This document shows positions 1 through 64,000 of a stretch of 64,000 nucleotides of DNA, piece after piece. Every line of letters starts with the position of its first letter. The stretch's first letter is position 1. This DNA is from Octopus vulgaris (lineage: Eukaryota). The stretch lies in the NCBI GenBank assembly GCA_951406725.2, contig OX597826.1, positions 63,736,001 through 63,800,000 on the forward strand. The letters are read 5' to 3'. Under the pieces are notes generated by a model, which made no database searches, was not told the origin of the DNA, and saw only the letters and a list, made by a program, of their open reading frames with translations. A program made the translations under genes and the position numbers.

Positions 1-824
1 AGAAAACAGAATTTCTCAGAAGCATGATGTTCTCTCATTTCAGTCATCACAAAAATTTATGAAAATGGGAGAAGCACTGCAAAACAAAGACACACCACAT
101 GGCAGTACTATGTCACTCTGTGATGTCAGTCAGTAGACTGATGCCTGAGGTTTGTATCAAGTAGCTTCTAGCAGCAGAAACCTTAAGAACAATGGGCTTA
201 TCCTAAAGAGAATATTTCTGATTACTTTTGGGTACCTCCTCATATTTTGCTGGCACTGTTGGGGTGAAAGAATCACCAAGTTAATTTCAGTAATTTACTA
301 GCAGACATCCTTTGAAATCTAATGCAAATGGAAGGTGTATTTAGTATTAACAATGTTACCTTGCTGAATACTATGCCTTTGGATATTCTCATGTCTCATT
401 GCTAGCACAAATGATAAAATACTTTCCAGGTCTCCCTCTAACTGAACTTATATGCCTTGTAGGGGTAAAAACAACCTGCACCAACTTGAAATGTATATTC
501 CTTCAGTGGTACATACAAACATCTTGGTCAGTTACTAACATGGAATTCATGGAGAAGTAAAATTAAAGTGACATATAGAAACTGGTTATAAATAAATAAA
601 CACAGTTTTAAAAAACCAACAAGGGAGCCTATCTGGTCACTTAAACTTACTAGAAATAGATAGATTGTGTTTTTACAAATAAGAATGTATTAGACAGCAG
701 GTCTGCTTTATCAGAGCTAACCTGTTTCTGTCTCTTTGTCACACTGTAACCTTTCATTATCTAACACAAGATCTCCTCCTCCAGTGCCTTCTCTCCTCTC
801 AAAATTCCTTGTCATGCAAGCTAC

Positions 825-1022
825 TTGGTGACCCTGCCAGTGCTGGTGCCACGTAAAAAGCATCCAGACCAAGCTGTAAAGTGGTAGGCATTTGAAAGGG
901 CATCCAGCCATAAAAACTATGCCAAAACAGACACAGAAGTTTGGTGCAGTCTTCTGCCTGGCCAGCTCCTGTCAAACCGTCCAACCCATGCCAGCATAGA
1001 AAGCAGTTGTTAAATGATGATG
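825..1022 (+). mobile_element. RTE-associated non-autonomous retroposon ((GAT)n-tailed family), diverged
   Basis: gggcatccagcc...ccgtccaacccatgccagcat...gttaaatgatgatg, shared with many copies in the window. Confidence 0.75.
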
Positions 1023-1565
1023 AAATTGCAATGAAAAAACAATTTGTTATAAAAAGGGAAAGTTTGTCAAACAAATATGTGAATATAATTCAAAAAATTT
1101 TAATAAATAGCTAATATTTTAATTCTTTGCATGTCCAACAAGCAACACAGTAACTGCTTCTGAAAAAGGAAGTCTATTCAAATTTATGTATAAAATGGAT
1201 TACTGAATCAACATGGAAAAAGTTGTCCTTTCGTTTTTGTTTTTTAACAATCAACATCTATTTCTGATTATTTCTCTCACCCTCTTCGAATGAAAAATAA
1301 ACAACCCTGAAATAGAATAATCTTTTCCTACCATTATCTAATCTCAGTTTTATGGTCCAGATTTGTTGTGTAAATATTGTCAAAACATCTTCTAACACAC
1401 CCCAACCCACTACCTAACTCATAATCTCAACATTATTTACTAAAAAAAACACTAATTTTTCCCCTTCATTAACATTTTAATGAAGAATTCTAAATCCTCG
1501 CAAAGAACTGTTCAACTTTTATTGCTCCCTAGCACCAACAAACTCAGCATGAAAATAGCCATCAG

Positions 1566-1581
1566 TGTTGCCATGGCAACA
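1566..1581. promoter_or_regulatory. Perfect palindromic RFX X-box (tGTTGCCATGGCAACa)
   Basis: Exact canonical 14-mer within a 16-bp palindrome in sequence with no recognisable repeat. Confidence 0.55.
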
Positions 1582-2077
1582 TGATATTAAAGAAGCAATC
1601 AGCAAAACTTTTAATGCTCTTGTTGTGTTTTACATAATTCTATAATCTTTGGTTAGCAATGATAAATAAAAAAAAAAAGAAAGAAACAGGTACTCTAATA
1701 TATCTTGAAAACTGGTAATTCAAAATAAGCTGAAAAAACAGAAAACTACTTAAATTAACTGACATGGTACTGTTACTATTGTCGTTATAATGAGGCATTA
1801 ATGAGATTTTTAGATGTTTCCACTTGAAAAAATCTTGAAAAATGTTATTCAAAGAATTCTGATATCTGTTCTGTTCTTGAGAGAAAGATTCAATCAAAAC
1901 AGTGCAGATTATTAGCAAACTATACTTTGGTTTTCCTAGTAATATGGAAGCTTCTATAGAGTCACGCAACCTGGTCAATGCTGTTCTTAAACCAGCCCCA
2001 CTCTCTTCATGCAGTTCCTCACTGGTCTGAAAACTGGCATTGCATGAAATAGGTCTGCATGGAAAGAGCTACAGAGT

Positions 2078-2111
2078 GCTTACCTGACAACAGAAAATAA
2101 CTTTCAGTTAG
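2078..2111 (-). other. Candidate recursive splice site: branch point CTAAC, ttattttctgttgtCAG|GTAAGC
   Basis: On the sense strand of the MTMR intron. Branch A is 24 nt upstream of the junction at 2084/2083, and the acceptor is immediately followed by a consensus donor. Confidence 0.5.
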
Positions 2112-2464
2112 TTCAGTGCAATACCACCAATCCCTTCTCTCTTAATTTTTATCTGTCCTACTGCAAACTAAGAATTATTATCATCATTATCACCCACTAT
2201 TATTACTATCTCAAGTACTAGGAAATACAGGGCAGATTATCTAGTTTCCAGGGCATATAAATGACCAGGATAACAACATTCTTCCTGTATGGAACACCAG
2301 TCTGTCACAGGGTTACTTATTTACAGCTGAGTGGATTGGAGCAACATGAAATCAAGCATTTTTCTCAAAATGGAAACAAACACCATTCCACCATATGATT
2401 GGCTTGAAAAATTGCTAAGACATTAAAACATATTTTTTTTTAACATATCTATATTTTAGAGATG

Positions 2465-2792
2465 GGGAATTATGTATATTATTTACATTTGACGGATATT
2501 TGTCCTCATCTTGTTTGTTGTTAACACAACATTTTGGCTGATGTACTCTCCAGCCTTCATCAGGTATTAGATTTACAAGCCCCAAAATTCACTCCATAAT
2601 TGCCCATGGACATATGGTTTAGTGGTTAAAAGCACGGGCTACTAACTCCAAGATTCTGAGTTTGATTTCAAGCAGTGACCCTAATAATAATAATAACATT
2701 GGAAAAACACTGATGAAGGCTGGAGAGTACATCAGCTGAAATGTTGTGTTAACAACAAACAAGATGAAGACAAATATCCGTCAAATGTAAAT
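2465..2792. mobile_element. Penelope-like remnant: 83-bp inverted arms flanking a tRNA-like head
   Basis: 2481-2563 is the reverse complement of 2710-2792 with 3 mismatches. Arms carry a CTGATGA-A-GGCTG..CAGCY-GAAA motif. A/B-box-like head at about 2608-2680. Confidence 0.6.
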
Positions 2793-2895
2793 GAAACCAA
2801 TGGTAGCCTTAATACACAAATAAAGAAATTTTATCCACCATTGCAGTGCTGAGCACTCATTCTTGTTCAACATTTACATATATATGATGATGATG

Positions 2896-2931
<36 letters not shown>

Positions 2932-4289
2932 TACACACAGACCAATAAAACCAGTACCAAACTTTAAAAAAGTATTATGATTAGTTTATTCAAATAAAAC
3001 CCTTCAAGGCATTAGATAAAATTCTCAACTCATATTGAAAATATTACTTAATGGACAAATGTATATATCTGTTTATGTGAGTATTGGGTATTCACGCATT
3101 CCATCATCAATATTGTGTATGTATGTGTGTATTTTACAGTAATGTACATCGATAAAAGATGCAAACATTTGAAAACTGGTGCAGTATTTGTCCTTCCCGA
3201 GTTACACAGATGCTTTATAAATGCAGTGAAACATTGATTGGTCTGTTGGAAACTTGTAACTAAGGAATTTATTGTCCCACACACAAGAAAAAAAAATGTA
3301 GGTATGATTGTTTGGTTTAGAAGCACACTATGAAGCCATGTAATTTTGGGTTCAGTCTGACTTCACACACTTCGGGAAAGTGGCTTCTGCTATAGCCCCA
3401 GGGCAAACCAATGCCTGAAATTGAAACTGAGTGAAAGCCCATCAAGTTTGGTACTTGTTTTATTGGTCTCTTTTACTGAACTGCTACGTTACAGAGACAT
3501 AAACAAACAGCACCAGTTGTTAAATGCAACAAGTACAAAGATATTAGTGTGTGTGTGTGTGTGAGTGTGTGTTTGTGTGTGTGTGTGTGGCCACACAGTT
3601 TCTGTCAACCAAAATTCACTCACAAGGCATCAGTCAACTAGGGTTGTAGTAGAGGACACAATGCTTTGGAACTGAACTCAAAACTATGTAGTTACAAAAT
3701 GAGCTGATGGATGATAACATCAGTCTGCAGAGGCATTTTCAAGTTGATAAATACGCAATTTTCATCAGTAGTGAAAAGAAAATACTAAATGCTCTATATA
3801 ATTACAGATACAAACCAAGAGGAAATAATAGAAGTTACTCTCAAGAAAATAAAGAATCCATCACTTACTTAACACAGAAATAAGAATCAAAAACTGACAA
3901 CTGATATTTTCTAGCTATAGCCAACTTCATATACAATAACTGAAAAGTCACGCCAAAATGTCACATCATATCAATCATTTAAGTTTGAACAGTCAATTAG
4001 GAATTCAAGTTCAAATATTTGAAGTCATATATGAGATGTGGAAAATAGAGTGTCGTCTCAAGAAGCAAAATAGAAATACATACTCACAGACACACACATG
4101 TTATATAACCATATGAGGCACAGGGGCGGCGAGCCACAGACAGTTGTGTGGATAAGAAGCTTGTTTCCCATCTATGAGCTCTTTGGGTTCGGTTCCACTG
4201 CAGAGCATCTTGGCAAGTGCCTTCTACTATAGCCCAGAGCTGACCAATGCCCTGTGAGTTAATTTGTTAGATGAATGTTGTATAAAAGT

Positions 4290-4625
4290 TAGAAAGTGAA
4301 ATTTGTAAAGTAAAAGTATTATGTTTAGATATGGTCTTTGTCAGACACACAGAGAAGAGGAGAAGACAGGAGAAAAGAGGAGAAATAGCCCCCCCCCCCC
4401 CCCCAGCACATAAGTAACTCATATTTGATCTCTGAATAACTATAAGTGAAAGAGAGGTAATTATGGTTTTTAATGACAGGAGAGTGCTTATATATGTGTG
4501 TGTGTGTGTGTGATACATAGATAGATAGATATAGATATATATAGTAGAATAATAAAAAAAAGTTCTTGGTACAGTATAAGTATTATGTTTTAGATATGGT
4601 CTTTGTCAGACACACAGAGAAAAGT
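4290..4625 (-). mobile_element. Penelope-like partial tandem repeat remnant
   Basis: Direct repeat aagtattatgttt(t)agatatggtctttgtcagacacacagagaa at about 4314 and about 4578, separated by a microsatellite. Confidence 0.4.
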
Positions 4626-5504
4626 CCAGAGTTATTCTAATGAGTTTTGAGCTTTCCAATAGCCGTTTTCAAACTGAAATTCTGTAGGAGAAAGGGCTAT
4701 AGCAGAAGACACTTGCCCAAGATGCCATGCAGTGGACATTTTTGGAACCAGTGTGGTATGGTATGCCCTTAGCAAGCTACTCCATACCACACGGCACACT
4801 CATCTACATGCCTATATACACATACATACACACATTCACATACAGTATGGCCACAGCCTCAGGACTGGAACATATAAAAGAATGTACAGGTGTCAAGCGA
4901 CTTCTTTAATTAATGAAAACATTATCTCAATACAGAGAAACTGTTTTTCTCAGATGACTGCACAGACCTCAAGCACAAAGGACAAACCAACTGCTTTAAC
5001 ATATTCACATCACTAACGGAGCTCAAATATTTACACTAATTCTGCTGCTATATCTTTGGCTGAATGAGTTTAGAAAAGTAGTCTATGTAGTATCAAATCT
5101 ACTAGAATTTAGAGGTTAGTAGAGGTTATAGTGGTGGCGGATAATTGAGAATAGTGACCTAGTTACCTACACTTGGAAGACAATAGGGAGAATGTAGTCT
5201 TCAATCATCCAAAATTAAATCTTTTGGGAGTTGTAGCTGTCTTCTAGAGAAAGGTGATTAATTAATTAATATCATGACAACCTACTAGACTAAGTACTGG
5301 AACCTTATATCCCCCACCCCCCACACTTTGTCTACACCAAAGAGTAAGGCTTGGGGTGATAAAAGAAAGAAGGATAACCAGAGCAAATAACACTTATTTT
5401 CATTGTCATCTTAAAGGGGAAGATAAGGAAATTAGGGGTGAAAGATAAGTGCAAAGAATAAGTGAAGTAGCGCTGGTGCAACTTAATATATATTTATATA
5501 ACTC

Positions 5505-5826
5505 ATTGAAAGAGCACATCAGTAGGGAGGTCATCAGACAGAAGTCCGGCGTGAGGGATGTCATCATAGAATATACATGCAGCAAGTTTAGATAGGCTAG
5601 ACACATCGCTCGGTTCACAAATAATCGGTGAACCCACGCAGTTGTCAAGTGCTATCCGCACGAGCGGAAACGACCACTTGGAAGGCCTCCACAATGGTTG
5701 AGTTAGGAATTTAGGAGGGCAATTGGGACCACATGGATGAGGAAGGTGCGATCCAGAGAGGAGTGGACAGTGTGCTGTGACAAGCAGTGTCAAATGGACG
5801 CCCAACAGACTGGTCAGTCAAGGTGA
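5505..5826 (+). mobile_element. RTE-clade LINE 3' fragment (decayed)
   Basis: Translates LKEHISREVIRQKSGVRDVI..KFR*ARHIARFTNNR*THAVVKCYPHERKRPLGRPP..WMRKVRSREEW, the RTE C-terminal WAGH..GRP pattern with stops at Trp positions. Confidence 0.85.
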
Positions 5827-5858
5827 TATATACACACACACACACACACACACATATA

Positions 5859-6009
5859 CAAGAGGTGCTGAAAAGTTCCTGGCTTTAAGGGTATCATAAA
5901 AGGCCTAGTTGGAGGCCCAACCTTCCAAGTTCTTTTACAAGGCTTAGAAAAACTGAAGGACCACTGCAATAAGTGTGTGAATCTGAGAGAACTTTCCAGC
6001 ACCCCCTTA
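5859..6009 (+). mobile_element. Mariner-derived MITE
   Basis: Terminal inverted repeats (gaggtgctgaaaagttc / gaactttccagcacccc) flanked by TA. Internal FYKGLEKLKDHCNKCVNLR-like mariner C-terminus with a frameshift. Confidence 0.75.
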
Positions 6010-6889
6010 TACACATACACACACACTTAAACACATCCATAAGTATATGACTTGCCACAGAGTTTCTGGCTACCAAATTCTAAAAGCAAGGTATTCATGA
6101 ACCCAAGGCTACAGTAGAGAAAACTTGCCAAATGTGCTGCACTCTGAGCCAGAACCTGAAACCATGTAGCTAAGAAGCAAATTCCTTAACCACACGGTCA
6201 TACCTGTTCTGTGCATGTGAAGAATATCTATGTGTAATTGTGAATAGCAACCTTATAAAATACAGTTTTGTTATTGATCACTTAATCCAGATAATGTTCG
6301 CGTAAACCAAAGGAAATGCAATTATTCATGATCATTCTAAATAGAGACACACGGACAGAGACACAAACACACGCAGAAACAAAGAGATGCACACACACAC
6401 ACATACACACATACACAAACGCACTAACACATTTGAAAAATACATTTAGCTTCAGTGAAAATTGTAACTTACCAAATAAATATCATTATTGAATTCAACA
6501 GGAGATTAAAAATAAAAAAAAACCAAACCATATTGAACAAACTTCTAATTTAAATACGAATCATATCATTCTTATCTGTCATTTTGACAGTATCCTTCCT
6601 TCCTACCTTCCACTAACACACAATCAATGACGTGTAAATATATACTCACGTTGCTGCACGCAACAGTGAGTTCAATTATTCAGTGATGATTGTAGTACAA
6701 GAGGGAAAAATCCCTGATGCATAAATAATCTCATAATGGTTGAGTTTTACACAGAAGCATTTGAACAATCTTAGTCATAGAAGCTACAGCCAAGCAGTAT
6801 GAAATGATTTCAGTAACTATAGATCCAGTATAGCTATAAGTGATTTCTCAACCTGTTTCTGTCTTGTTCTGAGGATAACTTTTGCGTTT

Positions 6890-7305
6890 ACCTTTTATCT
6901 TTGACATGTTTGAGTCTTTGGAATGTGGCCATGCTGGGGCACAGTCTTGAAAGGTTTTAGTCAAACAAACTGACCCCAATACTTTTTTTGTTTGTTTTTT
7001 AAAATCTGGTACTTATTGTATTGGTGTCTTTTGGTGAAACTGCTAAGTTACAGGGATGTAAACAAACCAACACCAAGTGTCAAGTAGTGGTGGTGGAGGA
7101 GAAGGAGCATGCACAAACACCACACACATATATACATGCATATATAGATACAGTGAGCTTCCACACAGTTTCCATCAACCAAATTCACTCACAAGCCATT
7201 GATAGGCCTTGAGCTATAGTAGAAGACACTTGCCCAAGATGCCACGCAGTGGGATTGAACCCAAAATCATGTGGTTGCAAAGCAAGCATTTTAACCACAT
7301 AGCCA
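6890..7305 (-). mobile_element. tRNA-derived SINE (family A), near full length, diverged
   Basis: Same head, body and tail as the copy at 13286-13700. Confidence 0.8.
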
Positions 7306-7633
7306 TTTTTAGATCAAACAATCTTAAATCTGGACACATGGCTCATTGCTATAACGACAACAACAGCAAGCTTATCCTTGATTCCACTACTGTATATACT
7401 CATTTAAGCTGAAGATTATCTTATCTTCTACATATATGTAAATATACTGATAATAATTTTTTAATAATTTTATAATACTTTGTGGTTTAGAGGCTTTTTG
7501 TATATTTTTGAACATTGAACATGAATTAAATGGTGGTTTTTATTCTTGCTATCATCATCAAGTTACTACAATTAGATGCACTCAATGACATGAAGACAGT
7601 ATATTCAATATCTGTAGATTTACTCATAAGAAA

Positions 7634-8203
7634 TCAAATCAAATCAAACCAAAATAGATGAACATCAATGGAATTTGTATCCTTGTGGTACCAGTGCCGG
7701 TGGCACATAAGAAAACCATCCGAACGTGACCGTAGCCAGTACCGCATCGACTGGCCTCCGTGCTGAGGGCACGTAACAAACACCATCCGAGCGTGGCCGT
7801 TCGCCAGCCTCGTCTGGCACCTGTGTCGGTGACACTTAAGAAAACACCATCCGAGCGTGGCCGTCTGCCAGCCTTGTCTGGCACCTGTGTCGGTGACACA
7901 TAAAAAAAAACACCATCCGAGCGTGGCCGTCTGCCAGCCTCGTCTGGCACCTGTGTCGGTGGCACATAAAAACACCATCCGAGCGTGGCCGTCTGCCAGT
8001 CTCGTCTGGCACCTGTGTTGGTGGCACATAAAATCACCCACTACACTCTCGGAGTGGTTGGCGTTAGGAAGGGCATCCAGCTGTAGAAACACTGCCAGAT
8101 CTGACTGGCCTGGTGCAGCCTTCGGGCTTGCCAGATCCCAGTTGAACCGTCCAACCCATGCTAGCATGGAAAGCGGACGTTAAACGATGATGATGAAGAT
8201 GAT
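7634..8203 (+). mobile_element. RTE-associated retroposon with an internal ~60-bp tandem array and (GAT)n tail
   Basis: About 5 units of caccatccgagcgtggccgtctgccagcctcgtctggcacctgtgtcggtggcac, then ggagtggttggcgttaggaagggcatccagctgtagaaac...gttaaacgatgatgatg. Confidence 0.85.
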
Positions 8204-9135
8204 AATAATACCATGCATTAATCTTGCCTGGGACCACAGTCTAGCCTTTAATGTGCAGGTTTCTGTTTTTCTTGTTTTTTTTTAAAGGTAGTATTGTAAT
8301 CATTTAAGCAAGTCTCATCAAGTTTGTAGCTTGGATATTGAGAAATTTAATGGTGAAAACAGAGAAGTTGGTAAGGCACAGTTGTAGGAAGATACCATTA
8401 TCAGAGAATAGGTTGGATGCCATTATCATCATCATAATCTTTACTTCCTTGGCCAAACTAACCCATACTGGTATGGGTTAGTTGGCTCAGGACTGCTCTC
8501 CTACATGGGTCAAAGGACCAATTTGCTCATAAGTTTCATTTTCAGTTGGGTTGCACTTTACAGAATTTTACTGGGTGCAGTTTTCCCTGGCACCAGTACT
8601 ATAGAATTTTCCAAATAACTGATAAGTGATCTCAATCCTACACTTAACAGAATACACACGACACATTGTTTCATGATAACTGGTGGCAATCCAGTACTAA
8701 TTTTATCAACTAGTGACTGGCAGTGTTGGCCATAGTAACATTTGAACATACAACACATCAGATACAAACTAAACAAGTTTGCCAAGCTAATACTCATTAA
8801 AAAAATATATACATTAAAGCTAATTTTAGAGTTAACTACAAGCACCTGGTAACAGTAAATAACAAATTAGAAATTCTATTCTGTTTGAGCACAACTTTTT
8901 ACTGAACAACAGAAATAATAAAACAAAATCTTAATTTTATTGTTTCAATTAACAAAGAGCTGACAAATAATATTTCATGAAAGGAATATATGTGTGTGTA
9001 TATGTGCATGTGTGCATGTGTGAAACTACACAAACGTCTGAATATAAATTTCAGAAACAGTTAAGATACTCTAACTGGAAGCATGTTTCGTACAATAAAT
9101 ATTGCAGAAACCTAATCCATTTGTTTAGATGTATT

Positions 9136-9166
<31 letters not shown>

Positions 9167-10613
9167 GTATTAAAAGAAAATTAGTGACAGGAATCTAAAA
9201 GACAAACAAATGATGAATTATAGTCAATCGGAAATGTCCATGGAACATGTGTAGTGAAAGCAAGACGCTATAAAGGTTTCATTTTACTCTCTCAAATGCA
9301 ACTGCAACTAGCTCAACTAGAAATGCAAGCTGGCTTACATGATGATGATGATGATGATGACAATGGATATAGAAGTGGCATGTTTTGAACAGTATAACAG
9401 GTTAAACTAGAAACATGAACTGGCCCATATGATGGTGATGGTAGTGATAGTGGTGGTGATGGTGGTAGTGGCAGTTATGGCGATGCAAAGTATTTTCAGT
9501 AATAAAATACCATATCCCAATGATGATGGTCTTATAATGTGAAGAATGACGTGAATGGAGGTAACATGATTCCGAGTGAAATATTTTCATCCCTTTGTGA
9601 TTTGATCAAAACAAGTACCAGCGATACACTAGAATCAATGCCAACTAACAAAACTTGATCATTAAAAAGCAACAAGAAATAGTACCAGAGGTTTCACATG
9701 GTCACTATTTTGTGCTTCTCCTTTTAGCGTTAACAAATAAGAAGAAATATAAAGACATGCCGAGTTTACTGTAAAATAAAATTTGTTTACATTTTCAACA
9801 AGGCTTTATAAAAACCTTTGTAACAACCACATTCAACATATCTTATTGAAATATCATAACTTGTGCCTGTATTCTTGTACTGAGACATTCAGTTCTACTC
9901 CACTAAATCTACTTGAGAGAACAAGTTGCTGTTGGCTGCAGTCTTTGATTGTGGAATTACTGACAAATAACATTCAATTGCCATCTTAATTAACTAAAAC
10001 CAGGTACCAAAGATGGACCAGCACATGGTGTAAACCAGCTGAGTGACTTTCAAAGCTTCGTATTTGCAATCAGATCATATCTTATCCTGGAGCAGAAACT
10101 AACCATCAATCTGTTCAAATTTATTTGAAAATAAATTATTTTACATTTTAGAAATTAAATGATTTATTGATTTCTAATGTTAACAAAGGTCCGCAACATT
10201 TACAGGAGAGAGTTGTAGATTACTGATTCAGCCTACAGTGAAATATCTGGAATTTGTTTAATTAAAATTGAGAAGATTTTGAGTAAAAGGCAAACAAACA
10301 CAGAGAAATTATAGTATTTAGTCCATCTCTCTAACATTCCTGCTATGCATTCACTATCATCAATCAATTAAAAACTAATCATTAAAAGCTATCATCTCCA
10401 TCTTACTCTCACTTTCTCATGTATATAATCATCATCATTGTGTTAATGGTCTACCTTCCCATGAGTCAGATGGAAGTTGTTGTAACAGATTTCTACGACC
10501 AGATGCCCTTCCATTTGCCAGCTCTCACCTGTTTACAAACAAGGTATTACTTCCCCACGACAAGACATGAATAATAATGTTTGTACAACAGTGATGCTCA
10601 TTTACATCTTGTC

Positions 10614-10894
10614 TGGCCACCACAGTCCCCAGATCTCAATATTATTGAACATTTATGGTGCATTTTAGAAAAAACAAGTAAGGAGTTGATATCCTCCACT
10701 ATCTTCACAACAAGAACTGGAGACTGTTTTAGCTGAAGAATGGACAAAAATTCCTTTGGAAACAAGTCAAACTTTGTACGAGTCCATACCTCAAAGAATT
10801 CAAGCTGTAATTACTGTCAAAGGTGGTTCTACCCCATATTAAAATAAATTTGTTTGAAATTTTAAGGTGTTTCCATTATTTTGTCCAACTCATG
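10614..10894 (+). mobile_element. Tc1-family transposase 3' fragment with right end
   Basis: WPPQSPDLNIIEHLWCILE..EEWTKIPLE..LYESIPQRIQAVITVKGGSTPY* (SPDLN.IE motif), with a frameshift and a stop; ends at TA. Confidence 0.9.
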
Positions 10895-10904
10895 TATATA
10901 TATA

Positions 10905-11095
10905 GGGGGAGAGTTCACGAAAAAACAAAAGACAAAGACAGGTGGTGTACAAAACAAACAGATGTGTTAGTATATCGCTCAGGAATCAAAAAGGTTTTTT
11001 ACGTTTCGAGCCTACACTCTTCTACAGAAAGGGACACAGAAAAAAACAAGGAGAGAAAAAAAATGTGTGTAGTGGCTACCAATCTATCATGGCTA
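10905..11095 (-). mobile_element. Penelope-like terminal repeat remnant next to (TA)n
   Basis: Minus strand ctgtagaaGAGTgtagGCTCgaaacgt hammerhead-like motif; related motif at about 23190-23225. Confidence 0.45.
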
Positions 11096-13285
11096 AACTA
11101 CAAGTAGAAAAAACAAAGGTGAGCACTGTCTCCTTTCAGTGTCTTAGTCTATTTGTCTCTCATATTACAAAGCCTTCTAATAATTTTTCACTTATAATCT
11201 TATATGTGGTATACATCACATGATTAGATATATCTTTCTCGTTTTCCAAGTACAGTTGTTTATATTAAAAAATAGAAATCTAATTGTAATTCTCTACTAT
11301 GAAACAAAAGAGAGAAAGACATCACTGTTTCTGGAATAAATGCAATACCATTACTGGAGTACAACAGAACTTAAGAGTAAGCATTAATGAAATAATCTTC
11401 TAGCAAAACAGTATAAAATGTGAGTGTGTATGGATGTACATAAGTGAATGTATGTGTTTGTCTGTGAGTGTATATACATGTGCAATGAGATTAAATGGAA
11501 TCACGTGCAAATACTATAAATTACATCTTTATTAAAATTCACTTGATTGAAAGAGATTAGCTTTTCGTGTATCAGTAAACACATGCAATCCCACCAGTTT
11601 CAACAGAGCTTAGAATTGAGTGCATGCACGTACATCTATAGTTTGAGGTGGAGTTTGAATATTGTATCATCATTATTTTAATGCTCACCCTTACATGCTT
11701 GCATGGATCAAATGAAATTTATTGAGGCTGATTTTCAATGGCTGGATGGCCTTCTATACCTGTTTATACAAGGTAATATTTTCCCATAACCAGACACATT
11801 TTTCACAGAATATTGGAAATGAAAGGCATTCATTTACAACAATCACATGATGAGAAATTAAGGAGACACACACACACACACATATATACGTATATGATGA
11901 CAGGCTTCTTTCAGGTTCTGTCTATGAAATCTGCTCACAAGGCTTTGGTCGGCCTAAGGCTATAGTAGAAGACACTTGCCCAGGGTACCAGGAAGTGAGA
12001 GTGAACCTGAAACCATGTGGCTGGGGAGTAAACTTCTTAACCACAGAACCCTGCCTGCACCTACAAGTGTACTTTTTTTTACATTTAGTCAAGAAGAGAA
12101 GCACTTCTGCTTTTTCCGCCTTTTTTTAAGACTCTATAGACAGGTGAGATGAAGGATGAAAGTTATCTTCAAACAGGAGTCGAAACCCAGATGCTTACAA
12201 CACAGTAAAACTCTACCAAATATACTTAAGGACAGGTAATGGTATGAAAATAGAAGACAGATTACATCTTCCACCCAAGAATTCAAAAAGTAAACAACCA
12301 GAAGAAATATCACAATGCATCTCACCTGATGTATGAATAATTGTGCCAAGTCACAACCCTGGACAATTCTAAGAGAATAAAAAGCAAAGTTGATGTTGGC
12401 AGAATTTGAACTCAGAATGCAGAAAGCCAGAAAAAATATTCTTTTCTACTCTAGGCATGAGCCCTGAAATTTTGGGGCAGGGGGCCAGTCAATTAGATCA
12501 ACCCCAGTATGCAACTGGTACCTAATTTATTGACCCCGAAAGGATGAAATGCAAAGTCAACCTTGACGGAGTTTGAACTCAGAACGTAAAAGCCAGAACA
12601 TTGCAAAGCAATATGTCCTACACTCTAATGGTTCTGCCAATTTGCTATTTATATACATCATGCTCATCATCATCATCATTTTAATGCCCTCTTTACTATG
12701 CTTGCATGGGTCAGACAGTATTTGCTGAGGCAGATATTCTATGGCTGAATGCCTTTCCTGTCACTAACCCTCACCTGTTTTCAAGCAAGATAATATTGCC
12801 CAGGTCTGTCAAACAATAAATAGTCCAAGTTACAAATCCATTTTTTCTTTTCATTGTTGTACAATGATCATCCAATATGTCAAGAGATCTCAAAAAGCTT
12901 GAACGTGCTTTCAGTTGACTGAAAACATACAACGGTGCCTGTACTTGATTAAAAAAGATGTTGTTTTGTTTACAGTCAGGAAATGCATGTCAAAACAAAC
13001 TAAGGGAAAATATGAAATCCTTTTCACACACACATATTGATATTTAGTACACTATACACCTGTAAAGGCAAAGTTAATTTGATGGCAGGTGTAAGCAAGT
13101 ATACAGCACTAAAAACTGATCACTATAAACGAATCATCTCTGTAGGTTGTTTGGCAAAAATTATGGTATCCTCATCTGTCATTTATGACAGGAAGGTCCA
13201 ACACACACACGTGTGTGTATGTGTCTACTAATTTCACTCACAAAGTATTGGTCATTTCACAGAATGTTAACCAATAATGCTCATA

Positions 13286-13453
13286 GGCGCAGGAATGGCT
13301 GTGTAAGTAGCTTGCTAACCAACCACATGGTTCCGGGTTCAGTCCCACTGCATGGCATCTTGGGCAAGTGTCTTCTGCTATAGCCCCAGGCCGACCAATG
13401 CCTTGTGAGTGGATTTGGTAGACGGAAACTGAAAGAAGCCTGTCGTATATATG

Positions 13454-13493
<40 letters not shown>

Positions 13494-13700
13494 TGTGTCT
13501 GTGTTTGTCCCCCTAGCATTGCTTGACAACCGATGCTGGTGTGTTTACGTCCCCGTTACTTAGTGGTTCGGCAAAAGAGACTGATAGAATAAGTACTGGG
13601 CTTACAAAAGAATAAGTCCTGGGGTCGATTTGCTCAACTAAAGGCGGTGCTCCAGCATGGCCGCAGTCAAATGACTGAAACAAGTAAAAGAGTAAAGAGT
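13286..13700 (+). mobile_element. tRNA-derived SINE (family A), full length and little diverged
   Basis: A/B-box head (tggctgtg..ggttcagtccc), body, central (TA)n(TG)n linker and 3' domain ending gtaaaagagtaaagag. Many partial copies (about 3290-3700, 4115, 4690, 11890, 17965, 20215, 23360, 33990, 44450, 45165). Confidence 0.9.
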
Positions 13701-15934
13701 ATACAGTGGGATTGATGGCTAACATCGAACCCCTTACCATATTGCTCCAAAGCTAACTGCTTAACTACCCAGCCATATACAATTCCTAAGAATGGTTTAT
13801 ACTAATATGAATACAGCTTTCATAGTCCTGTGACTTAACAGCTATCAGTGACAGTAAATTATGCTGATAAAACCACCACAAAACAAGAGAATATAGAAGG
13901 ATGAAATGCAAAAAGAGGAGATGATAATAATAACTCCATAATATGAAAGACGTACATAAAATATGAAAACTGTTAATGCGAACTAACAAATTCTTAACCA
14001 GTTAACATATTTTTGTCCAATCAGAGACTTGCATAATATCCATAATATATATATAGCTATGTTCAAGTGCCAATTGAACTGGTATAATTCAAACAGTTTG
14101 GTACATCCAGACAGCAGTCATTAACAATAAAAGTAAATTTTCTTCATTTTGAAAGTCTGTAGCTTCCCAAGGTGTTTGCATCATCATAATCTAATGTCTG
14201 TTTTCCATATTGGCATGGGTTTGGATGGTCTGACAGGAGGAAAGAGCAAGCTACAAGGTTGTGCTGAGCTCCAGTGTCAGCTGTAGCATTGGTTCTATGC
14301 CTGGATGTCCTTCCTAATATGAACCACCTTGCAGTGTGTATTGGGGGCTTTTGCATGGTACCAGCATTAGTGAGATTGCCAAGTAAATTGAAAGACAGAA
14401 AAAGAACAGGGGGGGAAAAAGGTAGAAACCTCCTACTAAGTGGGGAGAGTATTTGAGAAGGGAAGGTGGACTTGCACCAGGTGTTGAAAGGCAAAAGTAT
14501 GATAGAGAGACCAGCAGTGGTGAATTAAACTACAGAGGCATGATATGTAAATAACCTATAGAGGACTGTTTGTTATTAGAGCAGTTCTTTGGAAAATTTC
14601 TCCCCTCCCTCTTTCTTTTGTAGTGCTTAAAACTAAAGTAATGTTACATTTAAATAGCAATGGAATGTGAAAGTGATTGGAAATGCTACATTGTGATGGT
14701 TAGCTTCCAACAAACTGATCAATATTACACGTTTGATTTCTAGTTTGAACCATTTTCACACAATTTGCTGCCTGTACCAGTGGTTTTTCATTTCATAATC
14801 AACAGAAATATCTCTCTTCTGCTTAATGCTCTGGAAAATTTAAGATAAAGAACAGACCTTTGGATTCTTGCGGCATAGATTACTTTTCGGTTTTTCATCT
14901 GCTTATGTATCTAAAGTAAAAGTGTGTCCCCATATGTGTGTGTACGTATATTTGTAGTTGTACACATACACAATTATAAGTAAAAACAAAGGTTAAAATG
15001 TATGTTTGTGTGTGTACGTACATATGTAATTATACACACACATGCTTATAAGTGAAAAATAAAGTATTAAATGTATATATGTGTGTATGAATGTGCGTTT
15101 GTGTTCTCTCTTTCATAAATTCCTTTTGTCCATTTTGTGTATTATCCATGCTTGCAGAAATCTAATACAAATTATTGAGGTAGTCTTTTTAACAGTCATA
15201 TGCCCTTCCTGTCACTCAAGCCTAACCTGTTTTTCTGAAAAGGGATCTCTTATACCACATGTTTTCATAAGTGCAGATGTAGTGGATGGTTTGTTGACAG
15301 GGAAATGTAAACAAACATTACTGTTTGGAGCTCAGTACCTATTTTCATGCAAAGCACAGAATGTAAACATTTACACACACAAACACAGACATATGCTTAC
15401 AAAAATGCTTAGCTATCACTTGTATGTGAATATGACTGTGAAGCTTGTACCATGCTTTCATATGATCTTTTAGGTGCCCGTGTAGTCAGAAGTAGATGGC
15501 CATCTCTTTGATATTCTTACTTTTGACTCAGTGAAACATGAAGGCTGTGACAGGTGGACAGAGAGGGCATTGCACCAGCAGTCAGTTGGTACTCATTTCC
15601 AGCAGAGTAGACTGGAGCAACATGAAGAGCCTTGCTGAAGGTCATGATGCATTGCCTTGTCCAGGAATTGAACTGGTTAAATCACATTCATGAACTCGGT
15701 ACCTAATTACTACACTTTGTGCATAATGGGGTTCTAGGCAAACCAGGCAATGAACTCAGCAGCACTCGAGCATGAAATTGGGTAACAAAGTACTCAGAGG
15801 AATACTGAAGAAACATCCTTCCTGGAATGTACTGTGTGATTTCTTGCAGATCAATACCTCAATATTTATTCTTATCATTAGTATTATTAAGGCACTAGTT
15901 TCAGCTGTACATATTCTAAAATTGGAACTATACA

Positions 15935-16730
15935 GAAGATTATTATTATTATTATTATTATTATTCAAAAAACAAAATGTTTAGCAGCATTTCATTCATC
16001 TTCATGTTCTGAGTTCAAATTCTACTGAGATCAACTTTGCCTTTCATTCTTTCAGGGTCAATAAATTAAGTACCAGTTAAACACTGGGGTTGATGTAATC
16101 AACTATCTCCCTTCCCCAAAATTTCAGGCCTTGTGTCTATAGTAGAAAGGATTATTATTATCATCATCATTATTATTATTATTAATTATTATTATTATTA
16201 AGGCGGTGAGCTGGCAGAATCATTAGCAAGCCAGGTGAAATGCTTAGCAGTATTTCCTTGTCTTTATGTACAGAGTTCAAATTCCGCCAAGGTTGACTTG
16301 GCCTTTCATCCTTTCAGGGTCGACGATAAATTAAGTTGCATCCGTCCAACCCATGCTAGCATGGAAAATGGGTATTAAACGATGATGATGATGATGATGA
16401 TGATGATGACTGGGGTCAATCTAATCAGCTGCCCCCACCCCCTGCCACATCAAAATTTCAGGCCTTATGCCTATAGCGGAAAGGATTATTATTGTTATTA
16501 TATACACAAAGGTCATGTGTTGGCAGAACTGTTGGCATGCTAGGCAAAATGCTTAACAGCGTTTCATCTTTCATCACATTCTGAATTCAAATTCCACTAA
16601 ACTCAACTTTGCGTTTCATCCTTACAGGATCAACTGAATGAGTGCCAGTTGCATACAGGGGTTCATGTAAATGACTAGCCCCCTCCCCACAAATTTCAGG
16701 CCTTGTGCCTATAGTAGAAAAGGTTATTAT
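15935..16730 (+). mobile_element. Head-to-tail array of three family-B SINEs separated by (TTA)n, with a nested (GAT)n-tailed fragment at about 16340-16409
   Basis: Repeated ggcggtgagctggcagaa..ttctgagttcaaattcc..gcctttcatcctttcagggtcgataaattaagtaccag..tagaaaggattatt. Confidence 0.85.
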
Positions 16731-17494
16731 ATGCAGACACACGACGGGCTGTGTATTGCTTCCTTCTACCAAATTCAATCGCAAATCATTGGGTGGCCCA
16801 GAGCTATAGTAGAAGACATTTGCCTAAGGTTCCACATAATGGAACTGAGCCTGGAACCACATGCTTGAGAAGTGAACTTCTTAACCTCACAGCTGTGCCT
16901 GCCATATAACTGTTTTAGTCAGAAGGGACAGGATGGTGGTCATAACTCTTTAAGACCCACAAACTATGCTGCAGTAGAGAAGGTATTTCCAGAGCAGAGA
17001 ACTAATTTCAGTTTTCCAGTTTTTATCAAGCTTCACATTCTATTCTATGAAATAAAAAATAAAAAATGGCAATAATCTTAATTTATGTTCTAGTATAAAT
17101 CTTTATTTTTCAAAATGCCATTTTCAGCTTCCTTTGATTTAATGGTTTAAAGAATAAGGAAATACAGTCGTTGCTCTTTGCACAAAGATGACAGAAGACA
17201 TTAATTTTAAAAAAAGATTCCTAGTTTTAAACATACATAAAAAATCTTTTTATAAAATATACGTACAGCACAAAGATAATTTTAATAGCTTCACAGACTG
17301 ATTTCAAAAGGACAGGATGAATTTATCTGCTGAAAGAAAGAAGCATTTTGATGCATATTGCAATTGTTCCAAGTAAAGAAATAACTCTTTACATTTATGG
17401 CACTTGTGGTAATAAGGGACTAGTATAACAACTTTCATTTTGTACTGAATGATCATTTTTAACACGTCCACACATGTATATGCATGCACACAGT

Positions 17495-17790
17495 GAAGGC
17501 ACATGGCTTAGTGGTTAGGTGTACCCAGCTCTTGATCAATAAGGCTGTGAGTTTGATACCCAACGGTGCACTGTGTCCTTGAGCAAGACATTTTATTTCA
17601 CATTGTTCTGGTCCACTCAGCTGGCAAAAATGAGTAGTATCTATATTTCAAAGGGTCATTCTGTGTCACACTCAATCTCCCTAAGAACTACGTTAAGGCT
17701 ACCCATGTTTGTGGAGAGGTCAGCCACTTGCATCTTAATTTCACAAGCAAGCTGCTTCGTTGATCAGATCAACTGGAACACTATAGTTGT
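17495..17790 (+). mobile_element. tRNA-derived SINE (family D-type head)
   Basis: ggcacatggcttagtggttagg..gtgtccttgagcaagaca..gtccactcagctggcaaaaatgagta. Confidence 0.7.
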
Positions 17791-19152
17791 AACTACCATG
17801 CACACACACACACACATGCAAGCACACACACATGCAAGCACACACACACACACACACACACACGCACATAAGAGTGCCTAACAACACACTACTACCAGAA
17901 CCATGATTTGGGTATGCATACACACGCACACTCACAGCAATAACAAAATTTAAAAAAACTTATAGGAGTGGTTGTGTGGTAAATAGCTTGCTTACCAACC
18001 ACATGGTTCCGGGTTCAGTCCCACTGTGTGGTACTTTGGGCAAGTGTCTAGGACTGGATGCCCTTTCTGCCACCAACCCTCACCTGTTTCCATGCATGAT
18101 AATATTTCCCCATGGCCAGACATGTTTTCCACAGAAAACTGGAAACAAGCGACACTGCTTGTATAACAGTGATGCTTGTTTACAACCATCAGGTGATGTC
18201 AAGACTTGGATACACACAAAACACACATATGTAAACAAATGCCTGTGATAAAATATGAATAAGTTGAGCACTGATAGATACGCTACTTGCTCTTTGGGTC
18301 ACTGCAGTGAATTTACAGTATTTACACAAACTAAACTTTGCTGAGCCAACAAGAGAGTTTCTACATGGTTATTTGATCTGCTAGAAATAGCAGCCAAATC
18401 TTGAATCATACTCATCCATCGTAAAAGAAAGAAAGAAAGATTAGAAAAATAGTCTAAGCTGTTTCTGAAAGGACAAGACTATCATGGCTAGACTGCCTTT
18501 GATCATAGGTCCACTCAATTAGGATTAACATGGGACTAAAACTACTAATCCTTGTGTCTTCAGTAGTAGCTTAGAAGTTGATTTGTTATTCTAATTAAGT
18601 AAATGGATTACAGCAGAAGCTCATGTCATGAAGGAATAGTTAGATATTGATGAAACAGTATAAGGTAAAGTTGTTTCACCTCATTTATGAAAAACAAAAA
18701 ATACCCCCCCCCCCCCCAAAAAAAAACAAACAGCGTGCCTTATATTTTAAAAAAGCCTTAGATTCTCTCCTTTGTAAGGATTTACAGATAAAACACTCTT
18801 TTAATGAAAATCACTTATCAAAAACAAAACATGCCTTACCTAATATTCAACCTTTGTATAAACAATTAACAAAAAAAAAACAATTAAAGAATACAGTATA
18901 TTAATTTACTGGTTTTGCTTAATCTTTCCAACTAGATACTTCAGGCAGTGTTTTAGCAGGTGTGTGTGTGTGTGTGTGTGTGTGTGTTCGTTTGTCCCCT
19001 ACTATTGCTTGACAACTGGTGTTGATCTGCTTATGTTTGACATAGCAGTTTGACATAAGAGTCCAGTTAAAAAAAAAAAATTAAGCAATGGGGTCAATTC
19101 ATTTGGTCAAAACTCATCAAAGAGGTGCCCCAGCATGGGCACAGTCCAATGG

Positions 19153-19378
19153 CTGAAACAAATAAAAAAACAATAAATGAAAGATATTGTTATACCTCAA
19201 GCAAGGCATTGAAGTTTTCTAAGAACAATTAGCTGGAGTGAGAGTGAGACTGTTAATGATGATGATGATGACGAACTGGTCTCACTCTCACTCCAGCTAA
19301 TTGTTCTTCGAGAATTTCAATGCCTTGTTCAGAGCATAACAATATCTTTCCTCTATCTTTTTTTTTTTTTTGTTTCAG
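19153..19378. repeat. Long fold-back inverted repeat with a 30-bp perfect inner stem
   Basis: 19221-19250 pairs perfectly with 19279-19308; imperfect pairing extends to about 19153/19378; 28-nt loop containing (GAT)n. Confidence 0.9.
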
Positions 19379-20620
19379 GAGCATTAAACAATTTAGAAAA
19401 TACAGAGACAACTAAAGGCTTTCTGACAGAGAAACCAAATTATCTCATACTTTAAGATAAATAATGGATGATTGAATAAATGTATGAAAGCCTGAATGAA
19501 AACAAAAAATCAATTTTTGTTCTCCTTCAAATCAAACCAACAGTGAAGTTGATCAACTCTTTAACAATTTTGCTACTATAATTCTAGTGATACACGAACT
19601 ACGAATTCCAATTAATTTTTTAAATAATGAAGAATTTGATGGAATTTAGCGAAATAACATTTTCAATTACCAATTTGGTGTTTGAAAACAGAAGGCTTAA
19701 ATATAGACACCTTATTACAAGAAGTTTTCTATCACAGAACCAGAGGGATTTTTAGATAGCTTGGTATCAAAAGGATTACGATAACAGATAATATAATTCT
19801 TTACATAATTGCTTTCTTTTTTTCATTTTTTGTCCTTTTTTCCAATAGAGCTCACAGCAAAAGACTAGATAGAACATTTAAATCACAGCCTGCATGCTGT
19901 TAAAATTATTTCAATTATCCCAACAGCTCTTTTAACCAATCTATCATTTTGCTTTCACTTCCATGCTATGTTTACTTTAACCCTTGGTCTACCAGAGAAA
20001 ATGTATGTCACTAATCACCAACTTGGTCCAATGGACCCAATATTTTTCTTGTAATTAAATTTTATTCAAACTACCACTATTTCTTAGCTACATTATATAT
20101 GCTATCAGGTGAATGAAAAATTGTTTCTCACAAATTTTAATAAAAAAAATACAGCTTCCAGAATAAAGTATAAATTTTAAAAATTACAAAAATACAGAAT
20201 TACTTGCACACATATGACGGACATCTTTCAGCTTCTATCTACTAAATCAACTTTGATCAGTCCAGGGCTATAGTAAAAAAAGACTTGTCCAAGGTGCCAC
20301 ACAATGGGACTGAAATCAAAGCAATGTGGTTGGGAAGCAAATTTCTTAATCATACAGCCACACCTGCAGTTTTGCCTGATGAACAAAATTTTACCAAGAT
20401 TCTCCAGCAAGGTGATGAAAGGCAGTGTCCATAGTTGTACTCTGAGCCAATGTAGAGGAAAACAGTGTCTATAGACTATAACTTAGTTAAGTCAGATAAA
20501 TATGATTAATGTAGAGAAACCTGAAATTTTTCCTCCTAAGACCAAAATATATACTAGGAGAGAGAGAAAGAGTTTCAAGGAATGCAAGTCTTGAGAGAGA
20601 GAGTTTTGAGAAAATGGTTT

Positions 20621-20659
20621 GCTGGCTATAGACACACTTTCTGTGTGTCTATAGCCAGC
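20621..20659. repeat. Perfect 17-bp stem, 5-nt loop hairpin
   Basis: gctggctatagacacac-tttct-gtgtgtctatagccagc. Confidence 0.9.
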
Positions 20660-21063
20660 TGGAGGAGGTGTCCTCCTGGGGCTACAAACTACAGTAGCAT
20701 CCACCCTTAGGGGTTAGCCATATTTAAATGGCAAATATACGTCACAATGTGTTGTAGCTACTGTTTATAACTCGCTCTGAGATTTATTATTGGTTAGTTC
20801 TGAGTTAAGTAGATAAAACACAGCTGGATTAAAAGAAGGAGACAGATGGTAATACAAATAGATTTAGTAAGTGATGGTAAATACAGTCCAGCAAGTTCAG
20901 AGAAGTAAATGTAGTAGTAGCTATAGTAGGAGCAGTAGCAGGCACTACAGAGAGAGTAAAGATTAATAATGGGTGAGATTAAAAGCATTATTGTGAGTAA
21001 GGCTTTACTTTTTAGGTGGAGAGACATGTTTTGTTTATGATGTGATCCAGAATGTGTGTTGTG

Positions 21064-21168
21064 GGAGTACTACCACAGCTGTATGAGTAATACACCAAGG
21101 AGTACTGCTACAGATGCATGAGTAATACTCCAAGGAGTGCTTCTATGGATATAGGAGAATTACTCCAG
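21064..21168. repeat. 35-bp minisatellite, three diverged units
   Basis: Units resembling ggagtactaccacagctgtatgagtaatacaccaa. Confidence 0.7.
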
Positions 21169-22419
21169 TGGTCCAGTGTATGTTGAACTTTTGCCTTGTT
21201 TAGTATCAAAAGCTGTTTCTATTGTGGTATAGGTTGGAGTAAGTGTCTGTGAACATGACTCTGTGTGTGTGCATGTACATGAACAAGAGTGTATTTCAGC
21301 ATGTAAGTAAGTATGTGAGTGTGAGTATGTGTGAACACCAAAGTGCGATTGTTAACTATAATGGACAAAAATACAAGCAATGTCTGATTATAATCATATT
21401 AGATGGCATAATACATGAGTGTATATATTTATATACATATACACACGTGTGTGTGTGTGTGTGTGTGTGCATAAGAGAGAGAGAGAGAGAGAGCTTTTAT
21501 ATTTGATATTCTGTAGTATTTGGAAATAGGGTGTGCCAAGACAAAATGACTGTTTCAGATTGAAGCACCAAGTCAGCAGTTTTGAGGAGAAGTGTATGTG
21601 TGTGGGATGAGTAAGTCATTACCATCAATCCCAGTTTTTGACTGGCACTTTATTTTATCAACCCTGTAAGGCCGAAAAGCAATGTAGCCCTGGGCAGGAT
21701 TTGACAAAACTTTAACCATTCATGATGTAGACATACAGACACGATTGTCTGCCACATGGTTAATACATAACAACATTGCTCAATTGGTGAATATATTAAC
21801 AGGAAAAACTATCCATCATCACCATCTTTAGACTTTTCAGATTTTATAGGATTAATATATCAAACAGTGAGATGTTTATGCATTTCTAGGTTTTACTTAC
21901 TGTTAGATCTAATGAGCTTTAGCACCAAGAAGGTAGAGTGTAACATGCGAGGAGGCAAAGTCTTTAGAGTTTCATCCTAATAGGCTTACGACCAAGAAGT
22001 AACGAGAGGAAAGCGGTGGTGGTTTGACAAATCCAATGAAAATCAGTGACTTATAGCACATACACAGATTGAGAAGATTAGGTAACAACCACAAGTAAAT
22101 AAACAACTCAACAACAGTGTTATTTTGCAAGGAAACTTGTCTTAGACTGGAAACTTTTAACATTTTGGCATTGGAAAATATAGAAAGCAAAGAATATACA
22201 TTAACTGTCTACAATTTGATACCTCTTTTTCCATATAATTTTAATCCAATATATATGTGTGTGTGCATGTGTGTGTGCGCGTGTGTATGAGGATGTAAGT
22301 GGGATGTGCGTGTGTGTGTGTATAGATTAGAGACACACACACACAGAGTGCACCAAAAGCCAAGCAACTGAATTTCGTATTTGAAAATCGAATTTCAGTC
22401 ATCAAACATCCAGTCAAAA

Positions 22420-22600
22420 TTGATTGGAAAGGCAATGTCAACATCCATAGAAAGCTACTAACACACTTCCAATTCACAGATGGTATCAAGCCCATTGCAG
22501 GAACCACAGATAAGTTGTAAACTATGCTGACAGAACTGGACATGCAGAGTTTAGCAGTAGACCTCAAAATATATCACATGAGAACAAGATGCATGTGGTC
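22420..22600 (+). mobile_element. Decayed RTE-type reverse transcriptase fragment
   Basis: WKGNVNIHRKLLTHFQFTDGIKPIAGTTDKL*TMLTELDMQSLAVDLKI..RTRCM resembles the G.NI.G..L.HLRFADD..LQ.ML.EL...GL.I region. Confidence 0.7.
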
Positions 22601-22849
22601 TAAAAAAACATAGCAACAAGGCTTAAATAGTGATAAGGAGGAACAACGAAATTGAGGAGGTGAAGGAAAATGTGAAGTTTGGGTAAAGATATTTCCCTAT
22701 GGCCAGACATGTTTTTGCAGAATATTGGAAATGAATGACATTCATTTGCTACAATGATGCAATGTCAAGACAAACACAGAGAGAGAGAGAGAGAAAGAGA
22801 TTGATACATCTATACATATACACACACATATATATGTATATTTTTTTTT

Positions 22850-23071
22850 TGCATCCTTTTAAATCCTAACCAGGCTCATGGGCCGGTTTCCCAGTTTCAA
22901 TGATGCCAGTCCATCGCAGTGTTACTCACTTTTGCCAGCTGAGTGGACTGGAGCAATGTGAAATGAAGTGTTTTGCTCAAGAACACAATGCGTCACCCGG
23001 TCCAGGAATCAAAACCACAATCTTACGATCATGATGCTGACACCCTAACCACTAAGCCACGTGCCTCCACA
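22850..23071 (-). mobile_element. tRNA-derived SINE (family D)
   Basis: Reverse complement gtggaggcacgtggcttagtggttagggtg..gatggactggc. Further copies at about 38425-38665, 46750-46935, 28760-28905, 42400-42690 and 50005-50278. Confidence 0.8.
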
Positions 23072-23267
23072 TATCTATGTATGTAGGCAAAACAAAAACA
23101 GGAAAAACAACAAAAGTTAAAAGGACATACCCAGTGAATATATCAGGTCAACACTCAGAGAAAGTTTAAGATGGAAAAAAAAAAGGGGTGTGGCGTTTCG
23201 AGCATGACTCTCTGTCAGAAAGAGGAAAAAAGTTCAGAGAGAAGGAAAAGACTAGTCCGAGAAAAGC

Positions 23268-23332
<65 letters not shown>

Positions 23333-23711
23333 ACAGGCTTCAAGTATCCAAAGTCAACCACAGTCATTCCAACCGAAGTCATTCACAAGACTGTGGTTGA
23401 CCTGGAGCTATAGTAGAAGACACTTGCCCACAATACCATGCAGTTGAACTGAACCTGAAACTTCTTAACCACACACACACACACACTTGCATATATGTAT
23501 GTGCATATATATAGTATTAATAAAACAGGTCGAAACATGTGTTGGACCCAATAAAGTCTATTACACATTCCCTCTCCTATTTTATTAATACTGTTACCCC
23601 AACTGCCACTAACGAAGTTCCTGCAGTTAATCTATGGATAACAACAGGTAATCGAAACTGTGCCGGTGCTTCACTCATCATCCATTTATACATTTTGTAC
23701 AATTTCTCCAC

Positions 23712-23788
<77 letters not shown>

Positions 23789-23913
23789 AAATGTAAAAAA
23801 ATATAAACTGGGACAAGAATGTAAAACATTTAGGAGACGATACTAAAAACACAGACGGGACATTCGAAGCCTTCAATCTTCAGTCAAGAACCGGATTATC
23901 CTTGCAATTTTGG

Positions 23914-23948
<35 letters not shown>

Positions 23949-24081
23949 CATGATCAGCATGACTAACCAGGCTATCAGATGTTGCTACACATTGCTGGTC
24001 ACAATGAGCTTTGCATTGTTTTTTAGCCTTCAAATGATGCCACCCTGCTGGCTAACTAAGCGAGCAGGCCAATATATATAT

Positions 24082-24424
24082 ACCGTTGCCAGCACCGCCC
24101 CGACTGGCCTCGTGCCGATGGCACGTAAAAAGCACCATCCATTCGTGTCCGTTGCCAGCCTCGCCTGGCCCTCGTGCCGGTGGCACATAAAAAGCACCAT
24201 CCGTTCGTGGCTGTTTGCCAGCTCTGTCTGGCACCTGTGCGGGTGGCACGTAAAAAACACCCACTACACTCACGGAGTGGTTGGCGTTAGGAAGGGCATC
24301 CAGCCGTAGAAACACTGCCAGATTTGACTGGGCCTAATGAAGCCTTCTGGCTTCACAGACCCCAGTAGAACCGTCCAACCCATGCTAGCATGGAAAACGA
24401 ACGCTAAACGATGATGATGATGAT
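24082..24424 (+). mobile_element. RTE-associated retroposon with ~60-bp units
   Basis: Same family as 7634-8203. Confidence 0.85.
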
Positions 24425-25425
24425 ATATATGTAAATGAGGAAAGTGTACAGGTTAAGAAGTTTACTTTGCAATCATAAAATCCTGGTTTTGATCCCACTG
24501 TGCAACACCTTGGGCAAGTATCTTCTACGATACCCTTGTGTTGACCCAAGGCTCTGTGAGTGAAATTTGATAATCAGAAACTGTGCGAAAGGGTTGGTGG
24601 TTGGAATGTACATGTAATTCAAAGAACCAGCCTTGTCACTGATTTTAGTTGGGGATTAAGTTTAGGTTACAAGTGTTGGTAGAATTCTTAGTCACTTTAT
24701 AATTTAAGTCTTTAGCATTCAGATTACTCTGTCAAATGTAATTCTTATTTATTCATATTGTTTTGAAGTAATCAAGCATTATCTCATAGCCTTGAGATTT
24801 TGATTATGATGGTTTATTATTAGAATGACACTGAGAGATAGATGTGATAGGCTGGATCTAGCCAGTTTAAACGTAAAACATCTAGAATATGAGATATGGT
24901 TGATTGAAACACTGGAGTTAATACAATCACCAAAAACCAACACAAGTTCTAACTGGTTTTTAAAAGAATGAATAAAAACCATATGAAGAAATTTTTTTTA
25001 AATAAGGAAAAAAGGGAGTAAAATGCAAAAAAAAAAAAGCCTTGGTTAATAAGAAGCTCATTAGGTAAAATGTCACCTATATTTTTGCACAAGACCTTAA
25101 TTATAATTACTCAAAGATTTCTGCCTAATTAAGAAATCATTGCAAATGTATGTTTAATCTTCTAACGAGCCATTTGGCATCTATTAACTGTTATCCCGTT
25201 ATTCTTGCATTATCTTTATTAAAGCCACAACTGTTACTACTACCATCACCACTAGTGGTCCTGCCACTACCACTGTCACTACCAGCACCATAACTACTTC
25301 TATCACTTTCTACTTACCTACAATGACGACTACCACCACCACCACTACCAGTCGTGTTAGTTACCATCATTATCATTATTTAATGTCCATAAATAATTCA
25401 GTAGTGTAAAAAGAAATAACAATTA

Positions 25426-25478
<53 letters not shown>

Positions 25479-25737
25479 CAATATAGATTAAGATATAATA
25501 AAATATTTTGATCTAAACAGAACAAAATCTAGCACAACAATCTTTTTAAAAACGTGTGTATATATACATCATTGTACATGCATACATCTCAGTTCAAAAT
25601 ATATGTATGTGGTATGTGTACTAACATACGTCTCTCTCTCCAAACCTATGGCCTGTTCTAATATGTGCAAGTACATGTAGGTGTGTATACATTTACATAA
25701 GTGTATGTATATATGTATGTGCATGTATGAGTATGGA

Positions 25738-25739
25738 TG

Positions 25740-25816
<77 letters not shown>
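25738..25816. repeat. (GATA)n microsatellite
   Basis: Read directly from the sequence. Confidence 0.95.
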
Positions 25817-26549
25817 GTGGATAAATAGCCAGAAATTGTTTATAATGGTGGCACTTGAAGTAGATAAAGTTATATATAGTAACATGTAAATAATGGGTTA
25901 ATATTCCCTTGGACTGAATAGGTCAAAAGCTGTGGGATGGCTAGATATACACACACACACATACGCATGTATGTATGCACATATACATACACACAAATAT
26001 ATTTCCTCAAAAACTTGTTTTATATGGCCATAAACAGATAGCCAAGTACATCCCCTTCAAAATTCAGTACAGTGTGTGGGTGTGAGAGAGAGAGAGAGAG
26101 AGATTGCATATGTAAATGTATATTCTTTCATTATTCTATTAGTTTCAATTATTAGACTGTGGCCATGCTTGAGCACAGCATTTAAAGATATAACTGTTCA
26201 TCATTTCCTAACTGTGGTACTTACTATCACTTTTTTTTCTCGTTCTATCAATATCAGAGATGAAAGGCAAAGTCAACAGCTAAGGTAGAATTTGTGAAAT
26301 TACAAACATAAAGAGGAGGCAAAGAGTATACCAAATATCCCAAGACATTACGTTTGGTGCTCTACCAATTCTATCATCGATGTATCTGTAGAATACATGT
26401 ATTCTATGAGTTAATGCAACAGAGAGGGAGAGATAAAGGTTTAGTCTTTTATGGTCTGAAGTATCCATCAACAGGTAATAAACTCTTGACTACAAGGTCA
26501 TAAGAATGGACACAATAATGGAGTAAATGAATTAGTCATAAGAAATAGA

Positions 26550-26785
26550 ATGTAGTTCTCAACCCTCTTTTTCTTGCGGAACCCGCTGATTCCTGCTTTA
26601 CTCAGGTGGACCCTCAAAGCCATTCAATGTGTTTAAGATCCTATTGTATTTTTATAATTAAATATTATTAAGAATTGTATAAAAAAAAAATTGTTAAACA
26701 TATTTTGTGTGTTGGATAAGTATAACCAATTTAATGCACATAAATTTAGGAAAAATCTTATATGGGCCCCAGTTGAGAACCACTG
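26550..26785. mobile_element. hAT (Charlie-like) MITE
   Basis: Right end gttgagaaccactg and decayed left end atgtagttctcaac; no intact TSD seen. Confidence 0.6.
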
Positions 26786-28984
26786 TAGATATTCTACTGT
26801 TGCATACAGGTGTGTGTGTGTGATCAATATATGTACAAGTATAGAGGCAGATATATGTATACAGAGACAGATATATGTAAGAGTGCACACAAGCAAGGAC
26901 ATGCACATAGATATGTTGCTATTAGCATACATCTATGTAAATGCATACGTAGTGCATATGTACCGAAGAGTTGTGTATATGTGTGTGTATTTGAATAACA
27001 GTGTGTCTGTGTAAGTGGCTACTAGTGGGACATGTTAGTATATGAGTGTCTAAAGAGCAACCAACAACAACAAAAAAAAGAAAATATAAACCTGATTGAA
27101 TAAAAACAGGCACTTTTTTTTTATTATTATAAACAAAGTATTGCTCCTATGATTCACCATAATGTTTATCTCTATCTTCCTCACTATCAACAAATTTATC
27201 TATCTATCTATCAATCTATTTATCTACCTATTTATCTATCTTTCTGTATGTATATATATATATATATATATATATCATATATGATTTATCAATAAAAAAG
27301 AAACCCAGAAAAGACAAGAAAAATTTCAAAAGCCTTTACAGAAGAATTTTTCTTGAAAAGAATAAAATGAGGGAAAAAAAAATCTGTATTTAAATAATTC
27401 ATCAGCTCCAAAATGCCTACCCCACATCTACACACCTAAAGACAGTGGTTCTCTAAACATAAAACGAAGAAGCTAAACAATAACGGAAAACTCATGACTA
27501 AAACACAGGAACTGAAGTGGAAGACACATACACAAACATTCACTCTCTCTCTCTGGAAAACAAACTCACTAATTCTCTCTCACTCGTCCTCTATAAGATA
27601 CACACACATTCACTCCTTTCTTCTTCTCTTTGTAAGAAGAGAGCCTTTCAGATAAAATAAATACTTTCCTAAGCTCTGCTACACAGCAATCTATGAATGC
27701 TTGTTTCTTGTTAACTTTTAGGAGAGTTACAGAAGTGATACCAAATGATTAATAGTAACAACAATGGTAACATTTGATTTTTTTCATCATAGGCACAAGA
27801 TCTCAAATTTAGGGAATATACACAATCAATTAATTAGATCAACTCTAATACTCAACTCTTACTTATTCTATTGATGCTAGAAAGGCAAAAAAAAGAAGAA
27901 AAAACACAAGGTAGCAAGCTGGCAAAATTGTTACCACCTTGGGTAAAATGTTTAGTAGCATTTCTTCCAGCCCGTTATGTTCTGAGTTCAAATCTCACCA
28001 AAGTCAACTCTGCCTTTCATCTCTTCGGGGTTGATAAAATAAAGTACCAGCAAGTACTGTAGTCAATATAATCAACTTATCCCCTCTCCTCAAAATTGCT
28101 GGCTTCAAACATTTAGGGAACTGTTGTAATTGCAATCATTTATATGCTATGGAAACCAGGCAAGCAGCCTTATGGGTCCTAGGGCACATGTAAACAAATA
28201 AAAAAATAAAGATAAAAAGCGAAGTTGACCCAAGTAAGATTTGAACTAAGAATCTAAAGAACTAAAATTAATTATTTTTTGATATCCAGGACCAAGTACC
28301 AATCAACTAAACTGTTGCAGTACGAACTTACTAGCAATTTATTAATTATTAATTTATTGATAGTATTAACTAAGACTTATTTTTGATGATTCCCGTGGGA
28401 TGATAAACAAAGTGAAGCTGTTAAGAGGTGCAAAGTAAACACATATTTAAACAAAAATATTGTATATCCTCCTTTAGAATCAGTATTTTGTATCCCTATA
28501 TGTCATAAGATGTAACTAAAAGGGTTAACATCAAGAAGGACATCCACTGTAAAACACTACCTCAGAAAGGGTCCCATGACTGTCATGCTTGCCTGCAAGG
28601 CTAACTGTTGCTTTAGCAGAGAAAACAATTTTGTTTTTCTTCCTTAATCTTGACCATTTGGGAGTCACAGTATATGTTGTACTATCCATCCTTTCAATCA
28701 TTGAATTCAAACAATGGCTTGCAAGACCTGAGTCACCATCTTGCCCTTGTATGCTAATCCACTGAATGGTTACCCATTCACATTTGAGTGGGACTGGAAG
28801 AACATGAAATGAAGCGTTTTGCTCAAAACACAATGTGCAGCCAGTCTGGGAATTGAAACCACAATCTTGCAATCATACGTGCAACACCTTAACCACTAGG
28901 TTATGTCTGTATTTAGTCCAATACTCTATAGTACCAATAATTCCCACTCACCAAAAGTAATAATAATAATTTTGTTAATTATTA

Positions 28985-29919
28985 TCAATACTATTTACAA
29001 CATGTAAGGTGGAGAGATGGCAGAATCGCTAGCACTCCAGGAAAAATGCTTAGTGGCATTTCGTCTGCCTTTACGTTCTGAGTTCAAATTCTTCCAAGGT
29101 CAACTTTGCCTTTCATCCTTTCAGGGTTGATAAAATAACTGACTTACCCCTTTCCCTGTAATTATTGGCCTTGTGCCAAAATTTGGAACCAATTTTATTT
29201 ATAACATAACATATAGTCAGGAGTTTTTAAGGGAGTTTTTGATGATCTCAGAGGGATGAAACATAGTGGGATTTGAACTCAGAACTTAGAGAGCCATAAG
29301 AACAACTGCAAAGCAATTTTTCTAACGTCCTAACAATTCTGCCAACTAACTGCATTATCATTATTACTATTAAGATGGCAAGCTGGCGGAATCACTTGTG
29401 CATTGGTGATTTCTTCTGACTCTATATTCTGAGTCCAAATTCCATCATGGTTGACTTTGTCCATTCATCCATTGAAAGTTGATAAAAGGGGCACCAGTTG
29501 AGCATTGGGGTCGATACAATTAATTTACACCTTCCCCTAAAATTGCTGGCCTTGGGCCAAAATTTGAAACCATTATTACTATTATACCAAGGTTGACTTT
29601 GCTTTTCATCTTTTTAGGGTCAATAATAGAAAATAAGTAGTGGCTTGAAAAACCTTTTTGGGTAGAAAAGATCCACTGTTCCTAAAAAGAATTATTATTA
29701 TTATTAGGATAGCGAGCTGGCAGAATCATTAGCATGCTGGACAAAATGCTTAGCACTATTTCACCCGTTGCTATATTCTGAGTTCAAATTCCGCCGTGAT
29801 CGACTTTATCTTTCATCATTTCGGGATCGATAAATTAAGTACCAGTTGTGTACTGGGGTCAATGTAATCGACTTAATCCCTTCCCCTAAATTTGAGACCT
29901 TGTACCTATAGTAGAAAGG

Positions 29920-29955
<36 letters not shown>

Positions 29956-30172
29956 GTAGTAAGCTAGGAAAATTGTTAGCATGCCAGGCAAAATGCTTAG
30001 CAGTATCTTTTCTGTCCACATTCTTTGTTCAAATTCTACTAAGGTCAACATTGCCTTTCATCTGTTTGGGTTCGATGAAATAAGTACCAGTTGAGTACTG
30101 GGCTCAAAGTAACTGACTAGCCCTACTTCAAAAATTCCAGGCCTTGTGCCTATAATAGAAAGAATTATTATT
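28985..30172 (+). mobile_element. Dense head-to-tail cluster of family-B SINEs with (TTA)n spacers
   Basis: Heads at about 29007, 29375, 29707 and 29957, plus partial and antisense pieces. Confidence 0.85.
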
Positions 30173-31734
30173 GCTTATTTTACTTCTTAGAGCTCTCGGT
30201 CTTATTTGCTCTGGTTGATTCTGTGAGAGCAGATAGCAACCTGTTATCAGAGGTGTCACAGGGTCTCTTTCCGCAAATTATAAGCTTTGGTACCTGAATG
30301 TTAAACAAGGTTGGGAGGAGAAATACGATTCAATATATCAACTCTAATTCTTGACTTGTACTAATTTTACTGACAGAAACATGGTGAAAATTACTACAGT
30401 TTTATGTCCAGCATCAACCATTAATTGGCTTATTAGTAATAATAATTAATATCTATTCAATAGTAATTAATACTTAACTACTAATAATAATTATTACTAA
30501 TTATTATGATTGATATATAACAACCCCATTTATGGTTCAAATAAATCTAAGCACCACAGTAATTTACAAGTATCATCAATATTTGTAATAACACTGATAA
30601 TTTCTTATGAAGTCATGATAAAAAATAAGTGAGAGAAATGCTATGTTATGGCATTCATGTACTGCCCAAAGATATTACTGATTTGAGAAATGTGGATCCA
30701 GTTGAAAAACTAAATTTGGTGAAGGTTCCATGAATTGTAGTGCCATGTATTGCCCACTGTAATACTAATGATAATAATTAGATACACAAATACAGACCTA
30801 ATCAGTTGAATTCAAATATTACAACTAGTGCTTCAGATATAAAAACCCTAGTAGTCTGAAGTGTATGAAGCAACTCTAGTAGGACTTGAACTTATATACA
30901 GATATTAAATAATATATTGAGTAAAACTAAAGTTATCCACTCCAATGCTCTCATTTCTCTACTACCACACCCCACACTCATTAAAATAATGATTTCTCTT
31001 GGGCCAATTACAATGCCAAATTTTAGTCAGAGAGGAAGCATTGTCAATTAAAAACCCTTTTGTTATCATATTTCTATAAAAGATACTGCTGGGGTTTTTT
31101 TTTTTAATTAATTTTGAAATTAATGAAGTATTTAGTAAAATAACTGTTGTTATTAAGCTGGTGTTTGGAACATAAATTAACATGAAATTTTGATGAAAGG
31201 TTTTAATTTAAATCACTTTAAATTAACCAAATTTCATCATAATTATTTTTCCTACTGACTTCAGGGAAATGAAAGGCAGATGCTGAACCCAGAAACAAGA
31301 AAAATAAATAGGAAAAACTACAAGAAAATATTTGGATCTGCACTCAACTCTCTGTCATCTGTAAATGCACCCAAGAAAAGTATTTCTTTTAACTCATCAC
31401 AAAATCAAATTTTGGAGGGTTTTTTGGGTTTTTTTTTATAGGGATGAGATCATTTAGTATATTACTGATACTTATTTTATCCAAATTCAAAAGAATAAAA
31501 AGCAAAGATGACTCCAGCATATATTGTAATGCATTTAGTCCAGGGCTGTACTGTCTTGACCATTCTGCCATTCTCCGACTACAAGAATAACAAATGGGAA
31601 AAGAAACCTATGCTGAGGACACCACTAACAAGGATCTTAGTAAGGTTTTTCTCTCCCAGCCTTCTTGTCTCACATGATTACAACTTTAAACTATAGAAAT
31701 GCTACATGTGTTGTAAAGAGGATGGGGGCGATAT

Positions 31735-32192
<458 letters not shown>

Positions 32193-32484
32193 CAGTTGAA
32201 TATATACAGAGAGAGAGGGGGCGGACAGGAGTGGGGTAGATAGCTAGATAGGAAACAAGAAGAGAAATAAAATTTAAATATCTGAGCCCTTTCTTCTCAT
32301 TTTTCACCTGACAAAATTCATGTTCTTTCTATAGAAGGTAACATAACTTAATTGGAGCATAAACAATAGAGCATTATAAAAGTGGATGGAGAGGAAAATC
32401 TAGAGAGAGAGGGAGAGAGAAAGAGGGAGAAGGAAAGAGAAATATCAACACTATAAAGGACTTAAGTTCTCTGAAAGTATATTA

Positions 32485-32525
<41 letters not shown>

Positions 32526-32541
32526 ATATATGAGAGCTTAC

Positions 32542-32595
32542 CTGTAATCTGATGAGCTGGTCTGGGAGCCCATCGATCTCCAGGATATTCCCCAT
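32542..32595 (-). CDS. Probable alternative first coding exon of the MTMR gene (MGNILEIDGLPDQLIRLQ, phase 0)
   Basis: gtgATGG context with two in-frame TAA just upstream, 18 codons ending at a strong donor CAG|gtaagc. Same strand and phase as MEFIRTSK. Preceded by about 800 nt of TE-free, CpG-containing, CAG/CAA-rich sequence resembling a 5'UTR. Confidence 0.6.
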
Positions 32596-33430
32596 CACTT
32601 ATTATGTGAGAGATGACCAAAGATGAATAATAATCAAAGACATCCACAAGTGAGAAGAGTGAAAGTAGAAAACCCTATAGGCCACCACCAACAACAATAA
32701 CAAGAACCAGAACAGGAACAACAGAAGTGGCAGCTAATAACCCCCTAAACCCCTCCAACGGCGGTGCTGGTGGTGAAATCAAACTTTGCCACACACCTCA
32801 GCACACCTTTATCGTGTCGATCAGCTTAACTCCACAACAGTAACAAGTCTCCGACAACAGAGATGCTTACACATGACTGTCTTTCACTGTTGCTGCTGCT
32901 GCAGCCGTTGCTGCCAGTGTTGTTGCTGCTGCAGCTGCTGCTACTGATTTTGTGGCTGCTGCGATTGCTGTTGATGCTAATTTTGATGTTGTTGAAGAAC
33001 TATCAACAGGAGCTACAGAAGTGGCGGTTGCAAACTCTCTCACAGTATGACTGATACATTAGCATCCACAAGGTTACTACTGCTAGGCAAAAAAAAAAAA
33101 AGCACGATGTCTCTCTCACTCGCAACTCTTTATTGATCCACTACCTTCTTCCCCTGCCAAACCCCACCCCCCGCCCCGTTTTCTCTCCCTGTCACTAATA
33201 CTACTAAAACTACTATTGTTGTTTATGTTGATGCTGCTGCTGCTACTGTTACTATTGCTGCTGTTGTTGTTGTTGTTGTTGTTGCTCGTAAAAATTGCTA
33301 CTACAGCCACTGGCCTTCCTTCCCTCTCCTGAACATCATCCTGCTTAGATTACTCTCCACAAGATTTACTGATAACAGCCAGCTTTGGGACAAAACAAAA
33401 CACTGAATGTTTAAAACTTAAATGTTATAT
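32596..33430 (-). promoter_or_regulatory. Putative long 5'UTR and internal promoter of the alternative first exon
   Basis: TE-free block with retained CpGs and (CAG/CAA/GCA) runs. Contains upstream ATGs (e.g. MYQSYCERVCNRHFCSSC*) and an Inr-like TCAGT on the minus strand at 33402-33406. Confidence 0.4.
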
Positions 33431-34619
33431 TGACAATTTAAAATGAGTTTGTTGGCTTCCACACCCACCTGGTGGTGTTGAAAATTATCTAAAAAAAGGG
33501 GATGTTTATAATCATTTTTCTAAAAGGTACAGTTCCCCCTTTTTTTTTCTTCTATCTTATCTTAGGCATACAACAAACAGGTGACTGGCATCAACTAAAG
33601 ATACCAGCTGAGTTACAAATTCACCTAACCACTACTTACATAACTAGGAGATGAGGATCCCAAAGAGAGAGTCATTGCTTGATTTCTCAATCTGCTAAAA
33701 ATAGTAGCCAAATATCCCTCAAACTATACACAACATTATCATTAACCTCATCATCATTTTAATGTGCACTTTTCTATGGCTCTCATGAGACAGACAGATT
33801 TTCCTAAGGCAGATTTTCTACAGCTGGATGCCCTTCTGGTTGCCAACACTCACCTGTTCCCAACTAAAATAATATTTCCCCATGGCCAGACATGTTTTAC
33901 ATGGGAGATTGAAGACAAAGGCCACGGTTGCACGATAATGATACCTGTTTACAACTGTCTCACAATGTAAAGACGAGGCGACACCAACTCCCATGCATGT
34001 ACAATGGGCTTCTTTCATTTTCCATCTGCCAAATCCACTCACAAGGATTTGGTTGGTCCGGAACTAAAGTAGAAGTTGCCTGCCCAAGGTGCCAAACAGT
34101 GAGACTAAACCCAAGACTACTTGGTTGAGAAGCAAACCCCTAATCACACAGCCACACCTGCACCTTAACACACACTGAAGTAATCCTGGATGTAATATGA
34201 CCTCCACACAGCAAAGACTGGCCTTCCTCTTCAGACCAAGAAAAATACTTTAGCCCTAAACAAAAACTGCTACAAATATTAGTGAGATCCACAACTGAGT
34301 AGTACTCTTACATCTGGGATGGCACTGCTACATATTAAGAAATCATAGAAGATAAACTTAAGAAAGGCTAACCGATTGATTAGCATGAAGCTGATACTCC
34401 GACCTCTTATCCACAGACATGTTGCCTCTTCTCTCTTTTTTACTTATACAAGAATGGCCTTTGCTCCTCTGAGCTCACTGGTCTTATGCCATCTCAACTC
34501 GGGTACTTCCTCCAACTCATTTTTCCTCATTTTGTCAGCCCTATACTGCTAGTCCCCAACTCCACACTAACCCCTATTCCCAGTTTTTTCTCCTCAGGAT
34601 GTCGACTGTCTGAAATTCC

Positions 34620-34770
34620 CCCACTGCCTATGATTTTCATTTTTTTTACATCCTGCAGTTGTTGACTTTTAACAGGAACATTACCAAAGTAGATATTATC
34701 CTTCTCAGAGGACATGACAAGGCTACGGTTGACACAATCCCTTTCCTCAGATTTATCCAATGAAACATAT
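34620..34770 (-). mobile_element. Possible decayed LINE ORF1 fragment
   Basis: Frameshifted LRKGIVS / LVMSSEKD..KSQQLQDVKKM loosely recalls ORF1 of I/Nimb-type LINEs. Confidence 0.25.
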
Positions 34771-35199
34771 TTTTATATATATAAAAGGTCTGACTCATTA
34801 AGGTTGAAATGCCTGTAATCATGGTTCTGCTTTATAAGGACTACAGCAGTTGAGGCAAAACAACAACTGCAGAAACCTAATTTGTTTATTAAGGAGAAAA
34901 TACTGACTCTTAATTATTTTTCATTATTTCCTGTGTAAAATGTAAGTTAGATTTTTATAAAATATTCTATTCTGTAGTATATTATTATTATTGTTCTTAT
35001 TGTTGTTGTCACTAGCATGCTGAACAAAATATGTAGCAGCATTTTTCTTAAATTTACATTCTGAGTTCAAATGCCACTGGGGTTGACTTTGCTTTTCACC
35101 CTTTCAGGGTCAATAAAAAAAGTACCAGTTGAGACTGAGGTCAATGTAATTGACTTACCCCCTCCTCAAAAATTCCAGGTCTCATGTCTATAGCTGAAA

Positions 35200-35231
<32 letters not shown>

Positions 35232-35488
35232 CATTATTATTATTATTATCATTATTGTTATTATCATTATTATTATTATTATTAAATGGCAAGCTTGCAG
35301 AAGTGTTAGCATGCCAGGCAGTGGCATTTTTTCTGGCTTTACACTGAATTCAAATTCCAGCAAGATCGACTTCCCTTTCCATTCATTCAGGGTCGAAAAA
35401 ATAAGTACCAGTTGAACACTCAGGTTGATGTAATTGACCCACATCCCTACTTTAAAATTTTAGGACTCGTGCCTATAATAAAAAAGTT

Positions 35489-35537
<49 letters not shown>

Positions 35538-35541
<4 letters not shown>

Positions 35542-35787
35542 TAAAAACGGTAAGATAACAAAAGAAAGAAAGAGACCTCAATATTATGTAAATAGAGGAA
35601 ATTTATATATAAAATAATATGTTACAATTACTCAATCGTCAAGATAAAACTCTGAGTTTCAGATGCCGAAGTGTAAATCCACAACACCATCTCTTCATCA
35701 GATAACCGAAGAGATGGTGTTGTGGATTTCCACTTCGGCATCTGAAACTCAGAGTTTTATCTTGACTATTGAGTAAATGTAACATAT

Positions 35788-35791
<4 letters not shown>
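35538..35791. mobile_element. Penelope-like fold-back insertion within (TA)n
   Basis: 84-bp arms 35613-35696 and 35708-35791 with 3 mismatches and an 11-nt loop; gaagaGATG..CATCtgaaac hammerhead-like motif. Confidence 0.6.
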
Positions 35792-35829
<38 letters not shown>

Positions 35830-35831
<2 letters not shown>

Positions 35832-36041
35832 TTCTCTTTTACTTGTTTCTGTCATTTGACTGCGGCCATGCTGGAGCACTGCCTTTAATCGAGCAACTCG
35901 ACCCCGGGACTTATTCTTTGTAAGCCCAGTACTTATTCTATCGTTCTCTTTTTGCCGAACCGCTAAGTAATGGGGACATAAACACACCAGCATCGGTTGT
36001 CAAGCAATGCTAGGGGGACACACACACACATACATATATAA

Positions 36042-36074
<33 letters not shown>

Positions 36075-36399
36075 TATATAAATTTATGTATACAAATATG
36101 TATATGTGCGTGTGTTAATATATGTATACATGTGTGTGTGTATGCATACAAATACACTAATATGTTTGCGCATGTGTGTATGTGTGTGTATATGAATATA
36201 TCTTTATATATCTTTATATATATATATATATATATACGACGGGCTTCTTTCAGTTTCCGTCTACCAAATCCACTCACAAGGCATTGGTCAGCCCGGGGCT
36301 ATAGCAGAAGACACTTGCCCAAGATGCCATGCAGTGGGACTGAACCCGGAACCATGTGGTTGGTTAGCAAGCTACTTACCACACAGCCACTCCTGCGCC
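35830..36399 (-). mobile_element. Family-A SINE, little diverged, with expanded central linker
   Basis: Very similar to 13286-13700; linker 36018-36236 is about 220 bp. Confidence 0.9.
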
Positions 36400-36486
36400 T
36401 ATATATATATATTTTTTTTAAAAACAAACTTGCACATTTTCTATATGAACTGTGTACTGCAATATAAAGTTTCATATGTTATAATT

Positions 36487-36523
<37 letters not shown>

Positions 36524-36739
36524 TCCTCACACACACAAGTTTCTCCTTCTTTCTATGTAACTCTCTAAATTATTCACTCACTCTCTACAGCTATTATTTC
36601 ATCCATACCTTTCTAATTCCTCTTCTGAAATAAAAGCTCAATCTTTTTTCCTTTCCACTTCTACTCTCTTATTCAATCAATCTCTTCCTCTTTTCCACTC
36701 CTCAGTATATTTGACTGCCTGTCTCACTAGCTGCTAACT

Positions 36740-36781
<42 letters not shown>

Positions 36782-37869
36782 TCTCATTCATTCTCTCTTT
36801 TCCCTACCTACATTTATCTATCTATTTTATCTCCACAATACTTTCTTGTTTTGACCTCTTCAAGCAGGGTCATCGCCTTCTCTTTCCAGCATCTGAGGTA
36901 GAAAACATACACACACACATACAAAAAAAATCTCAACAACATGACTTGATAATTCATATACATATATACACACGTGTATATATTCACGCTATCATATATA
37001 TATATAGACACACACACACACACACACACACATATCTACATATAAACGCCAGCCTTTGACTTTTTCGATCCAAGGAATTTTTTAACCAAATACATGCTAA
37101 TATTTATAGCTTTATCTGCTTACCAAAAAAATATATTCATACATACACACACACACATATGCAAACATAGTGTGCTTGTATGCATACACACATGTATACA
37201 TATATTAGCGCACGCACATATACATATTTGTATACATAAATTTACACCCACACACACTCATATATCAATATTTCTTATCAAATTTATGCACTATTAAATC
37301 ATTCTATTTATACAATATATTTCTACATCTATTCTAAATACCATTTATATAACAAAAACGAAAAATAAAATAACAATGCTACACACACACACACATGCAT
37401 ACGCATACAATCATGGTACATTATAAATAAATACCATACCTATCTGTAATTGCCTATTAACATCTCATATAGCTTGAGAATTGGCATTAACAGAAAATAT
37501 GTATATTGATGTAAACAGACAGAAATCTTGTTAGCAAAGGAAATAAAATGAGTGAGTAAAAGTTGGAGAAAATGCCTCTCTGCTACCCATCCAATGATAA
37601 CAACTCATAAATAGAGGAACATAAATAAAGGAAAAAAAGATGAGTGAATTCCAAAGAGACATTCTAAAGAAAAAATGGTGAGGAGGAGGACAGCAGTAAG
37701 TAGAAAGAAGAGCAGGAAGAATGCGTTAGTTTATTGGTTTATTATCATCATAGAATCTCTTTTACTGCGCTCTTGAAATGCCATTAAGTCTTTAGAATTA
37801 TCCTCTGGTGTATTAGAAGCAGATCAGTGTTTTCATACAGTTAGAAAATATGGAAAACAACAACAATAT

Positions 37870-40070
37870 CAATAACAGTAACCCTTTCTATCACAGACAC
37901 AAGGTCTGAAATTCTGGGGGAGGGGACAAGTCAATTACATTGACCCCCCCAGTGTTTCACTGGTACTTAATTTATCAACCCCAAAAGGATGAAAAGCAAA
38001 GTCAACCTCAGCAGAATTTGAACTCAGAATGTAGCAACAGGTGAAATGTCGCTAAGTGTTTCACCTGGTGTGCTAACAATGGTGTGCTAACACTACCTTC
38101 TGGTGTGCTAACACTACCTTCTTAATAATAACAACAATCTACATCACGATATTGGATACAGTACAATGTCTTCTATAATAATAATAATAATAACAACAAT
38201 AATGATTTAGGCATCAGGTTGACAACTTAAAGAAAGTGTGTAATCAATTAAATCAACTTCAATGCTTGAATGATACATTATTTTATCAAACCTAAAAAGA
38301 TGAAAAGCAAGATGGACCTTAGCAGGATTTTAACTTAGAATGTAGAGTACTAAAACAAATACTGCAAGGCCTTTTGTCCCATGATCTAATGAATCTGCCA
38401 ATCCAGTACCATAATAATAAAAATGCACCCTTTTAAAGCCTAGCCAGGCTCATGGGCCCGGTTTCCCGGTTTCTATGGCATATGTGTTCCCCAGCTGCAC
38501 AGGATGCCAATCCATCGCAGCATTACTCATTTTTGCCAGCTGAGTGGACTGGAGCAACGTGAAATGAAGTGTTTTGCTCAAGAGCACAACGTGTCGCCCA
38601 GTCCAGGAATCGAAACCACGATGTTACGATCATGGTGCTGACACTCTAACCACTAAGCCACATGATAATAATTCTTTCTACTATAAGTATAAAGCCTGAA
38701 ATTTGGTGAGGGTAGGTAAGTCAATTACACTGATTCCAGTGCTCAACTGGTACTTATTTTAAGGACCCTGAAAGGATGCAAGACAAATGTCAACCTTGGC
38801 GGATTGTGAATTCTGTGCATAGAGCTGAAAGAAATGCCATAATACATGCTAGTGATTCTAGATCAGATATAGTTGTCAGAAATCACCAAGAAAAGAAATG
38901 CCTTCTAATCAATGTATCAATACTAACAGACGACAATGTATCTCTAAAAGAAATAGAGAAACTCACAAAATACAAAGATCTGGAAATAGAGGTAAGCTGA
39001 ATGTGGAGCCTAAAAACAGAAACAATCCCTATAATAATAGGTGCATTTGGTATGATTAAAAAATATTCAAACAAATACATAGCTAAAACACCAGGACTTA
39101 CGAATGCATATAACATACAGAAAATAGCACTACTAGGCACCACACATATTCTCGTAAAGCACTTTCAATACAGTGAAAATAAGAGCACCACAACAAACCA
39201 CAGCACATACCCAAGATACACAGAACTGCACTCAGTAGTGCAGTGAAAACACATGATAAAAATAAGACTACTGAAAAATGACAATAATAATTTAAAATTT
39301 TGGTACAAGTCTAGCAAGTTTGGAGGAGAGTGTAAGTCAATAATATGGACCCCAGTACTTGACTGGTACTTATTTCATTGACCCCGAAATAATAATAATG
39401 GTTTCTGATTTAGGCACAAGGTTTAAATTTTGAAGGAGGCAGTGGGTTAGTCAAGAACATCAACTCCAGTATATAACTGATACTTTATTGACCCTGAATA
39501 GAAGTAAAGCAAAGTCGAGCTCAGTAAGAGTTGAATTCAGAATGCAAAAAGCCAGAGGCATTTTTCCTGATACTCAAAGGAATCTGCCAATCAGCAGCAG
39601 CAACAACAGCAATCAACTTCAACAACAGCCCCGACAACAACAACAAAGAAACACACCAACTACTACAACCAAACCTAAATCTGTTGAAAATAATAATAAT
39701 AATAATAATAATAATTTTCCTAATTTAGACTCAAAGTCAGCAACTTTGAGGGGAACAGTTTAGTTGATACACCCAACCCAGGTGCTGAATTGATACTTTA
39801 TGTTATTAACCTCGGAGGAATAAAAAGTCAAGTTGATCTTAGGAGGTTTTGAACTTGCAATGTAAAGAGTAAGAAAAACACCACAAAGCACTTTTACAAT
39901 ACTCTAATGATACCACCAATTTACCTACTTTAAAATACTAATAACAATAATAATAATTGTTTCTAATGTAGAGACAAAGCTTGAGTTTTGAGGGGATGAG
40001 CAAGTCGGTCAAGTAGACCAACTTCAGTGCTTGATTGGTACTTTATTTTATCAACCCCAAAGGGATGGTG
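37870..40070 (-). mobile_element. Cluster of mostly antisense family-B SINE copies with (TAA)n/(CAA)n spacers and nested elements
   Basis: Repeated ctggtacttatttt..gaccccgaaaggatgaaaggcaaagtcaacct..gaatttgaactcagaa. Confidence 0.75.
38860..39292 (+). mobile_element. R4/Dong-type non-LTR retrotransposon 3' end (restriction-like endonuclease domain)
   Basis: RSDIVVRNHQEKKCLLINVSILTDDNVSLKEIEKLTKYKDLEIEVS*MWSLKTETIPIIIGAFG..IQKIALLGTTHIL follows the RPD..D..K..KY RLE pattern; ends in a short (TAA)n. Confidence 0.9.
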
Positions 40071-40790
40071 ATGATAATGACAATTATGATTGATTGATTG
40101 ATTGATAAATGGATGGATGGATGAGTGTGTACCCCATCACCGCTTGATAATTTGTGTTGGTTAGTTTACATATTCATAACTTAGCAGTTCAGCAAAAGCA
40201 ACCAACGGAATAAGTAGCAAACTTTAAAATAAGTATTGCAATTGATTTGTTTGAATCAAGCATTCAAGGCACTGCTCCAGTATGACCGCAGGGTAATGGC
40301 AAACAAGTAAAAGCTAAAAGATAAACCCACTGCCTTTACTGATCCATAATAAAAGCCTTCTTCTCACACAGGGCCAGAAATTTTATGAGTAAGTAACATA
40401 AGACTGTGTAACAATTAAGTCTTTTTTTTTTTTCTCCTTCTTGGAAATCACTGCATAAGTGAAACGAATCAGCATCAACTGATATCAACAACAACAACAG
40501 CAGCAGCTATGGTAAGAACAACAACTAGCAATTAAGAGCAGGTAGAGAATAGAACAAGGAAAACTTTGAAAAACAGAAGATAGAAGAAATCAAAACAGAT
40601 TAGAAATCTCCAATCAATGGCAAGCAGCAGACACACCAAGAATCTCACCATGCATAAAACCACACCAACACACACATGTATACACCTCAAGAAATACTAC
40701 ATGCAATTAAAACCCACGCAGAGACATATATTAATAAAGGTTTTCATATAGGTGCGTGTGATTATACATACATACATACATATATGTATG

Positions 40791-40822
<32 letters not shown>

Positions 40823-40824
40823 TG

Positions 40825-40866
<42 letters not shown>

Positions 40867-43683
40867 CACACATACATACATACACATAGACAGACACAGA
40901 TAAATAGATAAGTATGTATTTATATAAAATTTGCAGCTGCACCTACACATAGCCATACAAACGACCTACACATTAGTACACTCCTACACAAATGTGCCTA
41001 CTCATAGCTATAAAAAATAATTTAGAATACATTCGTTAAATGTGTTCGTTCAACGAAAAGAAAAGCTTCATTCTAAGTAATAGATGATTTGCTGCAAGTC
41101 TGGTCTATCATCTAATTGACTTTGAGTTCAAATTTCAACATTAGTACTGTGCACTCTTGGAAAAGGTAGTTAACTCTCATTAGCCCAATCCATTAAGTTG
41201 TAAGCACACAGGTACCAAGGTTTGCTGTAAATAATATAATTGATGGATTCATCAGCTTGCAGTGTTGAACATAAATCACATCTAGAAGCCATGCAATTTC
41301 ATTAAGTAGTTACAGTATCTACAACAACTGCTTCCGGAAACTGTAACGCTAAAAGGATAACTTATTGAAGATAGAGCTTACATTTAGAATTGTAGGAACA
41401 GAGGATGACTTAGTTAACAATGTGCTAGGCAGACATCTAAGAAGTTCTTGGCAAAATCTGATACAGTGACCAACGTACACCACTCAGCAGCCTAGACCAC
41501 CTAATTGTTATTCGAATGACTCATTGCTGTAAGAATTGATTCTGCTTTAACCCTTTTGTTAACCATATTTCTGCAGAAATGCAGACTCTGTTCCAATTAA
41601 CATTGAATATAATGAGAAATACAGGAAATTGTTGTCAGTATTAAGTCAGATTTTGATGCAAAGTTTTAACTTAGATCACTTTAGAACAGGAAGTTGGCAT
41701 CACAAAACCAGGGGCAGTATTGGGCAGGTTGGTGTGAAAAACCTGCCAAACTTAATAAGACTTGCAGAAATGAGTATAATTCCACTAGTGGGCTTAGACC
41801 ATAATGGACTAGCTAATGAGACAGAATAGAGAGTAAGTGGTGGTGGTGATACATAACCAGCCAGCTCTGAGGAACAGAGACCATTCTTGTAGGAGTAGAA
41901 AATGTTGAGAGATAAAGCCTGCTTGAAAACCATATGGTGTTTTTTGTTTTTTTTAACAACTTTATGTCAGTCAGTCATGTGGTTTCTCTTTGAATGTGTT
42001 GTGGTATGGTTGTGTGTGTGTGTGTGTGCATATATCAACAGCTCATGTGGTATTGCCACCAAGAAATGCAGATTTTCCATCTTTCACATAGATTCTTTTA
42101 TATACATGTGTGTGTGTATCATCATTATCATCATTGTTTAACAAGCATTTTCCATGCAGGCATGGGTTGGAAGACTTGAAAGGAGCTGCACAAAGTTCCA
42201 AAGTCTATTTTGGCTTGGTTTCTAAAGTTGGATGTCCTTCCTAACACCAACCACTTTACAGAGTGTATTGGGTGCTTTTTATGTGGCACCAGCACCATGT
42301 GTGTGTGTGTATCTGTGTGTATAAATATATATATATATATACATATATATACACACATATGTGTGCGTGTGTATGTAAGTATATATGTATGTATGTATAG
42401 GTGCATGGCTCAGTGGTTAGAGCGTCAGGCTCACAATCATGGGGTAGTGAGTTCAATTCTCAAACCATGCTGTGTGTTGTGTTCTTGAGCAATGACACTT
42501 TACTTCACTTTGCTCCAGTTCACTCAACTGTAGAAATGAGTTGTGACGTCACTGGTGCCAAACTGTATGGGCCTTTGCCTTTCCTTTGGATAACATCAGT
42601 GGCATGCAGAGGGGAACCTGGTATGCATGGATGACTGCTGGTCTTCCATAAAAACCCTTGCCCGGACTTGTGCCTTGGAGGGTAACTTTACACCTTCTCC
42701 TTGACTTACAACCTATGCGACTTATGACCACAAAAAATAAATTTAAAAAAAATAAATTTTCAGACATTGGGCAGGTATGCATATGTTAACTATGACAGCA
42801 TCTGGCAATGCAGGCCTCCCTCAGATGTGATTGTAAAGCAAGCTCCATAACCGTAGAGCCATGCCTACATCTGTACAAACATTCAAAACATAGTTCTGTT
42901 CAACAAGAGGAAAAAATGCAGTATATACTTATTATATGCTGCTCCCTGGCTAAGAGAGGGAAATGGGTGGTTGGCAAAGTGAAGATTCGCTTATCACATA
43001 TGCCAACACCAGTAATCATTATCATCACAATCTACATCATGAAGATTATAATCACCAGCAGCAGCAGCAGCAGTAGCAGAATCTTTGTCATGATTGTTTC
43101 TGTTGGTGCCATCATCATCATCACTCTTGCTACAATCACCATCACCATTGTCCTCAAATTAACAAGAGATCCTGCACAAAGTCATACGACTTGCTAGAAA
43201 TAGCAGCCCAGTGTCCTTAAAATCACATTTTACCATCTTAAAAAGAGTCCCTGATAAATATAAAAAGAAGAGATTGTCACAACTGAATCATTTTAAATTG
43301 TACAAGTCTGATTAATTAGACTGACCAAGAGCTAAATCACAACTATCACCATAACCCTACCACTACCACCACCATCTGAATCACCATCACAACCGCCACC
43401 ACTATCACTACCACCATTACTACCATTAGCTCACCACTACCATAAGCCCACAATTACCATCACTACCACAACCACCACTATCATCATTTTTAGAGTCCTG
43501 GATATATTCTAGACTAAACAAAGTGGGCAAAGTATCTACCCATAATGTAATTTAGTCTGCTTTCGCTTCCCTCTTTAGAATATATATTTATTTACTCCTA
43601 TTCTCGTGAATAAAAAAAAGTTCTTAGAAGGTAGAGGATACAATAGAAAACAAATCTATCCACTTTCAACCTTTATCACATCA

Positions 43684-43697
43684 GTCACCATAGTAAC
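43684..43697. promoter_or_regulatory. Second X-box-like motif GTCACCATAGTAAC
   Basis: Fits GTNRCC-N2-RGYAAC. Confidence 0.3.
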
Positions 43698-45857
43698 AGT
43701 GTTCTCTATTTCATAGTTCATTAATCAGTACAATGAAATTTCCAGTGTTCCAAATAGTTGTTTTTCATAATTGAATAATCGACCATGAAAATGGTAATGG
43801 GTGTCTGTGACTACCACACACGTTGTTGTGATGGTTATTTCTTTCACATTGAGCAATGCTTATGTAAGCACCCTCAGGTCTCAAATTTGTCAAGAAGATT
43901 GTGGGATGTTTTTAACATATTGTCTTATATTTCTCTCAAAATGAAATTGCTGCAACAAGGAAGGAATTGAAACTGAGTGGTTACAGAATTAATTTGCCAA
44001 AGGCTGTGATTATAAGAAACTGCATCTGAAGTGTATATTTTATAAATGTAAGGGATGTTATTTCTAGATTAGCATAAGCCTTCAACTCCAGACACTTTTT
44101 TTAAAAACAAATTTGAAGTAAAATTTAATTTACAAAGTAGGAACCTATTTTCTATACCCCTGTATCACTAACAGATTTATGCTAGAATGTCTTATATTTA
44201 TACATAGCAAACATCATCATCAGCATTTAACAACTATTTCTCCATGCTTGCATAGGTCAGACAAAATTTGTTGAAGCAGGTTTTCTACAGCAAGATGCCC
44301 TTTTGTTCCAAGCAAGATAATATTTTCCCATAGGTAAACATGTTTCTCATGGAAGACTGTAAACAAACAACATTACTCATAAGACAATAATGGTTATTTA
44401 CAACCATCACAATATCTACACAAGGGTACACATAAATATAAGCACATGATGGGCTCCTTTCAGATTCCATCTACCAAATCCTTTCACAAGGCTTTGGTTG
44501 ACCCATGGCTATAGTAAAAGACATCTGCCCATAGAGCAACATTGTGGGACCAAGACCAAGATCATATGATTGGGAAATAAGCTTCTTGACCAAACAGCCA
44601 TGCCTCCACCTATACATGGTATGTACAACTTCAAAAGTAACCTTCAACTAGAGGTAAAAATAAAAGAGTTGTACATAACATATATAACACATATATGTAC
44701 CTAGCAACGATAGAGAAATGGATGGTTGATGAAGTGGAGAGTTACTTCTAACTACCAACACCTGTAATAATTAGCATCATAATCACCATCAGATATATGC
44801 ACCCACTACACTCACGGAGTGGTTGGCGTTAGGAAGGGCATCCAGCTGTAGAAACACTGCCAGATCAGACTGGAGCCCGGTGCAGCCTTCTGGCTTCCCA
44901 GACCCCTGTCAAACCGTCCAACCCATGTTAGCATGGAAAATGGACATTAAACGATGATGATGATGATATCAGATTTATGACATCTGGTAAATCACTGAGC
45001 TTGTGGCACTTGTTACACCAAACCAGTACAAATTTGAATAATGAGCTACTGAGACTAGTTTAGCTCACTAAAATAATAATAAACTCCTCTTTACTCTGCA
45101 TTGTCTCTGCTCATTTAAGGTAAGGGTCCAGTGTATGGCAATAGCAACATCCTATTAATGTTTGGCACCTTGAGTGTCTTCTACTATAGCCTCAGGCCAA
45201 CCAAAGCCTTGTGAGTGAATTTGGTCTGTGTTTGTCTCCCCACCACCTTCGCTTGACAACCAATGCTGGTGTGTTTATGTAACTTAGCAGTTCGACAAAA
45301 GCGACTGAGAGAATAAGTACTAGGCTTACAAAGAATAAGACCTGGGTGGGGGAACGATTTCTTTGATTAAAACTCTTTATGGTGGTGCCCCAGTGGGGCC
45401 ACAGTCAAATGACTGAAACAAAAGAATTAAAAAAATAATAATATTCCAATATGTGTGTGTATGTGCATGTAGCTTTCTTACTATCACATATATTTGAGTA
45501 TGCAAGCAGTACTACTATGTGTGTGACTGTAGCTGTAGCGCTGTCCCATATACATGAGTACTATTCTCACATGTGAGTGCAGAACTCAAATCATCTCACA
45601 TGAGTGAAAAGTACTCCAGTATATATGTGTGTGTGAGTGAGTGAGTATATGTGTGTAGCAGTTATATCATCCCATATACTTGTGCACTGCTCCAATATGA
45701 CTATATATGAGGGAGGGTGTATATATTCAAATACATCATGAAGTTAAAAAGCCATTAAGAATAACACCATTAGATTTACCTTTAACATATTAGACATTGC
45801 TACATTTACCTCTAATCATCTGTTCCCTAGCAGTCATTGCAGACTTTGTTTAAGTAT

Positions 45858-46252
45858 TTAACCCTTTTGTTACCAACCCGGCTGAAACCGGCTCTGGCTC
45901 TGTGTACAAATGTCTTGTTTTCATAAGTTTTGAATTAGAATCTTCCACCAAACCTTAGTCACAATTTATGTTCCTAAAACTAGCTTAATAATAACTAAGT
46001 TATTTTACTAAATTCTTTATTATACTTTGGTATTCAGATTACTCTGTCAAATTTAATATTTTTTTTTTAAAATCACATAGTTTTGAATTAATCATGCAGT
46101 ATCTTGTAACTTTGAGATTTTAAATGAGGTGACTGTATATTTTTAGAATGACATTGTTGGGAAGGTACCAGAGGCCAGATTTTGACAGCTTGAACATAAA
46201 ACTAGGTGAATATTCAGGTCAGAAATGGCCGGTTTAAATGCTAAAGGGTTAA
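45858..46252. mobile_element. TTAA-flanked (piggyBac-type) MITE, chimeric between two families
   Basis: ttaacccttttgttacc start and ctaaagggttaa end. Left part matches 53990-54125; right part matches 24705-24900. Related copies at about 41547-41780, 59225-59443 and 60354-60642. Confidence 0.7.
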
Positions 46253-46399
46253 ACTCAAGCACACCTCTTTTGTGTGTGCATGATATAGGAGAGGAAGACT
46301 TCAACAAGCCAATTCTACCACCTGCTTCATGTCACTTAGGTCATTGACACTCAATGCTGTGATCAGCAGCATTTTCTCTTACAATAAATCCTTAGAATT

Positions 46400-46690
46400 A
46401 TCATCGTCACCATTAACCCTGGGAAACTACTGACTCAAGTGCTGGGACTGAGGAATTACAACCGTGTTTCGTGGTCTGCTATCACAACAGCTCCTTTATA
46501 GGATCCAGTTAGCTCAAGACATCATCAGGACGAACCACATCCAGTTTCGGCCCCTACTCCTCTACTGTTTTGACGTGGCAGGGCACCCCCTTTCAAAGGT
46601 GTCTTCAGCTCTGGTGTTGGGTGCATGTCTTCTTTCTTCTGTTCCCTGGCCTCTTCGATGTATCGTCAGCGAGTGTCAGCCGGTGACTGA
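46400..46690 (-). mobile_element. Possible decayed LINE 3' fragment
   Basis: GC-richer block ending in gatgat on the minus strand; no clean motif recovered. Confidence 0.3.
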
Positions 46691-47029
46691 CTGTCTTGTC
46701 AAATTTCTCCCTTTAAATTTGTTGGTTGCTTATTTTCCATAGTCTATAAATGGTGAAAATCACAATACTCCCACTGAACAAGATGCCAGTCCATCACAGG
46801 GTTTCTCGTTTACAGGTGAGAGGACTGGAGCAATGTGAAATGAAGTGCTTTGCTCAAAACTACAGTGAGCTACTCAGTCCAGGAATCGAAACCATGATCT
46901 TGTAATCATGAGTGCATATCCTAACCACCAGGCCATGTATGTATCGTCACTCTTGGAATTATGACCATCAGGCTCTTTTTGACTTTTACATTTCCTAAGC
47001 TACTTACCAATACCGATGCCTGTGTGTAA

Positions 47030-47387
47030 GACACTCTCTTTACTCTATTACTTGTTTCAGTCATGCGGCCATGCTGGAGCACCACCTTTAGTCGAACAAC
47101 TCGACCCCGGGACTTATACTTTTGTAAGCCCAGTACTTATTCTATCAGTCTCTTTTGCCGAACCGCTAAGTGACGGGGACATAAACACACCAGCATCGGT
47201 TGTCAAACACAGGGGACAAACACAGACACACGGGCTTCTTTCAGTTTCCATCTACCAAATCCACTCACAAGGCTTTGGTTGGCCCAAGGCTATAGTGGAA
47301 GACACTAACCCAAGGTGCCACGCAGTGGGACTGAACCCGGAACCATGTGGTTGGTAAGCAAGCTACTTACCACACAGCCACTCCTGC
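47030..47387 (-). mobile_element. Family-A SINE lacking the central microsatellite
   Basis: Matches 13286-13700. Further near full-length copies at about 56575-56965 and 59955-60333. Confidence 0.85.
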
Positions 47388-47549
47388 ACACATTTCTTTA
47401 TTCTTAAATGCAACAAACAATTGGCATACATATAATGCAAAGGTATTACAGAAGGGATACCAAGTGTACGAATGTATGATCCATTTTTTTTTTTTTTAAA
47501 TATACTTTTTTCTACAAAAATGTAGGAATATTCTCCCATTTTATGTTCA

Positions 47550-47945
47550 AAGCTCAGAATGAATGACCACATTCTCAGATAACTGATGTATGGTGAGCTG
47601 AAGGAAGGTACAAAGCAACAAGGAAGACCCAAGTTGAGATATAAGAACAGCCTAAAGGGCAACCTAAAGCAGTGTGACATCCAGCCTTGCAAACTCGAGA
47701 CCACAATCACAAACAAGGCTACCAGGAGGGTCAACCACCTACACTGCTGTAGCTGCTTTTGAAGAGGACAAACGTCACAGGGCCACATCATCCTCAGTCC
47801 CAACCACACACTACCAATGTCCAGCCTGTAGGCACCTGTGTGCTTCTGGCCTTGGGCTGTGGAGCCACATGTATTCCCACCACTGACTGCTGAGGTCACA
47901 TGCTTATGAGACCACAGAGATCGATGGACTACCAAGAAGAAGAAT
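47550..47945 (+). mobile_element. RTE-clade LINE 3' end with C2H2-like finger and (AAG)n tail
   Basis: LMYGELKEGTKQQGRPKLRYKNSLKGNLKQCDI...YQCPACRHLCASGLGLWSHM, then gatggactaccaagaagaagaa. Confidence 0.9.
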
Positions 47946-48683
47946 ATACTACAGTAGATTTAACAGTATATTTTGGTTCTGTTATGTAATATAACAGTAA
48001 ATGCCAAATAAAGAAACATTTATAATTAAGAGAAATATTTCTTGATGCCATTCAGAAAGCTACGCATGTCATACTGACCCTCTGTTTCTTCACCCCCAAC
48101 TAATATTATAATGAAGGTTCTTGTCTATATTAAGAAATTGTACAGTTATATGATTTTTGGGTTGTTGTTTTTATTCTCTTCACACTTTAATCACTGAAAA
48201 TATGCCAGGAAGACAGAAAAAGAAAAAGAAAACAAAACAGGAACTTAAAACATCTGACAATGAAAGATCAATAGCAAATAGCAACAACCCTCACTGAAGC
48301 AGACTGGCAAAGAGAAAGAAGCCTTCTACACTAGCTTCATGCAATATATATATGTGTGTATATATATATATATATAAGTATGGAGGGGATTGAAGAGTGT
48401 GCAAGTAGATCGACAAAAATAAACTTTCTATAATATGTAGCAATGAGGATAAAGCTTATCTCGCAATTAATATTAGCCACTGAACAGGTAATATACTTAT
48501 ACACACTTATACACATGTCTCAACCTCATTTAATGTCTGTCTTCCTTGCTGGCATATACATATGTATGTGTGTGTGTGTGTGTGTGGTTGCATGCATGTA
48601 TACTGAAACACATTATCCATACATGCATAAATACAATAAATAAAGATACATACATACACATATACATGTTTCACTTATAGAGA

Positions 48684-48990
48684 CATCATCATCATCATCA
48701 TCGTTTAACGTCCGCTTTCCATGCTAGCATGGGTTGGACAATTTGACTGAGGAGTGGCGAACCAGATGGCTGTACCAGGCTCCAATCTTGATCTGGCAGG
48801 GTTTCTACAGCTGGATGCCCTTCCTAATGCCAACCACTCTGAGAGTGTAGTGGGTGCTTTTACGTGCCACCGGCACAAGGTCCAGTCAGGCGGTACTGGC
48901 AATGGCCATGCTCAAATGGTGTTTTTTTACGTGCCACCTGTACAGAAGCCAGTCCAGTGGCACTGGCAACGACCTCACTCGAATGTTTTT
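48684..48990 (-). mobile_element. RTE-associated (GAT)n-tailed retroposon
   Basis: Same family as 7634-8203. Others at about 14185, 42125, 44800, 49440, 50405, 57150 and 62810. Confidence 0.85.
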
Positions 48991-49078
48991 TTTACACATG
49001 TATTTATACATATATTCACAAATATATGCATATACACATATATGTGCTTATTATGTAGGAATGTAATATATATGCATC

Positions 49079-49139
<61 letters not shown>

Positions 49140-49776
49140 CTAAAACCCATTCTCCCAATCTTCTATGTTACCCTATTTCTTCCACTTGGTCCTCTGCTGA
49201 ACTGATTGTCCAAATCGCTCACTATCTGATTATTTGTTACACAAATTTCAATCAATGCACTTACCTATACATCCACCTTTTCTGCTCTTCTTGTGCCTGG
49301 ACCTCACATCTCTCTCATTCTCTTTCCAAGTAGGCAAGCCATGTATTAACCTCTTCAGCTGACACCTACTCCTAGTCCCTCAATCATATTTTCTTATGCT
49401 TCTATTCTTTACCCCACTCAGTCTAAGAGACTTATCTTGCAGGTACTTGGTGACCTTACCGGTGCAATTGCTAGATAAAAAGCACCCAGTACACTCTGTT
49501 TATTGGTTGGCTTTAGGAAGGACATACAGCTGTAGAAACTATGCCAAAACAAACTGTGAGCTTGGCACAACCCTGTGGCTCACCTGTTCTTGTCAAATCA
49601 TCCAACCCATGCCACAATGGAAAGAGAGATTTTAAATGATGATGATGATTATTTATATATAAGTATGCTGATGCAAACAGGGAAAATAGAACTCAAAATA
49701 TGAGTATATGTATATTTTTATTAATATTTCACAGAAGTAACAGAATGACTCAAGGTCCAAGAGTTTTGTGTGCTTG

Positions 49777-49830
<54 letters not shown>

Positions 49831-50276
49831 ACAAACTATTAGAATCTCTAGCATGCCAGACAAAATGTTTGGCAGCATTTTGTCCTTTCCGTTCTGAGAT
49901 CAAATTTACCTTTGATGGTCAATAAAATAAGTATCAGCTGATCACTGGGGGTCAACGTAATCAACTAAACCCCTCCTTTGAAAGCTATTGGCTTTGTACC
50001 AGAAGGTGCGAGACTTAGAGGTTAGGATATTGCACTCACGAGATCAGAGTTTCAATTCCCAGACAGGCAATGATTTAGCTCTTGAGCAAAATACTTAATT
50101 TCATGTTGCTCTAGTCCACTCAGCTGTCAATGTAACAGTCTGGCATTCCATTCAGGGGGGAATGTTGGCCTGCCAACCTAGACAGCTGGAGTGACATCGT
50201 TTAAAAGCAAAAACAATGTGGAGCACATGGTGACCAGCTGTTGTGAATAACAACATTCAATAATTTGGTCGATAGA

Positions 50277-50355
<79 letters not shown>

Positions 50356-50859
50356 CACGTGATCACGTGACCGACCATGCACCTCCACTTGGCCAAGAAG
50401 TAGGTTCATCCGCTTTCCATGCTAGCATGGGTTGGACGGTTCAACTGGGGTCTGTGAAGCCAGAAGGCTGCACCAGTCCCAGTCTGATCTGGCAGTGTTT
50501 CTACAGCTGGATGCTCTTCCTAATGCCAACCACTCCGTGATGTAGTGGGTGCTTTTTACGTGCCACCGGCACAGGTGCCAGATGAGGCTGGCAAACGGCC
50601 ACGATCGGATGGTGCTTTTTACGTGCCACCGGCATATATATATATATGAGTAGATAGAGAAATGCAAAGCTGTGTGGTTCAGAAGCTTGCTTACCAACCA
50701 TATGGTCTTGGGTTCAAACCCACTGTATGACACCTTGGGTAAGTGTCGTTTATTACTCCAGGTTAACCAGACTAGTGAGGGGATTTGATAAATATGTGTG
50801 TATGTGTGTGTGTACATATATATATATATATATATGAGGGATGGTATTATTAAACTATC

Positions 50860-50892
<33 letters not shown>

Positions 50893-51010
50893 TAGCATGG
50901 AAGGTGGACATTAAACGATGATGATGATATATATACGTACATATATGCATACAAACATGCATATATATACACGCACCCAAACGTGTATATGTATATACAT
51001 ACATATATAT

Positions 51011-51118
51011 ATAGGATGGTCTAAAAGTCCCGAAGTTGGTAGAACAGCTGAAGCCACCAGATTATGCACCCATATCACAATACGCAGTCAGGCTTCGTGA
51101 CTTCTGGCCCACCCTCTA
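51011..51118. mobile_element. Tc1/mariner-type ~105-bp MITE
   Basis: Imperfect TIRs taggatggtctaaaagtcccgaag / cttcgtgacttctggcccaccctcta in a TA context. Confidence 0.6.
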
Positions 51119-51190
51119 CATATCATACACACATTATATGCATCTATTTATACAAATTGATACACACACATTTTTAATAATATTTACCAG

Positions 51191-51233
<43 letters not shown>

Positions 51234-52573
51234 TTCGTATGAGTGTATAGATAGATACATAGATACGTAATGAAACAATCTTATAAACATACATATGCAT
51301 ATACACCCTCACATGCACATATATACACACATACATATATATTATGGACGATCTGAATCAACAGCAGGTCCGCATATTTTTTCTGACCTTTATCTAAATT
51401 ATTCAGGAATAGAACCCTTACATAATACATTCTATTTTCTTCACCTGTTCAACGCTAAATATCACATGATGACAGCTCAAGAGTTAGCCAGACACATACA
51501 AATAATAATAATAATAGTAATAGTAATGATAATAAATGTGCGTATAAATAAAGGATTGAAAATAGGAACAGCTTCCTGTGACGATTCGATCAATCATGAA
51601 ACTTCGATGAGCTTCGTTATATGTGGACATGGAAAGGATAGGTAGATATGAATAAAAATGAGGACTTTGATTATTTTTTTTCCTCCGTGCCATCATACAA
51701 CAGAGAAAAATATATACATTGAATATACTTAGAAAGAATTTCTAGTTCATTTGAGAAATCGATAAACAATAAATTGACAGAGAGAATAAGAAGAAAAAAA
51801 ATTCTAGTTGTTAGGTAGCTTGTTAGATCGGTGCCTATGTATTTTATTTATAGAAGCGAATAATAAACGTAATTGTTTAGAGATGAAAATATATGTTCAT
51901 CTGCTTGCTATAATTGTAAAGAGCAAATAATACTCATGCTATATAGCTCTTTATTTTGCTTAATATTCTACTAATGTGTCAAATTATAATACATTAACAT
52001 ATACGCCCACAAAATAAAAAGAAAAAAAAGTAAATAAAATGTTATTTTTAAAAATTGAACTCTGTTTTTGATATTCTTAAGAAAAACATAGCTACGTGTG
52101 TTAACAATAGATATAATATTGAGTAACACAGAAGGGTGGGTGATGATCTCATAAGAAAAAGAAACAAAACCTGAGTGTAAATTATGATAAATAAAACAGG
52201 TGTATGAATGTATATATATATAAAGAAATATACATATATGTGCATGAAATTGTTTCAGTTTCATATCTATAGCTTTTATATTTATCTTCACTGACATTCA
52301 GAACTGATAATTAACGGGTAAGCTTCTAAAACGGTAATGGTAAATCTAGTTAAATGGGATAATTAATTATTTGGTCACAGGTATCAACTGTTGTCAAGTG
52401 AGTGGCCGGTTAATTTGTGCTGAAGCATTTCAGAGCAATTCTTGAAAAAATTCACTCGCAGAAATATTCTTATATAATTAACCATGTGTAGAAAAAAATG
52501 CAAATATTTTCCTTTAAATATCACGAATTCGAATGACATAGTCGCACGTAAATGCATTGCCACGTTTACTAAC

Positions 52574-52597
52574 CTTAGAAGTCCTGATAAATTCCAT
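52574..52597 (-). CDS. MTMR6: First coding exon (MEFIRTSK, phase 0) of a myotubularin-related phosphoinositide 3-phosphatase, MTMR6/7/8 subfamily; remaining exons presumably lie left of the window
   Basis: Minus strand reads ATG GAA TTT ATC AGG ACT TCT AAG followed by donor gttagt. The 8-codon phase-0 exon matches human MTMR6 MEHIRTTK and MTMR7 MEHIRTPK from memory. It lies in a CpG-retaining region head-to-head with an FG-nucleoporin exon. Only 8 aa are visible. Confidence 0.8.
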
Positions 52598-52869
52598 TTT
52601 CCTGATTCCGTCAAGTGTTTTTCTTGTTTACAGCTTTCAATCCTCCATGTTACAAGGTTAGTCACATCTCATCGATATCAGCACAAGAGATATTTTCAGA
52701 TTTATTATTCCTTCTTGACGATAATCTGCAACAAATCTTCCTTTATAATAAAAAAAACAAAACAAAATATTACAACTAAAATTTTAATCGTATTTTTTTT
52801 ATATTATAAATTTGTTTTCATATTTTTATAGTTTCGTATTCTGGGTTTGAGAGTTTTGTCAACTGCAAC
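52598..52869. promoter_or_regulatory. Bidirectional promoter plus both 5'UTRs
   Basis: Divergent ATGs separated by 272 bp. DRE-like CATCGATA at 52670-52677. YY1-like ATGGCGGC overlaps the nucleoporin start. Confidence 0.65.
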
Positions 52870-52934
52870 ATGATGGCGGCTGGAGGAGGTTTTACGTTTG
52901 GACTCTCTCCGGCTCCAGCATTCGGTGCCACAAG
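52870..52934 (+). CDS. NUP58: First coding exon of an FG-repeat nucleoporin (MMAAGGGFTFGLSPAPAFGAT + 2 nt, phase 2), most likely NUP58; NUP62 or NUP54 not excluded on sequence alone
   Basis: caacATGATGGCG start context, FTFG and AFG motifs, donor AG|gtaacc at 52934/52935. The NUP58 assignment relies on recalled MTMR6-NUP58 adjacency in human. Confidence 0.7.
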
Positions 52935-53721
52935 GTAACCATAATTTATATCAATACTTTTATTATGTTAAAATGAAAAACGATCTTTCTTCTTGTCTCC
53001 TACGTCGTTGAATTATTTTTTATTATGATTAATGATTAATTACACTTTAAATCTTCCGAAGACAAAATTAAAGAATTTCATCAACTCTCTCTCTCTCATA
53101 ACATTCATTGATAGAAAATAAATCGATAATCGGTTTTTAAACATGAGAGTAATACAAACTATATATATATGAAATGCACTCAAAGATTTCAAGTGAAAAA
53201 CCATCATAATTTACGGATATAAAACAAGCTCGTCACATAAAATCGGTCTTTATTGTGGCCTACATTAAGGAACCAAATGTATAGCAGTTCAACTCATCAT
53301 CATTACGATGTGTTTTTCTTCATATAATCTCTATGTTTGTATTCATTAACATATAAAAAAAATCTATTAGTCCTAGTTAATTGCCATTTTATTTTCACTA
53401 TAAAGTTTTATTCTATAAAGTTCATTTGATAGCAAATACGTGTTTTATTTGTTCGTAAATAATTACGTAAAAAATGACTTCATACAAATGAATTCGTTAT
53501 ATTTAAGAAGGGAAGAAACTCTTATTTATTTCTATGAAATACAGTATGTGACTTATATATTTTTCAGAGCGGGAAAAATTATTAAAGATTTATTTACTGT
53601 TTGATTACTTTATAAAAATGTATGGTTTGTTATGAAATATAGAATTCGGTAAAATGCCTTGGCATGAAAATCGGTTAAATCTAGGCCTTTAAGTCACTCT
53701 TGTTGCTTCTTAGCAGATGTA

Positions 53722-54189
53722 CTAATACTCAGGTTTTGTATATTGAATTCTAAATTTCCTGTTTCTAGAATCATGTTATATTTTCATTACCAACCTGGCT
53801 CTGAGTACAAATGTCTTGTTTTCATAAGTTTTGAATTAGAATCTTCCACCAAACCTTAGTCACAATTTATGTTCCTATCACTAGCTTAATGATAACTAAG
53901 TTATTTTACATACATCGCCCTAATACTCAGGTTTTGTATATTGAATTCTAAATTTCCTGTTTCTAGATAGAACCATGTTATATTTTCATTACCAACCTGG
54001 CTCTGAGTACAAATGTCTTGTTTTCATAAGTTTTGAATTAAAATCTTCCACCAAACCTTAGTCACAATTTATGTTCCTATCACTAGCTTAATGATAACTA
54101 AGTTATTTTTACTAAATTCTTTCTTATATTTAAAGTAATTGAAAGAAATACAATGCATCTCAAAATAAATACAGTAACGAAAGGGTTAA
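53722..54189 (+). repeat. ~190-bp near-identical tandem duplication ending in a TTAA-type MITE
   Basis: 53722-53909 is near-identical to 53920-54112 with a 10-nt spacer; the second copy continues to gtaacgaaagggttaa. Confidence 0.9.
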
Positions 54190-54841
54190 CTTCTTTTAAA
54201 CGTGAAAATCTCAAACGTTTAAAAAAATAACAATTCTAGCTTCATATATTCTAACCACATCCAAACAGTTTGAAATCCTGTGTAAAAAAATTCATGTAAA
54301 ACGGAAAATTGTGCGACTTGTAAGCAGTTCAAGTGTGGTCAATGTACTCTTACATGTGATGCACATATGCACCATACATGCACATGTTATGGATTAATAC
54401 ATTGCAGGTGTCAAATCTGAATTGAAACACTCTTCTAAATGCTTTACAATGTTGCCATATTTACGAAACTAATACGGATATAATTGAATCCTTGGTCACC
54501 GTGGAGGTTGGTTTCGCTACCAGGCAGTTTACAAACGTCATAAATATAGCTGTTTCTACCTCGTATCGTCTTCGATGTGGTGTCGAAGCGTTATTGAGAT
54601 GCCAACTGACCATCGACAACCAGAAAGACCTCGTATCACCACAGCCATATTGTGAGACATGCGTAAAACAGTTTTTACTCTGCCACGGACACCACTTCCT
54701 TGGAAACATTCATCAATGTTTCCGCAAATAATCTCCTTTGCAATCATAACATAAGTATACCTGCCCCTGGGGGCACAAATTTTCAACAAAAACTGCTTAG
54801 ATGATGTAGATTCAGAGTATATAGGGATTTATGGGAAATAA

Positions 54842-55473
54842 TTTTTCCGAGTGGGTAGGGAGATGAGTTTCGGAAAATTCACACGATTCTTTTTTTTTTC
54901 TTTCATAACTTTCAGGAAAATGGATATCTTTTAGTGAAATTTTATTCAAATACCTTTCAAACAGTATAAATTATGATTATCAAAAAATTTGTGGGGGAAT
55001 TTATCATTCCATAAAATGTGTTTAATAGATTGAAAGAAAATAATACAAGTGAGAGGTGAAAACGTGGGGGAGATGTGCTAGGAACGACAGCCAAATCCCC
55101 CTCTACCTTTTCTTCTGAAAATATTTACATTTTTAATCACATGGTTAAAAAAATTGGTCCGGAATCGGGGTGGGGGAGGTGAAAAAAAATTTTTTTTCAT
55201 ATAAAGATGCCTCCCGCACATTATTTCGAAGGATATTGTGAAATTAAAAAAATGGGGGAAATCCCCGTCAAAACGGAGTAGTTCCAACTTATATGGTCTT
55301 CCTAATCCAAAAATCTGTTTCTCCAAAAATTTCTTTATAATGGTTAATCTATGCCGTTTGAAAGGTATTTGTATGAAATTTCATTAAAAGATACTCATTT
55401 TCCTGAAAGTTATGAGGGGGAAAAGGTCGGATTGTGTGAATTTTCCGAAAAACCTCTCTACCGCTCGGAAAAA
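54842..55473. mobile_element. Element with ~130-bp internal inverted repeats (non-autonomous DNA or Helitron-like repeat)
   Basis: About 54842-54973 is the reverse complement of about 55345-55473 (cggaaaattcacac..cataactttcaggaaaatg..aaatacctttcaaac). A partial third copy is at about 55495-55540 and a diverged related segment at about 56440-56570. Confidence 0.6.
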
Positions 55474-56298
55474 TTCTTCAGCGGTATTTGTTGGAATTTT
55501 CGTTAAAAAGTATCCATTTTTTTCTGGAAATTATGAAGCAACTAAGTCGAGGTGGGGTACACATCTGTAGTTATGCCCATGAGAGATCGGCTATATATTA
55601 ATTTCCGAAAGAAGGCCTCTCGTGTATTTGTATTCAATTTGTCTGTCGAATATGTATGGAAAGTAACGACGTCCAGTGCAAAACAGAAGGGATCACATGG
55701 AAACGGCGTGCTACATTCACCCAATTAACAAATAAATCGTAGTTTACACGAACAACTACCGTTTTATGTGCATAGACATCGAACACCTTAGGGTAATACA
55801 CACGTGTTGTGCAAGTAATACTGTATGAAGTAATTAATCGAGCTTGTGATTAATTAAAACTAATTCAACTGACTCGATCCCAGTTTTATAATATACTTCA
55901 TAAACAATAACAATTATACCGAATAATTTTGTAATGCACTTAATTTCGTCTAATGTACTATGCAATTCTGTGTCGCTACTAATCTACCCATTCATACAAG
56001 CTATGGAAACGCCATGGCGTATGAATGAGTCAAATTTCAACGAAGCTAGTTAGTTAGAAAGATAGCTATCCAGCTTTTCGTGTCTGCAGCTGACCACCTG
56101 CAACTGGGGAGATCTCGTGTCATAGCAATCCTAATGAGACAGCCATATTGGTAGTCATGTGATAGACACGTGTCCTTATATCTGTCCATCTATCTCTTTG
56201 TTTATATTGAATAAAAAAAAAAATACATATCTCCAACAATTATAGTATGGCACAAAATAATTTTGCCTGCGGGCGGGGTGACGTTTAAAATACATTTT

Positions 56299-56335
<37 letters not shown>

Positions 56336-58559
56336 AAAAATTTGGATTACATGTTTCCGGAATACGGAATATAATGAGGTGGCCGGGGGGGGGGGGGCGA
56401 TCACTTTTCAATGATGACTGCCGTGAGGTGGTAGAGAGATGGGGGTGGTTAAGAAAATCACGGATTAAAAAATTTGTTTCAGAAGAGGCTTCTCCTCATC
56501 ACTTTGAAATACGTGGTGCAAAAAAGCAATTTGAAAAAATCCCTGCGGAAACAGAAAACCCAACTTATATTCTTTTATTCGGTTAATGTTTCAGTCGTTT
56601 GACTGCGGTCATGCTGGAGCACTGCCTTTAGTCGAACAAATCAACCCCAGAACTTATTCTTTGTGAGCCTAGTACTTATTCCATCGGGCTCTTTTACCAA
56701 ACTGCTAAGTTACGAGGACGTAAACCTATCAGCATCGGTTGTCAAGCGATGTTGGGGAGACAAACGCAGACACACAAACATATATATATATATATACACA
56801 TATATACAACGGGCTTCTTTCAGTTTCTGTCTACCAAATCCACTCACAAGGCTTTGGTCAACCCGAGGCTATAGTAGAAGACACTTGCCCAAAGTGCCAT
56901 ACAGTGGGACTGAACCCGGAACTATGTGGTTGGTAAGCAAGCTATTCACCACACAGCCACTCCTGAAATTGCATCTACACATTCTTTGCAACCGGTCATA
57001 TTTATACATATTAGTGGGGAGGGGGCTGTCCGTTTACTGTTATTTTTCAATCTGATGTGCCTCTTTTCTGAAATACTCTTTAACATGAATTTCACCACTC
57101 ATGTGAATAGAAATTTAAAATCTGCAATCTTTTGCTTCATTGTTGGTATGCATATCATCATCATTTAAAGACCATATTCCATGTTGGCATGGGTTGGACA
57201 GTTTCATAGGACCAGATATGGCTCCATTGTCTATTCTGGCATGGCTTCTGCTGGATGCCCTTCCTAGCACCAACCACTTTACAGAGTGTACTGGGTGCTT
57301 TTTACATGGCAAGGGCACCAGTATCAAATCTGCTGAGGTGGAGAGCTCTTCCTGAGTACAGCAAGGTGCCAGATATCTTGTATAAAACAGGAATAGGGAT
57401 TCAAAGAATCAGAGCTCATTGTAAGCTTCCCACCTGATTCATGGCTATCGAGAAAAACAGTGCTCAAGGATAGGATATAACCTCACCGTCATTCTGAAAA
57501 TCTAGGAATTACAATGGTAGAGAGTATATATGGCATACCTACACAAATTGTGTTGTCCTATGACTTTGTTTCTTCATAGCTTCCAGAAAAATCGATATTT
57601 TCTAGTGAAATAACTTTCTAGTATAGCTTCCAATTATATCAGAATGTTTAAAATGCGCACACATTCATACTAAATCTCAAACAGCCACACCTGCATATGC
57701 ATATGCATATATATATAGTGGAAGTTGAAAGTGCTAGCAATCAGCAGTAGGTTCAGAGATGTATTGATTGAGGCATATAACAAGATAGAAAAGATAGCGA
57801 ATTATTAGATACAGGACAGCTGCCAGTTATTCCCTGGTCTAAAATCTGTCAGAAAGAGAGCAACATGGTAGTGAAATACTTCCATAGAGCCATATCAGCT
57901 AAGAACCAGTTTCGAAAATATCTCTAAGAAAGAGGGCAGCAAAGAGTAGTATCAAGTTGGAGGAAGAAAAGCTAGATATCAGTTATTCTTAAAAGGGAAG
58001 AAGCCTAAAATCAGAATTTTGCCAGTTTTGTAAGGTGTGAGGATCAGAGACATGAGGTATTCCTAATAGAAAGAAAATTGAGATGACAATGAGGAGAAAT
58101 ATGAACTGAATGTTTATGATACTCATGCTCTCACAGTCATTGAAAACGGGGTGAGGCACAGAAAAGCAGCTAACAGGTTTTTGAATGAAAAGAATTCATG
58201 GGAGGAATGAGGGTCTACCTCAGGTACACCCAACAGATAGCCCATCCATTCAAATTCACAACAGTATGGTTGATAAGCAATTACCATTATCCCTTTTATA
58301 TTTCTTTGCCTTCCCCTTTCCTGAGCCTCTTCATATTGACTTTCACTATTCACTCTTACCATTTAGTCAGCTCAATAACTACCCATCACTCACTCCTTCA
58401 ACCACCATCTCATCCCACTAAAGTATGTGGTGTTAGGAAGGGCACTTAGCCAAAGGAAATAGTAAAATGATGGTATGTAAGAGCAATAAGTTTGAGTAAG
58501 AACTGACTTGTACCATGACAACTTGTGTAACCCATACCAACTTAAAAAGTGAATGTAAA

Positions 58560-58878
58560 ATCATCATCATCATCATCATCGTTTAATGTCCGCTTTCCAT
58601 GCTAACATGGGTTGGACGGTTCAACTGGGGTCTGGGGAGCCAGTAGGCTGCGCTAGGCCCAGTCTGATCTAGCAATGTTTCTACGTCTGGATGCCCTTCC
58701 TAATGCCAACCACTCCGTGTGTGTAGTGGGTGCTTTTTACGTGCCACCTGCACAGGTGCCAGACGAGGCTGGCAAACGGCCATGATCGGATGGTGCTTTT
58801 TACGTGCCACCGGCACGGTGGCCAGACGAGGCTAGCAACGGCCACAATCGGATGGTGCTTTTTACATGCCAACGGGAC
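58560..58878 (-). mobile_element. RTE-associated retroposon with ~60-bp units
   Basis: Same family as 7634-8203. Confidence 0.85.
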
Positions 58879-61229
58879 GGATGATAATATATAACTATGT
58901 ATGTATACAAAGCTGTAGAGTTATACTTAAAATCTTCAACTCCGTTTCACTGACTCACCTCTAATTCCTAATCATATATTTATATTGATTGAAATCACAC
59001 AATATGCATGGCCATTGTGACTCATCAAGGATATCTGTTAGCACTGTAGCCTGTGAAAGTTTGGGTTTGAAGGCTAAAGCTATGCCACTGAGGCTTTTTT
59101 TATATTATGAAAGAAGTTAGAAGCAATTAAGCATAAGACAGAACTTAGAAGGTCGTAAGGTAGAAATATATAACGGTATAAAACCTATAAAAATACTCTA
59201 CAAACAGATATCCAAAAATCTGTTTACCATTGTTGATGACAACCCACCTGGGGCCACTCTTGTTTCTATGATATAAACTTCCAGTTTTAAAGTGATCTAA
59301 ATTAAAAACTGCCATCAAAATTCCATCTTCTGAACACCAGCTTGATAATCACATAGCTTTTTTATTAAGTTCATCATTGTTTTAAAATTAATTGAAACAA
59401 AGGCAAGAGTATTTTAATAGACATATCATAACAAAAGAGTTAAAATTATACAGTTGAGCACCTAAAGCAATTTAGAAAATGTGACCACCTCTCCTTTGCA
59501 TTTGTAGCAGTTGACAGTTGTACTGCTATACCTATCTCTCGATATGACACATGACACCTTCCTATATTGCCTGGTTGACTAGCTTAAACCATACTTCACC
59601 AGATATTTTCAGCATCCCAGCAACTATGTCTGATGGATCTGCTGCTTTCATATATCATTTATGACATTTAACTACATATTGTATGTAATTGTGTGTAAAT
59701 ACAGAGGTAGCAAGCTGGTAGAATTGTTAGCGCCTTGGACAAAAGGCTTTGTGGCATCTTTTCTGGTTCTTTGTGTTCTGAGTTTGAACCCCATTGAAGT
59801 CAACTCTGCCTTTTATCCCTTCAGTGTTGATAAAGTATCAAATACTGAACTCAATGTAACCCATTTGTTCTCTCCCCTAAAATTGCTAAGTTTTGAACCC
59901 TGCAATGGACTGGTGTACCATTTGGAGGGAATATTGTGATATTATTTTACTTGGTTGCAGTCAAATGACAGAAACCTGCTTGAACCCCACCTTGAGGGGT
60001 TTTAGTCAAACAAATCAACCCCAGGACTTTGTAAGCCTAGTACTTATTCTATGTCACTTTTGTCAAACCACTAAATTACAGATATGTAAAAACACCAACA
60101 CTGGTTGTCAAGCAGTGATGGGTGGTGGGGGACAAACATAGACAAAAAGGCACGCACATACACACACATATGCATGACAGGCTTCTTTCAGTTTCCCTCT
60201 ACCAAATCCACTCACAAGGCTTCGGTTAGCTGGAGGCTATGGTGGAAGACACTTGCGCAATGCATCACAGAATGGGACTGAACCTGGAACAATGTGGTTG
60301 GAAGGCAAGCTTCTTACCGCACAACAGCACCTGTCAAACATTAACTGATTGCTTTAACCCTTTTGATATCAGTCTGCCTGAGACCACCCCTGGTTCAATG
60401 ATATAAACTCTCAGGTTTAAAGTCGTCTTCTTCTTAGGCATCTTGATTCCTCAGGGAAGATAGGGCTGCCAGGTTTAAAGTGATATAAATTAAAATCTCC
60501 TATCAAAATCTCATCAATTTTTCTTCTAATCACCAGCTTAATAATGAAAATGTTAAATTCTACATTAATTCTTCATTATTTACAAAACTAATTGAAACAA
60601 AGGCAGCCGATTTTAATTGAAATATGTTAACAAAAGGATTAAATTTTAATTATGATATTGTGAATGGTTGTTTGTTCAGTCAATCAGTTTGTTAGCATGT
60701 TAACATTTTGTACACATTTTTCTTGTCATTTTTAGTCTTAAATTTTTTTAATTAATTCAAACACTATAAAACTCCTGCTTATTCCTTTGCTCTTTAGGGC
60801 TTGACAAAAAAGCTATTAGGATTTTTTAGCCTCAAGATTCAAAATTCAATCCTACTTGAGTAAGTGTCTTCCCCTATTGCCCTGGTCTGACCGAAGCTGT
60901 GTGAATGGATTTGATTTCACTTCCATCGAAAATATGTCTGTCCGCAAGGAAGTATTATTTTGCATGGAAGCAAGTGAAGGTTGGTGACACAAAGGGTTAT
61001 AAAGAATTAACAACTTGCTTCAAGTGCACCAAATACAGGCAGCAAATCCACTTGAGTGATAAACCCAAAAGAAACAGCAGAGAAATATTGGGTACTTTAT
61101 CTCTCTCTCTCTCTCTTTCTCTCTGCTCTTATATATCTATCTACATATATATATATATAGATGATAGAGAGAGAAATATTTAAGTATTTATTGTTTGTAG
61201 ATAATTTATTTATTCACATCATTGTTTGG

Positions 61230-61730
61230 CACCCATGCCAACCTCTCTTCATTGGACACTAAACTCTGCTTGTGAAGACCTGTTGGGGCAAGTGAAATCG
61301 GACTCCTGTGCAGGTGGCAAGTAAAAAAACAGTTTCGACCCTGTACTTGAGGAGACCTATTGAGTCAAGTACATCAACATCAAAAATCAATGGAAATTGT
61401 AGTTGTAATCCCTGTGCTGGTGGCACGTAAAAAGCACCATCCGAATGTGGCCAATGCCAGCGCCGCCTTGATTGGCTTCCGTGCCTGTGGCACGTAAAAA
61501 GCACCAACTGATTGTGGCCGTTGCCAGCCTCGCCTGGCACCTGTGTCAGTGGCACGTAAAAAGCTCCCGCTACATTCACGGAGTGGTTGGCGTTAGGAGG
61601 GGCATCCAGCTGTAGAAACACTGCCAGATCAGACTGGAGTCTGGTGCAGCCTTCTGGCTTCCCAGATCCCGGTCGAACCATCCAACCCATGCTAGCATGG
61701 AAAACGGACGTTAAACGATGATGATGATTG
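61230..61730 (+). mobile_element. RTE-associated retroposon, longer 5' version
   Basis: Shares acatcaatggaa(a)ttgta with the 7634 copy, plus the tandem units and (GAT)n tail. Confidence 0.85.
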
Positions 61731-62378
61731 ATTATACCTAGATTGTTGTGAGTAGATTTAGTACCAATGGCAAAAAGTACTTTGTCGTGACAGAGACATG
61801 AGAGAGAAAATTTAAGCTGAGACCAGTAAAAAAAAAATTATTGCATGATTGGAGTGGTTACAGTAGTACCAGTTCTGGTGTTGGGGATGTTTAGATAATG
61901 GAAGTAAAAAAAGTACACTGCTGTGTGGACTAAAAGGATCCAAATATTCTCTGTTAACATCAGTACAGCAGCATAGTACTACTGGAGGGAGCAATACTGT
62001 TAGATGGTACTAAAGTTGTGTTATCTGTTGACAGCTGATGAAGTTAATGTCTTGCAATGTAAACTATATGTAAATTATGTGTAATATTCTATGTAATTAT
62101 AAGATAGGTTAGCAGAATTGTTAACACATTGAGTAAAATGCTTGGCAGTATTTCATCCATCCTTATGTTCTAAGTTCAAATTCCACCAAGATCAACTTTG
62201 CCTTTCAATCTTTCAGGGTTGATGAAACAAGTAACAGTTGAGCACTGGGGTCAGTGTAATTGACTTGGCTCTTCTCTTGAAATTGCTGGCCTTGTGCCAA
62301 AATCTATAATAATAAATGCCAAAAACGAATTTCTGTGTGTCAGTGTGTCACACTTTGACTCCCTTTCTCACTATTCAG

Positions 62379-62406
62379 TGACACTTCTTCTACTCCTCTT
62401 GCTGGG
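62379..62406 (+). CDS. Possible 28-nt second exon of the nucleoporin (S DTSSTPLAG)
   Basis: tttgactccctttctcactattcag| acceptor and |gtaaga donor. Open in the phase-2 frame left by exon 1 and Ser/Thr-rich, but short enough to arise by chance. Confidence 0.25.
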
Positions 62407-64000
62407 GTAAGAGTAATAGTAGGCATAGAGAAGGTGAGGGCAGTAGTAGATTGACAGTTGAGATGGTAATGGAGCAACCAGGAATCAAAAGCAGACGTTT
62501 TAGTCATAGAAATTGAATTGACTTATCTAAAGTATCTTGAGTGTTAATTTTTTGTTTTATTGAGTAAATTTCTCTGGATCTTTTGTCTTTGATTTTCTTG
62601 TATAATGGTAATTAATATCACCAGCAGTGAGTTAGAATTTGATTTTTTCCAAACTCACTCTCGTCATTTAATGTTAATAACTGGGTGATGTGAATGGTTT
62701 AATCAATCCTAAATAGTATGTGATTTATCTTTTGATAATATTCTAATTATACTTGAAGCAAATGAGCTTTATACCACTTTGTATTTCAAACTTCTAAGCC
62801 CTATATTGAACATCATTTAATGTCCACCTTGCATGCTAGCATGGATGGGACGGTTTCACAAGAGCCAGCCAGGCAGAAGCCTGCACCAGACTTCTTTGAC
62901 TGTTTTAGCAGGATTTTTACAGCTGGTTGCCCTTCTTAACACCAACCACTCATCAGTGTGGACTTAGTGCTTTTTGTGTGGCACAAGCACAGGTGAGGTC
63001 AGTTTTGGCAAGGTTTTTACAGCTGGATGCCCTTCTGAACACCAACCACATTAGTGTGAACTGGATGCTTTAAAGTGGCACCTACACTGACAGGGTCACC
63101 AAGTACTTGCAAGACAAAGAAAAAACTTAAGAGGGGTGAGGGCATTGGAGGAGGTGATCTTGTGTTGGATAATGAAAGGTTATAGTGAGACAGAGAGACA
63201 GAAACAGGTGTGCCACTGCATGACTGGGATCAGAATATAAATGGGATGGTTGAGTAAAGGAAGAGAGAGATATAGATGGTAGCAAGTACCAGGGCATACC
63301 TTTGAGGTTTGAACACCATAATATAAGTGGCAGGATATTGCTAAGGCAATGTGATTAAATAGTGCGGAGCGGGGTGAGTGGCAAAAACTTGGGTATATAT
63401 AGTTGGTTGTGGGGGGCTACCAGATAGCAATGATACAGAGGAACAGGGCTGTGTGGACAGGATTAAGGAGTGAGAGCTAGGCATAGTGTATGACGGAGGA
63501 AATGTGAGGAAGAGAAGAGATGTGGAAATGTAGATTTGTTTGTTGGGGTAGGTGAGCAAAAATGTTTTCTTGTTACGTATTACCCCCGTATTTTGCGCCC
63601 AGACTGACACCCTCTGAAATTCTCTGTAGATACTGAAAAGTAAATAATTATATGCACAAGTGTTAACACACTGCTTGTTAAACAACTATTTCATTTGGGT
63701 TCCATATCAGCTTTTCCTTCAAATCATATTTCGGTAAGTAATATCCATTAACGTAGATTTAATGGAAATTAGGAGAGTGATATTTTATTAATTCACTGGT
63801 ATTTACATTTTGAATAGGAAGGAGATACAAAGTTGACTCTCTATCCTGCACCCACTCGGGAGTAGTTAATCCCACTAGAGATTTCAGAACATTTTAATTT
63901 GGAGCGTTGCTATTCCTTACAACACTCTGCCATTTGTTTTAATGTTAACAGGAAAGTCTCTAGAATTTCTGTGTATGTTTTGTGTTTTAATATTTGTAAT

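Follow-up and report, generated by a model that had tools for sequence, protein, structure and literature searches.

How does the octopus remove a first intron of some 144 kb, and could it be doing so in steps? Recursive splicing has been shown in flies and mammals, and an earlier note on a stretch of Octopus vulgaris DNA (64,000 nucleotides, the whole of which we call the window) proposed that a motif at positions 2078..2111 is a recursive, or ratchet, splice site in the first intron of an MTMR gene, thereby raising the idea of ratchet points in cephalopods. The locus poses two questions, one about this particular site and one about the octopus genome at large.

The MTMR6/7/8 gene and its first intron

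The host gene is MTMR6/7/8, transcribed from the minus strand: searches with the myotubularin and PH-GRAM families placed its coding exons to the left of the window, and among database proteins Octopus MTMR6/8 isoforms come closest. When mapped across 200 kb of sequence, the gene comprises 13 downstream exons and three alternative phase-0 first exons. The features that matter here are as follows.

52574..52597, minus strand: exon 1a, coding part MEFIRTSK, phase 0 (matches database isoforms P0124 and P0127)
32542..32595, minus strand: exon 1b, an alternative first exon coding for 18 amino acids, phase 0 (matches P0123, P0126 and P0128)
G000:C13:63705348-63705322 (L015:9322-9348), minus strand: exon 1c, a third coding first exon, MFLQVEEKK (found in database isoforms)
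1..52573, minus strand: part of intron 1, which runs on for a further 91.9 kb beyond the left edge of the window and ends at exon 2 (G000:C13:63644109)

Exon 1b also matches P0132, a decapodiform-like transcript protein. Exon 1c is outside the window, 30.7 kb to its left and downstream of the flagged site, and among the database isoforms P0129 has its initial methionine in exon 3. Intron 1 measures 144,464 nt when counted from exon 1a and 124,432 nt when counted from exon 1b, and the flagged site is 50,490 nt past the 1a donor, 30,458 nt past the 1b donor and 93,974 nt before exon 2. The gene, the sense strand, the long intron and the phase-0 first exons ending at 52574 and 32542 were all given correctly in the earlier note; its figure of more than 50 kb for the intron was right as to great length and well short of the actual size. 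Exon 2, whose placement to the right of 2111 had been named as fatal to the proposal, maps to the left of the site. No exon from the flagged site occurs in the 15 cluster members listed (10 octopod and five related isoforms, in three clusters). T exceeds A on the gene's sense strand in 25 of 25 10-kb bins (G000:C13:63550000-63790000), so this skew is usable as a rough strand marker in the octopus genome.

Two further observations concern the first exons. Gastropods and bivalves also have an N-terminus of the exon 1b type (MGN...), which makes the alternative promoters look old. In Mytilus, five MTMR6 isoforms (P0018, P0134, P0137, P0138 and P0143) have an optional insert of nine amino acids at the exon 1/exon 2 junction, which may follow either first exon.

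Build and strength of the flagged motif

On the minus strand the motif reads actaac-tgaaag-ttattttctgttgtCAG|GTAAGC, with the AG at 2085-2084 and the GT at 2083-2082, and the proposed layout (CTAAC at 2111-2107, CAG|GTAAGC at 2086-2078) is confirmed. Its parts and surroundings are these.

2107..2111, minus strand: CTAAC, branch-point-like in sequence, with the branch A at 2108 (-25)
2101..2102, minus strand: an AG between branch point and acceptor (-19/-18), leaving an AG-free zone of only 18 nt
2087..2100, minus strand: a short, G-interrupted pyrimidine tract, T-rich over its 14 nt (20-nt tract score -2.5)
2084..2086, minus strand: CAG, the putative acceptor and, by its sequence, also a consensus exon end for the adjoining donor
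2078..2083, minus strand: GTAAGC, a strong donor hexamer identical to that of the real exon 1b donor (score 6.95)
2023..2083, minus strand: candidate hidden exon of 61 nt, out of frame, which needs the weak donor at 2022
2017..2025, minus strand: weak downstream donor CCA|GTGAGG (+61), score 4.5, below all 15 real donors (5.8-11.9)
2084..2160, minus strand: possible pseudo-exon of 77 nt with the same CAG|GTAAGC donor as its 3' end, stops in all frames, and an upstream acceptor scoring 2.0

Joined in phase 0 to a first exon, the sequence does read GTA AGC ACT CTG TAG as had been stated, and the TAG at 2071-2069, the fifth codon within the candidate 61-nt hidden exon, would be a premature stop if the exon were retained. 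The description of the acceptor fared less evenly: the branch point is indeed well spaced, whereas the pyrimidine tract is poor, with 12 pyrimidines in 20 nt against 13-19 in the 13 real acceptors of the gene (a count in which two acceptor positions are off by one).

The splice-site scores used here were built from the 13 acceptors and 15 donors of this one gene, and are therefore in-sample and biased toward those acceptors. The donor half of the motif scores well (6.95 for the hexamer, against 3.4-9.0 for the 15 real donors, and 10.9 for CAG|GTAAGC in full, identical to the real 1b donor). The acceptor half depends on the length of tract considered: on 20 nt it scores -2.5, below all 13 real acceptors (0.3-12.4); on 14 nt it lies at their bottom edge (3.76 against 3.8-10.5); and on 10 nt it is mid-range. 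The 18-nt AG-free zone compares with 24-80 nt in the real acceptors. Downstream, no donor scoring at least 5 is present within +260, CCA|GTGAGG at +61 being the best, and a donor of at least 4.5 within +30..+115 is found at 27% of random intron positions. A CTAAC at -18..-40 occurs in none of the 13 real MTMR acceptors, and in two of 249 background acceptor-like AGs.

How often should such a site arise by chance? With the 14-nt tract, the window most favourable to the flagged site, 0.18 equal or better sites are expected on the sense strand of intron 1 and 0.12 on the antisense strand; with the 20-nt tract the figures are 0.97 and 0.44; and if an exact CTAAC, a feature chosen after the fact, is also required, they are 0.011 and 0.003. 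The rate of 0.12-0.18 per 144 kb agrees with PMC2773006, whose available part puts RP-like motifs on the antisense strand at a background of about 0.1 per 100 kb. On the 10- and 14-nt windows, of the 705 sense and 756 antisense AGGT in the gene's introns (238 kb, in a survey with three exon boundaries off by one), the flagged site alone reaches both of its scores. In intron 1, 141 GT sites score as high as the flagged GTAAGC hexamer. The octopus genome was surveyed in 423 windows, among which a few such coincidences are to be expected. The motif does not clearly exceed chance in intron 1. YAG|GTRAG is found there 13 times on the sense strand and seven times antisense; about six of the 13 are, by eye, copies of one repeat, and one is the real 1b donor. 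Copies of one interspersed repeat at 10531, 12777, 18086, 33856 and 49586 (minus strand) each have AG|GTGAG, and inflate naive counts of ratchet points.

The flagged site is single-copy: a 301-nt genome search (which skips common words) matched one place, and the location in a repeat that the earlier note had listed as counting against its proposal was not found. By eye, the site could also be rejected as a decayed copy of exon 1b. A 142-aa frame at 1643-2068 gave no Pfam match, and an Rfam search gave only a sub-threshold match, on a TA repeat.

Over 1500-2700, none of the listed runs is recorded as RNA. Assembled contigs from four of 24 sequencing runs were compared over 1000-2860. One contig from X1, a run guessed to be RNA, spans the flagged site unspliced (1906-2144, depth 2.2), but contigs of this kind can show only what is present, and the unspliced one does not count against splicing; X2 and X3 have no coverage there, and no joint or loose end falls at the site among the contig features listed for the four runs. 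An X7 contig, some 3-5% diverged, has 36 differences in 762 nt. Among the changes listed, two (2098 and 2104) are in the 34-nt element, no fewer than background, though for one relative only, and none affects AG|GTAAGC or CTAAC; at this divergence the 12-nt core would be expected to be unchanged anyway. In one contig each, X1 and X7 have G at -1 of the +61 donor (2023), which brings the donor score to 7.0-7.6, the X1 reading resting on that one contig of depth 2.2.

Nearby, at 2481-2792, is a MITE-like inverted repeat on the transcribed intron (83 nt, 96% complementary, arms 146 nt apart), which is very abundant in all four runs compared; hairpins of this kind could be editing substrates.

A strong-tract class in the octopus genome

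Does the octopus genome hold ratchet points at all? The test pattern TTTTTYNCAGGTAAGT had 41 genome matches (24 when reversed), and the composition-matched control TTTTTYNCAGGAATGT had 28 (13 reversed). Raw counts of this kind were rejected as a test for ratchet points, as the TAG and no-AG patterns proved commoner reversed than forward (28 against 63 and 25 against 80, respectively). The coupling of tract strength to a downstream donor was more informative. In the first set, a donor of at least 7.5 at +30..+100 was present at eight of 30 test loci and one of 28 controls. A replicate was then declared beforehand, with a window of +30..+115 and thresholds taken from the first set, on the remaining 11 CAG matches and all 28 TAG matches; here, six of 14 strong-tract sites had the donor, against a background of 6.2% (p=1e-4).

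A candidate-like pattern, TBBBBBBBBBBCAGGTAAGC, had 121 matches, and 88 of the 100 listed were read, those left out being nine copies of one repeated 20-mer, two tandem copies and the flagged site itself; eight more were dropped as the same repeat, leaving 80. Eight loci (L123, L124, L131, L132, L136, L142, L143 and L148) belong to a repeat family with a built-in tract and CAG|GTAAGC, several copies of which also have a donor at +38/+39, making it a possible mobile source of cryptic splice signals.

Across 149 YAG|GTAAG[TC] sites, the share with a strong donor at +30..+115 rises with tract score, from 4/82 (below 0) through 4/27 (0-5) and 5/15 (5-10) to 12/25 (at least 10), the donor background being 5.5-6.2% (Fisher p=2e-6 for the extreme classes). 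Class-level statistics such as these lend support to the notion of ratchet points in a cephalopod. The excess is modest for AG|GTAAGC sites with strong tracts (2/11 at scores of at least 5; 3/11 against a 17% background in a model-free count), and no donor excess was found at AG|GTATGT sites (1/16).

Sites combining CTAAC with CAG|GTAAG, a pattern that does not match the flagged site (which has G at -5), number 34 in the genome against nine when reversed. The GTAAGC set shares two of the 34; with two tandem copies dropped, 32 remain. Twelve of these have strong tracts (pyrimidine fraction behind the branch point 0.75-0.96, compared with 0.58 at the flagged site), 11 of the 12 lack an intervening AG, and three of the 12 have a donor in +30..+115; of the 16 with weak tracts, none has a downstream donor. 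As a practical filter, then, a weak-tract AG|GTAAG in the octopus genome carries no sign of function.

The strong-tract association also depends on the parts that a ratchet point would need. With the same prefix, the donor accompanies eight of 17 sites that have the AG and one of 25 that do not (p=0.0014), and a strong tract together with a donor is found at 10 of 41 CAG|GTAAGT sites and none of 28 CAG|GAATGT sites (p=0.004). A model-free donor count gave 14/29 against 2/26 (p=0.001). The strong donors cluster within 120 nt downstream of the class sites, where there are 15, as against 0-4 per 60-nt bin elsewhere. The 29 class sites are mutually unrelated beyond matches of 18-29 nt, and five have repeat matches in other loci. 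The 16 implied hidden exons are of 30-115 nt; 11 are not multiples of three, which is the chance share; 14 have a phase-0 stop, and eight have stops in all frames, one of which is supplied by GTAAG itself. Judged by the T-over-A skew, 15 of 17 class sites and 11 of 20 weak sites are on the T-rich strand, a group difference that is not significant (p=0.13). The loci concerned are the following.

L262-L278: candidate octopus ratchet points, strong-tract AG|GTAAG with a strong donor 30-115 nt further on (17 loci on 11 contigs)
L279-L298: weak-tract comparison sites (20 loci)

These DNA statistics make it probable that the octopus has a genome-wide class of fly-type ratchet points with non-coding hidden exons of 30-115 nt. 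None of the strong CTAAC sites is also among the 41, so that, on a back-of-envelope estimate, the class probably has hundreds of members. At such sites, by analogy with the fly as described in the available part of PMC8605326, the short non-coding exon would be recognised first and the upstream exon spliced to it, and the regenerated GTAAGT would then outcompete the donor of the hidden exon, with nothing of it remaining in the mRNA.

How does this compare with what is known elsewhere? In the accessible portions of PMC8605326 and PMC6110457, Drosophila ratchet points with RS-exons (Ubx, kuz and Bx) fuse an acceptor to a donor within a long intron, on its sense strand, and have an out-of-frame hidden exon about 50 nt long. 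The flagged motif matches this in its fused signals and its place, and has a candidate out-of-frame exon of 61 nt. The strong-tract class agrees in its implied hidden exons, which are of 30-115 nt, with a phase-0 stop in 14 of 16 and no bias to multiples of three. The fly sites, as presented there, rest on junction reads, saw-tooth coverage, conservation and mutants, whereas the octopus sites are known here from DNA alone; and, unlike the fly sites, the flagged octopus site is weak both in its acceptor and in the donor that lies downstream. Mammalian recursive sites, as far as covered in the available part of PMC8797253 and in the citation of Sibley 2015 in PMC8605326, are uncommon: AGGT sites that lie in very long introns and are accompanied by a cryptic exon, a build that the site here resembles. 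According to the same part of PMC8797253, real mammalian sites have higher 3' splice-site scores than other AGGT sites and were called from nuclear RNA; the flagged octopus site has no stronger acceptor, and was called from DNA.

The available part of PMC2773006 gives 2.2 RP sites per 100 kb for long introns of the fly, and a four- to eightfold sense enrichment of such sites in long introns of sea urchin, bee and beetle. The octopus raw counts (41 against 28 in the control) suggest a density far lower than that of the fly. The analysis described in that part counted motifs by strand on annotated introns, whereas the octopus test uses the coupling of tract strength to a downstream donor and needs no annotation. 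The 13 species that it names include no mollusc, and a literature search outside subscription papers and supplements found no paper on recursive splicing in cephalopods or other molluscs. If true, the class would extend to molluscs, as something new there, a mechanism of long-intron removal known from flies and mammals; and, as the octopus genome is of 2.8 Gb with introns of great length and the strong candidates are few, the question is directly testable.

The flagged site and a second site in intron 1

What, then, is the site at 2078..2111? It is probably not a ratchet point, since the weak-tract group has a donor rate at background (4/82, and 0/16 where CTAAC is present), and its tract score of -2.5, its pyrimidine fraction, its intervening AG and its want of a strong donor place it in that chance-like group. 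The claim that it is a recursive splice site is thus not upheld. Probably it is inert, a chance look-alike in a 144-kb intron that would mostly be passed over by the spliceosome. With no exon definition at this point, the donors of exons 1a and 1b would bypass it and join to exon 2, directly or by way of some better-built site. The flagged site alone matters little; the weight is carried by the class.

Some room, if not much, should be kept for a real but weak recursive site, in which CTAAC would offset the short tract, a 61-nt hidden exon (2083-2023) would be defined by the donor at 2022, and GTAAGC would splice on. We regard this as unlikely, keeping it in view on account of the sense location, the CTAAC and the variant donor. 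CTAAC at -25 and CAG|GTAAGC are on the sense strand of a 144-kb intron, the place to expect real sites; the DNA statistics point to such a class in this genome; the site ranks best on the short tract windows; CTAAC in such a position is rare by chance; the combination of CTAAC with CAG|GTAAG is enriched genome-wide; and the +61 donor is at a fly-like distance and scores 7.0-7.6 with the -1 G of X1 and X7. Against this must be set the missing donor excess of the weak-tract group, with or without CTAAC, the AG between branch point and acceptor, and the score of only 4.5 that the +61 donor has here, which over a quarter of random intron positions match. Moreover, if the -1 G is ancestral, the octopus genome has lost it, which would suggest little constraint.

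More improbable still is that AG|GTAAGC serves as an ordinary donor, at the end either of a rarely used non-coding cassette (2160-2084, 77 nt) or of a first exon, also non-coding, that is missing from the annotation. The full donor equals that of exon 1b, an acceptor-like site upstream yields the 77 nt, and the gene has three alternative first exons as well as an isoform starting in exon 3; but the upstream acceptor is weak, under the real acceptors, no in-frame start codon precedes a TAA seven codons upstream, and equally good GT sites abound in intron 1. We give least credence to occasional use of the acceptor for a poison or cryptic last exon with no recursive second step, for which the fifth-codon stop in the frame of both first exons would be apt, as acceptor and donor are both weak and the changes listed for the X7 contig give no conservation signal.

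If intron 1 has a stepping stone, a site near its midpoint is a better-built candidate.

G000:C13:63720271 (L013:4271; element L013:4227-4325), minus strand: second ratchet-like site, 15.7 kb left of the window

It is 17.8 kb further along the intron than the flagged site, and divides the intron into 68.3 and 76.2 kb. With a tract score of 11.4, an AG-free zone of 54, CTAAT at -29, AG|GTATGT and a GTAAGT at +45, it is the only site with both tract and donor scores of at least 3 on either strand of the gene's seven longest introns, and it too had a single match in the genome (in a search that skips common words). The chance expectation for a site of this type is 0.05-0.3 at round thresholds and 1.4 at the loosest. 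The 45-nt candidate hidden exon is open, in frame with exons 1a, 1b and 2, and holds an in-frame ATG. Since they keep the frame and include the ATG, these 45 nt could instead be a cassette exon or a fourth first exon. The AG|GTATGT donor type shows no class excess, and for this reason we hold only tentatively, and with rather more doubt than belief, that the second site may be a stepping stone of the 144-kb MTMR6/7/8 intron. By eye, the 45 nt bear only a slight resemblance to the Mytilus nine-amino-acid cassette at the exon 1/2 junction.

Elsewhere in the gene, a good tract with CAG|GTAAGA at L030:5182 (minus strand; G000:C13:63551182) lies 184 nt upstream of the second-last mapped coding exon; it is in a 1.8-kb intron with no downstream donor, and is perhaps an alternative acceptor.
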